From assembly GCA_019112895.1 (NCBI GenBank), contig DXIM01000010.1:50992-114991 (forward strand): a DNA stretch of 64,000 bases, given 5' to 3'. Shown piece after piece: positions 1 through 64,000 of this stretch. This stretch comes from Candidatus Stackebrandtia faecavium. Its GTDB lineage: Bacteria > Actinomycetota > Actinomycetes > Mycobacteriales > Micromonosporaceae. How positions within the stretch are numbered: position 1 is the first letter of the stretch; every line of letters starts with the position of its first letter. Under the pieces are notes generated by a model that searched no databases, was not told where the DNA came from, and worked only from the letters and a program-made list of their open reading frames with translations. Made by a program: the position numbers and the translations under genes.

Positions 1-354
1 GGCGCCGCACAGGACGAGGTCGTATTCCTGGTCTTTTAGAGCGGCCGCGAGGACTTTGGATGTCGAAACGGCACAGGAACCGGCGATCGCGTCGTCGACG
101 ACGTGGACGGCGGCGTCGGGTCCCATGGACAAGGCTTTGCGGATCGACTCCGTCGCATGGTCGGGGCCCACGGTCAACAGCGTGATGTCGCCGCCGTGTT
201 CTTCGACCAATTTCAGTGCTGCCTCGATGGCGTGCTCATCGATCTCGTTTATGACGTTGGATGCCGACGCGCGGTCGACCGTGAAGTCGTCTGTGCTCAG
301 GTGGCGGTCCAGACTCGAGTCTGGCACCTGCTTGACGAGGACAACAATCTTCAT
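1..354 (-). CDS. etfB: Electron transfer flavoprotein beta subunit (5' part; runs off window start)
   Basis: Manual translation of minus strand from ATG at 354: MKIVVLVKQVPDSSLDRH...NEIDEHAIEAALKL...LTVGPDHATESIRKALSMGPDAAVHV...YDLVLCGA, a typical EtfB/FixA N-terminus. Not in the ORF track. Confidence 0.93.
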   Translation of the reverse strand, partial: MKIVVLVKQVPDSSLDRHLSTDDFTVDRASASNVINEIDEHAIEAALKLVEEHGGDITLLTVGPDHATESIRKALSMGPDAAVHVVDDAIAGSCAVSTSKVLAAALKDQEYDLVLCGA

Positions 355-532
355 TGGCCCGACTTTCCTCCTGCTGCGGCTTAACGGACGTTCAGCGTTT
401 CATCTTCGCTTGCGTCCTTGTGGCGGTTGCGAGCGGGTGCCCTGCCACATGGCAAATGTTACCCGGCGATGTTACCGCCGAGTAACCAGTGTCTGTTCGT
501 CCGTGTGACTCATCCCATTTACACTCTTTTCC

Positions 533-1147
533 GTGGCCCGCAACAAAGAACAAGCGACCATTGCATTCGTAGGCATCGACGGAGCGGGAAAGACCACACA
601 GGCGTCCTTGCTGACCCGACAACTAAAGCAGCTCGGCCGCCCGGTCACTTACCGACTCGCCGCCAGCGGGCGCAGAGCGTTCAGTCGCGGCGCCCGCCGC
701 CTCGGCCATGCCGACGCGATCTCCCTATTCGGCCCCAGGTTCGCCATCCGCGCCGAAACCTGGTTGCGATACGCGAATCTTCGTATCGCGCAACGGTCGT
801 ACCTGCTTGTCTCGGACCGTTACGACGTGTGCCAATACGCGCGAACACGGATCATCTGCCCAGAAATCGAGCCATGGGTCAGGCGACGCATGGGGAGACT
901 GCGCAAGCCCACGCTCACTCTTTTCTTCGACCTCGATCCGACGATCGCCCATAAGCGAGTCATCCAGCGCGGCATCGACAAGGAAAACCTCGACGACCTC
1001 AAGGCCCTCGACGCCGCATACCGGTCGCTACCGGAGGCTCGCGAGTTCGTGCACGTCGACGCTGCCGCGCCTATCGACGACGTTTTCGAAACGATCCAGC
1101 ACGAAGTGCGACGCAGACTACCGGGTTTCTACGACGGCGAGGCATGA
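533..1147 (+). CDS. Thymidylate kinase family protein
   Basis: P-loop FVGIDGAGKTT, DRY motif and LTLFFDLDP..AHKR lid region, as in dTMP kinases. Confidence 0.8.
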   Translation: MARNKEQATIAFVGIDGAGKTTQASLLTRQLKQLGRPVTYRLAASGRRAFSRGARRLGHADAISLFGPRFAIRAETWLRYANLRIAQRSYLLVSDRYDVCQYARTRIICPEIEPWVRRRMGRLRKPTLTLFFDLDPTIAHKRVIQRGIDKENLDDLKALDAAYRSLPEAREFVHVDAAAPIDDVFETIQHEVRRRLPGFYDGEA

Positions 1148-1154
1148 TGGGTAC

Positions 1155-1439
1155 ATGGGCCGAGTCCTGCTGTTTACCGTCCTGCTGTACCTGGCGGCTT
1201 TGATCACCGGCATCGCCGACTGCCTGGGCAGCGAGGAAGAGCCGCGTCGGTTTCGACGCGGCATATGGGCATTGCTGATCGTGGTGCTACCCATCGCGGG
1301 CACCGTGTTGTGGTTCACCCACGGCCGCCCGACGAAGAAGCGCCGCTCGGCGCGGGCGCGCTCGGGCCCGGTCGCGCCGGACGACGACCCGCAATTCCTG
1401 GCTGACCTCGAACGACGGCTGCGCGACGACCAGAACTAG
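1155..1439 (+). CDS. Small membrane protein with PLDc_N-like N-terminal domain
   Basis: MGRVLLFTVLL...DCLGSEE...WALLIVVLPIAGTVLWF...APDDDPQFL; ATG at 1155 within ORF 708..1439. Confidence 0.8.
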   Translation: MGRVLLFTVLLYLAALITGIADCLGSEEEPRRFRRGIWALLIVVLPIAGTVLWFTHGRPTKKRRSARARSGPVAPDDDPQFLADLERRLRDDQN

Positions 1440-1506
1440 GCCCGTCCGCGACACGACGGGCATATCCGCCCGGGGCACTGCGGCCCCACGTGCCACAATC
1501 CTCGCT

Positions 1507-2775
1507 GTGCGTATCTTGATGCTGTCCTGGGAGTATCCACCGGTCCTCGTCGGCGGCCTCGGTCGTCACGTCCATGCGCTGGCCACCACGCTTGCTGCGC
1601 ACGGCCATGACGTGACAGTGGCGACCCGCTACGGGCAACACGCCGACGGCACGGACACGCTCCAGGACGAAACGGTCGACGGAGTCCGGATCGTGCGCGC
1701 ACCGGACGACCCACCGTTGTTCCCGTTCAGCAACGAGACACTGCTGCAATGGACCATGGCGTTCAACCACGCGTTGACCCGCGCCGCTTTGTACGCCAGC
1801 CGCACCCAAGACTTCGATATCGTCCATGCGCATGACTGGCTCGTCACGCATGCCGCGGTCACGGTGAAACAGCACCTCGACCTTCCCCTCATCGCGACGA
1901 TTCATTCCACAGAGGCGGGACGGCATCGCGGTTGGCTACCGGACAACACCTCCCGCACGATCCATTCGGTGGAATGGTGGCTGACATACCAGGCCCGGAG
2001 CGTATTGACCTGCTCGCAACACATGAAGTGGGAAGTCAATCAGCTGTTTTGTCTGCCGCCAGACAAGACCGAGGTCATCCCCAACGGCGTGGATCTGGAC
2101 ACCTTCGCCGTCGACGATGCTGCGGCCCGCGATGTCAGGGCCCGCTACGGCGGGGGACCGTTGATTGTGTTCGCTGGGCGCCTCGTATACGAAAAGGGTG
2201 TACAGGACCTTTTGGATGCCGCTGCGACGCTACGCACAAAGTATCCGCAGCTGCGCGTCGTCGTGGCCGGCGAGGGCAGTTACGACACCGAGCTACAAGA
2301 ACAAGTCGAACGACTCGACCTGCATGAGACCGTGACATTCCGCGGCTTCATCGAATCGTCGCAGTTGGCGCCGCTGCTGGCCGCGGCGGACTGTTTCGCC
2401 ATGCCGAGCAGATACGAGCCGTTCGGGATGGTCGCCCTGGAGGCCATGGCCGCCGGCGCCCCCGTCGTCGCCGGTGACTGTGGCGGATTGTCCGAGTTCA
2501 TCGACAACGGCCGCACCGGGTTCACGCACGAGCCCGGCAACCCGGAATCGCTGGCCCGCGCGATCGACCGTGTCGTCTCAGACGAGGGCGCAGCGTCGTC
2601 GTTGAAGCGTCACGCCACGAAGATGCTCGCCGAACATTTCACATGGGACACGATCGCGCGTCGCACCGTCGCGGCCTACACCAATGCCGCCCAGAAGGAA
2701 CGCCAGGTCGAGGCCGCGCTCGCCGCCCAGGAGCTGAAGGTCGTGATCCCCGACGGAAACCTGCTCGGGACATAA
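1507..2775 (+). CDS. Glycosyltransferase family 4 (alpha-glucan synthase-like, Rv3032 type)
   Basis: MRILMLSWEYPPVLVGGLGRHV, HAHDWL, GRLVYEKG, PSRYEPFGMVALEAMAAG. Confidence 0.92.
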   Translation: MRILMLSWEYPPVLVGGLGRHVHALATTLAAHGHDVTVATRYGQHADGTDTLQDETVDGVRIVRAPDDPPLFPFSNETLLQWTMAFNHALTRAALYASRTQDFDIVHAHDWLVTHAAVTVKQHLDLPLIATIHSTEAGRHRGWLPDNTSRTIHSVEWWLTYQARSVLTCSQHMKWEVNQLFCLPPDKTEVIPNGVDLDTFAVDDAAARDVRARYGGGPLIVFAGRLVYEKGVQDLLDAAATLRTKYPQLRVVVAGEGSYDTELQEQVERLDLHETVTFRGFIESSQLAPLLAAADCFAMPSRYEPFGMVALEAMAAGAPVVAGDCGGLSEFIDNGRTGFTHEPGNPESLARAIDRVVSDEGAASSLKRHATKMLAEHFTWDTIARRTVAAYTNAAQKERQVEAALAAQELKVVIPDGNLLGT

Positions 2776-2780
2776 AAATC

Positions 2781-2803
2781 GGGCTGGGAGTAATACCCAG
2801 CCC
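2781..2803. terminator. Hairpin between convergent genes
   Basis: gggctggg-agtaata-cccagccc, 8-bp stem just after the GT4 stop. Confidence 0.6.
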
Positions 2804-2818
2804 ACCGTGCGCGGTTGC

Positions 2819-3163
2819 TTATTCTTCGCCGCCGAACGCACCGGCCTCAACAAGGCGCTTAGTCGTGTCGCCCCAGCCCTGATCCGGGTAAGACTCGGCG
2901 AACGAGTCCAGCTCCATGCGAATCTTTTCGCCGTGACCCGCCTCGGCCAAGCCCTTTACTTCTTCAGCAAAGGCGTCCGAGTCGGTCGCGAAGTGGACCG
3001 TCTTGCCGTTGGTCAAGTTACGCACATAGACGTGCTTGCCCTTGTTCAGCGGGATCAGGTACTTGTACTCGCCAAGAACGCTTAGGCCACCGCCCTTGCC
3101 GGCTTGGCCGGCGCGGACGGATGCGCGCGCGGTTTTGGAGGTGTTACTTGCCATTGCCGGCAC
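2819..3163 (-). CDS. Hypothetical protein (114 aa)
   Basis: Codon usage looks coding; RBS-like gaggag upstream; no recognised domain. Confidence 0.65.
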   Translation of the reverse strand: MPAMASNTSKTARASVRAGQAGKGGGLSVLGEYKYLIPLNKGKHVYVRNLTNGKTVHFATDSDAFAEEVKGLAEAGHGEKIRMELDSFAESYPDQGWGDTTKRLVEAGAFGGEE

Positions 3164-3520
3164 TCCTCATCTGCTTGCTAATGCTGTGTGGACTGCTAAC
3201 CACGACATACTTTCGCGTGGTCTGAATAACCGTCGGCCGATATACCGACTTAAGCAACAATACCCGACGCCATATGGTGCCAAAATCGGCGGCCCGAGGC
3301 ACGCGGGAGACATCCGTGGGTATTGCAACAAAATTAATCACCAATACCACTGGCGCATCACAGGTATCGCAAGTCATGATAGAGCGAACAATCGCGCAAC
3401 GTGGTGCGACACCTGGTCCGATTAGGCAATTGGGTTGTGGCTTAAGTCGAAACGAAGGCGACAACACTTGCGAATGCGTTGGGGAAGGCGCATTACCGCT
3501 CATCTGCCAGGAGGTTTGAC

Positions 3521-4012
3521 GTGCCAACGCGTGGCGTTATATATGTGCACTCCAGCCCACCTGCGGTATGTCCTCATGTCGAGTGGGCTGTTAGTCGTGT
3601 CCTCGATTACGAGGTTGAGCTCGAGTGGACCACTCAGCGCGCCGCACCTTCGATGTGGCGTGCCGATTGCCCGTGGGCGGGCGCTCCCGGGACGGCGGCG
3701 ACGATCGCGACCGCGTTGCAGCAGTGGTCGATGCTTCGGTTCGAAGTCACCGAGGACCCCAGCCCCGGCGTCGATGGCGAACGCATCATGTTCGTCCCCG
3801 GTCGCGGTGTCTATCGCGCCGCCACCAGCGCCAACGGGGATCTGATGATCGCCGAGGACCGTATCCGCGCCCTGTTGGCGACGACGCCGGACAGCGAAAA
3901 CCTCAGGCACGGTCTCGACAGTCTGCTGGGCGCACCCTGGGACGACGAGCTCGAGCCTTACCGATTCAGCGGAGACGACGGCGCCCAAAACTGGCTGTCG
4001 CAAGTTAGCTAG
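3521..4012 (+). CDS. DUF3145 family protein
   Basis: GTG start after ggagg; TRGVIYVHSSPPAVCPHVEWA...LRFEVTEDPSPGVDGER...WDDELEPYR. Confidence 0.9.
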   Translation: MPTRGVIYVHSSPPAVCPHVEWAVSRVLDYEVELEWTTQRAAPSMWRADCPWAGAPGTAATIATALQQWSMLRFEVTEDPSPGVDGERIMFVPGRGVYRAATSANGDLMIAEDRIRALLATTPDSENLRHGLDSLLGAPWDDELEPYRFSGDDGAQNWLSQVS

Positions 4013-4061
4013 TCGGGCGTTCACGGTGGTGGCACCCGTTTCGCGCCACCACCGCAAGCAC

Positions 4062-4694
4062 TTAATCGAAGATCGGGCCCTGCTGCCGCGTGCGCTTCAG
4101 CTCGTAGAAGCCGGGGGTCTGTGCGACCAGTACCGCGCCATCCCACAGTTTTCCAGCCGCCTCCCCTTTCGGGGCGGGGGTCACGACCGGACCGAAGAAC
4201 GCGATCTGTTCCCCATCGGGCCCCGGCAGTGCGACGACCGGTGTCCCTACGTCCTCACCCACCAGGCCGATTCCAGCGGCATGCGACTGCCGGATCTCGT
4301 CGTCGTAACGGGTCGACGACGCGGCATCGATGAGGTCGGAAGACAGGCCCAGCTCGGCGATCGCCTCGGACAGCACCTCGTCGTCTTGACGCCCCTGAGG
4401 ATGGAAACGGGTACCAAGCGCGGTGTATAGGTCGCCCAGAACCTTGCGGCCGTATTTGTGCTGCGCGGCCGCGATCACCCGCACCGGTTTCCAGATCCTG
4501 CCGGACGCGATCATGTCGCGATAGTCGCCGGACAATTCGTCGAGCTTCGGCTCGTTAAGAACCTGCAGGCTCATGATGTTCCAGCGGACCTCGATGTCGC
4601 GTACCTTCTCGACCTCGAGAATCCACCGCGACGTCATCCACGCCCACGGGCATACGGGGTCGAACCAAAAATCCACGGTCGTCTTGCTGGACAC
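4062..4694 (-). CDS. DsbA/thioredoxin-fold mycothiol-dependent reductase (Rv2466c-like)
   Basis: DFWFDPVCPWAW, DVGTPV, FFGPV, FYELKRTR. Confidence 0.9.
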   Translation of the reverse strand: MSSKTTVDFWFDPVCPWAWMTSRWILEVEKVRDIEVRWNIMSLQVLNEPKLDELSGDYRDMIASGRIWKPVRVIAAAQHKYGRKVLGDLYTALGTRFHPQGRQDDEVLSEAIAELGLSSDLIDAASSTRYDDEIRQSHAAGIGLVGEDVGTPVVALPGPDGEQIAFFGPVVTPAPKGEAAGKLWDGAVLVAQTPGFYELKRTRQQGPIFD

Positions 4695-4891
4695 GCGTCA
4701 CACTCCCTTGTCTGTCTTCACCAACATCAGCGCTGTTCAAGCCTGAACTGTCGATGTTACGCCGGGACCAACCAGCGCACTCATGCCCGCACCGAGCACA
4801 AAGAATCCGCAAGAACACTTTCCGTTAATATTTTGATTTCGCAGGAACTCAACTGTTGCGTGCACCACGTTTCGATGCCAGACTCCTGCAA

Positions 4892-5674
4892 GTGGGAACC
4901 GCTGAACACATCGACGCATTGCGACTACAGGGCGCATTGTTGGCCGACGCCGCGGATGAAGTCGGCCTGTACGCCCACGTACCCACCTGCCCAGATTGGA
5001 CCGTCCGCGATCTCCTGTGGCACGTCGGAACGCTCCACCGTTGGGCGAAGACGATCGTGACGCAGCGCCGCACGAGCCCTCCTGCTGACGCGGAGGTCGA
5101 CCTGATTGCGGGACCAATCCCCGACGACGCGCTCCTCATCGAGTGGTACCGGGAGAGTCATAGTCAGCTACTGCGGGTACTCGAAACGGAACCTGCGGAC
5201 CTGTCGTGTTGGCAGTTGTTCGACGCCGCCTCCGCTTTGGAAGGTTGGGCGCGTCACCAGGCGCACGAAACGACGATCCATCGTGTGGACGCGGAGAGCG
5301 CCCGGGGCGACGAGATCTCCCCGATCGATGCGAATCTGGCCTCTGACGGCATCAATTCGCTGCTGCACGGTTTCCATGGCAGCCCCGCCAGCAATGTCCG
5401 CTCCCCCTTGCCCAAGACGCTGCGCCTGCACGCGACCGACGAACTTCTCGATGGCGGAGACTGGTTCATCCACATTTCCTCGCAGGCGCCGATCACGACC
5501 CGCACAGCGACCGGGCCCGCCGACTGCACGATCAGCGGACCGGTCGAGTTGCTGTACCTGGCCCTATGGAACCGTTGCCGCACGGACGACCTCAGCGTGA
5601 GCGGGGATAACAGCGTGGTCAAGCTTTGGCACGAACTGTCGCCAGTCGAATGGCCACTTTTGACTCGGACTTGA
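4892..5674 (+). CDS. Maleylpyruvate isomerase family mycothiol-dependent enzyme (MDMPI)
   Basis: VPTCPDWTVRDLLWHVG...HRWA, RHQAHETTIHRVDAE, ELLYLALWNR; start approximate. Confidence 0.88.
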   Translation: MGTAEHIDALRLQGALLADAADEVGLYAHVPTCPDWTVRDLLWHVGTLHRWAKTIVTQRRTSPPADAEVDLIAGPIPDDALLIEWYRESHSQLLRVLETEPADLSCWQLFDAASALEGWARHQAHETTIHRVDAESARGDEISPIDANLASDGINSLLHGFHGSPASNVRSPLPKTLRLHATDELLDGGDWFIHISSQAPITTRTATGPADCTISGPVELLYLALWNRCRTDDLSVSGDNSVVKLWHELSPVEWPLLTRT

Positions 5675-5754
5675 GTCCGGACCCCACACGGCGCTCGCCA
5701 AGTCGAATCGACTGGCTATTGTTTGGTTTAAAGCGGTGCCATACGCTTTGCGGC

Positions 5755-6531
5755 GTGGAAGAAGTCATTCTTGAGATCATGCGTCCGCTGATGACGTCAA
5801 CATGGATCTTTGTCATCATCTTCGGCGTCGCCTTCCTGGATGCGTTCTTCCCCGTCGTTCCCGGAGAGACGTCGGTGATCATCGCCGGGGCTTCAGCCGC
5901 GGCCATCGGCTCGCCCAACATCGTGATGGTGATAGCCATCGCTGCTATCGGCGCGTTCGCTGGAGACCATGCTTCCTATGTCATCGGCCGGTTCGGGCTG
6001 CGGTCGGCCGGACGCGGGATCAAATCGAGACTCGGGCGCACCTCCCTGGCACGGCTGGCCGTACGCGTGCGACGACGCATCTTCCACAGCCGGCTCGTGC
6101 GATACATGACCCGTTCCAAACGCACCGAACAAACGAACATCTTCGAATGGGCGGACGCCTCGCTCAATAAACGCGGGGCGGCGATCCTCATCACCGCCCG
6201 ATACATCCCCGGCGGCCGGACTGCGGTGACTCTCACGTGCGGCACGGTCCGCTTCTCTCTGCGCCGCTTCGCCGCTTTCGACGCGGTCGCCACGCTGCTG
6301 TGGGGCATGTATTCGGGCTTGATCGGCTACGCCGCGGGGTGGTACTTCGAGGGCCATCCGCTCTTGGCCCTCGGGCTGGGCTTCGTCCTGGCCATCGTCT
6401 GCTCGTGCCTCATCGAGTTCGTGCGCGGCCGGTTCCTCAAGCGCGTCGAGCGTCGCAAAGAAGCCACCCGCATGATGGAGCCGGCGCTGGACACAGCGGG
6501 CAGCACCCGCAGCGAAGAAACCGCGGCGTGA
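5755..6531 (+). CDS. DedA family membrane protein
   Basis: LDAFFPVVPGET, GAFAGDHASYVIGR, ARYIPGGRTAVTLTCG; start approximate. Confidence 0.9.
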   Translation: MEEVILEIMRPLMTSTWIFVIIFGVAFLDAFFPVVPGETSVIIAGASAAAIGSPNIVMVIAIAAIGAFAGDHASYVIGRFGLRSAGRGIKSRLGRTSLARLAVRVRRRIFHSRLVRYMTRSKRTEQTNIFEWADASLNKRGAAILITARYIPGGRTAVTLTCGTVRFSLRRFAAFDAVATLLWGMYSGLIGYAAGWYFEGHPLLALGLGFVLAIVCSCLIEFVRGRFLKRVERRKEATRMMEPALDTAGSTRSEETAA

Positions 6532-7241
6532 TCGTGCCGTCGATCGAGCCGAGCGTGTGCCAGGTGTGGTGGGCACGTCCCGGTGACGCCCGCGAAGCGC
6601 ATACACGCATGATGACTGGCCCCGAACGGGACCGAGCCGACGCCTACCGACGTCCGGTAGACCGCAATCGTTTCATCGTGGGCTGCGCCACGAGTCGTTT
6701 GGCCTGCTCCACTGCTCTCGGCATCGCTGCCGACGACGTTGCGCTGCGGCGCGAATGCCAAGACTGCCAGCGCCCTCACGGTAAGCCGAGGCTCGTCGAC
6801 GACGCGCTTCACCTTTCGGTATCGCACGCCGGCGACTGGGTCGTGGTCGCCGTCAGCCCCAGCGCGGAGGTGGGGATCGACGTGGAGCGGGTCGACCCAC
6901 GGGCCGTGAGCACGATCGTGTCTGCGCTCGGGCTGCCTCCCGGCACGGAAGCCGATGCCGCTTTTCGGGCCTGGGTCCGACTGGAGGCCGCGCTCAAGGC
7001 CACCGGGGATGGCCTACGCGTCGACCCGGCCGACGTGAGTTTCACGCCCACAGCGGACGGTACGGAGGTCTGTGTGGGCGAACGCCCGGCCGTCATCATG
7101 CAGGTCCACGAGCTATCCCCCGACGAGGATCACCGCGTCGCCGTGGCAATTGAGTCCATAACGGCCATACAGGTTCGACAGTATTCAGCGTCGTCGCTTC
7201 TGGAAACAAACCTAAACACCATATTATGGACAGTTCATTGA
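6528..7241 (+). CDS. Sfp-type 4'-phosphopantetheinyl transferase
   Basis: C..C.RPHGKP, SVSHAGDWVVVAV, VGIDVE, WVRLEAALKATGDGL; GTG overlaps the DedA stop. Confidence 0.88.
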   Translation: MIVPSIEPSVCQVWWARPGDAREAHTRMMTGPERDRADAYRRPVDRNRFIVGCATSRLACSTALGIAADDVALRRECQDCQRPHGKPRLVDDALHLSVSHAGDWVVVAVSPSAEVGIDVERVDPRAVSTIVSALGLPPGTEADAAFRAWVRLEAALKATGDGLRVDPADVSFTPTADGTEVCVGERPAVIMQVHELSPDEDHRVAVAIESITAIQVRQYSASSLLETNLNTILWTVH

Positions 7242-7309
7242 TATATCAATGACACTGGCACGCGTACCCCCTAATGCAAGCCCAAGCATCCCCTCATGGA
7301 GGTCATGCA

Positions 7310-7822
7310 ATGAAGCTCTCCCGGAAAATACTGCGTCCGCTCATCGGTGTGGCCGTCGCAGTTTCCGTATCCCTTGCCTCGGCTGGCACAGCCTTGGCCG
7401 TGACCGGCGACGACGTCGAAGCCAACGCCACGAAGCTCAGCCACTCCAAGGCAGTCTCTATGCTGGATGATGCGGGAATTCCCGTGGTGTCCAGCGGCGG
7501 CTGCTCCGACCGCAATAAGTCCAACTGCACCTCGCTGTCGCAAGTGAACAAGGCCTCCATCCAAGGCGCGATCACATTGAAAGAGGCCAGCGGATGCAAG
7601 CTGACCGTCACCGGCGGCACCGAGACCGGCCACGCCAGCGGCACCTACAGCCACTGGAACGGCTACAAGCTTGACTTCCGTATGACCAGCTGCCTCACCA
7701 GCTGGGTGAAGAACCACTACTCCTCGATCGGCGGTTCCAAGTGGAAGTCCGCCTCCGGCAACGTCTACTACTACGAAGGTAACCACTGGGACGTGACTTA
7801 CTACAACTGTGGTGGTTGCTAG
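7310..7822 (+). CDS. Secreted protein, probable zinc peptidase M15/LAS-like fold
   Basis: Signal peptide MKLSRK...AGTALA; S-H-W-N-G-Y-K-L-D (H-x6-D) and C-terminal NHWD; Cys pairs. Confidence 0.6.
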   Translation: MKLSRKILRPLIGVAVAVSVSLASAGTALAVTGDDVEANATKLSHSKAVSMLDDAGIPVVSSGGCSDRNKSNCTSLSQVNKASIQGAITLKEASGCKLTVTGGTETGHASGTYSHWNGYKLDFRMTSCLTSWVKNHYSSIGGSKWKSASGNVYYYEGNHWDVTYYNCGGC

Positions 7823-7834
7823 CAATACCTACGT

Positions 7835-7869
7835 CAGTGCCGGGCACCGTTGAACGGTGCCCGGCACTG
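7835..7869. terminator. Bidirectional terminator-like hairpin
   Basis: Perfect 16-bp stem cagtgccgggcaccgt-tga-acggtgcccggcactg between convergent genes. Confidence 0.85.
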
Positions 7870-7904
7870 CGCGTTGAGAGGCTTGATGGGTAAAGGTCAG
7901 CGAC

Positions 7905-9140
7905 TCACCATTGCGGCCGCAACGACATGTCCGAGTGGACACCGTCGCGCAGCTTCACCCCCAGCATCTGGTGCAGCTGGATACCATTGTGTTCGAAGCC
8001 GAGGCGCGAACCGACCAGATAAAGGCGCCACGCGCGCGCCGTCTGTTCCCCCGCAAGTTCGACCGCCTTCCCCCAGGATCGCTCCAGGTTGCCGACCCAA
8101 TCGCGCAACGTCAGCGCGTAGTGCTCGCGCAGGTTTTCGCTGTGCCGGACCTCGAAACCGGAATCATGCATCCTCGACATCAGGGTGCCCGGCCCCGCCA
8201 GCGAGCCGTCGGGAAACACGTAACGGGAAATGAAGCCGCCGCGGGTGATCGCGGGCCCGAAACCGTCCGGTTTGGTGATGCAGTGGTTCAGCAACCGTCC
8301 CCCGGCCCGCAACTTTCCATACAGCGAGGCAAAGTATTCCTTGAGGTTCTCGGTGCCGACGTGCTCGGTCAGACCGATCGATGAGATCGCATCGAACTCG
8401 GTTTCGTTCACGTCGCGGTAATCCAGGTAGCGCACCTCGGCCAGGTGACCGAGGCCCTGGGCCTTGATTGCTTTTTGTCCCCATTCGGCTTGTTCCTTCG
8501 ACAAGGTCACGCCGATGACGTTCGCGCCGTAGTGCCGCGCCGCGTGCGTGACCATGCCGCCCCAGCCGCAGCCGATGTCCAGCAATCGCATGCCGGGACG
8601 CAATCCGAGCTTTCGCGCCACGAGATCGTACTTACCGAACTGGGCACGCTCCAACGTCGCCGTCGGCCTGTCATACAGCGCGCACGTGTACGTCATGGAG
8701 TCGCCGAGAACGAGTTCGTAGAAGTCGTTGCCGACGTCGTAGTGGTGCGCGATCGCTTCGGCATCGCGTTTCTTGGAGTGTTTGCGCCCGGATACTTTGG
8801 CTTCGCGTTCCGGCAACGCAGGACGACGCAGTAGACGCACGCCGCCCATGGAATTGAAGATCTTCAGCATCTCCATCTTAGACATGTCATATTTCAGGGT
8901 CCATAGGGACTTCAGCGCCTCATACAGGTCACCCATCACGTCGACAGCGCCGGTCACGTAGGCGCGGGCCAGCCCCAGTTCAAAGCGGCGCGCGCTCACC
9001 AGGTAGTTCAGCGCGGTCTTGTCGCGGACATCCAGGACCGGGGCACCCGCTTGGGGACCAGCACTGCTGCCGTCGAATGCGGTGAAACCGACCGGAGGAT
9101 CGTCACCGACGATACGTGTGAATACTTCAGCCAGTCGCAC
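7905..9140 (-). CDS. Cyclopropane-fatty-acyl-phospholipid synthase family SAM methyltransferase (TmsB/BfaB-like)
   Basis: AIAHHYDVGNDFY, MTYTCA, LLDIGCGWG, SIGLTEHVG, RYVFPDG, HYALTLRDW. Confidence 0.92.
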   Translation of the reverse strand: MRLAEVFTRIVGDDPPVGFTAFDGSSAGPQAGAPVLDVRDKTALNYLVSARRFELGLARAYVTGAVDVMGDLYEALKSLWTLKYDMSKMEMLKIFNSMGGVRLLRRPALPEREAKVSGRKHSKKRDAEAIAHHYDVGNDFYELVLGDSMTYTCALYDRPTATLERAQFGKYDLVARKLGLRPGMRLLDIGCGWGGMVTHAARHYGANVIGVTLSKEQAEWGQKAIKAQGLGHLAEVRYLDYRDVNETEFDAISSIGLTEHVGTENLKEYFASLYGKLRAGGRLLNHCITKPDGFGPAITRGGFISRYVFPDGSLAGPGTLMSRMHDSGFEVRHSENLREHYALTLRDWVGNLERSWGKAVELAGEQTARAWRLYLVGSRLGFEHNGIQLHQMLGVKLRDGVHSDMSLRPQW

Positions 9141-10485
9141 TATCTGTCACCACCTTGTCGAACAGCATTGGCAAACGCCCTGTTGCGTCATACCTGTTTT
9201 TGAGTGCGTGGTACGTCTCCCCGCCGTATTTACGCCAGAACTCGGCACGCCCGTAGTGGACGGTGGAGTACAACGATTTATGACCACCACAGTCGTCAAC
9301 GAGTTCCTCCACCCGACGATTGTGATGGTCGCGCTCATGCTGCGGATCCAAGGCGACGGTGGCCCAGAATCCGAAGTTCACGTACGTCTCACCGATGCCA
9401 AGTGGATATAGAGGCCATTGACGTGCCGAAGAAAGAGCCAATGGGCACACCCAGATCGGGCGGATCGGCACCTCGGCGCAGAACCATTCCAAGAACCGCG
9501 ACGCCTGCCGGATCGGGACCTCAACGTCCTGGATAACGGCCTCGCGACGCCCGCCGCCCAACCTCGCCAGTGTCCTCGTCAGCCCGGTCTTACGGTCCAG
9601 CCGGACAAGCTTGCGATACACATCGGAACGCCGGCGGTAACTGGGCCACAGCCGCCTCACGAACCGATTCTGCACCCCGAAGGCCGCAGAACACCAGAAC
9701 CAGTCGGTGTCCCATCGCCACAGGTAATCGTGAATGGTCAAGCGATCATGCCGTTGCCGCCGCAGCGACTGATAGTAAATGGACTGGCCGGTGTAGTCGC
9801 TCGTCGGTGCATGGTCATCCCGCAACGACCCCACCGTCATGTACATCTCGGTCGGCGAGAACACCACACCGTCCACATAGTCGACCTTGCCCCCGTCGTG
9901 AGTGCGGGTCTCACATGTCTCGTGCATCGCCTCGAAATATTCCTCAGGTCGCGAAAACCGCACGTGAGTCAGTTCGATCTCGTTACTGACCGGGTCGAGA
10001 TCGAGCACGAGCCGCACCGCGTAACCCAAGGTCCCGTACGAGTTTGGCAGAGCCTGGAAGAGGTCGTCACCGGGAAAAACGGTCAGCACACGCCCGTCGC
10101 CAGTCAACACATCCATCTCCCGCACGGCCTCGTGAGGCAAGCCCTCACGAAACGAACTGGACTCTATGCCGAGACCCGCAACGGCCCCACCCACAGTGAT
10201 CGTCTTCAGCTGCGGCACCACGGTAGGCACGAGCTTGTGCGGCAGGGTCGCCGCGACGAGCCGCTCATACGTGATCAGGCCACCGACTTCGATCGTGCGC
10301 GCCTCGGTGTCGAGCGCGATGACACTGTCCAGGCCATCGGTCGGCAGCCCCACCGCGGCATCACGTTTACCGAAACGGAACAGATTCGAGCTCGGTTTGG
10401 CCAGCCGGATCGTGTCGCGGGGATCGGTGGCTCGAAGCGCAGCCTGCAGTCGCGCGACACCGGCGTCATGGAGTGGACGACTCAT
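9127..10485 (-). CDS. FAD-binding oxidoreductase (TmsA/BfaA-like)
   Basis: VVPQLKTITVGGAVAGLGIESSSFR, NSYGTLGY, WRWDTDWFWCS, GGHKSLYS; overlaps the methyltransferase start. Confidence 0.9.
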   Translation of the reverse strand: MSRPLHDAGVARLQAALRATDPRDTIRLAKPSSNLFRFGKRDAAVGLPTDGLDSVIALDTEARTIEVGGLITYERLVAATLPHKLVPTVVPQLKTITVGGAVAGLGIESSSFREGLPHEAVREMDVLTGDGRVLTVFPGDDLFQALPNSYGTLGYAVRLVLDLDPVSNEIELTHVRFSRPEEYFEAMHETCETRTHDGGKVDYVDGVVFSPTEMYMTVGSLRDDHAPTSDYTGQSIYYQSLRRQRHDRLTIHDYLWRWDTDWFWCSAAFGVQNRFVRRLWPSYRRRSDVYRKLVRLDRKTGLTRTLARLGGGRREAVIQDVEVPIRQASRFLEWFCAEVPIRPIWVCPLALSSARQWPLYPLGIGETYVNFGFWATVALDPQHERDHHNRRVEELVDDCGGHKSLYSTVHYGRAEFWRKYGGETYHALKNRYDATGRLPMLFDKVVTDSATG

Positions 10486-10778
10486 ATAGGAAACATTAAT
10501 TGTTTAACGGCGAAAAACACCAACGATCGACCCCTTTCGCGCGACACCGCACGCCCCGCGGCACCACCCGACAGCCCGATTGCGGTTAGCGATCAAACAC
10601 AGAACGCATCGAAAACAGTACAGTCATACCAAACGGCGATTGTGTTGTAGCTAACAGTTGCACCCATGAGCGCATCGCCCATGCAGACGCTCACCGCATC
10701 TGTCTCGTGGCCGCACCCACGATCCAATGCCGCGTCTGGCCGCCACACACCTCTATGAAGATTGCGAGGTAACGGACC

Positions 10779-11957
10779 ATGGTAACCACCACTGTGGGCG
10801 TTATCCGAGAAAGCGACCCCCACGAGAACAGAGTCTCGCTCACCCCGGAAATCACCACCAAGCTCACGTCCCAATCGATCACGGTCCTCGTTGAACACGG
10901 TGCCGGAGCACAGGCGTTGATCCCAGATTCGGAGTACGAAGCCGCCGGCGCGAGCATTGTTACCAGGACGGACCTGTTCTCGCGCTGCGACGTGGTCACA
11001 TGCATCAATGCCCCGAATGAGGAATCGCGCACGCTGATGCGGGAACAACAGATCCTCATTGGTCTCCTGCAACCACAGCAGGATGCGGAGCTGGTGACGC
11101 AGCTATGTCAACGCAAAGTCAGCGCCATCAGCCTCGACCTGTTGCCGCGTCAGCTCAGCCGGGCGCAGTCGATGGACGCGTTGAGTTCCCAAGCCAACAT
11201 CGCGGGCTATAAGGCCGTCCTGGTTGCGGCCAATTCCTACGGCCGCTACTTCCCCATGCTCACCACGGCAGCCGGAACCTCCACTCCGGCCCGTGTCCTA
11301 GTGCTGGGCACCGGAGTGGCGGGCCTGTCGGCCATCGGGACCGCGCGGCGGCTCGGCGCCATCGTGACCGCTTACGATGTGCGGCCGCAAGCCCGCGGCG
11401 AAGTCGAATCGCTAGGAGCCAAGTTCCTCAAGCTGTCGAGCGTCGACTCCGCCGAAGGCAGCGGCGGTTACGCCCGTGCTCTGACACAGCAGGAAAAGCA
11501 AGCCCAGCAGCAGGAATTGTCCGACCACATCAGCAAATTCGACATCGTCATCACCACGGCGAAAGTCCCGGGCGGACCCCCGCCTCAGCTCGTGACGGAA
11601 GCGGCGCTGGACGCGATGCAGCCGGGAAGCGTGGTCGTGGACATGGCCGCGGGGCCATGGGGCGGAAACGTGGCGCTCTCCAAGGCCAACGAGACGGTAA
11701 CCGTCAGCGACAACGTCATCGTGATCGGCAACGACAACCTCGCCTCCGACATGGCGCCGGCAGCCTCGCACACCTATGCCCGCAACATCGCGGCCATGCT
11801 CCGCCACGTCCTCGCCGACGGCGAGCCCTCGATCGACGCCACCGACGACATCACGTCCGCCACGCTCGTCACCCACGACGGCGCCACCGTCAGCCCCGCC
11901 GTCACCGTCGCCGACGACGCTTCAGCCGTCGTCACGTCAGAAGGACCAGCATCATGA
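10779..11957 (+). CDS. pntA: NAD(P) transhydrogenase subunit alpha, domain I
   Basis: ENRVSLTP, SMDALSSQANIAGY, GTGVAGL, YDVRP, DIVITTA, GGNV. Confidence 0.95.
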   Translation: MVTTTVGVIRESDPHENRVSLTPEITTKLTSQSITVLVEHGAGAQALIPDSEYEAAGASIVTRTDLFSRCDVVTCINAPNEESRTLMREQQILIGLLQPQQDAELVTQLCQRKVSAISLDLLPRQLSRAQSMDALSSQANIAGYKAVLVAANSYGRYFPMLTTAAGTSTPARVLVLGTGVAGLSAIGTARRLGAIVTAYDVRPQARGEVESLGAKFLKLSSVDSAEGSGGYARALTQQEKQAQQQELSDHISKFDIVITTAKVPGGPPPQLVTEAALDAMQPGSVVVDMAAGPWGGNVALSKANETVTVSDNVIVIGNDNLASDMAPAASHTYARNIAAMLRHVLADGEPSIDATDDITSATLVTHDGATVSPAVTVADDASAVVTSEGPAS

Positions 11958-12277
11958 GCATCGAACTGTTGACCGCCGTCACCGTTTTCACCCTCGGTGT
12001 CCTGGTCGGTTTCGAAGTCATATCCAAAGTGCCCGCGACATTGCACACCCCGCTCATGTCGGGCGCGAACTCGATCCACGGCATCGTCGTCATCGGTGCC
12101 ATGTTGATAACGGCGTCGGCGGATTCCTTCTTCGGGTATCTCCTGGCGTTCGTGGCCGTCGCGTTCGGGTTCATGAACGTGGTCGGCGGATACGTCGTCA
12201 CCGACCGCATGCTCCACATGTTCCGTGCACGCCCGAAGCCCGGTGACGCCGCCTCAACGGGAGGTAATAAGAAATGA
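11954..12277 (+). CDS. NAD(P) transhydrogenase alpha, membrane part (PntAB)
   Basis: VPATLHTPLMSGANSIHG, NVVGGYVVTDRML; ATG at 11954. Confidence 0.93.
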   Translation: MSIELLTAVTVFTLGVLVGFEVISKVPATLHTPLMSGANSIHGIVVIGAMLITASADSFFGYLLAFVAVAFGFMNVVGGYVVTDRMLHMFRARPKPGDAASTGGNKK

Positions 12278-13683
12278 GCCCCCTCGAACTCGTCATCCGT
12301 TACGTATTCCTCGCCGCCGCCGCATGCCTCGTGCTGGGGCTCCACCTCATGAATTCGCCCGCGACGGCGCGGCGCGGCAACTTGCTGTCCGCGACGGCCA
12401 TGGCGGTCGCGATCGTGTCGACCGGGATCCTGCTGGTCGAAGACGGCGCGATCGACGCGACTGGATGGATCGTCCTGCTATGCGGCGCCGCCACCGGTTC
12501 CGCCGTCGGGCTGTACCTGGCTCGATCGGTCGCCATGACCGCGATGCCGCAGCTAGTCAGCATCTTCAATGCCGTCGGCGGCGGCGCGGCCGTCCTGTTG
12601 GCGGTCGAGCACCTGCAGTTGAGCGCTGACGCCAGTCCCGTCGGCGCCGCCGTCACGGTCCCCGGGGCCCTGGACATCGTGATCGGCGCCGTGACGTTCA
12701 CTGGGTCGATCATCGCCGCCGCCAAACTACAAGGCATCATCTCCGGCAGCCCGATCGTCTTTCCCGGAGCCCGGGTTCTCAACGCAGTGCTCGGGCTAGT
12801 TTTCGTTGGCGGATCGGTCTGGCTGGTCGCCCAGCCCGGTAGCGTGCTCGCCTTGACCGTGCTGCTGGTCGCGGCGCTCATATTCGGCGTGACCATGGTG
12901 CTGCCGATCGGTGGGGCCGATATGCCGGTCGTGATCTCGTTGTTGAACGCGTTCACCGGTACAGCCGTGGCCATGTCCGGCTTCGTGCTCGGCGAGACGA
13001 TCCTGATCGTCGCCGGCGCCCTCGTCGGGGCGGCCGGAACGATCCTGACGAAGCTGATGGCCGACGCGATGAACCGTTCGCTCCTCAACATCATTGTTGG
13101 CGGTTTCGGGACCGCGGACGCCCCCGACGCCGCGGACACATCCGGTGCCGATGTGCGTTCGGTCAACGTCGACGACGTGGCGATCCAGCTCGCTTACGCC
13201 CGCAATGTGGTCGTGGTTCCCGGTTACGGCTTGGCCGCCGCACAGGCGCAACACGAGCTGGCCGGGCTGGCGGAACTGCTGGAGGAACACGGCGTCTCCA
13301 TCAACTACGCCATCCATCCCGTGGCCGGTCGGATGCCTGGACACATGAACGTCCTGCTCGCGGAGTCGAACGTCCCGTATCCGCAGTTGCGCGAGATGGA
13401 CGACATCAACCCCGAGTTCCCGCAGGTCGACGTCGCGCTTGTGATCGGCGCCAACGACGTCACCAACCCGGCGGCCCGGCGCGCCGGCAACGCGATCTCA
13501 GGCATGCCGATCCTCGATGTCGATAAGGCGCGCAGCATCGTGGTGATCAAACGGTCCATGGGCCACGGATACGCGGGGATCGACAACGAGCTGTACACGA
13601 ATCCGAGGACCGGGATGCTGTTCACTGACGCGAAGAAAGGACTCATCGACTTGAGCGCCGCCGTGCGGTCGTTCGTGTCATAG
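12274..13683 (+). CDS. pntB: NAD(P) transhydrogenase subunit beta
   Basis: MPQLVSIFNAVGGGAA, PGYGLA, IHPVAGRMPGHMNVLLAE, GANDVTNPAA, GYAGIDN. Confidence 0.96.
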   Translation: MSPLELVIRYVFLAAAACLVLGLHLMNSPATARRGNLLSATAMAVAIVSTGILLVEDGAIDATGWIVLLCGAATGSAVGLYLARSVAMTAMPQLVSIFNAVGGGAAVLLAVEHLQLSADASPVGAAVTVPGALDIVIGAVTFTGSIIAAAKLQGIISGSPIVFPGARVLNAVLGLVFVGGSVWLVAQPGSVLALTVLLVAALIFGVTMVLPIGGADMPVVISLLNAFTGTAVAMSGFVLGETILIVAGALVGAAGTILTKLMADAMNRSLLNIIVGGFGTADAPDAADTSGADVRSVNVDDVAIQLAYARNVVVVPGYGLAAAQAQHELAGLAELLEEHGVSINYAIHPVAGRMPGHMNVLLAESNVPYPQLREMDDINPEFPQVDVALVIGANDVTNPAARRAGNAISGMPILDVDKARSIVVIKRSMGHGYAGIDNELYTNPRTGMLFTDAKKGLIDLSAAVRSFVS

Positions 13684-13698
13684 ATCGAGCAACCACAA

Positions 13699-13735
13699 AT
13701 CGGGTGGGGCCGCGATGAGCCCGGCCCCACCCGAT
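13699..13735. terminator. Hairpin between convergent genes
   Basis: atcgggtggggcc...ggccccacccgat, 13-bp stem. Confidence 0.8.
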
Positions 13736-14577
13736 CAAGCTCTTAGCGCGGAACGAAACGTCCCACTCGCCATCTCGTGTGCCGCTTGACGCGCGTCGGC
13801 GATCCGTTTGTCGAGCGGGCCCGGTGAGATCGCCCGCGTCGCGACGCGCAACGCACGCAATTGACCAGTCACGACGGCGTCGGTACCGGGCAGAACGGGG
13901 ATCGCGTACATGCGTCGCGCCCAAGCCGGCAGGGAGTTCAACGCCAGCGTCGTCACGAACGGGACCCCCAGGCGCAAAGCTGCGATCCGTCGCGGCATCG
14001 GTGGACGGAAGGAAGCCAAGACGGCGCGCAGCGCGTCGCCTGTGAGCTGCAGTCTCGGCCGCATCGAGGCGAAATACTCCTCGAGTTGGGCGGCACTGTC
14101 GGGGACCCGTTCGCGGTCCAATCCCACAAGCTCTGCGGAGTTGCGGTTCTCGTCGATGTAGCGATCGACCTGATCGTCATCGTCGAAGACGCCAGCCCGT
14201 TTCGCTATCTCGGCGTACGAACCGATCTCGGCGCAATGAACCCACTGCAGATACTCGGGCTCATCGAGTCGAAACGCCGTCGCCGTCTGCGGGTCGAAGC
14301 CGCGGAGTTTGGCGTGGATGGTGCGGACACGCTCCGCGGCGCGGCGTGCTTCCGGCTTGGTCCCGAACGTGCGCACGTTGACGAACTGCGCGGTCCGCAG
14401 GAAGCGGTTCCACGCCTTGCCCGTGTCAAACAATGCCGAATTCTGGTATGTGCCGCGCATGACCCGCGGGTGCAGACTCTGTAGATACATGGCTCGCAAT
14501 CCCGCGACCCACAGGATTGGCTCGACATGGACCCGCCACGTCACGGACCCGGAACCGAAGAAGCCCTCGTCGCCCAT
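13735..14577 (-). CDS. Oxygenase MpaB family (DUF2236) protein
   Basis: GSVTWRVH...GLRAMYLQSLHP, VRTIHAKL, LQWVHCAEI. Confidence 0.88.
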   Translation of the reverse strand: MGDEGFFGSGSVTWRVHVEPILWVAGLRAMYLQSLHPRVMRGTYQNSALFDTGKAWNRFLRTAQFVNVRTFGTKPEARRAAERVRTIHAKLRGFDPQTATAFRLDEPEYLQWVHCAEIGSYAEIAKRAGVFDDDDQVDRYIDENRNSAELVGLDRERVPDSAAQLEEYFASMRPRLQLTGDALRAVLASFRPPMPRRIAALRLGVPFVTTLALNSLPAWARRMYAIPVLPGTDAVVTGQLRALRVATRAISPGPLDKRIADARQAAHEMASGTFRSALRA

Positions 14578-14664
14578 ACCTACAGTCTATTGCCGAACGT
14601 GGCGATGACCAGCCCACGAGCCACACCGCGACGGTGCGGACCGTGAAGCGTTCGATATCGGTAG

Positions 14665-15876
14665 TCAGCCCGCGCGCCCGGCGACAGCTTCGGGCTCCGC
14701 TTGCGCCACGACCGGCACCTTCGTCCTCAGGAATGCCGGGATCACCGCGACGGCCAGTACACCCGCCAGCACCGCGAAACCGATCGGGTAACCGGTCACG
14801 ACTGCCAGGTAGCCGAAACCGACCGCACCGATACCCATGCCGCCATCGTAACCAATATTCCACAATGCACTCACCGCTCCAACGCCCCCGGCGTCCGTAC
14901 GGTCCAGCATCATCGTCAACGTGAGGTTTTGTGTCATGCCGAAGCCCATGCCGAAGATGCACATGCCGCCGATCACCATCGCTGCGCTGCCCGTGGCGTA
15001 CATGCAGGCGGCCCCGATCGCGGCCGCCGCCACTGCGGGAGGCAGAAGCCGCGACGCCCCGAACCGGTCAGACAGCCGGCCCGCCAACCACCGAAACACC
15101 GACGTCAGCGTCGTCTGCGCCAGCAAAGCCACGACCACGACCGAGCCGGAATCGGTGATGCTCACCGCCAGCGGCAAGAAAGTCATGAACACACCCGTGG
15201 CCGTCGCTGCGGCCGTGAAGATCAACGCGGGCCGCAGCACCGCGGGCCTTGCGGCGGCGGCCGCGACACCGGACGTGCCGACGTACGGCTTGCGCGTGTT
15301 CGGGTAGGCGCCGACGGCGACCAACGCGCACAATGCACACAGGAAAGCCAGCACGAAAACCACCGTGAAGCCGACGTTCTCGCTGAGCCAGACCCCCAAG
15401 GGCAGCCCGAAGATCGACGGCACGCACACCGCGACGCCGTACAAGCCGAGGGTTTCGCCTCGCCGCCCTGGCGCCGCGAACTCGGCGGCCAGCGCGGTGG
15501 CACCGACGACGACGATCCCGAAACCGATCCCGCGCGCGAACGCCACCGCAATGATGGCGCCGAACTGGTCGAACGGCACCAGCACCAACGACGGGATAGC
15601 CAGCAGCAGATAGCCGGCGATCATGACGTTGCGGTATCCCCATCTCGCCACCAACTGCGGCATCACTAGCTCGATCGCGACGGTGGCGAGCATCATCACC
15701 CCCGTCACGAGACCGGCGTCGACGGAACTTCCGCTGGATTTGCTGGCGTACAGGGGCGCCACCGTCATCAGGAGGAAAAAGCTCGACAGCGACAGCAAGG
15801 AACCTGTCAACAACCACGCGAGTCGGGGCGTCACCAACCGCGGTTTCTGCGGCACCGAGGACACGTGGCCGGCCAC
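14665..15876 (-). CDS. MFS transporter
   Basis: About 12 hydrophobic segments; MFS motif A-like LAGRLSDRFGASR. Confidence 0.9.
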   Translation of the reverse strand: MAGHVSSVPQKPRLVTPRLAWLLTGSLLSLSSFFLLMTVAPLYASKSSGSSVDAGLVTGVMMLATVAIELVMPQLVARWGYRNVMIAGYLLLAIPSLVLVPFDQFGAIIAVAFARGIGFGIVVVGATALAAEFAAPGRRGETLGLYGVAVCVPSIFGLPLGVWLSENVGFTVVFVLAFLCALCALVAVGAYPNTRKPYVGTSGVAAAAARPAVLRPALIFTAAATATGVFMTFLPLAVSITDSGSVVVVALLAQTTLTSVFRWLAGRLSDRFGASRLLPPAVAAAAIGAACMYATGSAAMVIGGMCIFGMGFGMTQNLTLTMMLDRTDAGGVGAVSALWNIGYDGGMGIGAVGFGYLAVVTGYPIGFAVLAGVLAVAVIPAFLRTKVPVVAQAEPEAVAGRAG

Positions 15877-16047
15877 GAAGGCACTCCTTAAAACAGTGAG
15901 AAGACGACGAAGACCGTCGCATCCTGCGTCGTTTCCGGATCAGCGGCGATCCACAACGAACGCACAAATACGACAGCCCTGATGGTCAATGTATCGTCGC
16001 TCGTCGCGCGATTCCAGTGGCCGACGTTGTCTATTCGCTCACCGCGT

Positions 16048-17493
16048 TCAGGCCGACCGTTGTGTGCGCGTCCATCCGTGCGGTAGGGCCACATTTCGCC
16101 GGTCGCGGTGACGGATCATCGCCTGTTTCGTTTTGCGTTCCCGCAGTCGCTGCAGTGCCGAATATTGCGCGCTGGCGGCTTCCTCCTCGACCGCCATGCG
16201 CCTGGCGAAGGACCGCACCGTGGCATAGAAGAGGTATCGCTTCGAGTTGTCGCATTTCAGGAGGCTCTCGTCGTGGAGCGTCGACAACAATGCAGATGTG
16301 TCGCGCGGCGACTGCCCAGTCAGTGCCGCGGCGGCCTCGATATCGATCGCCCGCCCCGGATAGATTGACAGCAATCGAAACAGTCGCTGGGCCGGCGCAG
16401 GCAGAACGCGGTACGAGGCGAGCAGGGCATGGTGGCTGGCTTCATGGATGGGCAGACCCCGTATGCGGGCGACATGGTCCGCCAGTGTCCAGTCCGGCTT
16501 GTCACGCAAGGCGTTACCGACGACGGTCAATTCGAGTGGCAATTGCTGACACAGGTCCACAAGGGTCCGTGTGCGTTGTGCGTCGCCGTCGATGCGATCG
16601 ACCGGATCGTAACTGCGCAGCAGCGAGACCGCATCGTCGCGGTCCAACACGTCCAGATCTATGTGCTCAGTCCCGGGCACGTCGATGGACCGGCGGCTGG
16701 TGATGATCACGATGTTGGCGCCGTAGCGCGGAATCAACGGCTCCACCTGCGCCGCCGATTCGGCATTGTCGAGGACGACGACGGCGCCTCCGGACCGCAA
16801 CATCTGACTGAATTCCTCGGCGAATCTCGCGCGCGTGAGGCTGTCGACCTGTTGCGGCTTCATCCCCAACCGTTTCAGGAAGCCGCGCAGCACCGCCACC
16901 GAATCGGCTGGCGGTTCGGCGGCGTGATAGCCGCGCAGATCGACGCTCAGCGCGGGCCCGTGCGGGTGCCCATCCTCCGCCAGGTCGGCGCAGATTCGGT
17001 GTGCCAGTTCGGTCTTTCCCACACCGGCCGGACCGCGCAGCGTGATCACCGTCGAACGGTCGGCCGCTTGACCGCCCCGGATATAACGTCTGGCCAGCTC
17101 CCGTTGCCGATCTCGCCCATGGAAACACCACGTCGGCGCGGGTATTTGTGTAGCGATCGGCACCGCCATGGATCGATGTATGCCGTCGACAATGAGCCGG
17201 CATTCCCGTTGGAGCCAACGCAACGCATCCTGGTCCAAGCCGAGCGCCGCGCCGATCTCACGCACGGTTTCCACATTAATTCGTTTACGACCACGCTGGA
17301 AATAGCCGTGGATCGTGGCGACGGACGGTGGCGGCTCCGGAACGCCCTTCTTCTGCCGCTCGTCCTTGATACGACGCCGGATCTCGCGAAAGGACGCATG
17401 CTTCGCATTACTGCGTGCGGTGGACAAGAATTCAGCTATGTCGTCAAGACTGCGGACCGCGATCGGGTCCCTACATCCGCACGCGTGAATCAT
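16048..17493 (-). CDS. HTH + NB-ARC (STAND) transcriptional regulator with no TPR tail
   Basis: N-terminal XRE-like helix region, Walker A GPAGVGKT, VLDNA Walker B, ITSRR, C..LPLEL, then ends after the winged-helix part. Confidence 0.82.
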   Translation of the reverse strand: MIHACGCRDPIAVRSLDDIAEFLSTARSNAKHASFREIRRRIKDERQKKGVPEPPPSVATIHGYFQRGRKRINVETVREIGAALGLDQDALRWLQRECRLIVDGIHRSMAVPIATQIPAPTWCFHGRDRQRELARRYIRGGQAADRSTVITLRGPAGVGKTELAHRICADLAEDGHPHGPALSVDLRGYHAAEPPADSVAVLRGFLKRLGMKPQQVDSLTRARFAEEFSQMLRSGGAVVVLDNAESAAQVEPLIPRYGANIVIITSRRSIDVPGTEHIDLDVLDRDDAVSLLRSYDPVDRIDGDAQRTRTLVDLCQQLPLELTVVGNALRDKPDWTLADHVARIRGLPIHEASHHALLASYRVLPAPAQRLFRLLSIYPGRAIDIEAAAALTGQSPRDTSALLSTLHDESLLKCDNSKRYLFYATVRSFARRMAVEEEAASAQYSALQRLRERKTKQAMIRHRDRRNVALPHGWTRTQRSA

Positions 17494-17523
17494 AGATTTG
17501 CACGCCCCAAATAACGCTACATA

Positions 17524-17535
17524 GTCATATATGAC
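17524..17535. promoter_or_regulatory. Perfect 12-bp palindrome upstream of the NB-ARC regulator
   Basis: gtcatatatgac in an AT-rich 90-bp intergenic gap. Confidence 0.35.
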
Positions 17536-17582
17536 CCTATGAATGATAGATCGCTAATGCAACACCTAGCGTCAAAGTGTCT

Positions 17583-18854
17583 CTAGCCGAGTTCCACACC
17601 ACAGAATCGGTACAACTCCTCCAGCAGTCGCCGGCCGTCCTCCTTCGAAGCGGGAAGCGGCCCCTCCTGCGCTAGACCCGCGTCAGGAAGGTCCGTCAAG
17701 ACTTCGGCGACCGTGCCGCCACCGGCCCGCAACCTGTCGACGATCACGTCGAGTTGGTCCGAGGTCAACGCGGTCTCCACGACGCGACCGTTCACCCCGC
17801 ACACCATCGTCCCGTTGCTGGTAGGCGTCCACGCGCAGACCTCGTCCTCGCCCATGCGCACGCGCGTGTCGTCCGGCAGCGCGCACGGTTCCAGCAGAGC
17901 CGGCACCGGCTCATAGCCGCCTGCCGTCACGCACGCCACGGATCGTTGCGCCGCCCGATCCGTCAACCGCGCACCGGACAACGGCTCAATCAAAGCCGAC
18001 ACGGCCCCCGACATGGCGTCCGGCACTGAGCTGGTCAACACGCCATCCTCGTCGGGCCCTGGCGATGTCATCGCGACATCGAGCGAAGGCAGATACGACT
18101 CCATGCTCTCGCTCACGAGCATCTCGAGGTCGTAGTCCTTATAGAACTTCGGCAGCTCATAGATCGCGCGGTGCCCATCAACCGGCACCCCGACGTTCAC
18201 GCTGGTGGCAGGCGGGCCGTCCCCACTCTCGCCGACGTGGAAATAGCTCGACGGCCAATACAGCATCTGGCCCGGCTCGACATCGACTGCAAACGAGCTA
18301 GGCAGATACTCCTGGTATTTAAGCACCGTCGACACATTCTCGGTCCAGGGACGCTGGGCCCAAAACCGCATCCGCTTGCGCTCGCGCAACGCGAACATGA
18401 ACGTCGCGAACCGATCCTTATGGACACCCACCGGGCTCGACTCATAGTTGCCGTGGAACAACGTGGTGATCGCACTGGTGGCAGGGACACCGATCTGCTG
18501 CCACAATCCCCGATAAAACCTGCGCTGACGCTTCCACATCGCCCAATCGAAGATATGGAAACCGTTGACCATCAGCGCATAGGGCTGCCCGTCCAGCTGC
18601 TTGGCGACCCGGTCGATGTAGCCGTCGAAGTCACCGTCATCGTGCGTCGGCAGGTACGCGTCCGGGATGTCCTGCTGGAACCGGCCGATCGTCAGGTTCA
18701 CTGCCCGTCGGCTCGCGTTCGTAGCTGCGGTGAAAACCTCGTCGGGAACGAAAGGCGGGTCGGCCAGGTTCGTGTACAGCACCGGAGCCCGATTCCAGTA
18801 CTTGCGGGCGAAAGTCTCCCAATCGAACGTGGTCTCCACATTCACATCAGACAT
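17583..18854 (-). CDS. JmjC/cupin Fe(II)-2-oxoglutarate oxygenase (RiPP tailoring candidate)
   Basis: FARKYWNRAP, VGVHKD (HxD), PGQMLYWPSSYFH (distal His); ATG at 18854 overlaps the upstream stop. Confidence 0.85.
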   Translation of the reverse strand: MSDVNVETTFDWETFARKYWNRAPVLYTNLADPPFVPDEVFTAATNASRRAVNLTIGRFQQDIPDAYLPTHDDGDFDGYIDRVAKQLDGQPYALMVNGFHIFDWAMWKRQRRFYRGLWQQIGVPATSAITTLFHGNYESSPVGVHKDRFATFMFALRERKRMRFWAQRPWTENVSTVLKYQEYLPSSFAVDVEPGQMLYWPSSYFHVGESGDGPPATSVNVGVPVDGHRAIYELPKFYKDYDLEMLVSESMESYLPSLDVAMTSPGPDEDGVLTSSVPDAMSGAVSALIEPLSGARLTDRAAQRSVACVTAGGYEPVPALLEPCALPDDTRVRMGEDEVCAWTPTSNGTMVCGVNGRVVETALTSDQLDVIVDRLRAGGGTVAEVLTDLPDAGLAQEGPLPASKEDGRRLLEELYRFCGVELG

Positions 18855-20007
18855 CACTGCCTCCATCCTGCGCGACCATCTCGACAGCGCGTATGACGTA
18901 CAACCGTTGCAGCAGTGCCTCCAGGCCTTGCGAACCTCCACACAGTTCCTCCACCGTGACGTCGGTGCATTGCTTGAATTCCTGCAACCACTCGGCGGCC
19001 GCCTCGCCCTGCACGCTGAACGCGTGCCCGTTGGCGGCCCACATTTCGCTACCGTCCGCTTGAGGATTACGCACCACGAGACTGCTCAATCGCACTCTCG
19101 TGTCCGGTTCGAACTCGATCGGCTGCCGTGGATCAGGGGCCGGATCCAGGCATGCGGCGCTCGTCTGCTGCGTCCACAGGATCGCCGAAATGCGCGCCTC
19201 CGATTCCGGGTCCAAGTTGTCGCGCATGGTTTCGGCCGTCGTCTTAAACGGACCCGCCGCAGGAATCCGGCCGTGATACGAATCCAACTGCAAGTACGGG
19301 ACTTTATCGACATCCAAAGCGTTGTCCACCGCCAGCGCGCCGCGATTGAAGACCGATGCCGACAGTTGCCTGGAATCCTCGATGACCTGTACCTGCACGG
19401 CCATGTAGTCGTCGTGGAACGATTCCGTGCGCGCGAACCCTGCCGGGTGGTAGACCACGTCGCCCGTTCCGACCGTCATGTCGACGGTCTTGCCTCCGCC
19501 ACTGATCGTGATGTCGGCTCCACCCGAAAGCACCAACGTGATCCCCGCCTGCGCCACCTCATCGGCCGGTAGATGGACCTCGAAATTGGATCCCAACCGG
19601 ATGAACGTCTTGACCGGGACGACCGGGTAACCCACGCGTTTCCACAGTGATCGAACGAGGTCCCGCATCTGGGACCACAGACGGTAGTTGCCCATGAAAC
19701 CTTCGGCGATCCGCACCAAGAACCCGGCGGCGTCGAGCTCGGCACGCATTTTCTTCGCATACGTGCGCGGGTCGTCTCCGGAGTCCGGCAGCAAGTCATG
19801 CAACGCCCGCGTCCGCCCCATCGGGGTCCATACCGCCACGTCGGGCAATGCCCGCATCCGCGTGCCGGCGCGAAAAGGCGCGCACACGTCGATGACCGTC
19901 GAGAACACGTCGCCGGTCGGCAACGGTGAACCGCCGAACGCGTTGGGCACATGCACCGGTTCCCGGCCCCAATGCTTCGCCAGCGTGTGTATCCACGAAT
20001 CGTTCAT
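18847..20007 (-). CDS. JmjC/cupin-like protein lacking the metal-binding triad
   Basis: Same architecture as neighbour (KHWGREPVH, GDVVYHPAG, C-terminal helical domain) but no HxD and no distal His. Confidence 0.7.
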   Translation of the reverse strand: MNDSWIHTLAKHWGREPVHVPNAFGGSPLPTGDVFSTVIDVCAPFRAGTRMRALPDVAVWTPMGRTRALHDLLPDSGDDPRTYAKKMRAELDAAGFLVRIAEGFMGNYRLWSQMRDLVRSLWKRVGYPVVPVKTFIRLGSNFEVHLPADEVAQAGITLVLSGGADITISGGGKTVDMTVGTGDVVYHPAGFARTESFHDDYMAVQVQVIEDSRQLSASVFNRGALAVDNALDVDKVPYLQLDSYHGRIPAAGPFKTTAETMRDNLDPESEARISAILWTQQTSAACLDPAPDPRQPIEFEPDTRVRLSSLVVRNPQADGSEMWAANGHAFSVQGEAAAEWLQEFKQCTDVTVEELCGGSQGLEALLQRLYVIRAVEMVAQDGGSDV

Positions 20008-22391
20008 GTGTTGACCGCCTTCGACAATGGGAAACGGTTGTGCAGGATCTGTGCGTATTCCGTCAGGGAGACCATGCCAATCTCCTCCCGACGTTTCTCG
20101 ACGTCATCGGCGCTTCCGTCGAGCTGACAGGGCACCAACGCGTCACCGTCGCGTTCGAACTTCGTGCCGTACCGTTGTGGACGGTCGTCCTGTAGCCGCA
20201 TCGCGTCCGTCAGATACGCCACCATCTTCAACAATTGGCGATCCCGTCGCGCCTCATCGCGCAGCAACGCCAGGCAGTGCCGCTGAAACGGCGTGGTCGC
20301 CCCGTGTCGGTGCTGCAGCAAGGCCACCGCCGATTCTGCGGCGGCCCGACCGACCTTGTCCGCGCTCGGCCACCCGTGCACCGCCACAACATCGGTGAGG
20401 TAATCCGTCGCGCTGCGTGTCAACCGCTCGAGCTTCGCCGCGGCCTCGTCGTCGCTGAATCCGCCCTGCGCCCAGGGCTCGCGGATCGCGCCGTCCACAT
20501 CGCCGATGCGTTCGAGCTTCTCGGCGACCTCCGCGTAGTCGCCGACTTCGTGATGGGGCCGATCCTGCGGCTCGATCGGTTCCAGGTTCACGGTGTCGTC
20601 GTTCCAGCAGTAATTGAGGTCCTGGCCGAACTCGCTGAATCCGAACCGTACCTGGCCGCACGCGATATCCCACAGGTCGATGGAGACATCCTCGTCATGG
20701 TCGGCCCATGCGGCGATCGGCACGTTCGCGCGAACGTATTCGACCGCATCCCGGACGAAAACACCGAAGCCGGTCATGTCCCACGCGCGACCGTGCAACG
20801 CATCCTCGCTCGGTATGACGCAGGGGCGCGGGACGTCGTCACCGGCAACCCGAAACCGCGTGGTCGTGTCGCCGCGGGTCGCCTGTTTAAGCAGGGACCC
20901 TCCTTGCGCACTCACGAAGAAGTAGGGCACATCGCCGTTGTGCAACTGGTTCTGTTCGTCCTTGGTGAATTCCAGTTCCGGACTCTTATCCGGTGTGAAC
21001 AGTCGACGCTGGAGCTCGTCGTCGTAGACGGCCGTCGGTCGTGGCACCACGCGAATTCGATTGTCCCGGCGATGGGCCGCCAAATTCCGCGCGATCCGGT
21101 CTCGCTGCCCGTTCAGGAGCACCCAGGCCTCGAAGGCGCCGCGCAGAAACTGCGGCAGATAAGCACTGTAGCCAACGTTTCCGTTGCTGTCGGTGACGAC
21201 GGTACGCGTCTCACCGCGAGCCCACGGCTTCCGGATTCGGCATATCCGCGGGGCGTCGTCACCATCGAAATCGAGGTACGCCCACGGTGCATCGACCCCG
21301 CATTCCCGTTGCCGGTCTTCGAAACCGACATGGTGAAGCGCGTCGTCGGGGCCGGGAATGAGACCCGTCCCCCACAGTCGTTGAATATCCGAAAAGTACA
21401 CCTCGATATCGACCGGTACATAACGGAGCCGACCGTCAGGACCGTTGGGGCCAACGAGCACATTGCCTTCGATCAGGTCGCCGATTCCGAACGCGAAACA
21501 CACGGCCGCGAGCGCGCCCGCATCGCGCCACATCTCGGCCGCCACGTCCGGCTCAACCACGGGGCCGGACAGACGCGGAGTCAGTGGCGCCATCTGCGTC
21601 GGCGCCGACACCCACTCCTGCCACAGGTAATCGTGGCTGTCGTAACCGGCGCCGCGCCAACAATGCAGTTGCGGCAGTCGGAATCGCCCATCGGCCAGAT
21701 CGTTGATCAGCCCAAAAGTGGAGGGTTCGTCCCCGAGACTGTGGCGAGCCGAGAAGAGGGCGTCGCCGCGCGCCGGACTCGGTTTGTACGCCACGACCGC
21801 TCCCCCCTGGAGCGTCACCCGCAGGACCCGCGATCCCCCATTGTGGGTCTCGGCTCCACATGCGGATACGCCCGTCACCGGCCCCTCAAAGGCCGGTTCG
21901 TCTATCCAGGAGCAAGCCATGTCGCTGTCGAGCCGCTCAAGGAAAATCTCGAGCGCGCGTGTCAACTGGCGGCGGCGGTGGGCGGCTCGGCTCGCGGCCC
22001 GCGCCGCATGCGTGAACGCGCAGACCGTGAAGATCTCCGAAAGTAGTGGCCCGAACAGGTCCGTGTTAGTGATGGCCAGTACACCGGGCTTGACCCGCTC
22101 CGCATGTTTCTCGACCATGGTCTTGCACCATGAGTCGAGGGCGACGATGGTCTTGACGACGGGCCGAAAGGTTGCGTGGCCGAGGACGGCGCCCAAGGCG
22201 TCCACCCGGGCCGGGTTGAGGCCCGGTTCTTCGCAGACGATGAGATCGTCCTGCGCAGGCCGAGCGATCGGCGGAAAAATACCGGCCACGCTCGCGGTAC
22301 TCGCAAGGTGGTCGAGGAGAACGCGCACCGGTTCGGGCAAGGCGGCAACTTCCTCGGTGCCGGCTTTGGGTAGCAGTCGTGTCATTTCCAT
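20004..22391 (-). CDS. LanM-type dehydratase domain (DUF4135) fused to C-terminal DUF6624; no LanC cyclase domain
   Basis: ETHNGGSRV, YKP, DLIEGN, PVDIE, RVVPRPTAVY (LanM kinase/eliminase motifs); C-terminal HGWP..KVG..A..A..LLQH..FQRHCL..AYLTD..PQRYGT (DUF6624); ggagg RBS before ATG at 22391. Confidence 0.85.
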   Translation of the reverse strand: MEMTRLLPKAGTEEVAALPEPVRVLLDHLASTASVAGIFPPIARPAQDDLIVCEEPGLNPARVDALGAVLGHATFRPVVKTIVALDSWCKTMVEKHAERVKPGVLAITNTDLFGPLLSEIFTVCAFTHAARAASRAAHRRRQLTRALEIFLERLDSDMACSWIDEPAFEGPVTGVSACGAETHNGGSRVLRVTLQGGAVVAYKPSPARGDALFSARHSLGDEPSTFGLINDLADGRFRLPQLHCWRGAGYDSHDYLWQEWVSAPTQMAPLTPRLSGPVVEPDVAAEMWRDAGALAAVCFAFGIGDLIEGNVLVGPNGPDGRLRYVPVDIEVYFSDIQRLWGTGLIPGPDDALHHVGFEDRQRECGVDAPWAYLDFDGDDAPRICRIRKPWARGETRTVVTDSNGNVGYSAYLPQFLRGAFEAWVLLNGQRDRIARNLAAHRRDNRIRVVPRPTAVYDDELQRRLFTPDKSPELEFTKDEQNQLHNGDVPYFFVSAQGGSLLKQATRGDTTTRFRVAGDDVPRPCVIPSEDALHGRAWDMTGFGVFVRDAVEYVRANVPIAAWADHDEDVSIDLWDIACGQVRFGFSEFGQDLNYCWNDDTVNLEPIEPQDRPHHEVGDYAEVAEKLERIGDVDGAIREPWAQGGFSDDEAAAKLERLTRSATDYLTDVVAVHGWPSADKVGRAAAESAVALLQHRHGATTPFQRHCLALLRDEARRDRQLLKMVAYLTDAMRLQDDRPQRYGTKFERDGDALVPCQLDGSADDVEKRREEIGMVSLTEYAQILHNRFPLSKAVNT

Positions 22392-22439
22392 GGCCACCTC
22401 CGGCGTAGCGCGTAAAACTGTGGAATTTGTAGCGGTGTA

Positions 22440-22470
22440 CCGCGGCGCACACCGTCGGTGTGCGCCGCGG
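22440..22470. terminator. Strong hairpin between the precursor genes and the modifying-enzyme gene
   Basis: Perfect 14-bp stem ccgcggcgcacacc-gtc-ggtgtgcgccgcgg, 8 nt after precursor stop. Confidence 0.8.
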
Positions 22471-22478
22471 CCCAGCCG

Positions 22479-22607
22479 TTAAAGCGGGGTGCAGTAAATG
22501 TTCATGCAAGTGACGGGGTCCTTGGAAGGCTGCTTCGGCAGCTCTTTCGTCAGCTCGCCAAGAACGACATCCACCGAACGGGTCTTCGATGCTTTTTCTT
22601 TGGACAT
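22479..22607 (-). CDS. RiPP precursor peptide A1 (42 aa)
   Basis: MSKEKASKTRSVDVVLGELTKELPKQPSKDPVTCMNIYCTPL; RBS gaggaa; ORF track starts it too far upstream. Confidence 0.9.
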   Translation of the reverse strand: MSKEKASKTRSVDVVLGELTKELPKQPSKDPVTCMNIYCTPL

Positions 22608-22825
22608 GGATTTCCTCTTCTCAAGGTCAGGCGAAGCGAACACTTCGCCATAGTTCTGGGCCCATCGATTTTCCAATGGCCCAAGGCCGGAACGGATCAA
22701 CAGATCGTTACACCGCCGGCCAGCTCAGGGGGATCTCATGTCATGGCCCGCTGGGCACACCCACTGTCATTCGGCTACTCACGCGATGCGTGTCGGCCAT
22801 TCACCTGTGCCGACTCATGTGTGGC

Positions 22826-22856
22826 GGGCCGCGCATGCTCTCTGGCTGCGCGGCCC
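22826..22856. terminator. Hairpin downstream of precursor A2
   Basis: gggccgcgca-11 nt-tgcgcggccc, 10-bp stem. Confidence 0.55.
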
Positions 22857-22879
22857 ATTAGTCATGCGATTGGGAATCC

Positions 22880-23014
22880 CTACCAGGGTTCACAATAGAC
22901 TCTTGTGCAGGTGACAGGGTCCTTGTTCTGTTCCCGCTGGCGAGGTAGTTCTTTCGACAGTTCGCCGAGGACTACATCAACCGGACGGGACTTGCCTTCA
23001 TTGATTTTGGACAT
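22880..23014 (-). CDS. RiPP precursor peptide A2 (44 aa)
   Basis: Manual translation: MSKINEGKSRPVDVVLGELSKELPRQREQNKDPVTCTRVYCEPW; RBS gaggat; below the ORF-track cutoff. Confidence 0.9.
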   Translation of the reverse strand: MSKINEGKSRPVDVVLGELSKELPRQREQNKDPVTCTRVYCEPW

Positions 23015-23084
23015 AGCATCCTCGAATCAATCAGTATCGGCAATTACAGCGGCCGAAGCCGAATGGATTCTCTGAGCGCGTTAA

Positions 23085-23210
23085 TTACACGCAGTACATG
23101 CTCGCACAGGTCGGCCAGTCCTTCGATTCACGTTTGCTCGGCAGCTCCTTGGACAGGTCACCAAGGACTACATCAACCGGGCGGGCCTTTTCTGTCTGAA
23201 CTTTGGACAT
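23085..23210 (-). CDS. RiPP precursor peptide A3 (41 aa)
   Basis: Manual translation: MSKVQTEKARPVDVVLGDLSKELPSKRESKDWPTCASMYCV; RBS ggagga; below the ORF-track cutoff. Confidence 0.9.
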   Translation of the reverse strand: MSKVQTEKARPVDVVLGDLSKELPSKRESKDWPTCASMYCV

Positions 23211-23354
23211 AAAATCCTCCATATCGTTCAAAACATCCTGATGCGTTCGCATCTGGCCCACACGTTGCCCAATGATCGAGGTCAGCGCATCGTTTCCGAA
23301 CGAACCCGAACACCGCGCAATGAGCAGCGGTTGCGGGAATGCAGGTTAAGCCGG

Positions 23355-24197
23355 TTAAAACTCCTCGTAAACGGCCGGGTCTTGCTCCTCGGTGCGTCCG
23401 TCTTCGCGACCGAGGCCACTGATCGTGGCCATCTGTGCGGACGTCAGCTCAAAATCGAAGACGTCGATATTCTCCTCCTGCCGCGCGGGGTGCGCCGATT
23501 TCGGGATCGGAATCGAACCCAACTGGATGTGCCAACGCACAATCACCTGCGCCACCGACTTGCCGTGCTGTTGAGCGATGTCCACGACCTCGGGTTCTTT
23601 CAGCACCGCGCTGGCACGGCCCAGCGGACTCCACGACTGGGTGCGGATGCCGCGTACGTTGTCGGCGCCGCGTTGCCTCCGCTGCGGAAAGTACGGGTGC
23701 AGCTCGATCTGGTTGACGCTCGGTGCGACGCCGGTGTCGTCGATGAGCCGATCCAGGTGTTCGGGCAAGAAATTCGAGACCCCGATCGACCGCACGAGTC
23801 CCCGCTCCTTCGCGTCGATCAACGCTTCCCACGCCTGCGAGTACAAGTCCTTGCTCGGGTTCGGCCAATGGATCAGGTAAAGGTCATAGTAGTCGAGTCC
23901 GGTACGGTACAACGATTCTTCGATCGCGGTGCGGGCGGCCCGATAACGCTGGTGACGTCCCGGAAGCTTGGAACAGACCCGCATCTGGTCACGCGGCACC
24001 CCACATGTGCGCACGGCTTTGCCGACGGCGCCCTCGTTTTCATAGTTGAACGCCGAATCCAGTAGCCGGTAGCCGTAATCAACCGCGGAGTGAATGGCCT
24101 TGACACCTGCCTCGCCGCGCAGGTTGTACGTTCCGAAACCCATGACCGGAACGTGGATGCCGTCGTTTAGCTCGTATACAGGCATTTTGCGTGTCAT
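23355..24197 (-). CDS. Aldo/keto reductase (2,5-DKG reductase type)
   Basis: GFGTY, GYRLLDSAFNYENE, YDLYLIHWP, RSIGVSNF, NQIELHPY, IPKS; real start MTRKMP at 24197. Confidence 0.93.
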   Translation of the reverse strand: MTRKMPVYELNDGIHVPVMGFGTYNLRGEAGVKAIHSAVDYGYRLLDSAFNYENEGAVGKAVRTCGVPRDQMRVCSKLPGRHQRYRAARTAIEESLYRTGLDYYDLYLIHWPNPSKDLYSQAWEALIDAKERGLVRSIGVSNFLPEHLDRLIDDTGVAPSVNQIELHPYFPQRRQRGADNVRGIRTQSWSPLGRASAVLKEPEVVDIAQQHGKSVAQVIVRWHIQLGSIPIPKSAHPARQEENIDVFDFELTSAQMATISGLGREDGRTEEQDPAVYEEF

Positions 24198-24258
24198 GGC
24201 CCCCATGGTAGGAGCTACGAACCCAATATTTTCTGCCTTAGACGCATCCACGTTCGCG

Positions 24259-25518
24259 CTATGCGGGCTGTCGGTGCCGCTGGATTGCCAGCTCACCGCT
24301 GACGTGGAAGTCGCGCGATGTCGCCACGATCGCGTCCTCAACTTCACGGGATGTACGGCCACGGAACCGGAAGCGTCCGCCGACATGTTCGTAATACGCA
24401 TCGGCCGCCGGCAGGATTTCGCCCGGCCGAAGCAACGCCTCTGCGTACGGTCCCGGTACACGCCCCACCATCGACGTGGCATGAGTGATGCGGCACGGCC
24501 GCTGGGTGGGTGCCGGGGCCAACAACCAGCCGGCCACGTCCGTTCCGGGAGCGGGGGCGACGGCATCAATGGAGCGCGGCCACGGCAGGGCGCGCTGGCC
24601 GGCCAGCAAACGAAACGCCGACTCCATGAGGTCGTAACCGTGCACCTCGCGCCACAGGTACGGGATCTCGGCGCCACCGACACGAGCGCCCACTTCCAGG
24701 AAGGCGCACGACCCCGTGACACGGTCGACGAACAGTTCAAGATGGAACACGACCGGTTTACGGCTCAGCGCCCGCATCACGCCGGTCGAAAACGCCGTGA
24801 TGCTGCGCATCAGGTCGGGATCGTCTTCTTCGACCGAACCGAGCGTATCGCCGGTCCGAAAACCCAAGCAGTTGTTGACATAACGCGAGGCCCGCAATGG
24901 TCCCATCGTCGTACCGTCGAAGTAGCCGTCCACATGGTAGATCTGGCGCCCGTCGAATGCCTGAACGAGGTGGGGTTCTCCTTCCGCGAATTCGAGACCG
25001 GCACATTCGCTGGGACCATCCACTTTGATGACGCCGGCGCTGGAGCTGCCCGCGCACGGTTTCACGACGACCGGCCAGCCGTGATCTCTACCGAACTCGA
25101 CGACGTCGTGTGGGTGACGCACAGGCGCGTGGGCCGGAACCGCCAGACCCGCCCTCGATACGAGACCCGCCATGACGAGCTTGTCGCGGAACGGAATGAC
25201 ATCGTCAATGTCAGGACCGGGGCATCCCCATTGCTGACGCAATTGTGCACCGACAAGAAGGTCGTCTTCCTTCAACGCGATGATCGCTTCCGGGCGGCCC
25301 TGATTCTCGGCCAGGCGCTTCACGGCATCAGCCACCGAAGGTAGATCGTCGGTAGCGTCCACAATCGCGACTTCGGCTGCGCTGGCCGGCAACGATGGCG
25401 CGCCGACTTCGGTGGTCACATAGCTGACGGCGTAACGCGAATGGTCCACGTAGCGTTCGTAGTGCGCATAGTCGGCCAACCAACGGTGAACGATCACCAT
25501 GTGTGGGCGTGCAGCCAT
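24259..25518 (-). CDS. ATP-grasp ligase (amino-acid ligase-like)
   Basis: FRDKLVM, VVVKP..GSSSAGV, YHVDG, VFHLELF, FLEVGARVGGA; RBS ggagga before ATG at 25518. Confidence 0.88.
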   Translation of the reverse strand: MAARPHMVIVHRWLADYAHYERYVDHSRYAVSYVTTEVGAPSLPASAAEVAIVDATDDLPSVADAVKRLAENQGRPEAIIALKEDDLLVGAQLRQQWGCPGPDIDDVIPFRDKLVMAGLVSRAGLAVPAHAPVRHPHDVVEFGRDHGWPVVVKPCAGSSSAGVIKVDGPSECAGLEFAEGEPHLVQAFDGRQIYHVDGYFDGTTMGPLRASRYVNNCLGFRTGDTLGSVEEDDPDLMRSITAFSTGVMRALSRKPVVFHLELFVDRVTGSCAFLEVGARVGGAEIPYLWREVHGYDLMESAFRLLAGQRALPWPRSIDAVAPAPGTDVAGWLLAPAPTQRPCRITHATSMVGRVPGPYAEALLRPGEILPAADAYYEHVGGRFRFRGRTSREVEDAIVATSRDFHVSGELAIQRHRQPA

Positions 25519-26774
25519 AACAGCTCCTCCCCCACCTCGTAGAAGTCCGGACCATCCAAATAGCGCACGGTGCCGAAGTCCCGCATCACGACTTCCTCCA
25601 CCGAGTCGGCCAGGTTCACCACGAGCGGACACGACATGTCGTCGACGGTGCGTCGAAGCTGGCCGCCCTCCGGAACCAGCATGCGGATGTCGTGCAGGCT
25701 CTCCAATTCGCGCAGACGAGACATCTTCGGGTAGGACCGCAGCGGCGCCTCAATGTGCGACACGGTCATCGCCGACACGAAATGCTTCGTCAGTCGGTAG
25801 TCGTTCTTCCAGCGCGCGGCGAAACGATCCGGATCCGTGTACGCGTCGACGATCCATTCCAGTTGGGCTTCGCCGATGCACTGCTGCGAGTAGTAAGGAA
25901 TGTCGAGCCCTGCCATACGCGCCGCGGCCTCGACCAGGCACGGTCCGGTCGGGGTCATCTTGATCTCCAGATGCGAGGCGCCGTGCGACACGCCAAGCGC
26001 GTCGAGGACGTTGGCCGCATACGGCAGGAGACGGTCCTGCACCTCACCGCACTTGGGCAGGAGTCGGATTCCCGTGGTGAGGTCGACGATCCCGTTGGCC
26101 GAGATCTTCTCGTATTTCCAGATGTCCGTAACATGATGCTGGCCGTCGCGACTCACCGAATCCACGATGTATTCGCCGCCGGCAAGGTATTCCTGAGCCA
26201 CGACCGCCTCGTTGCGTGCCGAGAACACGCTGTCGGACGCCAGGATCGAATGATATGCAGCCACCGATTCCTCTGGTGTGTCACAGAAGGCGACGCCGTC
26301 GCCGGCCGCACTGCGGATCGGCTTGACCACGACCCGACCGCCAATGTCGGCGTGCCACTGCGCCAACTGCTGAGGCGACGACACCAACAACTGGGCGGTG
26401 GCGCGCAAGCCTGCGGCCCGCACGGTCTCCATCTGCACGTATTTATCGCGCCGGGCGACGCTGTAGCCGGTGCCGTTGGTCAACAGCCCCATAGCCTCGC
26501 TGAGTTGGTCGGTCAGCTCGACCCCGCTTTCGCCTCCGGCAATGACCGCCTCGGGAGCGTACGGCTCCAACTGCGCCATAGTCGCGTTGATATCGCCGTC
26601 ATGCACAATGTTGACCGCGTACGGCGACAGATCGAAATCGGATCGGTACACCAACGGGGTTTCCGGTGTACTTTGGACCCTGATGACGTCGTACCCGGCT
26701 TTATGGAAATGCGGTGCCAGACGCCGCGTCGGCGAGTAGGCGTCGACCACGACGACATACTTTTTCGTTCTCAT
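25494..26774 (-). CDS. ATP-grasp ligase (NikS/L-amino-acid ligase-like)
   Basis: MRTKKYVVVVDAYSP, RRDKYVQ, VVVKPIRSAAGDGV, QEYLAGGEYIVD, HLEIKMT, VEAAAR. Confidence 0.88.
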   Translation of the reverse strand: MRTKKYVVVVDAYSPTRRLAPHFHKAGYDVIRVQSTPETPLVYRSDFDLSPYAVNIVHDGDINATMAQLEPYAPEAVIAGGESGVELTDQLSEAMGLLTNGTGYSVARRDKYVQMETVRAAGLRATAQLLVSSPQQLAQWHADIGGRVVVKPIRSAAGDGVAFCDTPEESVAAYHSILASDSVFSARNEAVVAQEYLAGGEYIVDSVSRDGQHHVTDIWKYEKISANGIVDLTTGIRLLPKCGEVQDRLLPYAANVLDALGVSHGASHLEIKMTPTGPCLVEAAARMAGLDIPYYSQQCIGEAQLEWIVDAYTDPDRFAARWKNDYRLTKHFVSAMTVSHIEAPLRSYPKMSRLRELESLHDIRMLVPEGGQLRRTVDDMSCPLVVNLADSVEEVVMRDFGTVRYLDGPDFYEVGEELLWLHAHTW

Positions 26775-26827
26775 AACGGACCCTTCACCTTCAACGCGAT
26801 TGCCATCCGCCCAAACATGACCAATCG

Positions 26828-26893
26828 CGCTACAGATTCGCTGCAGATCGACCGCACGTCGGTGTCCAGCGCTTTTACAGCGGATCTGTAGCG
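26828..26893. promoter_or_regulatory. Putative SARP-type binding repeats in a divergent promoter
   Basis: 18-bp inverted repeat (16/18 match) with 11-bp periodicity on both strands: cgct-acagatt-cgct-gcagatc-gacc-gcacgtc (+) and cgct-acagatc-cgct-gtaaaag-cgct-ggacacc (-). Confidence 0.55.
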
Positions 26894-26955
26894 GGCGTTG
26901 GAAAGCTCGAGTTGCTCCCCTTTCGGCAGGGGCCACGCAACTATCGAAACGGTGA

Positions 26956-27957
26956 ATGATGTCCAACAATGAAAGCACGCTACGGCGCATCATCTGGCTC
27001 TTCCCAGACCGGGAATCGACCCGCACGCAGGCAAAATGGAGCGGGGCGTTTTGGGAGACCTATGCGCAGATCGCCAACGATATGGGGCTGTCCTTCAAGC
27101 GCGTAGCCCCCGAAGCGGTGGTGGTCGATGCCTTGAACCCACAGGATCCGAAGTTCTATATCGACGGCGAACGCGTCACGCCGCACGACACGGTCTTCAT
27201 CTCGACCCCGTACACATTGCCGTACCAGACGGTGGATGCGTTCAATCAGTTCACTTTGTACGCTGTGCTGGAGGAAGCCGGATTCTATCTTCCACACCCG
27301 ACGGACATGGCGGCTGTCGGCAACGACAAGCTGGCCACGTTGCTGCGTTTCCGGGACTGCCCGGTACCGCCGGTACCGACGGTCCGCATCGGCACCGGCC
27401 GTGACCTGCTGTACGACGAGTACGAAGTCGCGATCGAGGACCTTCCCTACCCTGCTTTCACCAAGCCCGCCGGCTGGTGCGCGTCACGCGGCATCAACCT
27501 TGCGCGCGACGCCCACGACGTGCGGGGATTGCTCAGCCTGGCACAGGGTGGGGACACGACCATGGTGTTGCAACCGTTCTTGGGCGACAACACCGCCGAT
27601 TACCGCGTCTTCATGATCGACGGTAAGCCACACACCGTCATGGTGCGCGCGTCCGGCGACGGCGCCATCTATCCACAATTCACCACCGGCGCCACCATGT
27701 GGTTCTGTCCGCTCCCGGAGGAACTGTCCGAGGCGATGTCGTGGATCGCCAAGAAGCTGCCGGTCCCGTTCGCCTGCGTCGACTTCCTTCACGACGGCGA
27801 GAAGTTCTGGTTCTCCGAGATCGAAATGGACGGCGGGATTCTGTGCCCCGATCCGTCCGACCCTCAAGCCGTGGCCACTCAGCATTCCATCATTCGGGAT
27901 CGCTTCGAGGCCTATCGCACCCGTCACCAGGCGTTCCTTCAGGAGGTTAAAGCATGA
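26956..27957 (+). CDS. ATP-grasp fold protein (RimK/GshB-like)
   Basis: NDKLATL, FTKPAGWCASRGI, VLQPFLG, DYRVFMIDG, DFLHDG...EIE. Confidence 0.8.
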   Translation: MMSNNESTLRRIIWLFPDRESTRTQAKWSGAFWETYAQIANDMGLSFKRVAPEAVVVDALNPQDPKFYIDGERVTPHDTVFISTPYTLPYQTVDAFNQFTLYAVLEEAGFYLPHPTDMAAVGNDKLATLLRFRDCPVPPVPTVRIGTGRDLLYDEYEVAIEDLPYPAFTKPAGWCASRGINLARDAHDVRGLLSLAQGGDTTMVLQPFLGDNTADYRVFMIDGKPHTVMVRASGDGAIYPQFTTGATMWFCPLPEELSEAMSWIAKKLPVPFACVDFLHDGEKFWFSEIEMDGGILCPDPSDPQAVATQHSIIRDRFEAYRTRHQAFLQEVKA

Positions 27958-29171
27958 CCGGTTTCTATTCGTCCGGACCGATATCGATCGACATCCCCCG
28001 ATCCACATTGGCCAGGCTGCGTTCCGTCCCGACTCTGGCGTCGCGATACGAAGGCATCGTCGCCATCGACAGCCCCGAAGATCTCATCCATGCGCCCATC
28101 ATGGTCAAAGACGACCTGACCGCAGCCGTTGAATATTTGCGCCCCAAAGCACATCGTGGCGCGACGTGGACGTTCCAAAGCGGCGGCAGCACCGGCGTGC
28201 CGAAACTCGGCTACGCCCCTACCGGCCTCTACATGGACGAGGTCTATCAGCAGTGGAAACCGTTGGGGCCCAACGATGTTTTCGCCAACTGTTGGGGCGC
28301 CGGCAAGATGTGGGGCGCCCATTACCTCGTCAACGCGTACGCCGACCTGACCGGCTGCACAGGCATCAGTCTCGGCGCCATGGACCGCAGCGAATACGAC
28401 ACGTGGCTGGAGTTCGCACTCAACCGTCAGGTGACGTCGATAGGGGGCACACCCAGTGTGCTGCGCCCCCTGTTCGGCTATGCCCGCGACAACGGGGTGA
28501 AACTGCCCGACCTGCGAAGTGTGCTGTTCCTGGGCGAAGCCTGGAACCCTGGGCTGGAAGCCGATGTGCCGGCGGTCGCGCCGCACGCCCAACGCTGGGG
28601 CCTGTACGGCAGCACCGAGACGTGGGTTGCCGGAACCAACACTCCGAACTGCGCCGCCGACACCTGGCACCTGATCCCGTCGCAACTAGTCCACATCGGT
28701 GAGGACCAGCTGATCGACTTCACCTCACTCAAGCCGCACGGCTTGAACCCATTGCTGCGGTACCAAACCGGCGACGCTGGTGAATGGGTCAGCTGCACCT
28801 GCGGCGAACCCGGTCGCGCCCTTCGCATCCTCGGTCGGCGTGACGAGAACACAATGTTTCGCGGGATCTTGTTCAATACCGACCAGTTCGTCGACGAGGT
28901 TTTGGGCGAGCCCGGAGTCATGCAGGCCCAGACGGTCATCACGACGCACGAGGCCCGCGGCGAAACCTGCGAGGTACTGGTGGTGCCGACGAACGACGCG
29001 CCCGCAGACCTCACCGATCGCATACATAAACGCATCCTGAGCTCCGCCTACGGGCACACGACCGCGTTCCACCGCGACCCCACGTGCTTGACGGTCAGCA
29101 CCGTGGAGGCGCTCATCGCTAATCCGCGCACCGGCAAGACTTCCAACCTTGTTCGTCGGCAGGCGGCATGA
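27954..29171 (+). CDS. Phenylacetate-CoA ligase (PaaK)-family adenylate-forming enzyme
   Basis: QSGGSTGVPK, YGSTET, PLLRYQTGDAG..C.CG, ILGRRDE. Confidence 0.85.
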   Translation: MTGFYSSGPISIDIPRSTLARLRSVPTLASRYEGIVAIDSPEDLIHAPIMVKDDLTAAVEYLRPKAHRGATWTFQSGGSTGVPKLGYAPTGLYMDEVYQQWKPLGPNDVFANCWGAGKMWGAHYLVNAYADLTGCTGISLGAMDRSEYDTWLEFALNRQVTSIGGTPSVLRPLFGYARDNGVKLPDLRSVLFLGEAWNPGLEADVPAVAPHAQRWGLYGSTETWVAGTNTPNCAADTWHLIPSQLVHIGEDQLIDFTSLKPHGLNPLLRYQTGDAGEWVSCTCGEPGRALRILGRRDENTMFRGILFNTDQFVDEVLGEPGVMQAQTVITTHEARGETCEVLVVPTNDAPADLTDRIHKRILSSAYGHTTAFHRDPTCLTVSTVEALIANPRTGKTSNLVRRQAA

Positions 29172-30469
29172 CAAAAGCATCCGAAAAGGTCCGGCTCGGC
29201 CGCGACTTCAACCTCTTTTGGACGGGACAGTCCGTCAGCTTTATCGGCGACAAGATCAACCTGTTCGTGGTTCCTACGATCATGATTTTGTTCCTCGACG
29301 CCACGTCGTTCCAGGTCGGCCTGGTGAGCATGGCGCAGTGGGTGGCGATCCCGCTGCTCAGCCTCGTCGCCGGCGTCCTCGTCGACCGTTGGGACCTGCG
29401 TTGGACGCTCATCTGGTGTGACCTGATCCGGTTCGTGGCCATCGCTATTCTTCCGGTGGCTTACTGGATGGGCTTCCTGTCCGTCGGTCTGGTCTTCGCC
29501 AGCGTCGCGACCGTCAGCGCTGCGGCGGTGTTCTTCAATATCGGATACACGACGTCGATCGCGGCACTCGTGCCGGATAAAAACCGGGTGCGGGCGTATT
29601 CGCGGCTCGAAGGCAGCCGCACCACATCCGAAGTCATCGGCCCGGCGATCGCCAGTGGACTGTATTCGTTGCTGAGCGTCGTGTCGCTGTTCGCCAACGC
29701 CGTCGCGTACCTGTTCTCGGCGGCCACGATCGGCGCGATGAAACCCCACGGCACCCGCACCGCCGCATCAGTTCCGATGTGGACGCGCTTGAAGCGCGGC
29801 GTGCAACTCAACCTGAAGGACCCGGTGCTGCGCGGCACGGTCCTCGGCGCGTTCCTGCTGAACTCGGGCGGCCCCATCTTCGTAACCGTCATGCCCATCC
29901 TGGCTTACCGAGGCTTGAACATGTCGGTGGGCATGCTCGGTCTGGTCATGTCGGGCGCCGCCGTCGTCGCCGTGCTCGGTGCGGTCGTGGCACAGCGCGT
30001 CAGTGAACGGATCGGACCGGCGCGGATGTCGCCGATCTCGCTGTTCATGCACTGTTTCGTCGGCCTCGGTGTCCTACTCGCCCCGTGGCTGCCGGCCGCG
30101 CTGGTCCTATTCGTCACTCAGTCCCTGTACGGACTGTTCATGGTGTGGTTCAACGTGAGTACCGCCGCGATCCGTCTCGCCCGGGTTCCGGCCGAGGACC
30201 AGGCCGTGTCTCAGGCAGCGTTTAGGACCATCACCTGGGGCATCATCCCGTTCGCCGCACTCATCGGTGGAGTCTTGGTCGAAGCGTTGACGGGTCCTTT
30301 GGGCATTCTCAATGCCGCCAAGTACACGATGGTCGGTGCGACTCTCATCGGTGTCCTCGTCGGCTGGATCCCGTTGGCGCCCACCCATCGGCGCCTTGAA
30401 CGCGAGAAAGCGGAGCAGAAGGAAGCCGAAATGTTGGCCGCGGAGGAACCGGAGGTGACTCCGGCATGA
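29168..30469 (+). CDS. MFS transporter (DHA3-like exporter)
   Basis: RDFNLFWTGQSVSFIGD, AGVLVDRWDLR, GPAIAS; about 12 TM segments. Confidence 0.92.
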   Translation: MTKASEKVRLGRDFNLFWTGQSVSFIGDKINLFVVPTIMILFLDATSFQVGLVSMAQWVAIPLLSLVAGVLVDRWDLRWTLIWCDLIRFVAIAILPVAYWMGFLSVGLVFASVATVSAAAVFFNIGYTTSIAALVPDKNRVRAYSRLEGSRTTSEVIGPAIASGLYSLLSVVSLFANAVAYLFSAATIGAMKPHGTRTAASVPMWTRLKRGVQLNLKDPVLRGTVLGAFLLNSGGPIFVTVMPILAYRGLNMSVGMLGLVMSGAAVVAVLGAVVAQRVSERIGPARMSPISLFMHCFVGLGVLLAPWLPAALVLFVTQSLYGLFMVWFNVSTAAIRLARVPAEDQAVSQAAFRTITWGIIPFAALIGGVLVEALTGPLGILNAAKYTMVGATLIGVLVGWIPLAPTHRRLEREKAEQKEAEMLAAEEPEVTPA

Positions 30470-31341
30470 ATCCTGTCGACGAGCCGCGCATGGTTATCAC
30501 GGGATGCTCCTCCGGTATCGGTTTGGGCACCGCGATTCTTGCGGCCCAACGCGGTTACCGAGTCATCGCGACCATGCGCGACCTGGGTCGCGCCGATGCG
30601 CTTCGGGAAGCGGCGCAAGCCGCCGGGGTGACTGTCGACGTCCAGCAGCTCGACGTGACCGATGAGCAGTCGATCGCGCGCTGCATGGACGAGGTGATAG
30701 CGGCCCACCAACGCATCGACGTGTTGGTCAATAACGCCGGCTCCGCCGGCACCGTACCGACAATCGAACAATGCGCGATGTCGCAGTATCGACGCGGTTT
30801 CGAGGTGAATTTCTTCGGCACGGTCGCGGTCACGAAAGCGGCGATGCCGCATCTGCGGGCCAGTGGCGGCAAGATCATCACGGTCGGCAGCACCCGCGGC
30901 ATCATCGCCCAGCCGTTCAACGAGAGTTATTCGGCAGCCAAGTTCGCGACCGCGGGCTTCTTCGAAGCGTTGGCGCCCACGGCCAAGAGCATGGGAGTGT
31001 CGGTGACGATGGTGGAGCCGGGCCCGGTGTTGGGTACTGCTTTCGCCGCTAACGCCGGCGGGTCTGCCGAATCCGTCACGCGGCAGTCCGGGCCGTACAC
31101 GCCGGTCCTTAAATCCTATCTGGATTGGTTTGGCCGTACGGACCACCCGGATGTGCAGACCGCCGACGAGATAGCCGAGGTCATTCTCGACACCGCCCAC
31201 GCGCCGTCACCACCGTTTCGGGTCCTGACTAGCCCTTGGGCGCGGGAATTCGCCGCGCGCAAACTCGTGGATCCCAGCGGCGGGAACGTGATCGCGATGA
31301 CGTCGGCGTGGCTGGCACCGCATGGAGGCGCGCAACCATGA
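30466..31341 (+). CDS. Short-chain dehydrogenase/reductase
   Basis: TGCSSGIG, LDVT, NNAG, YSAAK, VEPGPV. Confidence 0.93.
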   Translation: MNPVDEPRMVITGCSSGIGLGTAILAAQRGYRVIATMRDLGRADALREAAQAAGVTVDVQQLDVTDEQSIARCMDEVIAAHQRIDVLVNNAGSAGTVPTIEQCAMSQYRRGFEVNFFGTVAVTKAAMPHLRASGGKIITVGSTRGIIAQPFNESYSAAKFATAGFFEALAPTAKSMGVSVTMVEPGPVLGTAFAANAGGSAESVTRQSGPYTPVLKSYLDWFGRTDHPDVQTADEIAEVILDTAHAPSPPFRVLTSPWAREFAARKLVDPSGGNVIAMTSAWLAPHGGAQP

Positions 31342-33029
31342 ACATCACGACACAACTCGCGCCACGCACGGTTTTCGACGCCATCGCGCGACACGCACAG
31401 TCACAGGCAACCGCGGTAATCCATAACGGAATCGAGTGGACTTACGCTGAGCTTCTCGGGCGGGCCTACGCGCTCGCGCGCGTGCTCGGACCGAACCCTG
31501 GCCCGGTCGGCGTAGTCACTTCCCACTCGCCGAACACGATCGTCGCGTTGCTGGGAGTGTGGGCCGCCGGCGGCACGTACTGCCCGATAGATCCGGCTTT
31601 CCCGCAAGTGCGGCAGCAGGAAATGGTGGCCGCGGCCGAATGCACGAACCTCGTGCTCACCGAAAGCCACCAGGACTCACCCACCGATATTCACGCGATC
31701 GCGGTCCCAACCGAACAGTCACCACCGGTCGAGGCCGTCGGTTCCGCGGGGCCCGCCTACATCCTGTTCACCTCGGGGTCGACCGGTACACCAAAGCCTG
31801 TCGAGACGTCACACGTGGCGATCGCGGCCACGGTCGCCTCGCTTCGGGACCTGTTTGACGTCTCATTGGGCGACCGGGTGTTGCAGTTCGCGTCGTTGAA
31901 CTGGGATACATGTTTCGAAGAGATCCTGCCCACGTTGTCGGCGGGGGCGGCGGTCGTGTTCGACGACGACGCCCACACCGGTTCCTTCCCGCGTCTACTG
32001 CGGTTGTTGGCGCGACATCGGGTCACGGTAGCGGATCTGCCCACCGCGTATTGGCACGAGCTCGTGCGGTATCTGGACGACGAAGGCACGACGGTCCCCG
32101 ACTGCTTCAGGTTGATGATCATCGGCGGCGAAGCCGCCAGTCCGGCGCGGCTGCGGCAGTGGGACGCGCTCGGCAACGACCGGGTGCGGTTGTTGAACAC
32201 CTACGGCTGCACCGAGACCACGCTCATCACTCATGCTGCCGATCTGGGCTCCTTCGATACCGGCCCGGTGCCGATCGGTTACCCGTTGCCGCACGTGGTC
32301 CAGCACATTGATGACGGCGAACTCCTGATCGGTGGCCCCGCCCTGGCGACCGGTTACGTACACAACAACGCCGAAACGGACCGGAAGTTCGTGTGGCGCC
32401 AGGGACAGCGGTTCTTCCGCACCGGCGATGCCGTCACCATATCGCCCAGTGGCGCACTCATCCACAACGGACGCATCGATGCGGAGCTGAAGATTCGCGG
32501 CATCAAGGTCAACCCGGTCGAAGTGGAGGCGCTGATCGGCGCGCACCGGGACGTGTCCGCCGTCGCCGTCGTCGGTACGCAGCACGCCGGGCGCACCGCG
32601 CTGCTGGCGTACCTCGTGCCGGCCGACAACACCGACTCGAACGCGCTGGCCGCAACCGTTGCCCGCGACCTGCGGTCACGCGCGCCCAGTCATCTCGTGC
32701 CCGCACGAATCATCACTGTCGACGCGTTGGCCCACACGCCCAGCGGCAAGGTCGATCGGGCGCTCACCCATCGACGCCACACCTCGATTAGTCACTTAGG
32801 AGAAACAATGAACGTGGACGAAATGATCGACACTTTCCGTCGAGTGTTGGAAACCGACGACATCGGCGCCGACACGGATTTCTTCGAACTCGGCGGGGAC
32901 TCGCTCCTGGCCACTCGGGTTCTCAGCGCGATCGCTAAACGCAGCGGGATCGAACTCACCTTCGACGACTTCGTCGTCTCTCCGACCCCGAGCGCGTTGG
33001 TGAAACAGTTGGGACGTGCGCAGTCATGA
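31338..33029 (+). CDS. Stand-alone NRPS adenylation-thiolation (A-PCP) didomain
   Basis: YILFTSGSTGTPK, YGCTETT, FFRTGD, GRIDAELKIRG, SGKVDR; PCP motif FFELGGDSL. Confidence 0.93.
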   Translation: MNITTQLAPRTVFDAIARHAQSQATAVIHNGIEWTYAELLGRAYALARVLGPNPGPVGVVTSHSPNTIVALLGVWAAGGTYCPIDPAFPQVRQQEMVAAAECTNLVLTESHQDSPTDIHAIAVPTEQSPPVEAVGSAGPAYILFTSGSTGTPKPVETSHVAIAATVASLRDLFDVSLGDRVLQFASLNWDTCFEEILPTLSAGAAVVFDDDAHTGSFPRLLRLLARHRVTVADLPTAYWHELVRYLDDEGTTVPDCFRLMIIGGEAASPARLRQWDALGNDRVRLLNTYGCTETTLITHAADLGSFDTGPVPIGYPLPHVVQHIDDGELLIGGPALATGYVHNNAETDRKFVWRQGQRFFRTGDAVTISPSGALIHNGRIDAELKIRGIKVNPVEVEALIGAHRDVSAVAVVGTQHAGRTALLAYLVPADNTDSNALAATVARDLRSRAPSHLVPARIITVDALAHTPSGKVDRALTHRRHTSISHLGETMNVDEMIDTFRRVLETDDIGADTDFFELGGDSLLATRVLSAIAKRSGIELTFDDFVVSPTPSALVKQLGRAQS

Positions 33030-34357
33030 AGATCGTGGTAGTTGGCGCGGGACTGGCCGGCCTGACCGCCGCGCGACTGCTGCGTGACGCGGGAACCGAA
33101 GTCACCGTCGTGGAAGCGCGCGACAGGGTCGGCGGACGGACGCATGGCATAGAGGTGTCACCGGGTTCGTGGGTCGACGCGGGCGCCGCGTATTTGGGCG
33201 ATCGACACACGCAGCTGCTGGAGACGATGTCAGCGCTCGGCATCAAAACCGTCGCCACCGACATGGAAGGTGGGAGCCGGTTTGAGTTGAACGGCGACGC
33301 CGACACCGCGGATGGGCGTTTCCCGCCGCTCAACGCTGTCGCTCTCGGCGACCTGTTCGAGCACCTGGCTGATCTGACGTCCTCGATCCGGCCGGACGCG
33401 CCGTGGCTCACCCCCGATGCCGAAGCCTTGGACGCGACCACGGCACGGCAGTGGCTGGACGAACGCACCAATCATCCGGACGCGCAAGCGTTCTTCCCGC
33501 TTTTCCTCGGCGAAATGATGGCGGCGGCCCCGGAATCGATATCCGCGCTGCACATGGGCTTCTACCTGCGTTCCGGCGGAGGGATCCGCTACCTGAACGC
33601 GTTCGAGGGCGGGGCTCAACAGGACCGGGTCGACGGCGGGGCGCACCGCATCTGCGAGGGTCTGGCCGAGGGTCTGGATGTCCGGCTCGATTCGCCGGTG
33701 ACCGAGATCGACAATCGTCCGGATGGTGTCGTGGTGACGACGGCGCGGCAACGGTTCGACGCCGATGCCGTGATCGTCGCAGTGCCTCCGCGTGTGGCCG
33801 ACCGCATCGACATCCGGCCGAAACCGGCCACTTCCCGTTCCACTTCGCAGTCTGCGCCCGGGTGCGCCGTGAAGGTGCACTTGATCTACCCGTCCCCTGT
33901 GTGGCGCGAGCACGGTTTGTCGGGCTGGTCGGTCAACGCACATGGCCCACTGTTGTCCACTGTTGATGATTCTTCGGGAACCGGCGTCGGTGTCCTCACC
34001 GGATTCGTGACCGGCGACGAAGCACACCGTTTCTCGCAGCTGGACCGCCACACGCAACGCACGCAGGCGATCGACCAGGCACAACGTCTGTTCCCGTTCC
34101 TCGGTGAACCGACCGGTTTCCACGTCACCGACTGGTTGCGCGAAACCTACAGCAAGGGCTGTTACGCAGCCCTGTTCGGACCCGGCGATTGGACCGTGCT
34201 CGGTCCGAATCTCACCGCCCCACACCACCGGGTGTATTGGGCCGGAACCGAAACCAGCACCGAGTTCTATGGACTGATGGAAGGTGCGATCCGCAGCGGA
34301 CAGTCCGCGGCGGACCAAGTTATAGCTGCCCACCAAAAGGACGACCACCATGACTGA
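33026..34357 (+). CDS. Flavin monoamine oxidase family protein
   Basis: GAGLAG, EARDRVGGR, DAGAAYLG, YWAGTET, MEGAIRSG. Confidence 0.92.
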   Translation: MKIVVVGAGLAGLTAARLLRDAGTEVTVVEARDRVGGRTHGIEVSPGSWVDAGAAYLGDRHTQLLETMSALGIKTVATDMEGGSRFELNGDADTADGRFPPLNAVALGDLFEHLADLTSSIRPDAPWLTPDAEALDATTARQWLDERTNHPDAQAFFPLFLGEMMAAAPESISALHMGFYLRSGGGIRYLNAFEGGAQQDRVDGGAHRICEGLAEGLDVRLDSPVTEIDNRPDGVVVTTARQRFDADAVIVAVPPRVADRIDIRPKPATSRSTSQSAPGCAVKVHLIYPSPVWREHGLSGWSVNAHGPLLSTVDDSSGTGVGVLTGFVTGDEAHRFSQLDRHTQRTQAIDQAQRLFPFLGEPTGFHVTDWLRETYSKGCYAALFGPGDWTVLGPNLTAPHHRVYWAGTETSTEFYGLMEGAIRSGQSAADQVIAAHQKDDHHD

Positions 34358-36053
34358 CCGCTCCCCGTTGGCGCCGATCGAAGTACGCAAACGTTTCATG
34401 GACGAACCGCTGCTCGGCGCCGGCAATTTCCTCGATTACGCCCTCGAAGGCAACCCGAACCGTTCGGTACCGTACGCGTTCACCCACCACGTCGATCACA
34501 CCGGTGCGGTCTCGATGCGCGGGCACAGCCTCGAACAGCTCGCTGCGCAACGCGACCGGTACGCCAGCTGGTACCACGCCAACGGCGTGCGCCCGCACCA
34601 ACCGGTCGGCGTGGTGGTCCCGGACGGTCTCGAACCGCTCATCCATTTCTTCGCGTTGACCGCGCTGGGAGCGATCCCGACGTTGATCAACGACGCGATG
34701 CCGCACGACGTCATGGTGCGGTACCTCAACCATGTCGGGGTCGTTGGTGTCGTTGCCGACGACACGACGAAACTGGCCGCCGCGTACCGGGCTGATCCGC
34801 AAAGCCGGCCACGTTTCATCGCCCTGTCGTACGAGGTGCAGTCCTGCGACACCTCGCAGACATCGCTTCCCGACCAGTACCCGTACCGGCACCAGCCCGA
34901 AGATGTTGTCGGTCTGATCCATTCGTCCGGAACGACCGGCACACCTAAAGCCAGCAAGCTGGGGCACCGGCAGTTTTGGGAAGGTAAGCAGCCGCGAATG
35001 GTGCGGTTCCCCACCGACGAAGACGACAAACTGTATTCGCTGATGCCGCACACGCACGCCGGCGGCTTGAGCTATTTCCTGACCACGACGCTGCTGGGCC
35101 TACCGACGATGGTCGCCGGCGATTGGCGCCGCGCCACGGTCGAGCCCGTCATGGAGGCGTTTCAACCGACCATGATGGCCTCATTCCCGCGCACCTTCGT
35201 TGAGCTCGCCACCGGCGAACTGCCCACGAAGGGGGCGGCGAACGTGCATTCGTGGTTTAACACGGGCGACTCCGCCCATTATGGGCATATTCGGAGGCTC
35301 GTCACCTTGGGTCGGCGCCCTGCCGGCCTCATCAAGCCGTGGCTGCTACCGCAGGACCATCCCGCCGACGCCGACATTCCCGGATCGCAATACATCGACG
35401 GCCTCGGCTCGACCGAGATGGGGATGGCGTTGTTCGGCCAGGTCACCACGCCCGAGTCCGAACGCGACGACCGGTGCGTCGGTCGACCGAGCGAGGTTGT
35501 CGACGACGCCACGATTCTCGACCCGGACGGTAACGAACTTCCGGACGGCACCGTGGGCATGTTGGCAGTCAAAAGCGTCTCGCTGACACCCGGATACTGG
35601 AACAACGAACGGTTGACCGCATCCTTCCGGCTCAACGGATACTGGCTCACCGGCGACATCGCCTACCGCAAGCCGGACGGTCGTTTCTACCACCTCGACC
35701 GCACGGTCGACGTGATCGACACCGAAACCGGGCCGGTGTACAGCCTGCTGATGGAGGAAGTGTTGTTGGCCGACTGCAGCGCCCAGATCCTCGACTGTTC
35801 TGTCGTGGGCGTCGCCGCCGGTTCCGGAGTCGGGATGGCGCCAGTCGCGGTCGTCAAGCTGCAAAGCGACGCACTCAATCTCACGCAGGAGGAGGTCCTG
35901 GAGCTGGCGAACGCGAAGCTCGCCGAAGCTGGACTGGAGAAACTGCATGCGGTGCGCATCGCCCACGGCGAGAAAGATTTCCCGCTCGGCCCGACCGGCA
36001 AAGTCCTCAAGCGACAAGTTCGCACGCAGATGGCGACCGTGTTGACCGGATGA
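34350..36053 (+). CDS. Class I adenylate-forming enzyme (acyl-CoA/amide synthetase-like)
   Basis: HSSGTTGTPK, GLGSTEMG, WLTGDIAY, LDRTVD, TGKVLKR. Confidence 0.9.
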   Translation: MTDRSPLAPIEVRKRFMDEPLLGAGNFLDYALEGNPNRSVPYAFTHHVDHTGAVSMRGHSLEQLAAQRDRYASWYHANGVRPHQPVGVVVPDGLEPLIHFFALTALGAIPTLINDAMPHDVMVRYLNHVGVVGVVADDTTKLAAAYRADPQSRPRFIALSYEVQSCDTSQTSLPDQYPYRHQPEDVVGLIHSSGTTGTPKASKLGHRQFWEGKQPRMVRFPTDEDDKLYSLMPHTHAGGLSYFLTTTLLGLPTMVAGDWRRATVEPVMEAFQPTMMASFPRTFVELATGELPTKGAANVHSWFNTGDSAHYGHIRRLVTLGRRPAGLIKPWLLPQDHPADADIPGSQYIDGLGSTEMGMALFGQVTTPESERDDRCVGRPSEVVDDATILDPDGNELPDGTVGMLAVKSVSLTPGYWNNERLTASFRLNGYWLTGDIAYRKPDGRFYHLDRTVDVIDTETGPVYSLLMEEVLLADCSAQILDCSVVGVAAGSGVGMAPVAVVKLQSDALNLTQEEVLELANAKLAEAGLEKLHAVRIAHGEKDFPLGPTGKVLKRQVRTQMATVLTG

Positions 36054-36068
36054 CCAAAGATCGCACTT

Positions 36069-36101
36069 TGGGGGTGGGAGCCGTTACTGCTCCCACCCCC
36101 A
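36069..36101. terminator. Bidirectional terminator-like hairpin
   Basis: tgggggtgggagc-cgttact-gctcccaccccca, 13-bp stem between convergent genes. Confidence 0.8.
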
Positions 36102-36105
36102 GAAA

Positions 36106-36564
36106 TCAGGCCCGACCGTCCACGTGTTTGTGTCGATCGGCGAACGGGTTGCCGGACAGCATCATCGATTGGCCACGGAATTCGGCCACCATCTGCGGAT
36201 CCGCCGACTCTTCCCCCACTCGTGACACGGTCACGTCGTAGATGCCACTCCTGCCCTGCCGCGACCGTTGCCGGGCTTGCGCCAGCAACACGTCATCGAC
36301 GTCGACGGGCTGGAAGAACGACACTGTGGCGTGTTGGGCCACCGTCACCGGACCGTGACTGTTGGCCGCATACGCGAAAGCGGCATCGGCCAACAGGAAC
36401 AGGTATCCGCCATGCGCGACGCCGTGACCATTGAGCATGGACCGCGCCACCGTCATACGTAGTTGCGCATATCCAACGTCGACTTCGTCGAGGCGGATCC
36501 CCACACTTTGGCAGGCGAAGTCCCGGCGAAACATTTCCTCGGCGCGGGGATTGACCACGTGCAC
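36106..36564 (-). CDS. paaI: PaaI-type (hydroxy)phenylacetyl-CoA thioesterase
   Basis: MLNGHGVAHGGYLFLLADAAFAYAANS, GRSGIYDVTV, AEFRGQS. Confidence 0.88.
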   Translation of the reverse strand: MHVVNPRAEEMFRRDFACQSVGIRLDEVDVGYAQLRMTVARSMLNGHGVAHGGYLFLLADAAFAYAANSHGPVTVAQHATVSFFQPVDVDDVLLAQARQRSRQGRSGIYDVTVSRVGEESADPQMVAEFRGQSMMLSGNPFADRHKHVDGRA

Positions 36565-36569
36565 TCCTT

Positions 36570-39335
36570 TTACGCGATGGGCATGAACAAGGTTGCGGGT
36601 AAAGACCGCTTCGCCTCAGACTCGAGCACTGTGGACCACATGGCGCGGAACACGGTGTCTCCTCTTCGCTGTGACGGGATGCGTGCCGGCATGACCGTCG
36701 GCTCCAGCGCCGCCACTGGGCCCGCCACCGCACCAATGTCGATCATGTTGCGCGCCATGGTGCGGTCCAGCACTTGCACACGCGGGTTCGTCAGGAAGCC
36801 GGCGACCTCCTCGCGCGCGGCCGCGATCTTCGCGCCCGTTATCGCCCTGGCGCCTTGCATCGAGATCGCAAACGTCCGGCTGCCTTTGCCGATCGTCGCT
36901 TCGCACAGGATCATCGCCTGGGCGTAACGCTCCCGCGCCAGGTCGCCACGGTTGGCGGCGACGCAGACTTCCGCGTGAGCCAAAAGCGCCAGCGAATACG
37001 ACATCGGTTCCCGGCCGGGTTCCAAGTCTTGAAGCGCCTGTTCGATCTCCTTATTGAGGTCGGTGCCGGAACCCTTCTGCCTCCGCAAATACCCCAAGGC
37101 GAAGCGCGTCAGGCCGAGCAAGCGGGACTCGCCGGGATCGAGCAGCACCGTGGCCCGCATGAGATGCTCGGCGGCGTCGGCGAGCCGGACCTGTTCGCGC
37201 ATGAGCACGATCCCCAGTCGCGCCCGCGCCTCGCCGACGGCGTGCCAATCGTGCAGCTGGACGGCGCACTGCAGCCCCAGCTCGCAGGCCGACTCCGTCA
37301 GACGGATCCCGCAGGAATCGGCCAGCGTTAGCAGCCGCCGTCCGACCTCGTAGTCGCCCCGGTCGTGTGTCCACTCCAGGATCGCACCGATGTTGGCTTC
37401 CTCGGCGGCCATGAACGCTTCGGCACCATCGCCCCGTGCACCCAGCGGCAACCATTCGGGCTGCTCCACAATGAGAGGCTGCGGCGACACGGCATCCATG
37501 CTGCGTGACACGGCATCGAACACCATCAGGTACCAGCGCAGAATGCGGCGCTCGACCGCTTCGCGGTCGGGCAGGGTCTCTGCCCGGCGCCGCGCGTAAC
37601 GATCCACCAGTTCGTGTACCCAGTACCGATCTTGGGCGGTTTCGACAACGAGGTTGGCGGCGGTCAAGGCGTCCAGCAGCTGCCGTGCACGTACGAGCGA
37701 TATCCCGGCAGTCGCCGCGACGAGTTGAAGGCTCACGGTCGCCCCCGGAAGCAGGCCGAGCTGTGAAAACAGTCGCGCTACGGCAGGGTCGAGGTCGGAG
37801 ATGGCGGCGTCAAGCGCCGCGGCTACGGTCCGCTGATCATCGTCGACCGACAGTTGCTCCACCCGCGCACCGACTTCATCCATGAAGGACCACAGCGTTT
37901 GGTGTGGGCGCGTAGCGAGGGCTGCGGTCACGATGCGAAGCATCAACGGCCAGCCGCCACACAACACCGCCAGCTCATTCGCACCACCGTGCGCCAGCCG
38001 TCGACTGCCGAGTCCAGACTCCAGTAGCGCCAACGATGCTTCGGTATCCAACGGCTCGAGCGTCAACGTCGACGTCGAATGCTGCACCGCCAGCGACGGC
38101 AGCTGTTTGCGGCAGGTCGCCACGATTTGACTCTTCGACGTCGGGGGCGCCAAAGCGAGAACCTGCGCCGCCGAATCCGCGTCATCGACCACGATCAATA
38201 CTTCGCGCTGACACATCACGGTGCGATACAGGCAGATCAGCTCGTGCGGGTCGGAAGGGATGTTTTTGCTGTCTACACCGAGCGAAAACAGCACGGTCCG
38301 CACCGCGGCACTGCGGGACAAGGGTTCCTGTGTACCGGACCCACCGAGGTCGACGAAAATCTGCCCGTCGCGGAACCTCTCGGCGACGTCGTGTGCCCAC
38401 GCTACGGCAAGCGCGGTTTTGCCCAGTCCGCCTGCTCCCGAGATCACCAACAGTTTCGGTTCCCGGTTCGGCGACGCGATGGCGGCAGTCAGTTGGGCGC
38501 ATTCGCGGGTTCTGCCGACGAAACGGCTAGGCCGTGCCGGCAGTTGCGCGGGCCTGGACACGGCCCAGCTGTCGGCTTCGGTGGCTTTCGGGGCGTCGTC
38601 GGTCTCGCACGGGGGCGGCAGTTGTTCGTCGCGCAGGATCTTGGCGTGCAGCTCTTGCAGGTCGACACAGGGGTCGCTGCCGTACCGGTCGGCAAGGCGG
38701 TATCGCAGGGACACATAGCTTTGTAGCGCGTCGGCGCGGCGGCTGCTGCGGCACAGCGCCACCATGAGTTGCCCATGTAGGCGCTCCCGCACAGGGAACA
38801 GGGAGGTCGCCTCGATGAGTGAGTCCACAATCTCTCGATGTCGTCCGAGACGTAGCTCCACGTCGCATAGTTCTTCGAATTGACTGACGCGAAGCTCCGA
38901 CAGTCGGGTACGGGCGCCTTCGAGCCCGGGTGCCGTGCCACCGTCGAGCGGATCGCCGCGCCACAGCTTGCTCGCTTCGCGCAGGATCGGCGCCGACTCG
39001 GCCGACGTTCGGGCATCACGCGCTTCGCGCGTGAGTTTCTCGAGTCGGTTGACGTCACAACTGGATTCGGGGAGTTTCAGCACGTAACCCGGGTGACGGG
39101 TTTCGACGGCTGTACCGAGCTTGCGACGCAGCGAAGAGACGAGGCCCTGGACCCGCGAGCGCGGCGCGGCCGGTGGGCGTTCTCCCCAGAGGCGGTCGAT
39201 GATGCGGTCGGTCGATAGGACTTTACCGACAGACAAAGCAAGAAGCGCGCACAAGTTTCTCTCAAGCGGCGCCAGGCGGAGATTCTCTCCGTCTTTGTAG
39301 ACCTCAATTGGTCCGAGCAGCAATACTTCCAGCAA
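36570..39335 (-). CDS. AfsR/SARP-family regulator (OmpR-type wHTH-BTAD-NB-ARC-TPR-like)
   Basis: LLGPIEV, PGYVL, LWRGDPL, RERL..QLM.AL, GAGGLGKT, VVDDA; probable TTG start at 39335 after agagg. Confidence 0.9.
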   Translation of the reverse strand: MLEVLLLGPIEVYKDGENLRLAPLERNLCALLALSVGKVLSTDRIIDRLWGERPPAAPRSRVQGLVSSLRRKLGTAVETRHPGYVLKLPESSCDVNRLEKLTREARDARTSAESAPILREASKLWRGDPLDGGTAPGLEGARTRLSELRVSQFEELCDVELRLGRHREIVDSLIEATSLFPVRERLHGQLMVALCRSSRRADALQSYVSLRYRLADRYGSDPCVDLQELHAKILRDEQLPPPCETDDAPKATEADSWAVSRPAQLPARPSRFVGRTRECAQLTAAIASPNREPKLLVISGAGGLGKTALAVAWAHDVAERFRDGQIFVDLGGSGTQEPLSRSAAVRTVLFSLGVDSKNIPSDPHELICLYRTVMCQREVLIVVDDADSAAQVLALAPPTSKSQIVATCRKQLPSLAVQHSTSTLTLEPLDTEASLALLESGLGSRRLAHGGANELAVLCGGWPLMLRIVTAALATRPHQTLWSFMDEVGARVEQLSVDDDQRTVAAALDAAISDLDPAVARLFSQLGLLPGATVSLQLVAATAGISLVRARQLLDALTAANLVVETAQDRYWVHELVDRYARRRAETLPDREAVERRILRWYLMVFDAVSRSMDAVSPQPLIVEQPEWLPLGARGDGAEAFMAAEEANIGAILEWTHDRGDYEVGRRLLTLADSCGIRLTESACELGLQCAVQLHDWHAVGEARARLGIVLMREQVRLADAAEHLMRATVLLDPGESRLLGLTRFALGYLRRQKGSGTDLNKEIEQALQDLEPGREPMSYSLALLAHAEVCVAANRGDLARERYAQAMILCEATIGKGSRTFAISMQGARAITGAKIAAAREEVAGFLTNPRVQVLDRTMARNMIDIGAVAGPVAALEPTVMPARIPSQRRGDTVFRAMWSTVLESEAKRSLPATLFMPIA

Positions 39336-39819
39336 GGCAGTACCTCTGTTAGGTCTGGATTTTCGGGCACGCGCGACGCCCAAGGCGAACGTTCGCCAAT
39401 CCGCAACCGGCGAGGGATGGTGTGTAGTCGATGATCGTCTGGCTGCGAAACAGGCGCCAACATCTGCAACATTACTGCCAAAGCGCCGCCACATCCTGGG
39501 GCCTTCAGCCAAGCAATATTGTCGATTCGAAGCTATTAATACCGGATTAGCGGTTGACTTGACGGGGCAATCAGGGATATGACGGCCGACACCGGTTTAT
39601 GATGCACTGCAATGCTTCCCGATCATCAAACCTTACAGACTTTACAAACCACCAGGCCAGCCATCGATGTCCGTAATTCTCTAATGCCATAAATGGACAC
39701 GTTTCCTGCATTTAACCACCCGACGGAATTCCCTCATAGAACATACCTAAAGATATGGTTGCAATACCGTATAGATACACACCGTATCTGATATGAACGA
39801 TTCCAATTAATGGGCTGGA

Positions 39820-40191
39820 TCAAAACCACAAGGCGAACGCGAATGCCGCCCCGAGCGCGGCGCACGCAATTCCCGCAATAGTCGTTCCCACGATATTCGC
39901 GATCGCTTTCGCCGGCTGACGTTTGCGGACGAGACCAATGGTGTCATTGGACAACGTGGAGTATGTGCTGAGCGCGCCGCACAGCCCCATACCGACGAAC
40001 GTTTCGGTGCCAGTCGAGATCTCATGGAGAACCACTCCGACACTGACGATCGCTAGCAGAAACGAGGCGACGCAGTTTGCCACCACAATCCCGTACGGGA
40101 ACCGATCCGCGCCGGCACGCCGAAAACCCGTGTCGGCGAGGTAACGCAGCACGGCGCCCGCTGCGCCACCGGCGAACACGAGGACGATCAT
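39820..40191 (-). CDS. crcB: Fluoride efflux channel FluC (second subunit)
   Basis: GGAAGAVLRY, FPYGIVVAN, GLCGALSTYST. Confidence 0.88.
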   Translation of the reverse strand: MIVLVFAGGAAGAVLRYLADTGFRRAGADRFPYGIVVANCVASFLLAIVSVGVVLHEISTGTETFVGMGLCGALSTYSTLSNDTIGLVRKRQPAKAIANIVGTTIAGIACAALGAAFAFALWF

Positions 40192-40616
40192 GATGCCACC
40201 CGAGCATAGTTCGAGCCAGACCAGCGCCGCAGGGCAGCGCTCGTGGCGGCCAGTCCGGCTCCGGTGGCCGCCAGCGCGGCGATCGGTGTCGCGAACAGGT
40301 ACGCCAGCGCGCCGAGCAGGTCGGTCGAAAGAGCCGCGTGGAGGTGCACGGCATAGCCCGAGAACGTCGTGAATCCTCCCAACACCCCGACACCGGCGAA
40401 GGCCTGCAGGGTGCGCCAGCCTCGATGCGCACACACTTGCGTCACGCATCCGATCAACACGCAACCCACGACGTTGATGACGAATATCGGCCAATCGAAC
40501 ACGTCGACGGGGGCGCGCCACGCCTCGATCGTGGCGTAGCGTGCGCAGGCGCCGATACCGCCGCCCGCCGCGACCGCGGACAGCAGCACGAGGCGACGTC
40601 GCCACACGGTCGACAT
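40188..40616 (-). CDS. crcB: Fluoride efflux channel FluC (first subunit)
   Basis: GGGIGACARY, INVVGC, GVLGGFTTFS. Confidence 0.88.
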   Translation of the reverse strand: MSTVWRRRLVLLSAVAAGGGIGACARYATIEAWRAPVDVFDWPIFVINVVGCVLIGCVTQVCAHRGWRTLQAFAGVGVLGGFTTFSGYAVHLHAALSTDLLGALAYLFATPIAALAATGAGLAATSAALRRWSGSNYARVAS

Positions 40617-40859
40617 GGCCGATACCTCCTATCGCCGGCACTGGATGTGATCACTCACGGCATTCGGAGCACCGCAGGCGACGTCGACCCTAGCGCGCAC
40701 ATCATCGGACCGCATGCCCGAATGTGTCGTCCCGGGCGGACGGACGTGAACCGTGTTCTGAAGCGAAGACTCTCGGAAGAGACCACCGTGTTCGTACACG
40801 TGAAGACTATCCACACGGTCCATTCCTTCCGTGTCTATTTTGGTATAGGTTCACACCGC

Positions 40860-42164
40860 ATGTTCATCAATCGGGACTACCGCAGACTGTGGCTGGGACA
40901 TACGGCAGCCCAGTTCGGCGATGCCGTATTCGTCACCGCCGTGTTGATCTGGGTCGCCGACGCCTTGAAGGACAGTCCTCATGCTCCGGCCGCAGGCGGC
41001 GCCATAGTGGCTCTGAGCACCGCCGCTACGCTCCTGGTCGCACCGTTCGCGGGCGTTGTCGTGGACCGCAGCGGCGATAAACGCGCCGTCATGCTACGCA
41101 CCGACGCACTGCGTTGCGCCGCGATCGCCTCCGTCTGTCTACTGTCTATTCTGCCGCGGCAGGCGATACCGCCATGGGCCCTGGGTGTGGCCCTCGGTCT
41201 CGCGGTGGCGCTCGTCGCCGGGGCGGGCCAATTCTTCAACCCGGCCCGATTCATTGTCGTGCGCGATATCGTGCCGAAGACGCAATACGGGCGGGCCAGC
41301 AGCTTCACCCAAGGCTCGGCCGCCATAGCGATGATCCTCGGTCCGGCCGTCGCGGCACCGCTGACGGTTGCGACCGGGGTGACGGCGGCGCTGGCGATCA
41401 ACGCTTCTACGTTCCTGGTTTCCTATTTGGCGATACGGACGATGTCGCTTCCGGTGCTACACGCCGAACCCGAGACACCGTCAGAACGTGGCACCGCGGC
41501 CCGTTCGGTAGCGGCCGGGCTGCGCACGGTCGCCACAACTTCGACCATCCGGGCGGTACTGGTGACCGGGATGGTGGTGATGGCCGGTGCCGGAGCCGTC
41601 ACCGCCCTGAACGTGTTCTTCGTGCAGGAGAATCTCGGCGCCGACCCGGCCTGGTATGGGTACGTCAGCTCCGGCATGGGCGCCGGCCTACTGCTGGGCG
41701 CGGTCGCCGCAGGTTTCGTCGGTGACCGCGTAGGGCATCCGCGGGTACTGCGTTTCGCGCTTGCCGGCTGCGCTCTTGCTCTCGCCGTTTACTCCCGTAT
41801 GGACGACGCATGGTCCGCCGTCTTGGTGATTGGTCTATATGGCGTTTGCGCCGGTGCTGTGGAAACCGTGGTCGCCCCGCTGTTGCTGGCGGACACGCCA
41901 CGAGCCTTCCTCGGTCGAATCAGCGCGGTGTTCGTCCCGGCGATGCGGGTGGCCTCAATGTTGTCGGCGGCAGCGGCCGGGGTGATCGCGGGTGGGCTGC
42001 CGACGGGTTTCTCCGTTTCCGTCCTCGGAATCGATTTCGGACGCATCGACGCCGTGTACGCCGCTTCGGCGCTACTGCTCGCATTGGGGGCGCTGTACGC
42101 GTCGTTCGCGTTCCGCAGCCGCAACAGGCACCCGGACCGCGTCGCCGCTGTACGAGACGAGTGA
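40860..42164 (+). CDS. MFS transporter
   Basis: NRDYRRLWLG..AQFGD, AGVVVDR, GFVGDRVG; about 12 TM segments; ATG at 40860. Confidence 0.9.
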   Translation: MFINRDYRRLWLGHTAAQFGDAVFVTAVLIWVADALKDSPHAPAAGGAIVALSTAATLLVAPFAGVVVDRSGDKRAVMLRTDALRCAAIASVCLLSILPRQAIPPWALGVALGLAVALVAGAGQFFNPARFIVVRDIVPKTQYGRASSFTQGSAAIAMILGPAVAAPLTVATGVTAALAINASTFLVSYLAIRTMSLPVLHAEPETPSERGTAARSVAAGLRTVATTSTIRAVLVTGMVVMAGAGAVTALNVFFVQENLGADPAWYGYVSSGMGAGLLLGAVAAGFVGDRVGHPRVLRFALAGCALALAVYSRMDDAWSAVLVIGLYGVCAGAVETVVAPLLLADTPRAFLGRISAVFVPAMRVASMLSAAAAGVIAGGLPTGFSVSVLGIDFGRIDAVYAASALLLALGALYASFAFRSRNRHPDRVAAVRDE

Positions 42165-42312
42165 ACAGTGCGCGGTAACGGGTTTGGCATCGCAGATTCG
42201 TCGTGACAGATCATGCTGCGCGCGTTCGCCAAACCGCAGGGACCGCTCGAACGCGAACGTGGCGCGCCCCCTCACGCCGTAAAAGCGCAACCGGTAATAT
42301 GGCTGTGCGCGA

Positions 42313-42389
42313 GGGGCGGTAGCTCAGCCGGTTAGAGCAACGGACTCATAACCCGTCGGTCGCGGGTTCGAGTCCCGCCCGCCCCACCA
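42313..42389 (+). tRNA. tRNA with anticodon CAT (Ile2 or elongator Met)
   Basis: GGGGCGG/CCGCCCC acceptor stem, D loop AGCTCAGCCGGTTAGAGC, anticodon loop CTCATAA, T loop GGTTCGAGTCC, encoded CCA. Confidence 0.96.
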
Positions 42390-42416
42390 GGATTGACCTG
42401 CGGTTACATAAACCTA

Positions 42417-43020
42417 CTATCCTTTGTGGGTGTCCGTTTTGTCTGCTGGTGGGCGCAAGGTGGGCGCATCGCGTTCGGCGCGATGCACCGTTTTTGTATT
42501 CCTGGGCACAATGGACGCTACTGCCTCGGCCGCGCTTTCGGGATACACATGCTGGTAGACATCGCGGGTGAACGCGGCGGTAGCGTGTCCGCATTCGCCC
42601 GATACCACCGTAATATCGACACCTGCGGCCAGGGCGAGGCTGGCGGCACCATGTCTGGTGTCGTGTAGCCGGATGGGCGGTAGCGACATCGCTAGGGCGG
42701 TGTCGATGGCCCGGTGGGTGGCTTTATAGCTAGCGGCGATGCGGTCCCAATTCCAGTGTTGCGTGTAATAGCGGTTTCGGATGGCGGCGTGGCGGACCAG
42801 GAAGCGTGCAAACTTTTGCGAGATCCAGCCTGGATCCAGGGATCCACCGGGGGGGTGGTGAACAGGCGTTGTGAGCCCGCCCAGGCGGCACCGAGATCGC
42901 GGCGGCGTTGGTCTTGCCGCGCCAGGTGTAGGCGTAGTACTTCGATCGTGACGGTGTCGAGGGCTTGGACGCGTTGGGAGGTGTCGGTTTTGGTGTCGTC
43001 CCATTCATCATCAGCATCGA
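42417..43020 (-). pseudogene. Tyrosine integrase, C-terminal fragment with frameshift
   Basis: TKT..SQRVQALD (frame of 42692..43084) shifts to IRLHDTRHGAASLAL...GH...FTRDVYQH (frame of 42417..43004); N-terminus replaced by an IS fragment. Confidence 0.88.
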
Positions 43021-43226
43021 CCCACAACGTCCTAGACCGCAAGCGTTGGCGGACCCCAAAAGAGCTCCGGACAGCGATAATCACCTGGCTCGAAAGGACC
43101 TACCACCGTCGCCGCCGCCAAGCCCGCCTGGGCCGATTGATCCCCATCGAATACGAGACCATCATGAAACCGGCCGTGAGCCTCGCGGCCTGAAACCCCA
43201 ACTGTCACCTATCAGTGCAGCAGCCC
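43021..43226 (+). mobile_element. IS3-family remnant: OrfB C-terminus and probable right end
   Basis: NVLDRKRWRT..ELRTAIITWLERTYHRRRRQARLGRL.PIEYE, followed by aactgtcacctatcagtgcagc. Confidence 0.8.
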
Positions 43227-43329
43227 CCGGTAACGCTCCTGCCAGGGTAGGAATGTTGCACTGTTATCTACAGCGGAGGGCACTGGTACGTGTGGACGCT
43301 CTCGCTGTCGGATGATCTCGAGGACACAG

Positions 43330-43815
43330 TGTCAGCGCTGACTGTACGAAGACAGATCCCTGTCGTACTGGTGAGGATCGGGCCGTTTCATGCGGGCCTG
43401 GTAGAAAACGTCGACCGGGCAAGACCGGCCACCTCCAGCAGCACTGCGAGGGGAAATTGTGCCTTGAGAGCAACGACAGTGTGTGTCTTCACTGCCGCTT
43501 TTGATCCCTCAAGGCACTCAATTTTCCCAGGTAAGCCACCTCGGCCCGCAACCGCTCGTTCTCGACCCGCAGCCGATCCAGCTCGCTGACCGGTTCAGGC
43601 GACGGCAGTGACGCTCGAGACCGCCGTCCCCGCGGCTTAGGACGCAACCCCGCCTCGCCCTCCTCGCGGTAGATCTGGGCCCACTTTCCCACCAACTTGT
43701 GCGACGACAGGTTGTACTCACGCGCCAGGTCCATCGTGGTCGCCTCGCCGCCCATGAAGCGGACAACGACCTCTCGCTTCATCTCGAACGAGAACTTTCG
43801 CTTCGTCGTCTTTCG
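43330..43815 (-). mobile_element. IS3-family (IS150-like) remnant: OrfA and frameshifted start of OrfB
   Basis: KFSFEMKREVV..DLAREYNLSS..LV.KW..YREEGEAGL.PKPRGR..LR.ENERLRAEVAYLGKL, then VVALKAQFPLAVLLEVAGLARSTF. Confidence 0.82.
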
Positions 43816-43858
43816 TAGTGGTCATCGAGCACGAAGTCGAGGAAGTTACCCGTTTGGG

Positions 43859-44641
43859 ATGATGGCGATTGATGATTTACTGGAACCCGCGTGGGTCATG
43901 CAGAGTCGAATCACAGGGAGCACGATTGTGGACGAATTCCGGTCGCGCGGAAAGCTGGCCGTGACGGCTCGCGTCGTCGCGGCGATCGGCGTCACGGTGG
44001 GCGCGGTGGCGTGGATCAATGTGATGACGAGGATGAACCCCGGGTCGGCGTGGTTTTGGAATCATGATTCGTCACTGACCCTGTACAAGAGCCTTGAGAC
44101 GCTGTTCCTGGTCGGCGTCGCGGCGGTCGCCGCTCATGTGGCAACCCTCGTGCTGATCCTCCAATTGACCTCGCGGCGGGCCGGACTTTGGTTGGGGCAG
44201 GCGGCACTGACGGGTATCGCCGGAATGTCGGGCCTTGCTCTGTACGCCTTTTCCGCGAATCCACGGCTTTTGTTCGCGACGCCGGTGCTCGTACCCGTCG
44301 TGGCCGACGGGCTGGCGGTGGTACTGATCGGCGTGGCGTGGTGGATTTCGCAACTACGGCAATCGAATCAGGACACTTTGATGTGGTTGGAGTCGACGAA
44401 CCTGGAGTGGTTTGAGGCGGCGACAGTTGTCGTGCCGCTAGGTATCGTGCTGATGCTGACGGGCGGATGGCTAAACGTCGTCTTCGATGAGAGCATGGGT
44501 CCCGAAGACGGCGGCGTCGTTGCGTGGGCGCTGTTCATATCGCTGTCGGCGCTGGTATGGGCGCAGATCCTGGTTGCCGTATCGCGGCGCCGGATCCGTA
44601 AGCAGCGTAACGCCGATACCGCGCCCAAGGAAGCGCAGTAG
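43859..44641 (+). CDS. Hypothetical multi-pass membrane protein
   Basis: About 6 hydrophobic segments; a degraded paralog lies at about 57741-58200; start approximate. Confidence 0.7.
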   Translation: MMAIDDLLEPAWVMQSRITGSTIVDEFRSRGKLAVTARVVAAIGVTVGAVAWINVMTRMNPGSAWFWNHDSSLTLYKSLETLFLVGVAAVAAHVATLVLILQLTSRRAGLWLGQAALTGIAGMSGLALYAFSANPRLLFATPVLVPVVADGLAVVLIGVAWWISQLRQSNQDTLMWLESTNLEWFEAATVVVPLGIVLMLTGGWLNVVFDESMGPEDGGVVAWALFISLSALVWAQILVAVSRRRIRKQRNADTAPKEAQ

Positions 44642-44643
44642 CA

Positions 44644-44781
44644 GGGCTTTGCGAGCCGACGTTGTGCCACACCAGCTTGCCATGGCCCATTGCTGCCCCG
44701 CACCACACGTGCCGATCCCTTCCGACTCCACGCTACCGAAGACCGGGTACGCGTGTAACCGGTGATATCGACTCGACGTCA
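44644..44781 (+). repeat. Imperfect direct repeat, copy 1 (copy 2 at 55698-55833)
   Basis: Shared blocks ttgtgccac, atggcccatt, cgcaccacacgtgccga, ctccacgc, gcgtgtaaccg. Confidence 0.75.
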
Positions 44782-44876
44782 CGCCAATCCACTTCTCACA
44801 CCTATAATGGCCACGGGTGCGGGTGGTTGCGTTTTGGGTCCGGCTGGGTTTATCAGATTCCCGCGGATCGGTCGGT

Positions 44877-44945
44877 CATGATATGACGGTGACGACGTCC
44901 GGGTCCACGCTGTAGAGCAGCGAGTCTCGCCATTGGTCACGGCGG
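44877..44945 (-). pseudogene. C-terminal scrap of a RimJ/RimL-type GNAT
   Basis: Minus-strand translation DQWRDSLLYSVDP; WRDSLLY is a typical RimL-type C-terminal motif. Confidence 0.4.
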
Positions 44946-44999
44946 GTTCAATAGCGGCCAACGTCTCGTTTCCACTAATACTCCCGAACCAATGAGCGA

Positions 45000-45557
45000 T
45001 CAGTTGTCTGGCGCGAGTTCTTCTTGGGGTACGTCTGCATCAGTGAGGTCTGCGAGAAAACGGATCACGGTGTCTCGATCTTTCGGGCTCATGGAGGCGG
45101 CGACTGTGAATCTCCGGGCGTGCTGCCGGCCGACAGTCTCGTGCGCTGATCGTCGTGTGTGTTCCGTGACTTTGATGCATGTTGTGCGACGGTCGTTGGG
45201 GTGTGGAAAGCGGACGACGTGCTGCCCGGCGACGAGCCGGTCTATGAGCTTCGTTGTTGATGCGCTGGAAATCCTGACTTCGCGAGCGATGTCTTTGGGT
45301 GTGACGATCTGGTTCTGCTTCTCCGCGCGGATCATCATCCGTATTGCACGCATGTCACTTTCGTTGAGTTTCATGTAGCGCTGCGATGCTTCGGAGAGAG
45401 TGCGGGCGGCCTCTTGCCATTCGCGCAGAGCTTCCATCACTCGGACGCACTGTTGGCGATCTTCGTTGGAGAGGTCGGCGTGGTCAATGAGGTCAGAATC
45501 GCTGGAAAAAAAGCTTACGTCCGCGATTCCCGGTACTATGCGCTCAATTTCGGACAC
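45000..45557 (-). CDS. MarR-family regulator (CrtR-like), divergent from the crt operon
   Basis: MKLNESDMRAIRM, VTPKDIA, ISSASTTKLIDRL, HPNDRR. Confidence 0.9.
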   Translation of the reverse strand: MSEIERIVPGIADVSFFSSDSDLIDHADLSNEDRQQCVRVMEALREWQEAARTLSEASQRYMKLNESDMRAIRMMIRAEKQNQIVTPKDIAREVRISSASTTKLIDRLVAGQHVVRFPHPNDRRTTCIKVTEHTRRSAHETVGRQHARRFTVAASMSPKDRDTVIRFLADLTDADVPQEELAPDN

Positions 45558-45563
45558 GATCCC

Positions 45564-45602
45564 AGCATACAGTTAATATGCTAGGTTTAACTCTCGCCTA
45601 GC
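45564..45602. promoter_or_regulatory. Candidate MarR operator in the marR/idi divergent gap
   Basis: Overlapping inverted repeats agcata-cagttaa-tatgct and gctagg-tttaactctcg-cctagc, each enclosing TTAA. Confidence 0.45.
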
Positions 45603-45608
45603 GAATAA

Positions 45609-46166
45609 ATGGGGGATTCCTTGGTGGAGATGGTTGTTCTGGTGGACGGCACCGGACGCACCATTGGCGTGCAGCGCAAGGATTGTGTGCATGGGCTGTC
45701 TACGCCCCGACATCTTGCGTTCTCCTGCCATGTCGTCGATGGTGACGGCCAACTTCTTGTGACCAGACGTGCACTGAAGAAGAAGACGTGGCCTGGCGTG
45801 TGGACGAACGCGTTTTGCGGCCACCCGGGACCGGGTGAATCCCTCGAAGATGCGGTGCATCGTCGTGCCGGACTCGAATTGGGACTCACTGTGGACAACA
45901 TTGTGTGCGCGCTTCCCGATTTCGGCTACCGCGCTCGTGACGCATCAGGGATCGAAGAGAATGAGCATTGTCCCGTCTTCATCGCGACGGCCGTTTCACC
46001 CCTGTCGCCTAACCCGAACGAAGTGGCCGAGGCGCAGTGGACAAATACATCCGAACTGTCGACGGCGACGAAGGCGGCGCCTTGGGCGTTCAGTCCCTGG
46101 CTGGTCGAACACTTTCCCAAACTTCTCACGCATTTCCCCAGCTCGGCGGGTGACGTTAAGCGATGA
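45609..46166 (+). CDS. idi: Isopentenyl-diphosphate delta-isomerase type 1
   Basis: HLAFSC, TRRAL.KKTWPGVWTNAFCGHP, RRAGLELG, ENEHCPVF, FSPW. Confidence 0.95.
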   Translation: MGDSLVEMVVLVDGTGRTIGVQRKDCVHGLSTPRHLAFSCHVVDGDGQLLVTRRALKKKTWPGVWTNAFCGHPGPGESLEDAVHRRAGLELGLTVDNIVCALPDFGYRARDASGIEENEHCPVFIATAVSPLSPNPNEVAEAQWTNTSELSTATKAAPWAFSPWLVEHFPKLLTHFPSSAGDVKR

Positions 46167-47230
46167 TTTCTGATCCGACCACTGACGTTGCCGACATCGC
46201 TCTCAGCTTCGAGACGAGATTGATGGAAGTGCTTTCACAGCGCCGAGAGCGCTCGCGTGCGTTCGCCGCTCCGTACACACAGCTTTGGGAATCGCTAGAG
46301 CGCATGGCGGCAGGAGGAAAGAGAATCCGACCGAAATTGCTGATCGACACACACGAGGCACTAGGCGGCATCCACGCGCGTGCGGCCGTCGATGCGGCGT
46401 GTGCGATGGAGCTTTTGCACATCGCCCTAGTGATCCATGACGATGTGATCGACAAGGATCTGATGCGCCGCGGAGAAATCAACCTTTCTGGGAGGTTCGC
46501 TTCTGAGGCGATGCTGCGCGGTAAGACCAGACCGGTGGCGAGTTCATGGGGAGAAGCCTCGGCCCTCCTCGCGGGTGACCTCATGCTCACACTTGCTCAC
46601 TCCTTGCTGGCGCGACTTGACGTTCCCGAGGAACGGCGGCAGAGCATTCTCGACGTGTTCGACGACACCGTTTTCGAGAGCGCGGCAGGTGAACACTACG
46701 ACGTGTGGCTCAGCATGCATCTCGAACAGGCGAGTCCGGAAGACGTGCTGGCCATGGTCGATCAGAAGACCGCGGCGTACTCCTTTGAAGCGCCGCTGGT
46801 CCTGGCTGCGGTCCTTGCTGGTGCCACAAAGGGCATGATTGAGGAACTGATGGTCATCGCACGCCAAATCGGTGTCATCTATCAGTTGCGCGACGACGTT
46901 CTCGGACTGTTCGGGGACGAAAAGGAGACCGGGAAGTCTGCACTCGGTGATTTGCGGGAGGGGAAGGAGACGCTCCTGATCGCCTACGCGCGCTCCGACC
47001 CGTCTTGGACCGAGGTCGAACCTCTCTTCGGGAACAGCGCCCTCAGCGTCGCTGATGCGCATCGCTTGCGGCGCGTCATCGAGGAATCCGGAGCGCGGGT
47101 CTTCGTGGAGTCACTCATCGCCGAGCGTTGCGAGAACGTCTATGACCTGATTCGCGGGGCCCAGTTGCCGCTCGTACTGAGAAAGCAATTGACCGATCTG
47201 ACGTCTGCCTGCAATTCCCGTACCTCATGA
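46163..47230 (+). CDS. crtE: Geranylgeranyl diphosphate synthase
   Basis: GGKRIRP, IHDDVID, KTAAYSF, YQLRDDVLG, DLREGK. Confidence 0.93.
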   Translation: MISDPTTDVADIALSFETRLMEVLSQRRERSRAFAAPYTQLWESLERMAAGGKRIRPKLLIDTHEALGGIHARAAVDAACAMELLHIALVIHDDVIDKDLMRRGEINLSGRFASEAMLRGKTRPVASSWGEASALLAGDLMLTLAHSLLARLDVPEERRQSILDVFDDTVFESAAGEHYDVWLSMHLEQASPEDVLAMVDQKTAAYSFEAPLVLAAVLAGATKGMIEELMVIARQIGVIYQLRDDVLGLFGDEKETGKSALGDLREGKETLLIAYARSDPSWTEVEPLFGNSALSVADAHRLRRVIEESGARVFVESLIAERCENVYDLIRGAQLPLVLRKQLTDLTSACNSRTS

Positions 47231-48093
47231 ACACCACAGACCAGGACCTGTACGACGCGACGGCGAAGTCCAGCGCCTCGATCGTGATTCGTAAATATTC
47301 GACATCATTTGGTTGGGCAAGTCGTCTGCTCGACGCATCTACGCGAAACCACATAGCCCACATTTACGCGCTTGTGCGAATCGCCGACGAGCTGATCGAT
47401 GGCCCGGCCGAGATGGCGGGTGTCCACACGGCAGCGCGAGCATTGCTGCTCGACGAACTCGAAGCAGAAACCGAACGTGCGCTACAGCTCGGGTTCAGCA
47501 CGAACCTCATTGTGCACGCCTTCGCGCTAACTGCGCGTGCACACGGGATCGGCATGGACCTGTGTCGCCCTTTCTTCGAATCGATGAGACGAGACATTGA
47601 CACGAAGTCCTTCAGTGAGGCGGAGCTCGAGGATTACATCTATGGTTCGGCCGAAGTGATCGGTCTCATGTGTCTGGCAGTCTTCGAATCTGGCATGATT
47701 CGAAACGGCGACCAGCGCGAACGACTCCACGCTGGTGCGCGGCGGCTCGGTGCCGCTTTCCAAAAAGTCAATTTCCTTCGCGACTTCGCCGGAGATCACG
47801 ACGACCTCGGACGCGCCTATTTCCCCGGAACGGAGAAGGAGCTGACCGAGGTGACCAAAGCTGACGTCGTCGCCTCCATTAGACAAGACCTGCGTATCGC
47901 AGATGAATCGATCCCGTTGTTGGCTGCAGGATGCAGGGCCTCCGTGTGGGCGGCGCGGGCAATGTTCAGCGAGCTCACCGACCGCATCGAGTCGACTCCG
48001 GTTCCGGTGTTGATGCGCGCGCGGGTTCGAGTGCCGAATCCTGTCAAGATGCGGATTCTGGCGCGTGCACTCAGGATGAAGGTGACTCGGTGA
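47227..48093 (+). CDS. crtB: Phytoene synthase
   Basis: YSTSFG, YALVRIADELID, FFESMRRD, YIYGSAEVIGLM, FQKVNFLRD. Confidence 0.95.
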   Translation: MNTTDQDLYDATAKSSASIVIRKYSTSFGWASRLLDASTRNHIAHIYALVRIADELIDGPAEMAGVHTAARALLLDELEAETERALQLGFSTNLIVHAFALTARAHGIGMDLCRPFFESMRRDIDTKSFSEAELEDYIYGSAEVIGLMCLAVFESGMIRNGDQRERLHAGARRLGAAFQKVNFLRDFAGDHDDLGRAYFPGTEKELTEVTKADVVASIRQDLRIADESIPLLAAGCRASVWAARAMFSELTDRIESTPVPVLMRARVRVPNPVKMRILARALRMKVTR

Positions 48094-49649
48094 CAGTGTC
48101 GCGCGTCGTAACGATCGGTGGAGGCGTGAGTGGGCTCGCCACCGCCTGCCTACTCGCCCGAGACGGACATCAGGTCACCGTTCTCGAGAAGAACAACCAA
48201 CTCGGTGGCAGAGCTGGATCGTGGGAACAGGACGGTTTCACCTTCGACACCGGGCCGTCCTGGTACCTCATGCCCGAAGTGTTCGACCACTTCTATCGGA
48301 TGATGGGCACGACCACTGCCGATCATCTCGACCTGGTGCCGTTGCAACCCGGTTACCGTATCTACGGTCAGCCAGCAGGTGACACAACCGAAGGTCCCAT
48401 CGATGTGAGAGCGGGAGCGGACGCCGCAGCCGCACTGTTCGAAAGCCGTGAACGCGGCACAGGCGACGGAATCCGCACCTATCTCGGATCGGCGACGAAG
48501 ACGTATCACGCGGCAGTTAGATCGTTCCTCTACAACCCGTTCTCGTCGTGGCGAGACTTCATCTCTGCGCAGGTTCTCGCTTCGACGCCCGCCGTTCTAC
48601 CGTTGCTGACGAGTACTTTGTGGGCTTTCGTAGCGCGCCGCTTCGCCGACACTCGTTTGCGCCAGATCCTCGGCTATCCCGCAGTGTTTCTCGGCACGTC
48701 GCCATTCGACGCACCCGCGCTCTACCGGCTAATGAGCCACATGGATCTCGTGGATGGAGTGAAATACCCGGTTGGCGGATTCCGAAAGTTCGTGACCTCT
48801 CTCATCGAGATCGCACGTGAGAACAACGTCGAACTGGTAACTGGCAGCGATGTCCTCGCCATCACCAGCCGCGAAGGTACGGTTCGCTCGGTCGAGTTCG
48901 AGCGGGATGGACAGCGGCATCAGCTTGACGCCGACATCGTTGTCTCGGCGATCGACGAGCACCATACCGAGACGGTGCTGCTCGAAAACGCCGACCGTTC
49001 GTACCGGCCGAAACGGTGGGACAAGCAGGTGTCTGGCCCGGGCGTGGTGCTCATCATGATCGGCGTCGAGGGGACGCTGCCGGAATTGCTGCATCATACG
49101 CTGTTCTTCTCCAATGACTGGCATGACAACTTCGACGCGATCTTCGGCTCACCGGGCCGTATCCCGGATGCACCGTCGCTGTACGTCTGCAAGCCCAGTG
49201 CCACCGACGGCGATGTGGCCCCGGCCGGGCACGAGAACCTGTTCGTACTCGTGCCGATACCACCGGACACGACGATCGGGCACGGCGGCCCTGGCTGGTC
49301 TGGCGACGAAGCGGTGAACGAGGTCGCGGACCTCGCCATCCAACAGATCGCGGACTGGGCGCAGATCCCAGACCTCGCCTCGCGAATCGTTGTGCGACGA
49401 ACTGTGGGCCCCGCGGACTTCGCTAAGCAGTTCAACACGTTTCGCGGAAGTGCGCTCGGACCTGCGCACACTCTCACCCAAAGCGCGTTCTTCCGTGGGG
49501 TCACGAGGTCCCGCCGAGTCAAGAACCTCTTCTACGCAGGCGCAACCTCTGTGCCTGGCGTCGGCTTGCCGATGTGCCTCATCAGCGCAGAACTGGTCCT
49601 CAAACATGTGCGCGGCGACCACTCGCCAGGACCGCTGGAGGAGCCGTGA
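48090..49649 (+). CDS. crtI: Phytoene desaturase
   Basis: IGGGVSGL, LEKN..LGGRAG, FDTGPSWYLMP, YPVGG, PGVGLPMCLISAE; GTG at 48090. Confidence 0.95.
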   Translation: MTVSRVVTIGGGVSGLATACLLARDGHQVTVLEKNNQLGGRAGSWEQDGFTFDTGPSWYLMPEVFDHFYRMMGTTTADHLDLVPLQPGYRIYGQPAGDTTEGPIDVRAGADAAAALFESRERGTGDGIRTYLGSATKTYHAAVRSFLYNPFSSWRDFISAQVLASTPAVLPLLTSTLWAFVARRFADTRLRQILGYPAVFLGTSPFDAPALYRLMSHMDLVDGVKYPVGGFRKFVTSLIEIARENNVELVTGSDVLAITSREGTVRSVEFERDGQRHQLDADIVVSAIDEHHTETVLLENADRSYRPKRWDKQVSGPGVVLIMIGVEGTLPELLHHTLFFSNDWHDNFDAIFGSPGRIPDAPSLYVCKPSATDGDVAPAGHENLFVLVPIPPDTTIGHGGPGWSGDEAVNEVADLAIQQIADWAQIPDLASRIVVRRTVGPADFAKQFNTFRGSALGPAHTLTQSAFFRGVTRSRRVKNLFYAGATSVPGVGLPMCLISAELVLKHVRGDHSPGPLEEP

Positions 49650-49969
49650 GCGGCGCCTACACCGCAGCATTGCTCGTCAGCACCGCGTGTCTAGTGCTGC
49701 TGGACATGCGCTTCAGGCTCGTGTTTCGACGCGGGCCGGCACTCGCAACCGTGGCGCTCATCGTCGGCGCGGCCTTCTTCATCGCCTGGGATGCGGTGGG
49801 AATCAGCCTCGGCGTGTTTCGTCACCTGGATTCCCGTTGGGCCACCGGCATCCTTCTGGCGCCGGACTTTCCGGTCGAAGAACTGCTCTTCCTGGTGTTC
49901 CTGAATTACCTCACGCTCATTCTGCTCAGCGGTTGGCAACGTTGGCGGGAGAAGGGAAACCAACGATGA
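49646..49969 (+). CDS. crtYe: C50 carotenoid cyclase subunit (CrtYe/CrtYg type)
   Basis: YTAALLVS..CL.LLD.RFRL.F, FF.AWD..GI..GVF, PVEELLFL.FLNY. Confidence 0.8.
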   Translation: MSGAYTAALLVSTACLVLLDMRFRLVFRRGPALATVALIVGAAFFIAWDAVGISLGVFRHLDSRWATGILLAPDFPVEELLFLVFLNYLTLILLSGWQRWREKGNQR

Positions 49970-50301
49970 CATATCTGCTCATGTCCCTTCCTTTCATCGG
50001 TATCGGCTTCGTCGTGTTCACAGCAGGTGCTGTCCATGCGCATAGTCGAGGATTCGCAAGGCGATACTTCTCGTCGTGGGCGGCAACGGTGGCAGCACTC
50101 ATCGTTTTGACCGCGGTGTTCGACAACGTGATGATGGCCGCTGGGTTCTTCGATTACGGTGCCGAAGAGATCTCGGGCCTGCGATTTGGGCTTATGCCTC
50201 TCGAAGACTTCCTCTATCCGTTCGCTGGCGCTTTGCTGCTAGCGGGAATCTGGCAACTGCTCGGAGGCGACCGTGAGACAAGCGAGAGCAATGATGGCTG
50301 A
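49966..50301 (+). CDS. crtYf: C50 carotenoid cyclase subunit (CrtYf/CrtYh type)
   Basis: MTYLLMSLPF, LTAVFDNVMMAAGFFDY, GLMPLEDF.YP. Confidence 0.8.
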   Translation: MTYLLMSLPFIGIGFVVFTAGAVHAHSRGFARRYFSSWAATVAALIVLTAVFDNVMMAAGFFDYGAEEISGLRFGLMPLEDFLYPFAGALLLAGIWQLLGGDRETSESNDG

Positions 50302-51184
50302 AAACATGTCGACGATTCGCCCATTGCTCATCGCCTCACGCCCACTGAGCTGGATCAACACTGCGTACCCGTTTGCCGCGGTCTACCTGCTGACGACCGG
50401 GCGCATCGACATCTCATTGGTGGTCGGCACCGTATTCTTCCTCGTGCCGTACAACCTGGCGATGTATGGCGTAAATGACGTGTTCGACTATGAATCCGAC
50501 CTCGCAAATCCCCGCAAGGGCGGTGCCGAAGGCGCCAAACTGCCGCCACGGCTTCATTCCACCACACTCGCGTCGGCCGCCATACTCGTCGTGCCTTTCG
50601 TCATCGCGCTCGCAATTCTCGGTGCGCAGCGGCCGATGTCTTGGCTTGTTCTCGCTGTGAGCCTGTTCGCTGTTCTTGCGTACTCCGTGAAGGGGCTGCG
50701 GTTCAAAGAGATCCCTGTGCTCGACTCGATCACCTCGAGCACGCACTTCGTCACACCGGCGCTCTACGCCCTCGCTCTCGCGGGGACGACAGTCACCTCG
50801 GCGATCGTCATGACCATGGTCGCGTTCTTTTGCTGGGGTATGGCCAGTCACGCGTTCGGTTCCGTGCAAGACATCGTGCCCGACCGCGAGGCCGGGATCG
50901 GCTCAATCGCCACGGTTCTCGGCGCCGCAACGACAGTCAGGCTCGCCGTCGCGCTTTGGGCGGCCGCCGGAGTACTCATGCTCTTCACGCCGTGGCCGGC
51001 GAACCTGGCCGCGTTGGCCGCGTTGCCGTATATCATCAGCGTGGCACCGTATCTGCACGTCGACGACACACACTCAGAGACCGCAAACCGCGCCTGGCGC
51101 CGCTTCCTCGCCATCAACTATGCGGTGGGATTCGCGATCACACTACTGCTCATCCTTTACGCAACGGGAGGTCTTTTCTCGTGA
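50294..51184 (+). CDS. crtEb: Lycopene elongase (UbiA-family prenyltransferase)
   Basis: SRPLSWINTAYPF, PYNLAMYGVNDVFDYESD..NPRKGG.EG, RFKEIP.LDSITSS.HF, QDI..DR. Confidence 0.9.
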   Translation: MAENMSTIRPLLIASRPLSWINTAYPFAAVYLLTTGRIDISLVVGTVFFLVPYNLAMYGVNDVFDYESDLANPRKGGAEGAKLPPRLHSTTLASAAILVVPFVIALAILGAQRPMSWLVLAVSLFAVLAYSVKGLRFKEIPVLDSITSSTHFVTPALYALALAGTTVTSAIVMTMVAFFCWGMASHAFGSVQDIVPDREAGIGSIATVLGAATTVRLAVALWAAAGVLMLFTPWPANLAALAALPYIISVAPYLHVDDTHSETANRAWRRFLAINYAVGFAITLLLILYATGGLFS

Positions 51185-52653
51185 CACGTGTACTCGTGAC
51201 GGGCGCAACGGGTTACATCGGCGGACGCCTCGTCCCGCAGCTACTCGAGGCGGGATACGAGGTGAGTGTGTACGTCCGCTCTCCATGGAAGTTGCGTGAC
51301 GTGCCCTGGCGAGATCAGGTGGAAATCTTCAAGGGAGATCTCTCTGATGTGATCGCAACGCGCCGTGCGATGAACGGCGTGGAGGTGGCCTTCTACCTGG
51401 TGCATTCAATGAGCGCCGGTCCCGACTTCGTGAGCGCAGAGCAGACTTCCGCGCAGACCTTCGCCGACGTCGCTGCCGCGGCCGGAGTGGGGCGGCTGGT
51501 GTATCTCGGCGGACTGCACCCGAACGATGTCGTGCTGTCGAAGCATCTCGCATCCCGGACGGCGGTCGGTCGAACGTTCCTGGACTGCCCGGTGCCGGCA
51601 ATTGTCTTCCAAGCAGGCATCGTGATCGGTTCCGGCTCGGCGTCTTTCGAGATGATCCGCCATCTCACCGAGGTGCTCCCGTTCATGCCCGCGCCCCGCT
51701 GGGTGCGCAATCATGTGCAGCCCATCGCCATCCGCGACGTGCTCCGCTACCTGGTGCTCGCTGTCGCGGTCGAAGAGGAGCTCAATCGGACGTTCGACAT
51801 CGGTGGCCCGGATATCTTGCGCTACGGGAAGATGATGAACGGATACGCCGTCGAAGCCGGACTTCCGCAACGCCATATCGCGTCGCTTCCTGTGCTCACA
51901 CCGTGGCTCGCGTCTCAATGGGTGAGCCTCGTCAGCCCCGTTCCTCGTCAGCTTGCCGTGCCGATCATCGCCTCTCTCCAGCACGACTGCGTCGTGACCG
52001 AACATGACATCGACCGATACATAGCGCCGCCGGAGGAAGGGTTGCTCGCATACCGGTCGGCGGTGCACCGCGCGCTCAAACGCGAGGCTGAGGGTCAAGT
52101 CGAAACAAGTTGGCAAACCGCCACGGTGCCCGGTGCACCGAGTGATCCGCTGCCAAGCGACCCGAGCTGGGCCGGCCACACTGTATTCACCGACCTGCGG
52201 GAGCGTCAAAGCACCGCATCCGCGGAGGCCGTGTGGGCCGTGATCGAAGCGATCGGCGGCCGGAAGGGATGGCATTCGTTTCCGCTGGCGTGGGCGGCGC
52301 GCGGGTGGATCGACCGGCTCGCCGGTGGGGTCGGCATGCGTCGCGGTCGACGACACCCGTCTCGAGTGAACAGCGGCGATGTCATCGATGTGTGGCGCGT
52401 CGAATCTATCGACCGCGGACGCCTGCTGCGCTTGCGGGCGGAAATGCGGATGCCTGGTCGTGGCTGGCTCGAGTTGGGAGTGGAACCAGCCGAAGACGGA
52501 AGCCGGTATCGGCAGCGGGCCGTTTACTTCCCGAAGGGACTCACGGGGCGGTTGTATTGGGCTGTGCTGTTGCCGTTTCACAGCATCATCTTCAACGGCA
52601 TGGCCACCAGGATCCTTCACGAAGCGCAGAGTTCTACGAAGGAGTCAATATGA
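51181..52653 (+). CDS. NAD(P)-binding SDR/epimerase fused to DUF2867
   Basis: VTGATGYIGGRL, YLVHSM, GSGSASFEM, QPIAIRDVL, IGG..GW, DVWRVE, LRAEMRMPG; GTG at 51181. Confidence 0.9.
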   Translation: MTRVLVTGATGYIGGRLVPQLLEAGYEVSVYVRSPWKLRDVPWRDQVEIFKGDLSDVIATRRAMNGVEVAFYLVHSMSAGPDFVSAEQTSAQTFADVAAAAGVGRLVYLGGLHPNDVVLSKHLASRTAVGRTFLDCPVPAIVFQAGIVIGSGSASFEMIRHLTEVLPFMPAPRWVRNHVQPIAIRDVLRYLVLAVAVEEELNRTFDIGGPDILRYGKMMNGYAVEAGLPQRHIASLPVLTPWLASQWVSLVSPVPRQLAVPIIASLQHDCVVTEHDIDRYIAPPEEGLLAYRSAVHRALKREAEGQVETSWQTATVPGAPSDPLPSDPSWAGHTVFTDLRERQSTASAEAVWAVIEAIGGRKGWHSFPLAWAARGWIDRLAGGVGMRRGRRHPSRVNSGDVIDVWRVESIDRGRLLRLRAEMRMPGRGWLELGVEPAEDGSRYRQRAVYFPKGLTGRLYWAVLLPFHSIIFNGMATRILHEAQSSTKESI

Positions 52654-53141
52654 GACTGTGGTCCATTCACCCACGGCACCACGACCGCCAAGCCCTCACT
52701 GCATGCTGGCGCGAGGCACTCCTCGCCCAAGCGGTAATCACCGAGCCTGACCGAGGCTACTCACACCATCCACAGCTGCGACGGTTCCAGCAGATCGAAA
52801 ACCCACGAGCGGCAATTGGCGACTACCTCAGTGCGATTGCAGACGAGGCCGATGCGCGCGGGTACCACTTCGCCAGAGGGAAGATCCGCACCACCGGAGC
52901 CGCCGAGCCGATCACGGTCAACGACGGTCAGCTCCGCTACGAGTGGGGACACCTTCTCGCCAAACTGAAGCTGCGCAGCCCGGATGTATGGGAACGCTGG
53001 CAGTTGATCGCGTTCCCCGACCCACATCCGCTCTTCAGCGTCGTGGACGGGCCGATCGCGGAGTGGGAGAAGGTCGTCTACCACGGCACGACGGGCCCGT
53101 CTTTCGAGGCCATCAATGGATCGGTGGAATCATCACGATGA
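52650..53141 (+). CDS. Pyrimidine-dimer DNA glycosylase / T4 endonuclease V family
   Basis: MRLWSIHP..D..AL.ACWREALLAQAV, GY.HHPQL.RF, YL..IADEA..RGY.F, QL.YEW.HL..KL. Confidence 0.88.
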   Translation: MRLWSIHPRHHDRQALTACWREALLAQAVITEPDRGYSHHPQLRRFQQIENPRAAIGDYLSAIADEADARGYHFARGKIRTTGAAEPITVNDGQLRYEWGHLLAKLKLRSPDVWERWQLIAFPDPHPLFSVVDGPIAEWEKVVYHGTTGPSFEAINGSVESSR

Positions 53142-54397
53142 GCAACACACCTGACGGAGTACCGTCGCGTACGACGAGTGGAACCGGTTTCCGGACGAAT
53201 CGTCCCCGCGAAACAAAACCACCCGCAGCGTCGCGCGCGCATCTTGGCGAAGGCTCGGTCGTGCCCGGGGCAACCGAGGCGACGCGGAATGGCCCAGAAC
53301 ACGCCACGCAGCCGGTGAGCTACGACGCGATACTCCTTTCGAGTTTCGGTGGCCCCGAGGGGCAGGACGATGTCCTGCCGTTCCTGCGGAACGTGACGCG
53401 GGGAAGAGACATCCCTGACGCGCGGCTCGAGAAGGTCGCGCATCACTACCGTCAGTTCGGCGGTATCAGTCCCATTAATCAGCAGAACCGTCACCTCAAA
53501 AGCGCACTCCAAGAGGCGCTCGCACGAGCCGGACTCGATCTGCCTGTCTACTGGGGCAACCGCAATTGGGCGCCGTATCTCGACGAAGCGCTGACGCAGG
53601 CAGCGGAAGACGGTGTCCGGACGCTGCTCGCGATTCCGACGAGTGCCTACTCCTCTTATTCGTCGTGCCGTCAATACCGCGAAGACTGGGCGGACGCGCT
53701 GGAAGCGTCGGGATTGCAGCAGAGTCTGCAAATCGACAAAGTGCGTCAGTTCTTCTCACACCCGGGTTTCATCCAGCCCTTCATCGACGGTGTGCGAACG
53801 GGAGTGGCCGAGGCGATGCAGGCGGGCCACGACTACTCGAACATCGAAGTGCTGTTCTCCACACACAGCATCCCGACCGACGACGCCGCGCGATCCGGAG
53901 CGGGACTGTTCACCGACGTCGACGGGGGCGGCTACGCTGCCCAGCATCTCGCCGTCACAGCAAAGGTCATCACCGAGGCTGCGCCAGGGATCTCGTGGCA
54001 GCTCGTCTACCAATCGCGCTCCGGCACGCCATCGCAGCCGTGGCTCGTACCTGATATCAACGACGCGCTGGAAGCGCTAGAAGGACGCACCGCCGTGCTC
54101 ATCGTGCCACTGGGGTTCGTGAGCGACCACATAGAAGTCTTGTGGGATCTCGACACGGAAGCATGCGGAACTGCTGCTCGGCTGGGCCTGTGGGTCACTC
54201 GAACCCCAACCCCAGGAACACACCCCGACTTCGTGCATGCGCTCGTCGACATGGTGCAGGAGAGGATCACAGGACGCCCCACTCAGCAGCGAGCAAACAC
54301 CACCACCATCGGCCCATGGTTCGACGTGTGTCGCCCCGGATGCTGCGAGAGCACCCGGCTCGGATTCAAACCCGCAATAGCCGGTATTCAGCCCTAG
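53138..54397 (+). CDS. hemH: Ferrochelatase (coproporphyrin/protoporphyrin)
   Basis: SFGGPEG..DV.PFL.NVTRGR.IP, HHY..FGG.SPIN, YWGNRNW.P, FSTHSIP, YQSRSG.P..PWL.PD, GFVSDH.EVLWDLD. Confidence 0.93.
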   Translation: MSNTPDGVPSRTTSGTGFRTNRPRETKPPAASRAHLGEGSVVPGATEATRNGPEHATQPVSYDAILLSSFGGPEGQDDVLPFLRNVTRGRDIPDARLEKVAHHYRQFGGISPINQQNRHLKSALQEALARAGLDLPVYWGNRNWAPYLDEALTQAAEDGVRTLLAIPTSAYSSYSSCRQYREDWADALEASGLQQSLQIDKVRQFFSHPGFIQPFIDGVRTGVAEAMQAGHDYSNIEVLFSTHSIPTDDAARSGAGLFTDVDGGGYAAQHLAVTAKVITEAAPGISWQLVYQSRSGTPSQPWLVPDINDALEALEGRTAVLIVPLGFVSDHIEVLWDLDTEACGTAARLGLWVTRTPTPGTHPDFVHALVDMVQERITGRPTQQRANTTTIGPWFDVCRPGCCESTRLGFKPAIAGIQP

Positions 54398-54484
54398 GCG
54401 CCGAGATCGTGACTAACTCTTGCGTCCTCGTTGACCGGCCTAAAGCCTAATCTGGCTCATTCAGGAAAAGTAAGGTGAGCAACG

Positions 54485-55078
54485 ATGGAAACCCGAGCAC
54501 GTATGGACCTGCTTCGTCAGATCATGGTGATCTCGGCGGCGATTTTTATGGCCATCGCCGCGATGGTCGGCACTGGACTCCTTGGCGGCACCCCCGTGCA
54601 AGAACTCCAGGGAGGTGCCCTCGACACCGACGGCTCTTTCCTCGCCCCCGCTAGCAGGGCGTTCTCCATCTGGACGGCGATTTACCTGGGGCTGTTCGCA
54701 TACACCGTATGGCAAGCCCTGCCAGGTCAGCGCGCAAGGGAGCGTCATCGTTTTGTGGGCTGGTGGGTGGCGGTGTCAATGGTCCTGAACGGACTATGGC
54801 TTGTGACAGCCCAGTTCTTGACTCTGCCGTTGACGGTGGTATCGATCATCGTGCTCCTGGCCGTATTGGGGGTCACTTTCCGCCGCACGACCGCTATACC
54901 GGCCAGGAGTTGGCTCGATAAGGGCCTGCTCGATGGCGTCACTGGTCTACATCTGGGATGGGTGACTGTGGCGACAGTGGCAAACGTATCGGCCTGGCTT
55001 ACTGATATCGATTTTGCTCCAGGTACACCTCCTGGACGCATATTCGAACATTTCTCAGCAAGTCGCAGCTGTGCATAA
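54485..55078 (+). pseudogene. tspO: TspO/MBR (tryptophan-rich sensory protein) family, apparently 3'-truncated
   Basis: LAPA..AFSIW..IY.GL, SMVLNGLW, GL.LGWVTVATVAN; similarity stops at about 55010 and the ORF ends in non-hydrophobic sequence. Confidence 0.65.
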
Positions 55079-55697
55079 GCGGCTACACGCTTCGACAGAA
55101 GGGCTCCTGAACCCGGATGAAGATGGAACGACGATGACACCTACGGCATGTTTAGTAGCTGGGAATAGGGGTCTAGCGCTGTGATCCAAACAGTACACAG
55201 CGCCGCCCCAGCCGTCAATTCACAGGATCACGGCGTGCCGTTTCACCGTAGTCCTCGAAACGGTTCGGGCCGGCCGAGTTCACCTCACTCGGTGCGGATG
55301 TAGTCCGACTCAGCCGTTTACGTATCCACGAGTCGCCGCCACCGAACCCGAAATCGTCGCTCTTGAAAGCCGTATCGGTGAAAACTCAGTCTCACGAGAA
55401 AGGCGGATCACGCCAAGGGTGCGCACACTAAACTCCACGACGGATGTGGGTCGCCGTAGTCAACCCGACTCCTCGCGGGATGTCTATACTCCTCAAATCA
55501 CCGGCGGTCGTCGACTGAGGCTGACGTGCTGCTACTCATCACCCGTGTCCGCTTGGCATCAATCGCGCGCCTACTGATGAGGACGGCACCATCAACACCT
55601 TGCCCTTGGCCGCATGCAAAATGACTCCGTTGCGAGCCCGCGACCCACACCGGCCTTCGAGCCGGCCACTCGCTGGGGCAGCGGCGGCCGCGCAGCC

Positions 55698-55833
55698 GGT
55701 TTTGCGGACCGACCTTGTGCCACGCCTATTTCTGATGGCCCATTACTGCCCGCACCACACGTGCCGAGTCCTTTCGCCTCCACGCACGAGAGCCGCAGGC
55801 AGCGTGTAACCGCTGGTGTCGAGTCCAGCGTCA
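55698..55833 (+). repeat. Imperfect direct repeat, copy 2 of 44644-44781
   Basis: Same blocks as copy 1. Confidence 0.75.
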
Positions 55834-56077
55834 TTACACGTTGCTGTGTAATGAGGTCGAGTCGAGTGGAATCGTGACCAGCAGCGTTTCGCATACCACA
55901 CAGGAATGACCCCATAGATCATTCCATTAAGTATTGGCCGTGGGCACAAAGTGGTCGCAAACCAAGCCCCACCAGCCACCACTGGCCAGCACAAACACTC
56001 GATCGGACTCGACGCCTGAGCGGCGGAAACAGCACATAGCAACCTCAATCAACACTAGCCAACATGGACGCCATAGC

Positions 56078-56225
56078 ACTCATAACACGTCGGTCGCGGG
56101 TTCGAGTCCCGTCCGCCCCACCAGACTTGATCTGCGGTTACACATATCCGCTATCCTTGTGAGTGTCCGTTTTGTCTGCCGGTGGGCACAAGGTGGACGC
56201 ATCGCGTTCGGCGTGATGCACCGTT
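56078..56225 (+). repeat. att-like duplicate of the tRNA 3' half plus about 100 bp of flank (copy of 42344-42492)
   Basis: actcataacacgtcggtcgcgggttcgagtcccgtccgccccaccag, then a similar flank encoding the same integrase tail (TVH.AERDA.TL.PPADKTDTHK) on the minus strand. Confidence 0.92.
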
Positions 56226-56333
56226 CTTCACGACGACGGGCTTCACGCAGTCGTACACGGCAGCGCCCGACCGGGGATGCACCGTCCGTGTCCGCGTCAG
56301 GAGTGTGTGAAAACCTCAGCTCGCGGCGCCCAC

Positions 56334-56912
56334 TCATTCCCTATCGACGAGCGAATCCGGTGTCGGCTGCTCGTCGCCTTCTTGGCACCGGCGCAAGTAG
56401 TGCAGCAGCTCGACTCGCTCGCCCGAGGGTGCGGTGTCCACAGTTTGGTACTTGAACGCGAATCCCGCAGCCGTCAGGGTGCGCCGCGATGCCGAATTCT
56501 CGGGCAGCGTCCGTGCGGCGAGTTCGCGCAAACCGCTGCCCCAGGCGAACCTTGCCGACAGAGCCAGGGCGGCGGAGGCGATCCCCGCACCCCGGTAGTG
56601 AGGATGAACCCAGAAGCCGACTTCGGCGGACTCATCGCTCACGTCGAAGATAACGAGGCTCCCCGCGAAGGCATCGGTTGCGGAATCAGCAATCGCAAGC
56701 ACTGCGAGGTCGCCGCGTTCCAAGCCAGGCACCACGTCACGCTCGATCATCGTGCGCACTGACTCAGGCGTGTACTCAGACTCTGGCAAGTGCCCGTACC
56801 GCTGCACGTTGGGATCGACGGTGCCTTCGGCAAACATCTGGGCGTCGCGTGCCTGGAGGAGACGGAGCCGCACTCGTTCACCCTGGATGGGCAGGAAGTC
56901 GGGCTTGAGCAT
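56334..56912 (-). CDS. GNAT acetyltransferase (RimJ/RimL type)
   Basis: RVRLRLL, AEVGFWVHP.YRG.G.AS.A, N.ASRRTL..AGF. Confidence 0.9.
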   Translation of the reverse strand: MLKPDFLPIQGERVRLRLLQARDAQMFAEGTVDPNVQRYGHLPESEYTPESVRTMIERDVVPGLERGDLAVLAIADSATDAFAGSLVIFDVSDESAEVGFWVHPHYRGAGIASAALALSARFAWGSGLRELAARTLPENSASRRTLTAAGFAFKYQTVDTAPSGERVELLHYLRRCQEGDEQPTPDSLVDRE

Positions 56913-56949
56913 GTTTCTAAACCTAACATAGATCGGATAGTGTTGAATT

Positions 56950-57567
56950 GTGAGCTACTGGGAACATCCGAAACCCGTGCAGCGCAAACGAGCCGTTGCC
57001 ATCACCAAGGTGGCCCGTTCAGCCTCGGCTCTCCTGGATGAAGGCGGCTTGCGCGCACTGACCTTGCGCGCGGTTGCGGCCCGGCTGGATGTTGCGCCCG
57101 CGAGCTTGTACTCACGAGTGAGCTCGGTCGATGACCTGTTCGACCTCGCTCTCGATGCAGAACTCGGCGACGACCTGGCCGTCAGCCACGCCCTTGACAA
57201 CTCCGAACTGGATGAGCTGATGCTGGCCTACTACCGACATCTAGTCGCGCATCGGTGGGCGTGCCAGGTGATCACGATGCGACCGCCACGCGGCCCGAAC
57301 TACCTGCGCCTCTCGGAGCGGATGTGCGAACTGCTCATCGACGCCAGAGCAGAAGACCCGGTGGGTGCGGCCTATGCCCTATCGAACTTCGTGATCGGCA
57401 GTGCGAGCACAACCCCCGCCTCGGTACACGAACTGCGAGCATCGGTCGACCCATCCATCGCGCCGCACTATGCCCGCCTCCACGCACAGCGACAGGAAGC
57501 GGACGCAGAAAAAACCGTCATCGCGGGACTCACAGCCCTCATCTCGCACTTTGACCGCACCGACTGA
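56950..57567 (+). CDS. TetR-family regulator
   Basis: LLDEGGL.ALTLRAVAARLDVAPASLY.RV. Confidence 0.9.
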   Translation: MSYWEHPKPVQRKRAVAITKVARSASALLDEGGLRALTLRAVAARLDVAPASLYSRVSSVDDLFDLALDAELGDDLAVSHALDNSELDELMLAYYRHLVAHRWACQVITMRPPRGPNYLRLSERMCELLIDARAEDPVGAAYALSNFVIGSASTTPASVHELRASVDPSIAPHYARLHAQRQEADAEKTVIAGLTALISHFDRTD

Positions 57568-57740
57568 CCTGCCGGACGCGGCCCGACGAGCGTGCTTACC
57601 GCCACGGCTGCGCGACGTGAAGGGGCGACCGCGGTCCCCAAGGCATTGGAGATGGTCTCGGTTGCTGAGAAACTGGGCTCCTAATTGAGCAGTCCGAGCA
57701 CCAGAGCGCACGGTGACTGTTCCCACTATCGGCGCCAATA

Positions 57741-58200
57741 ATGTGGCAGCGCTCGTGCTGATCCTCCAACTGAGCTCCCGGCGGTCCGGATTCTGACTGG
57801 GGCAAGCGACGCTGACCGGCGCCTGCGGCATGTCAGGCCTTGCTCTGTATTTCTCTTCGGCGAATCCACGGCTGTTGTTCGCGAGCCCAGTGCTCGTACT
57901 CGTCGTGGCCGAGGGACTTGCAATGGTACTTATCGGCACGGCGTGGCGGATCGCGTGACACCTAAATCCTATCAGGACTCTTCGATGTGTCCGGAACCGA
58001 CGAACCTGCACTGGGCGGAAGCGGCGACGATGGTCGCGCCGCTAGGTCTCGTGCTGATGGCGACGCGCATATGGTTGGGCTTCCTCTTCAAAGAGGACAT
58101 GGGTCCCGACGACGTTGGCGTCGTAGTGTGGACACTATTCATGTCACTGTCGACGCTAGCATGGGCGCTGATCCTGGTTGCGGTGTCCCGGCACCGGCAC
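57741..58200 (+). pseudogene. Degraded paralog of the membrane-protein gene at 43859-44641
   Basis: DNA aligns with 44137-44590; TGG changed to TGA near 57794, and indels split the frame. Confidence 0.8.
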
Positions 58201-58301
58201 CGCTCCAGATGCAGGCGTAGTACTTCGATCGTCTTACCGCATCACAGTGGTCACCCACATAGGAGCTTGGTACGATTCGCTACCGAAAGAGAGGCAACCC
58301 C

Positions 58302-58805
58302 ATGCCCATACGTTTGATTGAGGCACGCGATTTTTCCGCCCTCCACGACATCGAAGACGCCACCGCCAAGCAGTTCGAGTCCATCGGCATTGATGCGATG
58401 ACTGACCTCGGCCCATACAGCGACGAGGAGATGACCGGTTACGTGACCGCAGGCCTCGCCTGGGCCGCAACCGACGACAACGACGTACCCGTCGGCTTCC
58501 TAGTCGCCGAGATCGTCGACGACTGCCTCTACATCGCCGATGTCAACGTGCACCCACGCGCAGCCCGTCGAGGTCTCGGCCGACAGCTCATCGACCATGC
58601 CGCCGCCGGCAACTACCCCGCCCTGGTCTTGACCACCTTCCGCGATGTGCCCTGGAACGCCCCCTACTACCGTCGTCTCGGATTCGAGACCCTCGCCGAT
58701 GACGAGATAACCCCGAACCTGCGCGCCATTTGCGAATTCCAGGCCACAATCGGACTCGACCGCTGGCCCCGCGTCTGCATGCGCCGCAACCTCACCACCC
58801 GGTAA
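58302..58805 (+). CDS. GNAT acetyltransferase
   Basis: LYIADVNVHP.AARRGLGRQLI, LTTFRDVPWNAPYY.RLGF. Confidence 0.92.
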   Translation: MPIRLIEARDFSALHDIEDATAKQFESIGIDAMTDLGPYSDEEMTGYVTAGLAWAATDDNDVPVGFLVAEIVDDCLYIADVNVHPRAARRGLGRQLIDHAAAGNYPALVLTTFRDVPWNAPYYRRLGFETLADDEITPNLRAICEFQATIGLDRWPRVCMRRNLTTR

Positions 58806-58898
58806 ACGCATCGCCAGCTCGAGCCGGCCCGCCCGGTTCCCGCTTCCGCTTCCGGCGATCGTTCGCACCGGACGGCTGTCGCGGCACTCGCGTGGAAC

Positions 58899-59534
58899 CT
58901 AAACTTCGTTTCGCCGATCGATGCCGAGGGTGGCGATGAGGTCTTCGTGGAGTTGAAACCACACACGGTGGCAGGAGTCCTTATCGGTCTTGTCGACCCA
59001 GTCGTGATGTCCGTTTCTGGCTTTACGCAGCGCCGTTTCATATCGTGTCGCGTACCCGTCGAATCTGGCCAGAACCGCGGAAAGGCGCTCGGTCAAGGGC
59101 ACGAGTTCGTTGGAGAGTAGTGCGAGTTCATTGAGGATGCGCTCATCCCACCCAGGATCTATATGGTCGTTTCGGGCAAATTGGTCGGCTGCTGTCGGTT
59201 TGATCTGCCATTCGGTCACCGCCTTCAGCAGCCGTGCATTGAGCGGCAGGAAATCGCGGTAGACGGCCGCGATGACGCCGTCGGGGTCGGCCTCCTCGCG
59301 TTCGGCGGCGAGTCGGCGTTCGTTTTCCACCTTGCCCACATCGGTGAGTGACCAGCCCTCGAGGCCCGCGAACGCGACATGCTGCACCCACCCTGCACGT
59401 TCGGCCCGACTCAGCACCCGCAGGGCCTCACCGTGACTCGTGCCGGCACGTTCGGCGATCACTGCGCCGCTGGCGAAACCGATGACGCGTACCGCGTGCA
59501 GGACACGCGACTCAGGTGCTTGCCGATGACTCAT
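58899..59534 (-). CDS. Winged-helix protein resembling M. tuberculosis Rv1126c (ppdK neighbour)
   Basis: VLHAVRV.G, Y.DF..LN, VTEWQ, DSCHRVWFQLHEDL; similarity recalled from the Rv1126c sequence. Confidence 0.7.
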   Translation of the reverse strand: MSHRQAPESRVLHAVRVIGFASGAVIAERAGTSHGEALRVLSRAERAGWVQHVAFAGLEGWSLTDVGKVENERRLAAEREEADPDGVIAAVYRDFLPLNARLLKAVTEWQIKPTAADQFARNDHIDPGWDERILNELALLSNELVPLTERLSAVLARFDGYATRYETALRKARNGHHDWVDKTDKDSCHRVWFQLHEDLIATLGIDRRNEV

Positions 59535-59935
59535 GGTCTCTTGTCCTGCCTTGCGGCGAGCCGGTTGACGTACTGCTGACAGGCTTGCGGCGAGCGGAAC
59601 CCCATCGCCTCGGCGATCTGCGCCCAGGTCAGCCCGTCGTTTCGCGCTGCGAATAGCAGACCGATCTCCACACTGTCGACCTCAGCCCGAGCGGTCGGAA
59701 GTAGAGACAACGCCCCCAGGAGTTCATCGGGGGTCAGTTCGGATGAGCGCCACAACGCGTACTGGGTTAGATCGACCGTCGACGGCGGCGTCGATTCATG
59801 TTGCCAAGGCCGCGGTTCAAGTTGGTCCGCGCCCTTGTCGAGAAGCACGTCTCGGGGGTCGCGCTCACGCTGGGTTTCGGTTTCGTCGGCGCTGCCGGAG
59901 CATTCGAGGTTGTTCTTACGTGTCATGTCTCCCAT
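59531..59935 (-). CDS. Small HTH DNA-binding protein
   Basis: E.GLLFAAR..GLTWAQIAEAMG..SPQA.QQ...RL. Confidence 0.8.
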   Translation of the reverse strand: MGDMTRKNNLECSGSADETETQRERDPRDVLLDKGADQLEPRPWQHESTPPSTVDLTQYALWRSSELTPDELLGALSLLPTARAEVDSVEIGLLFAARNDGLTWAQIAEAMGFRSPQACQQYVNRLAARQDKRP

Positions 59936-59942
59936 CCTGCTA

Positions 59943-59977
59943 CTATCAACATAATGTTGTCAACATTTTATTGATAG
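59943..59977. promoter_or_regulatory. Long AT-rich palindrome (operator candidate) in a 50-bp divergent gap
   Basis: ctatcaacataatgttg-t-caacattttattgatag; 15 of 17 pairs match, with nested caacat/atgttg half-sites. Confidence 0.7.
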
Positions 59978-59985
59978 TAGGTGCG

Positions 59986-61146
59986 ATGCTCATACGTCTT
60001 TCGGAGACGGCCGGCAAAAACGCCGGCGGTAAAGCCGGCGTCCTCGGTGTACTGCTGCGCCGGGGACTGCCGGTGCCCGATGGATTCGTCGTAGCCACCG
60101 ATGACGTGCGCATCGGACCTGCGTCCGAGCGTTCTTTGCGCGATGCGGTCGCCAGCGAACTCGCGCGGCTAGGTGATCCAGTGGTGGCGGTGCGCTCGTC
60201 GGCAGCGAATGAAGACACCGCGGATGCTTCGGCGGCGGGCCAGTACCAAAGCATCATCGGTGTGCGCGGAATCGATGACGTATATAGCGCCATCTTGTCG
60301 TGCCTGGCATCCACCGACACCGATCGGGTAGCTGCGTACTGGACTCGGACGAACGGTACTGATTCGCGGCCACCCCAGAGGATGGCGGCTCTCGTGCAAG
60401 CTGTGATCGAGGCCGACGCCTCCGGTGTGATGTTCACGCCCCAACGGCCCGGAGAGTCCACGCGGATCGAGGCATCCTGGGGGCTGGGACCGTCCATGGT
60501 GGACGGAACTGTCACTCCCGATACATACGAGGTCACATCGGATGGTGCCGTGCGTTACACGATCGGGAGTAAGCAGATCCGCACAGACTTGAACCGTGAG
60601 CACGGCGGCGTCACCAGCAACACAGTCGCTCCGGCCCTCCAACATGCGCGGGCCCTGGACGATGCCACGGTCACGACCCTAGCGGCCTTCGGCGGCCGGA
60701 TCACTCGACTCTTCGGAAGGCCGCAAGACATTGAGTGGGCGGTTGTCCGTGGCGCAGTATGGATCTTGCAAGCACGCCCCATCACCGCACACGTACCCGC
60801 CCGGCGCACCGCATCACACGCGCGTGGTGGAGCGTTGACCGGCACTCCCGGTTCTCACGGCACAGCTGCCGCAACAGCACGCATCGTGCGAAGCCCCTCG
60901 GAGTTCTCGACTGTTCACACGGGTGAAATCGTGGTCTGCCCCTATACGGACCCGGCATGGACACCACTGTTTTCCATCGCCGCCGGAGTCGTTACCGAGA
61001 CCGGAGGTGCGCTCTCGCACGCGGCAATCGTCGCCCGCGAATACAGCATCCCGGCCGTACTCGCCGTCACCGACGCCACGAACCGCATCGGCAATGGTGC
61101 CCCGATCGTGATCGACGGCACGGCCGGAACCGTCACCGTCCAATGA
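59986..61146 (+). CDS. PEP-utilising enzyme: PPDK-type ATP-binding domain plus His-swivel domain only
   Basis: GGKA, VPDGFVV, AVRSSA..ED...SAAGQY, SGVMFT, WGLG..VDG..PD, PQDIEWA, LQARPIT, TETGG.LSHAAIVAREY.IPAV. Confidence 0.9.
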   Translation: MLIRLSETAGKNAGGKAGVLGVLLRRGLPVPDGFVVATDDVRIGPASERSLRDAVASELARLGDPVVAVRSSAANEDTADASAAGQYQSIIGVRGIDDVYSAILSCLASTDTDRVAAYWTRTNGTDSRPPQRMAALVQAVIEADASGVMFTPQRPGESTRIEASWGLGPSMVDGTVTPDTYEVTSDGAVRYTIGSKQIRTDLNREHGGVTSNTVAPALQHARALDDATVTTLAAFGGRITRLFGRPQDIEWAVVRGAVWILQARPITAHVPARRTASHARGGALTGTPGSHGTAAATARIVRSPSEFSTVHTGEIVVCPYTDPAWTPLFSIAAGVVTETGGALSHAAIVAREYSIPAVLAVTDATNRIGNGAPIVIDGTAGTVTVQ

Positions 61147-61199
61147 CCTCATCCGAAGAAAGGAGAACAGGGGCATCACCGCGATGCTCCCGACACCCC

Positions 61200-61802
61200 A
61201 TGGCCACCAGGTATCTCTACATTGCTCGCCACGGCGACGCAGACGCATTCGGCAACCTCACCGATACTGGACACGAACAGGCCCGCTGTCTCGGGCGTCG
61301 CTTGGCGCACTTGCCCATAGACGCGGTGTGGCACTCGCCGCTGTCCAGAGCGGCTGACAGCGCCCGGCAGCTCAACATCTTCCTCAGCGGTAACATCCCC
61401 GTGGACGAGGCCCGCGAGTTGATCGACCATGTGCCGTATGTGCCCGACCCGGAGGAGACCCCGCCGTCCTGGGTGCCGTTCTTCGACGGTTACGACGCAG
61501 ACGAGGCCGCGGCCGGCTACGAGACCGCGCAAAGCCTCACCGCGAGGTTCGCCACCCCTCCCGAGGGTGATGACGATGTTCATGAAGTGCTCATCACCCA
61601 CGCTTACCCGATCGCCTGGCTCATCCGCCACGCCCTCGATTCCCCGCCGGTGCGGTGGCTCGGACTCAACAGCGCCAACGCCGCCTTGACAGTGATCGAG
61701 AACCGGCCCGATCTGCCCCAGAGCATCGTTATGTTCAACGACATGAGCCACCTGGAACATAGGCTGCAATGGACGGGATTCCCCAAGACGCTGCGCCCAT
61801 GA
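61200..61802 (+). CDS. Histidine phosphatase (phosphoglycerate mutase) family protein
   Basis: RHG motif (IARHGDAD), WHSPL.RA.DSA, LITHA. Confidence 0.88.
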   Translation: MATRYLYIARHGDADAFGNLTDTGHEQARCLGRRLAHLPIDAVWHSPLSRAADSARQLNIFLSGNIPVDEARELIDHVPYVPDPEETPPSWVPFFDGYDADEAAAGYETAQSLTARFATPPEGDDDVHEVLITHAYPIAWLIRHALDSPPVRWLGLNSANAALTVIENRPDLPQSIVMFNDMSHLEHRLQWTGFPKTLRP

Positions 61803-62333
61803 AGATGATCGGAAAAGGCAAAGAAGTTCCGGTGATGAATGTGCGCGATGCCGAGGGCCGACGAAACGCACTGGTGAGCGCACCGCGTTGGACGAAGCGC
61901 ACCGATCATCATGTGTCGCCTTTCCGGCGACCCTCGACCGCTGAACGGACTTCCGCAAACCCTGCTCGTCCCAGACGAAGCCGATGTCCGGCAAGATGCA
62001 GGCGAGCGGTACGCCAATAAGCTCCGCGAAGTCGGCGTCGACTCGTATCCGCATGTTGAGTCCACCGACACGACAGGCGCGGGAATTGAGGTCGCCGATC
62101 GCGCTGGGCCCACCAATCGACTCCAGCATCTGAGGGCGGCGATTCCCGTCATGGTGGCAAACACGATCGCCACCTGCCGACGCTACGGCAGCAAGTTCAT
62201 CTCGTTGGACAACACCTGCATCCACCCGAGACCCCCAGCGGGAGGGACGCCATTCGAGCCGTTGAGGGCAGGCGGGTGTGCGGGCGCATGCCTATTTGGC
62301 AGTCGTGAAGCGCGCATTCGAGGTGCAACTGGG

Positions 62334-62870
62334 TCAACGCTCGCGCTCAAAGCCGAGCGCGAAGACGATGTGGGTCACGCCGTCGGCGATCTCATCCCAG
62401 TCCGGTCGACGGTGGAGCCCAGCGCGAACAGCGGTTTTCTGCGACGCCACATTCTCAGGAGTCGTGCGCGCGATGACGGGTAGGCGCTGCCGGAGTCGCG
62501 CCCATTGCGCGACTGCCTCCGTCGCCAGTTCACTCGCGTAGCCCTGTCCCCATGTCGACGATGCCAACCGGTAATAGAGGTTGTAGAACTGTCGACCGCG
62601 GAGTTCGGTTCGACGGATGCCGCCGAAACCGATCACCCGTTCGGGCGCTTCGACGCATGCGATGGCCCAGTACCCAATGGCATCGTGCATCCAGTCCGAG
62701 GACCAGTCTTGGGCAAGCTTCGTCGCCTCGAAACGGTCCCGCATCGGGCCGGCGGGATTGTGCGCGTTCGTCGCCGGGTCGGAGTGGATATCCCAGACGG
62801 CCCCGACGTCGGACGGAGCAACAGGCCTGAGTGCGAGCCTGTTCGTATTTAGAGTCTGGTTTGCATTCAT
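62334..62870 (-). CDS. GNAT acetyltransferase (RimJ/RimL type)
   Basis: LNTNRLALRP, IGFGGI, YYRLASSTWGQGYASE, N.ASQK.A.RAGL; ATG at 62870. Confidence 0.88.
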   Translation of the reverse strand: MNANQTLNTNRLALRPVAPSDVGAVWDIHSDPATNAHNPAGPMRDRFEATKLAQDWSSDWMHDAIGYWAIACVEAPERVIGFGGIRRTELRGRQFYNLYYRLASSTWGQGYASELATEAVAQWARLRQRLPVIARTTPENVASQKTAVRAGLHRRPDWDEIADGVTHIVFALGFERER

Positions 62871-63083
62871 GACTCGACGGTATCCACGACAGCGCAACAA
62901 ACGAGGTGAGTCCGGTCGCGGCGAATTCGTCGTTCGCAGAATGCGAACCGTCCAACAGCGTTCACGTCGCCTCGATGTCGGTCCTGCGCGGTCCAATACG
63001 CCCGCAGTCATGTCCGGCCGCGAACCACAGTCCCGACTACTGGGTTCCGTCTTGTACGCGCCCGCTCACGCAGTTAGGCTCGC

Positions 63084-63278
63084 CTTGGCGCTGGTTCGCC
63101 GCCCCGACCGGTTCTGGGCGGCGTCGTAAGAGGGAACCCGGTGGAATTCCGGGACTGCCCCGCAGCGGTGAGTGGGAACGAACATCGTCAATAGCACTGG
63201 TGGCAGCACTGGGAAGCGACGGTCAATAGGCGAGCTGCGTTTTGTAGCTCATACCCACGAGTCCGAAGACCTGCCGCG
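63084..63278 (+). ncRNA. Cobalamin (B12) riboswitch
   Basis: ggttc...aagagggaacccggtggaattccgggactgccccgcagcggtg...gcactgg...cactgggaag...gagtccgaagacctgcc (B12 box). Confidence 0.93.
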
Positions 63279-63392
63279 CCTCATCGGCCGGATGGCCGGT
63301 GGTGACCGACGGTCTCGTGGGAAGGCCGGCTGCAATTCTTGCATCCCCACCCCCATGACCGTCCACTGTAACTCTCGTGGGAGGGGCACATC

Positions 63393-64000
63393 ATGACACA
63401 TCCGCTCGACGCCACCGTACTCGGATTTCCCCGAATCGGGCCGAACCGTGAGCTCAAAAAAGCTGTCGAGGCCTACTGGTCGAAAGACATCGGCCAGGAA
63501 GCCATGGATACCGCCGCTGACGCCATCCGGGCCGACATGCGTCAGCGATTGAGCCACAAGGGCTTGACCTCTATTCCTTCGAACATCTTCTCCTGGTACG
63601 ACCATGTGCTGGACACCACAGTCATGGTGGATGCGATTCCACAACGGTATGAGGAGCTGGACCTCTCCCCGTTGGATACCTACTTCGCGATGGCGCGTGG
63701 CACGGAACTGATCGCTCCATTGGAGCTGACGAAATGGTTCGACACGAACTACCACTACCTTGTACCGGAGATCGGGCCATCGACCAGGTTCACGGCGATA
63801 CCGGATAAGCCCCTACGCGAATACGTCGCCGCGAAAGAGGCGGGGACCGAAACGCGACCGGTCCTGCTTGGACCAGCGACGTTCCTGTTGCTGGCCAAAG
63901 CCGACGAAAACGCACCGGCAAATTTCGAGGTGCTGTCTCGGCTGGACGAACTCACCGACACGTATCTCGAACTGTTGAACGCCCTAGCGGCCGCCGGTGC
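63393..64000 (+). CDS. metE: Cobalamin-independent methionine synthase (5' part; runs off window end)
   Basis: Manual translation: ATVLGFPRIGPNRELKKAVEAYW, FSWYDHVLDT, YFAMARG, LELTKWFDTNYHYLVPE, RPVLLGP.TFL.LAK. Confidence 0.95.
   Translation, partial: MTHPLDATVLGFPRIGPNRELKKAVEAYWSKDIGQEAMDTAADAIRADMRQRLSHKGLTSIPSNIFSWYDHVLDTTVMVDAIPQRYEELDLSPLDTYFAMARGTELIAPLELTKWFDTNYHYLVPEIGPSTRFTAIPDKPLREYVAAKEAGTETRPVLLGPATFLLLAKADENAPANFEVLSRLDELTDTYLELLNALAAAG

What the first reader, a model, noticed from the sequence alone, without database searches (positions are those of the whole stretch)
17583..23210. Candidate new RiPP class: three TC-x3-YC precursors, a cyclase-less LanM-type dehydratase fused to DUF6624, and a cupin pair
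Seen in sequence: six co-oriented minus-strand genes. Three short peptide genes share a leader and a Thr/Cys/Tyr-containing C-terminal core. They are followed by a 795-aa enzyme and two cupins whose start and stop codons overlap. Established knowledge: DUF4135 is the kinase-like dehydratase half of class II lanthipeptide synthetases (LctM/CylM), normally fused to a Zn-dependent LanC cyclase; Fe/2OG oxygenases hydroxylate RiPPs (CinX in cinnamycin, CanE in canucin). Inference: this combination, with no LanC, no C39 peptidase/ABC exporter and no YcaO or radical SAM enzyme, matches no characterised RiPP class that I recognise. It could give a Dhb- or phosphoThr-containing, hydroxylated, Cys-bridged peptide.
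Basis: partly seen in the sequence, partly recalled or inferred. Interest (0 to 1): 0.95.

Follow-up and report, generated by a model that had tools for sequence, protein, structure and literature searches.

The report
Conserved cyclase-less dehydratase/JmjC peptide (RiPP) cassette
The six genes are a real peptide natural-product cassette, kept together in about 90 other bacterial species, and I found no description of it in the papers I could read, although a 2025 paper I could not open may cover its key reaction.

Summary
The minus strand carries three precursor genes (41, 44 and 42 aa), a DUF4135-DUF6624 fusion, and two overlapping JmjC-type genes.

The cassette is not chance. In 84 of 84 related loci, a small ORF with a FDLVIGDLE-type leader and a (S/T)C-x3-6-YC-x1-4 core sits upstream of the fusion gene. 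The two JmjC paralogues follow it in 83 and 81 of these loci.

- **Fusion enzyme:** it keeps every checked CylM kinase and phosphate-elimination residue except His349.
- **Downstream paralogue (CupB):** a NO66/YcfD-like 2-oxoglutarate oxygenase with an invariant HxD...H triad.
- **Upstream paralogue (CupA):** full length but without the triad.
- **DUF6624:** a confident helical model with no match in the PDB. It belongs to a superfamily of more than 10,000 clusters.
- **LanC:** a stand-alone LanC occurs only in one derived clade of 27 loci. The window has none.

Most likely the invariant Ser/Thr is dehydrated and CupB oxidatively modifies the invariant Tyr/Cys pair. The chemistry is inferred.

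An alpha-ketoglutarate-dependent Cys-Tyr macrocyclase in RiPPs was published in 2025 (Xia et al., JACS). That paper is not held, so I cannot exclude that it describes this family. "New class" is therefore only partly supported.

The parts
23085..23210 (-). Precursor A3 (41 aa): MSKVQTEKARPVDVVLGDLSKELPSKRESKDWP-TCASMYC-V
   Evidence: The identical peptide is called as a gene on L085. The ribosome-binding site is GGAGGA.
22880..23014 (-). Precursor A2 (44 aa): ...VDVVLGELSKELPRQREQNKDPV-TCTRVYC-EPW
22479..22607 (-). Precursor A1 (42 aa): ...VDVVLGELTKELPKQPSKDPV-TCMNIYC-TPL
22439..22471 (-). Perfect 15-bp GC-rich hairpin just after the A1 stop codon, between the last precursor gene and the enzyme genes. 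It is probably an attenuator or a transcript-stabilising element that sets the precursor-to-enzyme ratio (inference).
   Evidence: MFE -45.3 kcal/mol for the 94-nt segment, z -3.5, 0 of 200 shuffles fold as well. It has no U-tail and was not called by the terminator scan.
20004..22397 (-). Fusion enzyme (795 aa from the ATG at 22391; 797 aa from the GTG at 22397): an N-terminal LanM-type kinase/dehydratase (DUF4135 plus its C-terminal extension, residues about 1-610) and a C-terminal DUF6624 domain.
   Evidence: Pfam. A family profile hits CylM 5dzt and LicM2 6st5. The catalytic residues are invariant in 83 sequences.
20028..20516 (-). DUF6624 domain of the fusion (residues 628-790), sitting where LanM has its LanC cyclase.
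   Evidence: Pfam E 1.4e-10. AF2 model pLDDT 91, helical with a small beta-hairpin. No PDB fold match, best E 0.9. Invariant residues are D635, R639, W642, W676, Q695, H696, D731, Q741 and R770. C708 (81 of 82) and K746 (81 of 82) are nearly invariant.
18847..20007 (-). CupA (386 aa): a full-length paralogue of CupB without the metal-binding triad. It is probably a non-catalytic partner or peptide-binding subunit.
   Evidence: hhalign of CupB against CupA gives probability 100%, E 1.2e-42, 382 columns. There is no invariant His or Asp, and the triad positions vary across 82 sequences. It is present in 83 of 84 loci.
17583..18854 (-). CupB (423 aa): a ribosomal-oxygenase-type JmjC Fe(II)/2OG oxygenase with a C-terminal beta-strands-then-three-helices (winged-helix/RRE-like) domain.
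   Evidence: AF2 pLDDT 85, pTM 0.82. Foldseek top hits are NO66, MINA53 and YcfD, E 4e-16 to 1e-13, over the full length. H146, D148, H207 and K161 are invariant in 80 of 80 sequences, numbered on the 424-aa translation 17583-18857.
16048..17493 (-). NB-ARC/AfsR-like STAND NTPase with an N-terminal HTH, probably the pathway regulator in this sub-branch. It is not part of the conserved core.
   Evidence: Pfam NB-ARC E 1.4e-9; NCBIfam partial hits to AfsR and the RiPP-associated HaaT. It follows CupB in the closest relatives L085, L087, L088 and L089, but in only 3 of the 84 other loci.

Best explanation
This is a four-function RiPP biosynthetic cassette of precursor(s), dehydratase-DUF6624 fusion, CupA and CupB. 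It turns the C-terminal heptapeptide (S/T)-C-x3-Y-C of each precursor into a small, constrained, oxidatively modified peptide.

**Shown here**
- The cassette and the core motif are conserved across about 90 species.
- The LanM-type domain keeps all the CylM residues for Ser/Thr phosphorylation and for phosphate elimination.
- CupB is an intact ROX-type Fe/2OG oxygenase.
- CupA is a triad-less full-length paralogue of CupB.
- LanC is absent from the ancestral form of the family.

**Inferred**
1. The N-terminal FDLVIGDLE-type leader (VDVVLG(E/D)L in this window) docks the peptide, probably on the winged-helix/RRE-like C-terminal domains of the CupA/CupB pair.
2. The fusion enzyme phosphorylates the invariant Ser/Thr and eliminates the phosphate to give Dha/Dhb.
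3. CupB, probably as a heterodimer with the dead CupA, uses Fe(II), 2OG and O2 to oxidise the invariant Tyr/Cys pair. The most likely outcome is a Cys-Tyr crosslink, less likely a plain hydroxylation.
4. The other Cys adds to Dha/Dhb to give a (methyl)lanthionine without LanC. This happens either spontaneously in the pre-organised ring or with help from DUF6624.

Because S/T-C and Y-C are always adjacent while the spacer varies from 3 to 6 residues, the two bridges would be nested (residue 1 to 7 and residue 2 to 6), like two neighbouring rungs of a hairpin.

The confidence of 0.55 is for the overall scheme: a RiPP cassette, dehydration of the invariant Ser/Thr, and CupB-dependent oxidation at the Tyr/Cys pair with CupA as a non-catalytic partner. 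That this is a RiPP cassette at all I put at about 0.9. The specific nested Cys-Tyr plus (Me)Lan topology I put at about 0.3.
For: **Conservation**
- A genome scan found 93 species genomes with a relative of the fusion enzyme.
- 84 of 84 loci have upstream precursors. There are 81 unique sequences, Tyr is present in 100% even though the pattern allowed Y, F or W, and the tail after the last Cys is always 1-4 residues.
- CupA is present in 83 of 84 loci and CupB in 81 of 84, in fixed order. The absences are contig ends and one decayed locus.

**Dehydratase**
- The family profile hits CylM (E 9e-5). CylM D252, H254, K274, D347, N352, D364, R506 and T512 align to E183, H185, K205, D307, N312, D330, R449 and T455.
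- All are invariant in 83 sequences, with T or S at position 455.
- The 27-locus clade that adds extra Thr/Cys to the core also adds a LanC. That is expected if the fusion makes dehydro-residues for thiol addition.

**Oxygenase**
- Searches support CupB as described above.
- The spacings H146+15=K161 and H146 to H207 (61 residues) match NO66, MINA53 and YcfD. This comparison rests on my memory of the ROX structures.
- CupA is a dead paralogue.

**Precedent**
- An alpha-KG enzyme forming a Cys-Tyr crosslink in a RiPP is reported, as cited in PMC12636437.
- alpha-KG hydroxylases with RRE domains acting on RiPPs are known, for example MppG, and JmjC PF08007+RRE fusions are described.
Against: - There are no product data of any kind. 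Every chemical step is inferred from sequence.
- CylM His349 is not conserved here (Ile, Gly or Ser at position 309), so the catalytic loop differs from LanM.
- Nothing shows that a thioether forms without LanC. The Dhb could stay open, or the two Cys could simply form a disulfide.
- Solved ROX enzymes are hydroxylases, not crosslinkers.
- DUF6624 is a huge, mostly stand-alone family, partly with lipoprotein-like N-termini. Its role here could be unrelated to cyclisation.
- No protease or exporter is conserved with the cassette.
- The RRE-like assignment rests on predicted secondary-structure order only.
Confidence: 0.55

Rival explanations
1. Same cassette, simpler chemistry. CupB is an ordinary side-chain beta-hydroxylase (for example of Tyr or a spacer residue). 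The Cys residues form a disulfide or a single (Me)Lan with the Dhb, so there is no Cys-Tyr crosslink.
For: All solved structural neighbours of CupB are hydroxylases: NO66, MINA53, YcfD and FIH. Most alpha-KG enzymes characterised in RiPP pathways hydroxylate (PMC12636437 introduction; MppG).
Against: A tailoring hydroxylation does not explain the absolute invariance of Tyr next to Cys while the spacer residues vary freely. A Cys-Tyr crosslinking alpha-KG enzyme now has precedent.
Confidence: 0.25
2. This family is the same as, or a close sister of, the system already characterised by Xia et al. (JACS 2025, alpha-ketoglutarate-dependent dioxygenase-catalysed macrocyclisation in RiPPs). The window would then hold a divergent member of a known class. 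This rival concerns novelty, not mechanism, and is compatible with the best explanation.
For: That paper reports a Cys-Tyr crosslink made by an alpha-KG enzyme in a RiPP. It is cited where bacterial JmjC (PF08007)+RRE proteins in RiPP contexts are discussed. The 27 loci that pair DUF4135 with LanC lie in well-known Streptomyces species and match the domain rule that Walker et al. used to call class II lanthipeptide clusters, so they were probably easy to find.
Against: None of the held papers that name DUF4135, PF13575, DUF6624 or PF20329 describes this cassette. All database names for the proteins are generic. No close homologue of CupB or the fusion has a solved structure. The paper itself could not be read.
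Confidence: 0.4
3. The DUF4135 domain does not dehydrate the invariant Ser/Thr. Instead it acts as a kinase only, leaving phospho-Thr, or it activates a hydroxyl that CupB installs (for example beta-hydroxy-Tyr) for elimination and thiol capture at the Tyr beta-carbon.
For: The catalytic loop lacks the CylM His349 equivalent. In dehydrazoles, CcaM shows that divergent DUF4135 enzymes can depend on earlier modification of the core (PMC10676384).
Against: Both elimination residues (R449, T455) are conserved like the kinase residues. Ser/Thr directly before Cys is invariant. The clade with more Ser/Thr and Cys recruits a LanC.
Confidence: 0.08
4. The small ORFs are not substrates (for example small regulators or chance ORFs), and the three enzymes act on something else.
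For: No product is known, and no protease or exporter is conserved with the cassette.
Against: 84 of 84 loci carry them directly upstream on the same strand. They combine a conserved leader, a hypervariable linker and an invariant C-terminal motif, occur in 1-3 copies and have ribosome-binding sites.
Confidence: 0.03

Closest known systems
Class II lanthipeptide synthetases (LanM: CylM 5dzt, LicM2 6st5, ProcM)
   Same: The N-terminal domain is homologous (Pfam DUF4135; the profile hits CylM and LicM2). The phosphorylation residues (D252, H254, K274, D347, N352, D364 equivalents) and the elimination residues (R506, T512 equivalents) are conserved. The substrates are leader-bearing peptides with Ser/Thr and Cys.
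   Different: There is no LanC domain; DUF6624 sits in its place. The His349 equivalent is lost. Only one Ser/Thr is conserved in the core. The enzyme is always paired with two JmjC-type proteins. NCBIfam LanM scores 32 bits against a cut-off of 304.
LanM-type dehydratases that do not make lanthionine: CcaM of the dehydrazoles (PMC10676384); PoyF/AerF of the proteusins
   Same: A DUF4135 dehydratase is used in a non-lanthipeptide RiPP. It makes dehydro-amino acids without a Zn-dependent LanC.
   Different: CcaM is fused to a Zn-less class III cyclase domain and works with a YcaO. PoyF works with radical SAM enzymes. None of them carries DUF6624 or a JmjC pair, and the core peptides are unrelated.
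alpha-KG-dependent Cys-Tyr macrocyclase in RiPPs (Xia et al., J Am Chem Soc 2025, 147:26693, doi 10.1021/jacs.5c07332)
   Same: An Fe/alpha-KG enzyme acts on a RiPP whose reported crosslink joins Cys and Tyr. These are the two residues, besides Ser/Thr, that are invariant in this family's core.
   Different: Unknown, because the paper is not in the held library. I could not compare enzyme family, precursor, organism or accompanying genes.
Ribosomal oxygenases (ROX: human NO66/RIOX1, MINA53/RIOX2, E. coli YcfD/RoxA)
   Same: CupB matches them over the full length in fold (Foldseek E about 1e-15, probability 1.0). It has the HxD...H triad and the Lys 15 residues after the first His. The three-domain layout is the same: JmjC, helical domain, winged helix.
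   Different: Identity is only 14-18%. The substrate is a dedicated small peptide rather than a ribosomal protein. CupB comes with a triad-less paralogue encoded just upstream.
RRE-bearing alpha-KG hydroxylases of RiPP pathways (MppG; JmjC PF08007+RRE fusions noted in PMC12710340)
   Same: [quoted passage not shown]
   Different: Those use Nif11-type leaders in cyanobacteria and carry out hydroxylation. No active/dead pair has been described, and there is no DUF4135-DUF6624 partner.
DUF6624 proteins in graspetide gene clusters (groups 18, 20, 23, 42; PMC13097080)
   Same: The same Pfam domain is flagged there as a possible undiscovered biosynthetic enzyme class in RiPP clusters.
   Different: There it is a separate protein beside ATP-grasp ligases. 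Here it is fused to a LanM-type dehydratase, and the ATP-grasp genes next to this window's cassette are not conserved with it (0 of 84 loci).

Membership tests
Class II lanthipeptide system (LanM) | DUF4135 kinase/dehydratase domain with its catalytic residues | tested here: met
   Pfam E 2.8e-16. CylM alignment. Invariance in 83 sequences. The His349 equivalent is not conserved.
Class II lanthipeptide system (LanM) | Zn-dependent LanC-like cyclase domain fused to the dehydratase | tested here: not met
   The C-terminus is DUF6624, with no fold match to LanC or to anything else in the PDB. No LanC was found in the 64-kb window. The full-length LanM model TIGR03897 scores 32 bits against a cut-off of 304.
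Class II lanthipeptide system (LanM) | (Methyl)lanthionine in the product | not testable with these tools
   This needs MS/NMR of the product. The core has the required Ser/Thr and Cys.
RiPP biosynthetic gene cluster (general) | A short precursor gene with a conserved leader and a core, next to the modifying enzymes and conserved across taxa | tested here: met
   84 of 84 loci, 81 unique precursors plus the 3 in the window.
RiPP biosynthetic gene cluster (general) | A leader-binding element (RRE) in one of the enzymes | tested here: inconclusive
   The CupB model ends in four strands followed by three helices (residues 332-417). CupA aligns through this region. No binding prediction or RRE-specific model was run.
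JmjC / ROX Fe(II)-2OG oxygenases | Double-stranded beta-helix with an HxD/E...H iron triad and a basic 2OG-binding residue | tested here: met
   For CupB, H146, D148, H207 and K161 are invariant in 80 of 80 sequences, with Foldseek matches to NO66, MINA53 and YcfD. For CupA the feature is not met: the triad positions are variable.
alpha-KG Cys-Tyr macrocyclase RiPPs (Xia et al. 2025) | Homology of enzyme and precursor to the published system | not testable with these tools
   The paper is not held. Only one-sentence descriptions exist in citing papers. The core does have an invariant Cys and Tyr.
Graspetides | An ATP-grasp ligase conserved with the precursor, and a core with Asp/Glu plus Ser/Thr/Lys | tested here: not met
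   The three ATP-grasp genes at 24259-27957 have no counterpart in any of the 84 loci. The cores lack the acidic residues.
Pfam DUF6624 (PF20329) | A match above the gathering score that carries the family signature residues | tested here: met
   41.4 bits against a cut-off of 27. The GWP, QH, D, Q-YGT and RR motifs are shared with stand-alone members.

The most novel reading that the evidence does not exclude
This is a distinct, still undescribed RiPP class. A LanM-type dehydratase and an active/dead JmjC heterodimer would together build a doubly bridged hairpin (Dhb/Dha1-Cys7 thioether nested around a Cys2-Tyr6 crosslink) with no LanC. DUF6624 would act as the thiol-addition or substrate-positioning catalyst. 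That would give the first function for a superfamily of more than 10,000 clusters of unknown function, which also occurs in graspetide clusters.
Probability: 0.3. Interest if true: 0.85.

Novelty: new variant of a known kind. Interest (0 to 1): 0.62.

Why it matters
If this family is uncharacterised, the compact four-gene cassette offers several things:
- It is present in about 90 species, including common Streptomyces of the S. griseus and scab groups, Kitasatospora, Nonomuraea, Kribbella and some Lysobacterales. It could therefore define a new family of small constrained peptides.
- It is a natural test of how a LanM-type dehydratase works without a cyclase.
- It is an example of an active/dead JmjC pair acting on a peptide.
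- It provides a tractable assay for DUF6624, a very large domain family with no known function that has already been flagged in graspetide clusters.

The minimal heptapeptide core with a variable 3-6-residue loop would also be attractive for engineering constrained peptides.

If Xia et al. (2025) already describes this family, the window still adds three things: a deeply divergent member (no more than 43% identity to any other fusion enzyme), three precursors with a basic rather than acidic leader, and the family-wide picture of LanC-less ancestry and a dead paralogue.

Tried and rejected
**Hypotheses tested and rejected**
The window's AKR and its three ATP-grasp proteins find no counterpart in the 84 loci.
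- **A hidden LanC in the window.** None was found.
- **DUF6624 as a cryptic LanC-like or other known fold.** Foldseek against the PDB gave nothing below E 0.9 despite a pLDDT of 91.

**Searches that led nowhere**
- **Context of stand-alone DUF6624 relatives.** The word-indexed protein search found none. The exhaustive profile search found more than 10,000, but their genomic contexts cannot be looked up with the tools allowed.
- **Conserved neighbours by all-against-all ORF clustering**. The result was swamped by spurious high-GC ORFs. Only the LanC clade came out of it, after a Pfam check.
- **Promoter and terminator scan.** It was no better than shuffles.
- **Literature.** The one paper that might (Xia et al. 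2025) is not held.

- The look-up of sequencing runs, so there is no transcription evidence.
- The genome search and the fetch from genomes, so I could not search the rest of the genome for a LanC, check relatives, or name the organism.
Full report
**1. What is in the window**

ORF listing and Pfam/NCBIfam scans confirm six co-oriented minus-strand genes.

| Gene | Coordinates | Size | Notes |
|---|---|---|---|
| Precursor A3 | 23085-23210 | 41 aa | core ...WP-TCASMYC-V |
| Precursor A2 | 22880-23014 | 44 aa | core ...PV-TCTRVYC-EPW |
| Precursor A1 | 22479-22607 | 42 aa | core ...PV-TCMNIYC-TPL |
| Fusion enzyme | 20004-22391/22397 | 795/797 aa | DUF4135 (E 2.8e-16) + DUF6624 (E 1.4e-10) |
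| CupA | 18847-20007 | 386 aa | ATG overlaps the fusion's TGA (ATGA) |
| CupB | 17583-18854 | 423 aa | overlaps the end of CupA by 8 nt |

- Each precursor has a GGAGG-like ribosome-binding site. All three share the leader MSK...VDVVLG(E/D)L(S/T)KELP.
- A metagenome contig that is 99.56% identical (L085) has independent gene calls of 41, 44, 42, 795, 386 and 423 aa, with identical peptides.
- A perfect 15-bp GC hairpin lies right after the last precursor gene, at 22439-22471 (segment MFE -45 kcal/mol, z -3.5). This is the usual place for an attenuator between a RiPP precursor gene and its enzyme genes. That reading is an inference.
- Downstream lie an NB-ARC/AfsR-like regulator gene (16048-17493) and an MFS transporter gene (14665-15876).
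- No LanC was found in the window. Pfam scans of the flanking ORFs tested found no YcaO, radical SAM, C39 peptidase or ABC transporter. The window beyond about 28 kb was not scanned.
- Flanking genes include a mycolic-acid cyclopropane synthase and a mycothiol-dependent isomerase-like protein. These suggest a Mycobacteriales-type actinomycete.

**2. The cassette is a conserved family, not chance**

- A word-indexed protein search found only 13 relatives with the same DUF4135+DUF6624 architecture, at 37-41% identity.
- A pattern scan of one genome per species found 93 genomes. The 80 loci kept come from Streptomyces, Kitasatospora, Nonomuraea, Actinoallomurus, Kribbella, Catenulispora, Embleya, Sphaerisporangium, Stackebrandtia and a Nocardiopsaceae MAG, plus four Lysobacterales (Luteimonas and relatives).
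- In every one of the 84 loci held at that point, a small same-strand ORF upstream of the fusion gene carries two features. One is a leader motif, typically (F/L)DLVIG(D/E)LEQ(E/D)(I/V)P. The other is a C-terminal core (S/T)-C-x(3-6)-Y-C-x(1-4).
- Among 81 unique precursors:
  - the aromatic residue is Tyr in all, although the search pattern allowed Y, F or W;
  - the spacer is 3 residues in 60, 4 in 15, 5 in 4 and 6 in 2;
  - the tail after the last Cys is never absent;
  - fifteen loci have two precursors, and the window has three.
- CupA follows the fusion gene in 83 of 84 loci and CupB in 81 of 84. The exceptions are contig ends (L055, L083) and one decayed Kribbella locus that keeps only a CupB fragment (L071). 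In the two Luteimonas loci CupA lies upstream of the fusion gene instead.
- The window's AKR and its three ATP-grasp proteins have no counterpart in any locus. The NB-ARC gene recurs in 3 of them and in the window's nearest relatives.
- The conserved unit is therefore precursor(s) + fusion + CupA + CupB.

**3. The fusion enzyme**

A profile of the family hits CylM (5dzt, E 9.4e-5) and LicM2. Counting along the printed alignment gives these equivalences.

| Role in CylM | CylM residue | This family |
|---|---|---|
| Phosphorylation | D252 / H254 | E183 / H185 |
| Phosphorylation | K274 | K205 |
| Phosphorylation | D347 | D307 |
| Phosphorylation | N352 | N312 |
| Phosphorylation | D364 | D330 |
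| Phosphate elimination | R506 | R449 |
| Phosphate elimination | T512 | T455 |

- The assignment of these CylM residues to phosphorylation or elimination rests on my memory of the CylM structure paper.
- All are invariant in 83 sequences, with T or S at position 455.
- The His349 equivalent (position 309) is Ile, Gly or Ser, so the catalytic loop is altered there.
- The machinery for both phosphorylation and elimination is therefore intact. The invariant Ser/Thr of the core is the obvious substrate.

The C-terminal 170 residues are DUF6624.
- An AF2 model built on 25 sequences is confident (pLDDT 91, pTM 0.85) and mostly helical with a small hairpin. It has no significant match in the PDB (best E 0.9).
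- The domain has many invariant polar residues: D635, R639, W642, W676, Q695, H696, D731, Q741 and R770. C708 and K746 are each conserved in 81 of 82 sequences.
- An exhaustive profile search shows DUF6624 is a very large family: 10,564 representative clusters at E<1e-3. Most are stand-alone proteins of 180-230 aa, some are tandem, and some are fused.
- The signature GWP...QH...D...Q-YGT...RR is shared across the superfamily, and several stand-alone members have lipoprotein-like N-termini.
- Its role here is unknown. I consider substrate docking or help with thiol addition the two reasonable options.

**4. The 'cupin pair'**

- **CupB.** The model (pLDDT 85, pTM 0.82) matches the ribosomal oxygenases NO66, MINA53 and YcfD over the full length (E 4e-16 to 1e-13, probability 1.0). 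Weaker hits are YxbC and FIH.
  - H146-x-D148...H207 and K161 are invariant in 80 of 80 sequences.
  - The spacings (Lys at +15, second His at +61) are those I recall for NO66, MINA53 and YcfD.
  - The model ends in four strands and three helices (residues 332-417). This order is the one described for RRE-like domains fused to JmjC PF08007 proteins (PMC12710340). I did not test binding.
- **CupA.** It is a full-length paralogue of CupB (hhalign probability 100%, E 1.2e-42, 382 columns). It has no invariant His or Asp, and the triad positions vary freely across 82 sequences.
- **Reading.** Solved ROX enzymes are dimers, as far as I recall. A CupA-CupB heterodimer with one catalytic and one peptide-presenting subunit is therefore the natural reading. 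This is an inference.

**5. LanC appears once, late**

- In 27 of 84 loci a stand-alone LanC (PF05147, E 1.8e-43) follows CupB.
- These loci are the S. griseus, S. anulatus, S. californicus and S. globisporus group, S. acidiscabies and S. niveiscabiei, and Nonomuraea. They carry cores of the type ...SGSGTACG(S/T)CA(S/G)xYCC.
- On a tree of the fusion proteins these 27 form one clade (SH-aLRT 100) nested inside the LanC-less family.
- The ancestral cassette therefore works without LanC. The clade that added Thr and Cys to the core also recruited a cyclase. This indirectly supports the idea that the fusion enzyme supplies dehydro-residues for thiol addition.
- The window's protein is a long branch. 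It groups with Stackebrandtia, possibly through long-branch attraction, and is at most 43% identical to any other member.

**6. Mechanism**

*Shown:* conservation, intact dehydratase residues, an intact oxygenase, a dead paralogue, and no LanC in the ancestral form.

*Inferred:*
1. The leader docks the peptide on the enzymes.
2. The invariant Ser/Thr is dehydrated to Dha/Dhb.
3. CupB oxidises the invariant Tyr/Cys pair.
4. The remaining Cys is captured by Dha/Dhb.

S/T-C and Y-C are always adjacent while the loop between them varies from 3 to 6 residues. Two nested bridges (1-7 and 2-6) would explain that pattern. The alternatives are plain hydroxylation plus a disulfide, a kinase-only enzyme, or activation of a CupB-installed hydroxyl. 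They are listed as rivals with the mass-spectrometric results that would separate them.

**7. Comparison with what is known**

- LanM-type dehydratases that do not make lanthionine are known. CcaM in the dehydrazoles is fused to a Zn-less class III cyclase and works with a YcaO (PMC10676384). PoyF/AerF in the proteusins are a second example, from memory.
- alpha-KG and JmjC hydroxylases in RiPP pathways are known: the curacozole, biphenomycin and MppG pathways.
  - That paper is not held, and its five citing papers give no further detail.
  - I estimate about 40% that it describes this very family.
- In favour of the family being undescribed:
  - no held paper that names DUF4135, PF13575, DUF6624 or PF20329 describes the cassette;
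  - all database names are generic, such as 'DUF4135 domain-containing protein', 'JmjC domain-containing protein' or 'cupin';
  - no close homologue has a solved structure.

**8. Verdict**

The specific chemistry is inferred. The claim of a new class cannot be settled without one paper I could not read. I rate it a new variant of a known kind, with interest 0.62.

I therefore obtained no transcription data, no whole-genome search for LanC and no organism identity.

Noticed in passing
L064:10755-14247 (S. griseus NCTC13033) and 26 other loci: A derived clade of the family adds a stand-alone LanC directly after CupB. In L064 a 5'-nucleotidase-family gene and a Methyltransf_19 SAM methyltransferase follow it. 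Its cores (...SGSGTACG(S/T)CA(S/G)xYCC) have four Cys.
   Followed up: partly
window 20028-20516 (DUF6624 domain) and proteins P0135-P0280: DUF6624 is a very large family of unknown function (10,564 representative clusters). It has a shared GWP/QH/D/Q-YGT/RR signature and no PDB fold match. Several stand-alone members have lipoprotein-like N-termini, so the family is not restricted to RiPP pathways.
   Followed up: partly
window 22439-22471 (-) and 22800-22860 (-): Strong GC-rich hairpins without U-tails follow precursor genes A1 and A2 (segment z-scores -3.5 and -2.1). They are possible attenuators or RNA-stabilising elements within the operon.
   Followed up: partly
L061 and L063 (Luteimonas); L075 and L082 (Lysobacterales): Gammaproteobacterial versions of the cassette exist. 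In Luteimonas the gene order is rearranged (CupA upstream of the fusion gene), the leader is divergent (LDRLIGQMQKQTP), and the precursor lies more than 1.3 kb upstream. This suggests horizontal transfer out of the Actinomycetota.
   Followed up: no
L071:8148-8426 (Kribbella sp. DT2): This is a decayed cassette. The precursor and fusion gene are intact, but CupA is missing and only a 97-residue fragment of CupB remains.
   Followed up: partly
window 24259-27957: Three ATP-grasp genes and an aldo-keto reductase gene lie directly upstream of the precursors. They are not conserved with the cassette in any other locus, so they probably belong to a separate neighbouring cluster.
   Followed up: partly
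window 16048-17493: The NB-ARC regulator gives partial NCBIfam hits to AfsR and to HaaT, the TPR protein of cyclophane RiPP clusters. A homologue follows CupB in the window's closest relatives (L085, L087-L089) but rarely elsewhere.
   Followed up: partly
proteins P0041, P0044, P0065, P0109, P0117, P0121: CupB-like JmjC proteins at 38-45% identity also occur in Micromonospora, Plantactinospora, Fodinicola, Myxococcus and Archangium. The cassette or a sister system may therefore be wider than the 93 genomes found with the fusion-protein patterns.
   Followed up: no

What the first reader, a model, noticed from the sequence alone, without database searches (positions are those of the whole stretch)
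17583..20007. Active/inactive JmjC-cupin pair, possibly a catalytic subunit plus a substrate-presenting partner
Seen in sequence: the downstream cupin has the H-x-D...H triad (VGVHKD ... SSYFH). The upstream paralog aligns in layout but has no HxD and reads AGFARTES at the distal-His position. Both end in a short helical domain, and their genes overlap (ATGTCTGA), suggesting translational coupling. Established knowledge: ribosomal oxygenases (YcfD/NO66) carry C-terminal winged-helix domains, and RiPP recognition elements share that fold. Some RiPP oxygenases work as enzyme-plus-partner heterodimers (MbnB/MbnC, TglH/TglI). Inference: an obligate heterodimer that hydroxylates or crosslinks the invariant Tyr, Asp or Cys.
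Basis: partly seen in the sequence, partly recalled or inferred. Interest (0 to 1): 0.72.

Follow-up and report, generated by a model that had tools for sequence, protein, structure and literature searches.

The report
Active oxygenase paired with dead paralog
Two overlapping genes encode a ribosomal-oxygenase-like iron enzyme and a full-length paralog that has lost every iron- and cosubstrate-binding residue, a pair kept together in all 84 related loci examined next to a cyclase-less lanthipeptide-type dehydratase and small [S/T]C-x3-YC peptides, so it is probably a two-subunit peptide oxygenase of an uncharacterised natural-product family.

Summary
On the minus strand, A (18847-20007, 386 aa) and B (17583-18854, 423 aa) overlap by ATGTCTGA. 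The upstream DUF4135-DUF6624 gene (D) overlaps A by ATGA.

Profile comparison shows A and B are paralogs along their whole length. Both AlphaFold models (pLDDT about 89-90) match the three-domain ribosomal oxygenases YcfD, NO66 and MINA53.

B keeps H145-x-D147, H206 and the 2-oxoglutarate lysine K160, in 45 of 45 relatives. A has D, V, R and A at those positions, and 0 of 81 A-family proteins keep the triad.

A is still under purifying selection (dN/dS 0.35, against 0.26 for B). It lies directly upstream of B in 84 of 84 loci from Actinomycetota and myxobacteria.

Conservation is complementary: B's barrel is conserved and its C-terminal domain is loose (Kribbella lost it), while A shows the reverse.

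Best reading (0.55): a heterodimer modelled on the ROX homodimer, with B catalytic and A a non-catalytic peptide- or D-docking subunit. The dimer, the target residue and the chemistry are inferred. The "invariant Asp" is refuted: only S/T, C, Y and C are conserved. An RRE-like C-terminal domain is supported by topology only. I found no paper describing this cassette.

The parts
18847..20007 (-). Gene A: 386-aa ROX-fold paralog without the metal or 2OG ligands (pseudo-oxygenase).
   Evidence: ORF. AlphaFold model pLDDT 89.8. Foldseek top hits are YcfD, MINA53 and NO66 at full length, E 1e-13. None of 81 family members has the triad. dN/dS is 0.35.
17583..18854 (-). Gene B: 423-aa ROX-like JmjC Fe(II)/2OG oxygenase, the predicted catalytic subunit.
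   Evidence: phmmer hit to NO66. Pfam JmjC_2 at 20.6 bits, just under the cut-off of 22. Model pLDDT 89.2. Foldseek hits NO66, MINA53 and YcfD at E 2e-15.
18847..18854 (-). ATGTCTGA, where A's stop overlaps B's start.
   Evidence: Sequence read. In related loci the A/B junction is a 4-nt overlap in 48 of 80 and within 11 nt in 72 of 80.
18860..18864 (-). GGAGG Shine-Dalgarno for B, inside the 3' end of A and 5 nt before the ATG.
   Evidence: Read directly from the sequence.
20004..20007 (-). ATGA, where D's stop overlaps A's start.
   Evidence: Sequence read. The D/A junction is a 4-nt overlap in 50 of 80 loci.
18414..18422 (-). Codons for H145-K146-D147 of B, the HxD of the facial triad.
   Evidence: Aligned to the HYD of NO66. 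H and D are invariant in 45 of 45 B proteins.
18375..18377 (-). Codon for K160 of B, the predicted binder of the 2OG C5-carboxylate.
   Evidence: Aligned to the Lys of GRK in NO66. Invariant in 45 of 45 B proteins. The matching A-family column is Leu or Met.
18237..18239 (-). Codon for H206 of B, the distal His of the triad.
   Evidence: Aligned to the distal His of NO66. Invariant in 45 of 45 B proteins.
19555..19563 (-). Codons for D149-E150-V151 of A, the positions aligned to B's HKD.
   Evidence: hhalign mapping. The family columns are variable: E/R/A/K at the His position and P/S/A at the Asp position.
19429..19431 (-). Codon for R193 of A, aligned to B's distal His206.
   Evidence: hhalign mapping. 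This column is His in only 32 of 81 A proteins.
19549..19551 (-). Codon for Q153 of A. This column is His in 69 of 81 A proteins and is the only conserved His in the barrel; it aligns with B's F149.
19834..19878 (-). A residues 44-58, PFRAGTRMRALPDVA. This is the A-specific signature motif (family consensus PFRAGTRFRALPDVRF); B is variable here.
   Evidence: A-family conservation, compared with B's variable stretch.
18850..19122 (-). C-terminal beta4-alpha3 domain of A (residues 296-386), winged-helix or RRE-like in topology, with the WAxNGHxF motif.
   Evidence: Secondary structure of the model. Ten columns are at least 90% conserved. The domain is retained in Kribbella A.
17586..17891 (-). 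C-terminal beta4-alpha3 domain of B (residues 322-423). It is poorly conserved and absent from Kribbella B.
20004..22397 (-). Gene D: DUF4135 (LanM-type dehydratase domain) fused to DUF6624, with no cyclase domain. It is translationally coupled to A.
   Evidence: Pfam hits at 2.8e-16 and 1.4e-10. A D-like ORF was found in 81 of 84 loci.
22479..23261 (-). Three tandem precursor genes ending ...PVTCMNIYCTPL, ...PVTCTRVYCEPW and ...WPTCASMYCV. These are the presumed substrates.
   Evidence: ORFs. The [ST]C-x3-[YFW]C core near the C-terminus, with a (F/L)DLVIG(D/E)LE leader, occurs in 71 of 84 loci.

Best explanation
A and B are ancient paralogs of the ribosomal-oxygenase (ROX: YcfD, NO66, MINA53) type. 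Each has a JmjC double-stranded beta-helix, a helical dimerisation domain and a C-terminal beta/alpha winged-helix-like domain.

B is a working Fe(II)/2-oxoglutarate oxygenase, with iron ligands H145, D147 and H206 and the 2OG ligand K160. A lost all four positions before the family spread, but it is maintained by selection.

The most likely arrangement is a heterodimer that replaces the ROX homodimer, joined through the helical domains. B supplies the only active site. A supplies non-catalytic functions: holding the precursor's leader with its better-conserved C-terminal domain, and/or docking the complex onto the DUF6624 end of the LanM-type dehydratase D that is translated just before it.

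The complex would then oxidise the conserved [S/T]-C-x3-Y-C core of the co-encoded peptides. That could be a hydroxylation, as in all known ROX enzymes, or an oxidative crosslink involving Tyr or Cys. It would act before or after D dehydrates the Ser/Thr.

Shown here: paralogy, fold, loss and retention of the catalytic residues, purifying selection, strict co-occurrence and gene coupling. Inferred: physical heterodimer, division of labour, target residue and reaction.
For: - Paralogy over 389 columns: hhalign probability 100%, E 1.7e-48.
- Both models are confident. Their best PDB matches over the full length are YcfD, NO66 and MINA53.
- The helical domain of ROX enzymes is required for oligomerisation and activity (PMC6182338, read). 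A second protomer is therefore expected, and a paralog can fill that place.
- Triad plus Lys: 45 of 45 in B, 0 of 81 in A.
- Median dN/dS over 262 close pairs: A 0.35, B 0.26. Window versus its nearest relative: about 0.12 for A's C-terminal part and 0.10 for B.
- A lies immediately upstream of B in 84 of 84 loci that were found through B motifs alone. Junctions are mostly 4-nt overlaps for both A/B and D/A.
- Complementary constraint. B's barrel has a mean top-residue fraction of 0.80 with 51 columns at or above 90%; A's has 0.52 with 9 columns. A's C-terminal domain has 0.54 with 10 columns; B's has 0.44 with 2 columns.
- In five Kribbella species B stops right after the helical domain, while A keeps its C-terminal domain.
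- In myxobacteria a stand-alone DUF6624 protein still directly precedes A-B.
Against: - No direct evidence of a physical A-B contact. No multimer prediction could be run, and no A-B fusion was found. The one candidate, P0169, is a frameshift artefact.
- The only natural fusion seen joins D to A, not A to B. It is a single 4.6-kb contig. A may therefore be D's partner rather than B's.
- The C-terminal domain has no sequence similarity to PqqD/RRE families.
- A's A-specific motif (PFRAGTRFRALPDVRF) and its 85%-conserved barrel His could indicate a catalytic role of its own.
- B's conservation figure for the C-terminal domain is lowered a little by the five truncated Kribbella rows in the alignment.
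Confidence: 0.55

Rival explanations
1. A is a separate non-redox enzyme. It would be the missing cyclase or template that directs Cys addition onto the Dha/Dhb made by the cyclase-less dehydratase D, taking the place that the LanC domain holds in LanM. B would be an independent tailoring hydroxylase, probably a homodimer.
For: - D has DUF4135 but no LanC-like domain.
- The core has an invariant Ser/Thr and two invariant Cys.
- A always follows D/DUF6624, usually with a 4-nt overlap.
- One D-A fusion reproduces the dehydratase-then-second-domain order of LanM.
- A has its own strongly conserved motifs and one conserved barrel His.
Against: - There is no conserved Cys/His zinc site of the LanC type. 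In the barrel the only conserved polar residue is a single His, and the window's A has Gln there.
- A retains the ROX dimerisation domain.
- B's loss of its C-terminal domain in Kribbella is easier to explain if A supplies that domain in a complex.
- The fusion is a singleton.
Confidence: 0.15
2. A is the partner of D, not of B. It would be a leader-binding or stabilising subunit of the dehydratase, and B would act alone afterwards.
For: - D/A junctions are as tightly coupled as A/B junctions.
- One D-A fusion exists.
- The DUF6624-A adjacency is kept even where DUF4135 is encoded elsewhere, as in myxobacteria.
Against: - A is B's paralog and keeps the ROX dimerisation module.
- Kribbella B lacks a C-terminal domain of its own.
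- The A-B adjacency is 84 of 84, while a D-like ORF was found next to A in only 74 of 80 non-redundant loci.
- The two roles are not exclusive. A ternary D-A-B complex would fit both.
Confidence: 0.15
3. A is still a catalyst, using a non-canonical site. Examples would be a one- or two-His metal site, or a cofactor-free cupin reaction such as isomerisation or epimerisation.
For: - A His is conserved in 69 of 81 A proteins inside the barrel.
- Purifying selection acts over the whole protein.
- Cupins are chemically versatile (established knowledge). For example, the non-heme epimerase SnoN appears among the weaker fold hits.
Against: - 0 of 81 have the triad, and the 2OG lysine is replaced by Leu or Met.
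- The conserved His aligns with a Phe of B four residues after the metal His.
- That His is Gln in the window and Tyr in Kribbella.
- A's barrel is the least constrained part of the pair.
Confidence: 0.07
4. The pair has nothing to do with the small peptides. It hydroxylates a ribosomal or other cellular protein, as YcfD does.
For: The fold and closest structures are ribosomal oxygenases. Some databases label homologues '50S ribosomal protein L16 3-hydroxylase'.
Against: - The distribution is patchy. Only 6 of 41 related genomes carry it, with two copies in one genome.
- It is always embedded in the precursor-D-A-B cassette.
- The window's cassette is followed by an NB-ARC regulator gene and an MFS gene; the regulator gene also follows B in the closest relative.
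Confidence: 0.03

Closest known systems
Ribosomal oxygenases (ROX): E. coli YcfD/RoxA, human NO66 (RIOX1) and MINA53 (RIOX2); Pfam PF08007 JmjC_2
   Same: Both A and B share the three-domain architecture of JmjC barrel, helical dimerisation domain and C-terminal winged-helix-like domain. B has the same HxD...H triad and 2OG lysine. ROX enzymes work as oligomers through the helical domain (PMC6182338).
   Different: - ROX enzymes are homo-oligomers of active subunits acting on ribosomal proteins.
- Here there are two diverged paralogs (16% identity), one without any catalytic residue, in a peptide natural-product cassette.
- The window's B scores just under the Pfam cut-off (20.6 against 22), and A does not score at all.
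RiPP enzyme-plus-partner holoenzymes MbnB/MbnC (methanobactin) and TglH/TglI (3-thiaglutamate)
   Same: The logic is the same: an iron-dependent oxidase that acts on Cys-containing precursor cores, together with an adjacent, co-translated non-catalytic partner that binds the peptide. Both also have cores with two X-Cys pairs. (The pairing of these enzymes is established knowledge, cited in PMC12636437.)
   Different: MbnB and TglH are MNIO (DUF692) TIM-barrel multinuclear iron enzymes, and their partners are unrelated proteins. Here the partner is a dead paralog of the enzyme itself, and the fold is JmjC/cupin with 2OG.
Solo JmjC-type RiPP tailoring oxygenases: CzlI (curacozole, Phe to Tyr) and BipG (biphenomycin, ornithine hydroxylase)
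   Same: These are Fe(II)/2OG JmjC-subfamily enzymes that hydroxylate residues of ribosomal precursor peptides in actinomycete clusters (PMC11575548; PMC12707348).
   Different: - They act as single proteins with no inactive paralog.
- CzlI resembles YxbC (1VRB) rather than the three-domain ROX enzymes.
- Neither is linked to a DUF4135-DUF6624 protein.
Class II lanthipeptide synthetases (LanM) and the cyclase-variant LanMbC of dehydrazoles
   Same: The neighbouring gene D carries the LanM dehydratase domain DUF4135. There is precedent for DUF4135 enzymes that make dehydro-residues without lanthionine rings (PMC10676384).
   Different: D has no LanC-type or class III cyclase domain at all. DUF6624, followed by the A/B pair, stands in its place.
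JmjC pseudoenzymes such as JARID2 (from my own knowledge, not tested here)
   Same: A JmjC fold that has lost its iron ligands and serves as a non-catalytic subunit of a larger complex.
   Different: JARID2 is eukaryotic and chromatin-associated. It is not paired with an active paralog encoded in the same operon.

Membership tests
ROX-type JmjC oxygenases (YcfD/NO66/MINA53, PF08007) | 2-His-1-carboxylate facial triad (HxD...H) in the double-stranded beta-helix | tested here: met
   For B: H145, D147 and H206 align with the NO66 triad and are invariant in 45 of 45 B proteins. For A this feature is NOT met: it has D149, V151 and R193, and 0 of 81 family members have the triad.
ROX-type JmjC oxygenases (YcfD/NO66/MINA53, PF08007) | Basic residue binding the C5-carboxylate of 2-oxoglutarate | tested here: met
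   B's K160 aligns with the Lys of NO66's GRK and is invariant. A has Ala164, and this family column is Leu/Met in 71 of 81, so the feature is not met for A.
ROX-type JmjC oxygenases (YcfD/NO66/MINA53, PF08007) | Three-domain architecture: JmjC, helical dimerisation domain and C-terminal winged-helix domain | tested here: met
   Foldseek aligns about 410-490 columns of both models to YcfD, NO66 and MINA53 at E 1e-13 to 2e-15 and probability 1.00. TM-scores are 0.45-0.55, as expected for multi-domain chains with flexible domain orientation.
ROX-type JmjC oxygenases (YcfD/NO66/MINA53, PF08007) | Score above Pfam's gathering threshold for PF08007 | tested here: not met
   The window's B scores 20.6 bits against a cut-off of 22, and A has no hit to PF08007. 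Many B homologues do pass, for example Kribbella B at 25.2 bits and the precomputed PF08007 hits.
ROX-type JmjC oxygenases (YcfD/NO66/MINA53, PF08007) | Substrate is a ribosomal protein (Arg or His C-3 hydroxylation) | not testable with these tools
   The context argues against it. The pair is always inside a precursor-D-A-B cassette, and its distribution is patchy.
RiPP recognition element (RRE, PqqD-like) | [quoted passage not shown] | tested here: met
   The predicted C-terminal domains have the right order. A: strands 304-307, 312-315, 321-325 and 328-332, then helices 335-345, 352-356 and 360-371. B: strands 331-333, 340-344, 350-354 and 357-361, then helices 365-376, 382-385 and 404-416. 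This is topology only, and each has one extra strand.
RiPP recognition element (RRE, PqqD-like) | Detectable sequence or profile similarity to PqqD or known RRE domains | tested here: not met
   A profile of 28 C-terminal domains searched against PDB sequences gave no RRE protein (best E 0.12, unrelated). No PqqD hit in Pfam even at E up to 10.
RiPP recognition element (RRE, PqqD-like) | Binds the leader peptide | not testable with these tools
   This needs binding assays or a complex prediction. The conserved leader motif (F/L)DLVIG(D/E)LE is a candidate ligand.
Enzyme-plus-partner RiPP holoenzymes (MbnBC/TglHI type) | Catalytic subunit is an MNIO/DUF692 enzyme | tested here: not met
   Both proteins are JmjC/cupin folds. 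The resemblance is functional only.
Enzyme-plus-partner RiPP holoenzymes (MbnBC/TglHI type) | Obligate physical complex of catalytic and non-catalytic subunits | not testable with these tools
   Indirect support only: 84 of 84 co-occurrence, overlapping genes and complementary domain conservation.

The most novel reading that the evidence does not exclude
The DUF4135-DUF6624 dehydratase, the dead ROX paralog A and the active ROX-like oxygenase B form one three-part machine that defines a new RiPP class. In this reading the pseudo-oxygenase occupies the place of the lanthipeptide cyclase and presents the peptide. The JmjC subunit would carry out a macrocyclising oxidation on the invariant [S/T]C-x3-YC motif, such as a Cys-Tyr or Cys-dehydro-residue crosslink, rather than a simple hydroxylation. 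That chemistry is not known for ROX-type enzymes.
Probability: 0.2. Interest if true: 0.85.

Novelty: new variant of a known kind. Interest (0 to 1): 0.62.

Why it matters
Ribosomal oxygenases are known as homo-oligomers that hydroxylate ribosomal proteins, and the role of their winged-helix domain is still called unclear (PMC6182338). This pair looks like a natural separation of functions. One paralog keeps the chemistry and lets its C-terminal domain drift or disappear. The other keeps that domain and discards the chemistry.

If the heterodimer is confirmed, three things follow:
- It would be a clear bacterial example of a JmjC pseudoenzyme subunit.
- It would give a handle on what the ROX C-terminal domain does, namely peptide recognition.
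- It would open an uncharacterised peptide natural-product family. At least 119 of the roughly 185,000 species genomes scanned encode a B relative, in genera including Streptomyces (griseus, scabiei, globisporus), Kitasatospora, Micromonospora, Nonomuraea, Kribbella and Myxococcus.

The family also has an invariant [S/T]C-x3-YC core, whose two X-Cys pairs suggest a crosslinked or metal-binding product.

Tried and rejected
- **Single-protein genome scan.** The search for related loci with B alone found nothing. The alignment query worked.
- **Word-index search with A.** It found only 5 relatives. The exhaustive HMMER search found 95 representative clusters.
- **P0169 (774 aa).** It looked like an A-B fusion but is out-of-frame Arg/Pro-rich read-through, so I rejected it.
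- **P0130 D-A fusion.** It is in frame, but it is a singleton from one 4.6-kb Logan contig, so I kept it only as weak evidence.
- **RRE test by sequence.** The profile of C-terminal domains against PDB sequences and Pfam gave no PqqD or RRE match.
- **DUF6624 against PDB sequences.** Only a marginal EccA1 hit at E 0.02, which is uninformative.
- **SmaO/SmaX 'oxygenase pair'.** This Asp-to-aminomalonate pair is linked in the literature to DUF6624-rich graspetide clusters. SmaX is an HD-domain protein, so it is not related to A.
- **Alternative metal site in A.** No conserved H/D/E/C cluster was found. The literal HDD at 198-200 is not conserved.
- **Literature searches for this cassette.** DUF4135+JmjC, DUF6624, JmjC+lanthipeptide, cupin+LanM and similar terms found no description.
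- **One paper not held.** Xia et al., J Am Chem Soc 2025, 147:26693, on alpha-KG-dioxygenase-catalysed macrocyclisation in RiPPs, could not be read. Overlap with that work cannot be excluded.
- **Model coordinates.** They are not exposed in the Python box, so pocket geometry could not be inspected.
Full report
**What is there**

On the minus strand, one search lists two ORFs: 18847-20007 (A, 386 aa) and 17583-18941. Homologues start at MS[DE]VNVETTFDW, so B's real start is the ATG at 18854, which gives 423 aa.

The junction reads ...GAT GTC TGA for A and ATG TCT GAT... for B. This is the 8-nt overlap ATGTCTGA, with GGAGG 5 nt upstream of the ATG. The upstream gene D (20004-22397) ends in ...ACA TGA while A begins ATG AAC, a 4-nt ATGA overlap. 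D, A and B are therefore chained.

Pfam places D in DUF4135 (the LanM dehydratase domain, 2.8e-16) plus DUF6624 (1.4e-10), with no cyclase domain. A gets only a sub-threshold Cupin_3 hit. B gets sub-threshold JmjC_2 (20.6 bits against a cut-off of 22).

Three short ORFs upstream of D end in PVTCMNIYCTPL, PVTCTRVYCEPW and WPTCASMYCV. Downstream of B lie an NB-ARC/AAA regulator gene and an MFS transporter gene.

**The two proteins are paralogs of ribosomal oxygenases**

- BLASTP of A against B gives E 4e-6 over the N-terminal 140 residues.
- Profiles built from 45 A and 45 B sequences align over 389 columns with probability 100% and E 1.7e-48, at 16% identity.
- AlphaFold2 models from these alignments are confident: A has pLDDT 89.8 and pTM 0.87; B has pLDDT 89.2 and pTM 0.87.
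- For both models, Foldseek against the PDB puts the ROX enzymes first and over the whole length. These are Rhodothermus and E. coli YcfD, MINA53 and NO66, at E 1e-13 to 2e-15 and probability 1.00. Single-domain JmjC proteins (YxbC, FIH, JMJD7) come only afterwards.
- ROX enzymes consist of a JmjC barrel, a helical domain "required for oligomerization and activity", and a winged-helix domain of unclear function (PMC6182338).

**One is equipped for catalysis, the other is not**

phmmer aligns B's HKD (145-147), K160 and H206 with the HYD, GRK lysine and distal His of NO66. These four residues are invariant in 45 of 45 B proteins.

Through the profile alignment, A has D149, V151, A164 and R193 at those columns. 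Across 81 non-identical A-family proteins:
- The His column is E/R/A/K.
- The Asp column is P/S/A.
- The Lys column is Leu or Met in 71.
- The distal His column is His in only 32.
- None has the triad.

The only conserved His in A's barrel (69 of 81) aligns with B's F149. It is Gln in the window's A and Tyr in Kribbella. A's literal HDD at 198-200 lies beyond the distal-His position and is not conserved.

**A is not a decaying gene**

Over 262 pairs of loci with 80-97% identical B proteins, median dN/dS is 0.35 for A and 0.26 for B. Against the closest relative (a 4.3-kb contig), the values are about 0.12 for A's last 123 codons and 0.10 for B.

A also has strongly conserved motifs of its own:
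- PFRAGTRFRALPDVRF near residues 44-58.
- LLP..D.
- W111 and R115.
- WAVNGHAF in the C-terminal domain.

**The pair is invariably together**

I scanned one genome per species using two motifs of B only. This gave 119 stretches encoding B relatives, of which 80 were kept. Four more loci came from exact look-ups.

- Every one of the 84 loci has an A-family ORF ending at B's start.
- Among 80 non-redundant loci, the A/B junction is a 4-nt overlap in 48 and a 3-nt gap in 13 (the myxobacteria). The D/A junction is a 4-nt overlap in 50.
- A D-like ORF was found in 81 of 84 loci.
- A small ORF ending in [ST]C-x3-[YFW]C, with a (F/L)DLVIG(D/E)LE leader, occurs in 71 of 84.
- Only S/T, C, Y and C are conserved in the core. 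The Asp of the window's peptides is not.
- In myxobacteria DUF6624 is a stand-alone 206-aa protein that still directly precedes A-B, and a 50-aa ORF follows B; the precursor ORFs found in myxobacterial loci likewise lie downstream of B.
- Among 41 related genomes only 6 carry the pair, and one genome has two copies. That pattern fits an accessory cluster and not a housekeeping function.

**Evidence for a division of labour**

Column conservation is complementary between the two proteins:

| Region | Mean top-residue fraction | Columns at or above 90% |
|---|---|---|
| B barrel | 0.80 | 51 |
| A barrel | 0.52 | 9 |
| A C-terminal domain | 0.54 | 10 |
| B C-terminal domain | 0.44 | 2 |

In five Kribbella species B ends right after ...AGGFEP.P, the end of the helical domain. 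It lacks the C-terminal domain altogether, and the next gene is an unrelated ADP-ribosylglycohydrolase. Kribbella A keeps its C-terminal domain.

[quoted passage not shown] This is the order used to define RRE domains. A recent survey noted RRE-like folds fused to PF08007 JmjC domains, and bacterial JmjC homologues in RiPP-like contexts (PMC12710340). However, a profile of these domains finds no PqqD or RRE protein by sequence, so this remains a topological resemblance only.

**Most likely mechanism**

Since ROX enzymes need a second protomer joined through the helical domain, the simplest reading has four parts:
- A has taken the place of that protomer.
- B contributes the single Fe(II)/2OG site.
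- A contributes peptide recognition and/or docking to the DUF6624 end of D.
- The complex oxidises the [S/T]C-x3-YC core.

I rate this at 0.55. The heterodimer, A's role, the target residue and the reaction type are all inferences.

The main rivals are:
- A is an independent non-redox cyclase or template standing where LanC would be (0.15).
- A is D's partner rather than B's (0.15). A ternary complex would reconcile this with the main reading.
- A has a cryptic catalytic site (0.07).
- The pair is a housekeeping protein hydroxylase (0.03).

One D-A fusion protein exists (P0130), but it is a singleton from a 4.6-kb contig. An apparent A-B fusion (P0169) is a frameshift artefact.

**Comparison with what is known**

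- By fold and catalytic residues, B is a ROX-like JmjC oxygenase. A is a ROX-fold pseudoenzyme.
- Neither can be filed as a ribosomal oxygenase in function.
- Known JmjC RiPP enzymes (CzlI; BipG) work alone.
- Known enzyme-plus-partner RiPP oxidases (MbnBC, TglHI) have another fold and unrelated partners.
- Cyclase-variant DUF4135 dehydratases are known from the dehydrazoles, but not with this pair.
- DUF6624 has been flagged as a possible undiscovered biosynthetic enzyme class in graspetide clusters (PMC13097080).
- Searches of the held literature found no description of this cassette.
- One possibly relevant paper was not readable (Xia et al., JACS 2025).
I re-derived the distribution independently.

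**Verdict**

The feature is real, conserved and under selection. I class it as a new variant of known kinds: a ROX-type oxygenase combined with an enzyme-plus-dead-partner arrangement. Interest is moderately high.

Noticed in passing
window 19549-19551 (A residue 153): The window's A has Gln at the one barrel position where 69 of 81 family members have His. It is the only member with Gln, so this copy is the most degenerate at that site.
   Followed up: partly
L046, L052, L057, L069, L076 (Kribbella loci; e.g. L057:7001-7972): Kribbella B proteins are 319-330 aa and stop right after the helical domain, so they lack the C-terminal beta/alpha domain. The A proteins there (334-353 aa) keep theirs. 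The next gene in L057 is an ADP-ribosylglycohydrolase.
   Followed up: yes
L004:6121-11089 and other myxobacterial loci (L043, L048, L066, L068, L074, L079, L081, L083, L084): Myxobacteria have a different gene order: stand-alone DUF6624 (206 aa), then A, then B. In L004 a 50-aa precursor follows B and then a 466-aa protein with no Pfam hit, with polyketide synthase genes nearby. In L041, L079, L081, L083 and L084 a D-like ORF lies further downstream.
   Followed up: partly
P0130 (1204 aa, Logan contig of 4.6 kb): An in-frame fusion of DUF4135-DUF6624 with an A-family protein. It is a single sequence, so an assembly indel at the ATGA junction cannot be excluded.
   Followed up: partly
window 16048-17493 (-): An NB-ARC/AAA_16 regulator-like gene lies directly downstream of B. 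The same gene follows B in the closest relative (L089/L090, 504 aa), so it probably belongs to the cluster.
   Followed up: no
window 13735-15876 (-): An MFS transporter (14665-15876) and an MpaB/Lcp-type oxygenase-domain protein (13735-14577) lie further downstream on the same strand. They could be an exporter and an additional tailoring enzyme.
   Followed up: no
window 23355-27026 (-): An aldo-keto reductase and two ATP-grasp proteins are read towards the precursor genes. DUF6624 is reported to co-occur with graspetide (ATP-grasp) clusters (PMC13097080), so a link between the two gene sets deserves a look.
   Followed up: no
L021, L023, L025, L028-L038 and others (S. griseus/anulatus/globisporus/californicus group): This clade's precursors have an extended Cys-rich core (SGSGTACG[TS]CA[GS][VI]YCC), and its A proteins retain His at the distal-His column. 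This suggests a sub-family with somewhat different chemistry.
   Followed up: no
G007 (same genus as the window): C1:3590333-3591945 and C1:2600181-2601700: One related genome carries two separate A-B pairs, each only 32-36% identical to the window's A. The cassette is patchy within the genus (4 of 7 relatives), which fits horizontal spread.
   Followed up: no

What the first reader, a model, noticed from the sequence alone, without database searches (positions are those of the whole stretch)
22479..23210. Three tandem precursor genes, two missed by the ORF track, with conserved leader and diversified core
Read directly from the minus strand. A3 (23085-23210) is MSKVQTEKARPVDVVLGDLSKELPSKRESKD-WPTCASMYCV. 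A2 (22880-23014) is MSKINEGKSRPVDVVLGELSKELPRQREQNKD-PVTCTRVYCEPW. A1 (22479-22607) is MSKEKASKTRSVDVVLGELTKELPKQPSKD-PVTCMNIYCTPL. Each has a Shine-Dalgarno sequence. Invariant residues are MSK, VDVVLG(E/D)L(S/T)KELP, KD, T-C, and Y-C four residues after the first Cys; the three residues between C and Y vary freely. A constant leader with fixed scaffold residues and a variable loop is the usual signature of a RiPP precursor family.
Basis: seen in the sequence. Interest (0 to 1): 0.9.

Follow-up and report, generated by a model that had tools for sequence, protein, structure and literature searches.

The report
Precursor genes of an uncharacterised RiPP family
The three tiny tandem genes are real and encode precursors of a modified-peptide natural product; their enzyme set (a lanthipeptide-type dehydratase without a cyclase, plus a ribosomal-oxygenase-like enzyme pair) recurs in over 80 bacterial species and has no described product.

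Summary
A1, A2 and A3 are intact minus-strand ORFs with Shine-Dalgarno sites. Their synonymous sites are nearly saturated while the protein is conserved (dN/dS 0.11-0.27).

They head an operon with overlapping start and stop codons:
- a LanM-type kinase/eliminase domain (DUF4135) fused to DUF6624 where a LanC cyclase would normally sit;
- a catalytically dead JmjC paralog (cupA);
- an intact ribosomal-oxygenase-type JmjC 2OG/Fe enzyme (cupB).

This three-enzyme core occurs in all 85 loci examined, from Streptomyces, Nonomuraea, Kitasatospora, Glycomycetaceae, Luteimonas/Lysobacter and Myxococcota. Every locus carries 1-3 small ORFs with a leader of the type xDLVIGxLExxxP and a core [S/T]-C-x3-5-Y(H)-C-x1-5. 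A reversed-sequence control gave no hits.

A LanC gene is present only where the core has four Cys (29 of 29 loci). The two-Cys TC...YC unit is therefore probably matured without LanC.

No Pfam or NCBIfam model covers the peptides, no source gives them a curated functional name, and no searchable paper covers the peptides or the cluster.

The most likely chemistry is inferred, not shown: Ser/Thr dehydration, oxidation at the invariant Tyr/His by cupB, and thioether closure of a small nested bicycle.

The parts
23085..23210 (-). Precursor gene A3 (41 aa): MSKVQTEKARPVDVVLGDLSKELPSKRESKDWPTCASMYCV
   Evidence: GGAGGA sits 4 nt upstream of the ATG. Precursor HMM E 8e-12. Present as a called, unnamed protein in public assemblies.
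22880..23014 (-). Precursor gene A2 (44 aa): MSKINEGKSRPVDVVLGELSKELPRQREQNKDPVTCTRVYCEPW
   Evidence: GAGGA sits 4 nt upstream of the ATG. HMM E 1.1e-10.
22826..22856 (-). GC-rich hairpin downstream of A2
   Evidence: The 83-nt stretch folds at -35.3 kcal/mol, z -3.2; 2 of 200 shuffles fold as well.
22479..22607 (-). Precursor gene A1 (42 aa): MSKEKASKTRSVDVVLGELTKELPKQPSKDPVTCMNIYCTPL
   Evidence: GAGGA sits 5 nt upstream of the ATG. HMM E 3.2e-12.
22439..22471 (-). Perfect 15-bp GC-rich hairpin between the A1 stop and the first enzyme gene. It is a likely partial terminator or RNA-stabilising element that sets the precursor:enzyme ratio (inferred).
   Evidence: -39.1 kcal/mol, z -6.4; 0 of 200 shuffles fold as well. 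It has no U-tract, so the terminator scan does not call it.
20004..22391 (-). DUF4135 (LanM-type kinase/phosphate-eliminase) fused to DUF6624. There is no LanC domain. The probable start is the ATG at 22391; the ORF tool lists a GTG at 22397.
   Evidence: Pfam: DUF4135 2.8e-16 (residues 136-493) and DUF6624 1.4e-10 (residues 628-790). The profile hits CylM and LicM2. The CylM catalytic residues are conserved except His349. The DUF6624 model has pLDDT 90.9 and no PDB neighbour.
18847..20007 (-). cupA: a full-length paralog of cupB that lacks the metal triad and the 2OG-binding Lys. It is the presumed non-catalytic partner subunit. Its ATG overlaps the upstream stop (ATGA).
   Evidence: hhalign against cupB: probability 100%, E 2.4e-49 over 382 columns. 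Triad positions are variable across 32 orthologs. The overlap was read.
17583..18854 (-). cupB: a ribosomal-oxygenase (YcfD/NO66/MINA53)-type JmjC 2OG/Fe(II) oxygenase, 423 aa. Its start overlaps the cupA stop (ATGTCTGA).
   Evidence: H145, D147, H206 and K160 are invariant in 35 of 35 orthologs. The profile hits YcfD at 1e-6. The AF2 model has pLDDT 89.5, and Foldseek finds NO66, MINA53 and YcfD at E 1e-15 to 1e-12 over 446-489 columns. A 99%-identical 423-aa public gene call supports the start. The overlap was read.
16048..17493 (-). NB-ARC/TPR (AfsR-like) protein. It is a possible local regulator and is not part of the conserved core.
   Evidence: Pfam NB-ARC 1.4e-9; NCBIfam AfsR/HaaT-like hits far below their cut-offs. 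An AT-rich 90-nt gap separates it from cupB. It is not conserved beside the core in other loci.
14665..15876 (-). MFS transporter. It is a possible exporter and is not part of the conserved core.
   Evidence: Pfam MFS_1 3e-35. No counterpart was found in related loci.

Best explanation
A1, A2 and A3 are translated genes for precursor peptides (leader plus core) of a conserved, so far uncharacterised RiPP pathway.

The operon is A3-A2-A1, a hairpin, DUF4135-DUF6624, cupA and cupB.

Proposed mechanism, with shown and inferred steps marked:
1. The leader helix (VDVVLGxLxKELP here; FDLVIGDLEQEIP in most relatives) docks the peptide on the enzymes. [quoted passage not shown] This is inferred.
2. 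The DUF4135 domain phosphorylates the invariant Ser/Thr that precedes the first Cys and eliminates phosphate, giving Dha/Dhb. The residue set needed for both half-reactions is shown to be conserved; the activity is inferred.
3. cupB acts as a heterodimer with its dead paralog cupA, as ribosomal oxygenases act as dimers. It uses Fe(II)/2OG/O2 to oxidise the other invariant non-Cys position, the Tyr (His in Kofleriaceae) that precedes the second Cys. The most likely reaction is beta-hydroxylation, the chemistry of all characterised ribosomal oxygenases. The target and the chemistry are inferred.
4. The two Cys thiols close thioether links without LanC. I predict the distal Cys adds onto Dhb, and the proximal Cys links to the oxidised Tyr. 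Together they give a small nested bicycle around the variable 3-5 residue loop. This is inferred.

The three cores (TCMNIYCTPL, TCTRVYCEPW, TCASMYCV) would give three congeners from one enzyme set.

My odds: real precursors of this conserved pathway, about 0.85. Ser/Thr dehydration, about 0.7. Tyr/His as the cupB target, about 0.5. The nested bicyclic product, about 0.3. The confidence value given is for the first claim, combined with LanC-independent maturation by this enzyme trio.
For: The ORFs, their Shine-Dalgarno sites and their paralog conservation are confirmed. dN/dS is 0.11-0.27 with near-saturated synonymous sites.

The genes are translationally coupled through ATGA and ATGTCTGA overlaps. 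A hairpin with z -6.4 follows A1.

Comparative genomics:
- 104 species encode relatives of the DUF4135 protein, and 80 loci were fetched.
- DUF4135, cupA and cupB are adjacent in all of them, apart from three loci whose sequence stops before cupB.
- The precursor HMM hits 111 ORFs at E<1e-3 in 85 of 85 loci; the reversed control gives 0.
- Among 67 unique cores, S/T-C and Y(H)-C are invariant and the loop is variable.

The counterparts of CylM D252, H254, K274, D347, N352, D364, R506 and T512 are conserved in 11 of 11 family members, with conservative D-to-E and, once, T-to-S changes.

cupB has an invariant triad and a ribosomal-oxygenase fold. cupA is a dead full-length paralog.

LanC is present in 29 of 80 loci, and exactly those loci have 4-Cys, Ser/Thr-rich cores (29 of 29). 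All LanC-less loci have cores with 2-3 Cys. There is no LanC in the 64-kb window.

JmjC hydroxylases are established RiPP enzymes: BipG (PMC12707348) and CzlI (PMC11575548). JmjC_2 proteins carrying RRE-like domains in RiPP-like contexts have been noted (PMC12710340).
Against: There is no transcript, ribosome-profiling or mass-spectrometry evidence. The tool that finds sequencing runs was closed.

The DxH histidine of LanM (CylM His349) is replaced by a hydrophobic residue (or Gly in one member) across the family. CylM-H349A retains only a little dehydration activity (PMC4550811). The domain could therefore be slow, or only a kinase.

No protease or transporter is conserved with the core, so leader removal and export are unexplained.

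DUF6624 has no structural relative, and four of the 85 loci (three Myxococcus-type, one Streptomyces otsuchiensis) show no DUF6624. Its role is unknown.

No computation here supports one cupB target over another.
Confidence: 0.68

Rival explanations
1. This is an ordinary class II-like lanthipeptide with a split or missing cyclase. DUF4135 dehydrates Ser/Thr. One Cys forms a single (Me)Lan ring, either spontaneously or with a LanC encoded elsewhere in the genome. The JmjC pair is only a tailoring hydroxylase, and the second Cys stays free or forms a disulfide.
For: The DUF4135 catalytic set is conserved. 29 of 80 relatives do carry a stand-alone LanC next to the core. NCBI annotates the Nonomuraea homolog as 'type 2 lantipeptide synthetase LanM'. 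JmjC hydroxylases are known tailoring enzymes in RiPP pathways.
Against: LanC tracks only the extra two Cys (29 of 29), and it is absent from 51 of 80 loci and from this window. cupA and cupB are as universal as DUF4135 itself, being in every locus long enough to show them, which is unusual for a tailoring step. Tyr/His-Cys is as invariant as Ser/Thr-Cys. The LanM model TIGR03897 scores 32 bits against a cut-off of 304.
Confidence: 0.2
2. The DUF4135 domain is a kinase only, because its DxH histidine is lost. The mature peptide would then carry a phospho-Ser/Thr (and possibly a hydroxylated Tyr) rather than a dehydroamino acid or a thioether.
For: The CylM His349 position is I/F/L/M/G across the family. 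Phosphorylated lanthipeptides exist, for example salivaricin 10 (PMC10235938, listed).
Against: The residues tied specifically to phosphate elimination (the counterparts of CylM D252, H254, R506 and T512) are conserved. In the LanC-containing subfamily the same enzyme must supply Dha/Dhb for LanC.
Confidence: 0.08
3. The small ORFs are not substrates. They would be regulatory upstream peptides, attenuator leaders, or unmodified secreted peptides that merely sit upstream of an enzyme operon acting on something else.
For: Strong hairpins follow A1 and A2. There is no direct evidence of modification.
Against: Selection acts on the amino-acid sequence, including the C-terminal Cys/Tyr scaffold, rather than on RNA structure. 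Copy number varies from 1 to 3 with diversified loops. The motif is kept across three phyla with different gene orders; for example, the precursors precede cupA in Luteimonas and lie between cupB and DUF4135 in Myxococcota. The Cys and Ser/Thr content of the core co-varies with the presence of LanC.
Confidence: 0.04

Closest known systems
Class II lanthipeptide systems (LanA/LanM, e.g. cytolysin CylL/CylM)
   Same: The precursors have leader-core design, with multiple precursor genes placed ahead of the synthetase. The DUF4135 lipid-kinase-like dehydration domain has its phosphorylation and elimination residues conserved. The cores contain Ser/Thr and Cys.
   Different: There is no fused LanC cyclase; DUF6624 takes its place, and no LanC lies in this window. 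The DxH histidine is lost. The LanM family model scores far below its cut-off. Only one conserved Ser/Thr faces two Cys. An obligatory JmjC pair is present. There is no double-Gly leader and no LanT-type transporter.
Dehydrazoles (carnazolamide; CcaM 'LanMbC', PMC10676384)
   Same: A divergent DUF4135 domain is fused to a non-canonical C-terminal domain. That family sets the precedent that such enzymes dehydrate without making lanthionine.
   Different: CcaM carries a class III-type zinc-free cyclase domain and depends on YcaO-made azoles. Here the fusion partner is DUF6624, Pfam scans of the neighbouring large ORFs (about 10.8-36 kb of the window) found no YcaO, and the partner enzymes are JmjC proteins.
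Ribosomal oxygenases YcfD/RoxA, NO66 and MINA53
   Same: cupB shares the three-domain architecture: a JmjC barrel, a helical dimerisation domain and a C-terminal winged-helix-like domain. It also shares the HxD...H triad. These enzymes beta-hydroxylate Arg or His in a protein loop and act as dimers.
   Different: cupB is encoded with a catalytically dead paralog inside a peptide-precursor operon. Identity in the structural alignments is only 13-18%. The substrate is presumably the precursor peptide, not a ribosomal protein.
JmjC hydroxylases of RiPP pathways: BipG (biphenomycin, Orn hydroxylase) and CzlI (curacozole, Phe hydroxylase)
   Same: They are Fe/2OG JmjC enzymes that act on ribosomal precursor peptides.
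   Different: Those are single tailoring enzymes in pathways defined by other chemistry (MNIO/rSAM or YcaO). Here the JmjC pair is part of the invariant core.
Catalytic subunit plus non-catalytic partner pairs in RiPP oxidation (MbnB/MbnC, TglH/TglI; from my own knowledge, not tested here)
   Same: The logic is the same: an iron enzyme is encoded next to an inactive partner that is thought to present the peptide. The modified positions are Cys-containing.
   Different: Those enzymes are DUF692/MNIO TIM-barrel proteins with unrelated partners. Here both subunits are paralogous JmjC proteins.

Membership tests
RiPP precursor peptide (generic) | Short ORF with a conserved N-terminal leader and a C-terminal core whose scaffold residues are fixed and whose other positions vary | tested here: met
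   (alignments); 67 unique cores with invariant S/T-C and Y(H)-C and a variable loop and tail.
RiPP precursor peptide (generic) | Conserved genomic association with modifying enzymes across taxa | tested here: met
   85 of 85 loci carry a precursor next to DUF4135, cupA and cupB. The reversed-sequence control gave 0 hits.
RiPP precursor peptide (generic) | The peptide is expressed and post-translationally modified | not testable with these tools
No mass-spectrometry data are available.
Class II lanthipeptide synthetase (LanM) | N-terminal DUF4135 dehydration domain with its catalytic residues | tested here: met
   Pfam DUF4135 2.8e-16. Counterparts of CylM K274, D347, N352, D364, D252, H254, R506 and T512 are conserved; His349 is not.
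Class II lanthipeptide synthetase (LanM) | C-terminal LanC-like zinc cyclase domain | tested here: not met
   The C-terminus is DUF6624. Its confident model is a small helical domain with no PDB neighbour. tblastn with a LanC found nothing in the window.
Class II lanthipeptide synthetase (LanM) | Score above the curated cut-off of TIGR03897 (lanti_2_LanM) | tested here: not met
   32.4 bits against a cut-off of 304.
Lanthipeptide (product class) | (Methyl)lanthionine thioether in the mature peptide | not testable with these tools
   The core has one conserved Ser/Thr and two Cys, so a ring is possible. No product data exist.
Ribosomal oxygenase (ROX) subfamily of JmjC 2OG oxygenases (for cupB) | HxD/E...H iron triad and a 2OG-binding basic residue | tested here: met
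   H145, D147, H206 and K160 are invariant in 35 of 35 orthologs.
Ribosomal oxygenase (ROX) subfamily of JmjC 2OG oxygenases (for cupB) | Three-domain architecture: JmjC barrel, helical dimerisation domain and C-terminal winged-helix-like domain | tested here: met
   The AF2 model has pLDDT 89.5. Foldseek aligns it full-length to NO66, MINA53 and YcfD at E 1e-15 to 1e-12, with TM 0.4-0.55.
Ribosomal oxygenase (ROX) subfamily of JmjC 2OG oxygenases (for cupB) | The substrate is a ribosomal protein | not testable with these tools
   The operon context argues for the precursor peptide as substrate; this is an inference.
Dehydrazole pathway (LanMbC + YcaO) | A YcaO cyclodehydratase encoded with the DUF4135 protein | tested here: not met
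   Pfam scans of 19 large ORFs around the cluster (about 10.8-36 kb of the window; small ORFs not scanned) found no YcaO. No conserved extra gene family appears across the loci except LanC.
Thiopeptide precursor ('thiazolylpeptide-type bacteriocin', the UniRef label on the Nonomuraea homolog) | A match to a curated precursor model | tested here: not met
   No NCBIfam hit at E up to 10 for 10 family members, none at E up to 0.01 for the window's three, and no meaningful Pfam hit.

The most novel reading that the evidence does not exclude
This would be the founding example of a new RiPP class. A heterodimer of an active and a dead ribosomal-oxygenase-type JmjC protein oxidises the beta-carbon of the invariant Tyr/His, or directly forges a Cys-Tyr C-S bond. 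That makes the Y-C dipeptide chemically analogous to the S/T-C dipeptide. A cyclase-less LanM-type kinase/eliminase (with DUF6624) then processes the peptide so that two adjacent, nested thioether bridges (Dhb to the distal Cys, and the proximal Cys to Tyr) form without any LanC. DUF6624, a widespread domain of unknown function also enriched in graspetide clusters, would then be a new RiPP enzyme or peptide-recognition domain.
Probability: 0.27. Interest if true: 0.85.

Novelty: new variant of a known kind. Interest (0 to 1): 0.72.

Why it matters
Several things would follow if this is confirmed.
- It would define a peptide natural-product family present in more than 100 species. These include well-studied Streptomyces griseus-group strains, Nonomuraea, Kitasatospora, Lysobacter/Luteimonas and myxobacteria. 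Current annotation labels its genes only 'hypothetical', 'JmjC domain-containing' or 'LanM'.
- It would give a first function to a ribosomal-oxygenase-type active/dead heterodimer outside ribosome modification.
- It would give a first handle on DUF6624, which has about 10,500 clusters at 50% identity.
- It would be another case of thioether or related macrocyclisation without LanC.
- The short cores (8-13 residues) with naturally diversified loops on a fixed scaffold are attractive for peptide engineering.
- The precursor motif and HMM recipe found here allow direct genome mining.

Tried and rejected
- **Upstream genes as part of the system.** I tested whether the aldo-keto reductase and the two ATP-grasp genes upstream (23355-27026) belong to the system. 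tblastn found no counterpart in any of the 84 related loci, so I treat them as a neighbouring, separate cluster (Pfam).
- **Other conserved neighbours.** All-against-all clustering of flanking ORFs across 80 loci found only LanC (29 loci) beyond the core. A 5'-nucleotidase and a methyltransferase are restricted to the S. griseus group. No conserved protease or transporter emerged. A first, larger clustering run timed out.
- **DUF6624 as a cryptic cyclase or RRE.** A confident AF2 model has no PDB neighbour (best E about 1, TM at most 0.39).
- **PqqD/RRE signal in cupA and cupB.** A sequence search of their C-terminal about 100 residues found none. RRE-likeness rests only on the secondary-structure order and on PMC12710340.
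- **Literature.** No paper prints these peptide sequences. None links DUF4135 with DUF6624, JmjC or cupin. Actinopeptins (PMC13509491) are a different family, made of DUF6229 peptides with a full LanM.
- **Promoter and terminator scan.** The sigma-70/terminator consensus scan of 22300-23500 was uninformative.
Full report
**Observation.** Each ATG is preceded by GAGGA or GGAGGA at 4-5 nt. The protein alignment has 22 invariant columns: MSK, K8, R10, VDVVLG, L19, KELP, KD, TC and YC.

The DNA alignment shows that many leader codons differ only at synonymous positions. Nei-Gojobori counts give pS 0.61-0.72 and pN 0.24-0.27, so dN/dS is 0.11-0.27. The copies are therefore old duplicates held by selection on the protein, not on the RNA.

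A perfect 15-bp GC hairpin (-39.1 kcal/mol, z -6.4) lies between the A1 stop and the next gene. A weaker one (z -3.2) follows A2.

**The operon.**
- The ORF at 20004-22397 is downstream on the same strand. It has Pfam DUF4135 (residues 136-493) and DUF6624 (residues 628-790) and no LanC. It scores 32 bits on the LanM model, whose cut-off is 304.
- Its stop overlaps the start of a 386-aa protein, cupA (ATGA).
- The cupA stop overlaps the start of a 423-aa protein, cupB, at 18854 (ATGTCTGA). A 99%-identical public gene call of 423 aa agrees with that start.
- An AT-rich 90-nt gap then precedes an NB-ARC/TPR gene, an MFS transporter and an MpaB-type oxygenase.

**Enzymes.** A profile of the DUF4135 family hits CylM and LicM2 at the catalytic motifs. 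I mapped them with the CylM paper (PMC4550811). The counterparts of Lys274, Asp347, Asn352 and Asp364 (phosphorylation) and of Asp252 (Glu here), His254, Arg506 and Thr512 (phosphate elimination) are conserved in all 11 aligned members (Thr512 is Ser in one). His349 of the DxH motif is replaced by I/F/L/M/G.

cupB has an invariant H145-x-D147...H206 triad and K160 in 35 of 35 orthologs. Its profile hits YcfD. Its AF2 model (pLDDT 89.5) aligns full-length to the ribosomal oxygenases NO66, MINA53 and YcfD at E 1e-15 to 1e-12. [quoted passage not shown] A recent survey noted RRE-like domains of that order fused to JmjC_2 proteins, with bacterial homologs in RiPP-like contexts (PMC12710340).

cupA is a full-length paralog of cupB (hhalign E 2.4e-49). 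Its triad and Lys positions are unconserved.

The DUF6624 domain gives a confident helical model (pLDDT 90.9) with no neighbour in the PDB. The domain family is large, with 10,527 clusters at 50% identity; many are stand-alone or tandem. A 2026 paper flags it as enriched in several graspetide cluster groups and possibly a new biosynthetic enzyme (PMC13097080).

**Comparative genomics.** The word-based protein search found only six relatives of the 797-aa protein. Among them, the Nonomuraea gerenzanensis and Myxococcus sp. Y35 loci had a small ORF plus two ~400-430-aa genes alongside.

Same-genus and same-family genomes also carry the system. One of them matches Candidatus Stackebrandtia excrementipullorum and one Actinorhabdospora filicis. 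This places the window in or near Stackebrandtia (Glycomycetaceae).

A profile scan of one genome per species found 104 relatives, and 80 loci were fetched:

| Taxon | Loci |
|---|---|
| Streptomyces | 40 |
| Kitasatospora | 10 |
| Nonomuraea | 6 |
| Luteimonas | 6 |
| Lysobacter | 1 |
| Myxococcota | 8 |
| Other actinomycete genera | 9 |

tblastn shows DUF4135, cupA and cupB adjacent in all of them, apart from three loci whose sequence ends before cupB. Gene order differs between phyla.

Motif scans and manual checks found precursors in every locus. An HMM trained on them hits 111 ORF tails at E<1e-3 among 25,345. These fall in 85 of 85 loci: 63 loci with one, 18 with two and 4 with three. 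There were no hits among reversed tails, and only A1-A3 in the window.

The 67 unique cores read [T 51 / S 16]-C-x3 (43), x4 (18) or x5 (6)-[Y 65 / H 2]-C-x1-5. The family-wide invariants are C, Y and C, plus a near-invariant Pro that ends the leader.

A stand-alone LanC gene is present in 29 of 80 loci. Exactly those loci have Ser/Thr-rich four-Cys cores such as SPTNSGSGTACGTCAGVYCC (29 of 29). LanC-less loci have two Cys (74 peptides) or three Cys (7 peptides); one further decayed copy has none.

DUF6624 is fused in most loci. It is a separate gene in Archangium and Cystobacter, and was not detected in three Myxococcus-type loci or in S. otsuchiensis. No other gene family is conserved beside the core.

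**Interpretation.** The data establish that A1-A3 belong to a conserved family of leader-core peptides that is genetically tied to three proteins. This is the accepted genomic definition of a RiPP precursor.

The chemistry is inferred:
- The conserved elimination residues argue that DUF4135 dehydrates the invariant Ser/Thr. So does the fact that the same enzyme must feed LanC in the four-Cys subfamily.
- LanC tracks only the extra Cys pair, so the TC...YC unit is probably matured without it.
- cupB is as universal as DUF4135, so it is a core enzyme rather than a tailoring one.
- All characterised ribosomal oxygenases hydroxylate the beta-carbon of His or Arg. The only invariant non-Cys, non-Ser/Thr position is Tyr (His in Kofleriaceae). 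That makes it the best candidate target.
- The motif is symmetric: a beta-hydroxy residue followed by Cys, a loop, then an aromatic residue followed by Cys. This suggests two adjacent cross-strand links, Thr(0) to Cys(n) and Cys(1) to Tyr(n-1). This is a hypothesis only.

**Alternatives.** These are given in the Rival explanations section with what would refute each: a plain lanthipeptide variant, a kinase-only enzyme, and non-substrate peptides.

**Novelty.** The peptides hit no Pfam or NCBIfam model. In the 5.8-billion-protein collection there are 59 clusters. Nearly all are 'hypothetical protein'; a few carry an automatic UniRef label 'thiazolylpeptide-type bacteriocin', and two carry evidently spurious JGI names. 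The cupB orthologs (266 clusters) are named only 'JmjC domain-containing', 'cupin' or, automatically, 'L16 3-hydroxylase'.

Full-text searches found no paper that prints the peptides or links DUF4135 with DUF6624 or JmjC. The nearest described systems are class II lanthipeptides, the dehydrazoles (PMC10676384) and JmjC tailoring hydroxylases.

I therefore rate this as a new variant of a known kind: a RiPP with a LanM-type dehydratase. There is a real chance that the product defines a new class.

**Limits.** I have no expression or product evidence. I therefore could not search the rest of this genome for a LanC or further precursors, and I could not lay any reads on the locus.

Noticed in passing
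L068 (Actinorhabdospora filicis) 5567-5839, minus strand: About 4 kb upstream of that genome's TC...YC precursor lies a longer Cys-rich small ORF with a similar leader...KLIDRMLNRLVPASKAAAGTCGVTSTWYQCRGTSEYKCTYDSCKVTYCTPTGKHC. It may be a multi-core relative of the family (precursor HMM E 0.09).
   Followed up: no
L005 (same-genus genome G003) 831-1013: A third precursor-like copy keeps the leader (MLGDLESKVD...ASVTC) but has a divergent tail without YC (E 8e-4). It is probably a decayed paralog.
   Followed up: no
Related loci L011, L013-L090 (29 of 80): A stand-alone LanC gene follows cupB only in the Nonomuraea and Streptomyces griseus-group loci. Their precursors have four Cys and a Ser/Thr-rich extension (...SPTNSGSGTACGTCAGVYCC). 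The correlation is 29 of 29 against 0 of 82 peptides elsewhere.
   Followed up: yes
L072 6590-7105; L082 6596-7132; L077, L083, L088, L081: DUF6624 is a separate gene upstream of cupA in Archangium and Cystobacter. It was not detected in three Myxococcus-type loci or in Streptomyces otsuchiensis. It behaves as a module that can be fused, split off or lost.
   Followed up: partly
window 20007-20570 (DUF6624 domain): DUF6624 is a very large family: 10,527 clusters at 50% identity at E up to 1e-3. Many members are stand-alone 180-250-aa proteins or tandem repeats. A confident model has no solved structural relative.
   Followed up: partly
window 23355-36053: A separate biosynthetic cluster lies directly upstream. 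It holds an aldo-keto reductase, an ATP-grasp protein, acyl-adenylate ligases, an A-PCP didomain, a flavin amine oxidase, an SDR and an MFS transporter. The three of its genes tested by tblastn (the reductase, the ATP-grasp ORF and the overlapping ORF 24259-25632) have no counterpart next to the RiPP core in any related locus.
   Followed up: partly
window 17494-17582: A conspicuously AT-rich 90-nt intergenic stretch, in a GC-rich genome, separates cupB from the NB-ARC/TPR gene. It is probably a separate promoter region.
   Followed up: no
G007:C1:3588105-3590321 and G007:C1:2601809-2603992: A complete 6.8-Mb genome of the same genus carries two separate copies of the DUF4135-DUF6624 gene (E 9e-150 and 1.5e-118). 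Only the first locus was fetched.
   Followed up: no
Family-wide cores with a 3-residue loop: The middle loop residue is Arg in 25 of 37 unique cores (TC-[IAV]-R-[VI]-YC). This is notable because YcfD-type oxygenases hydroxylate Arg. Arg is not invariant, however; only A2 has it in this window.
   Followed up: no
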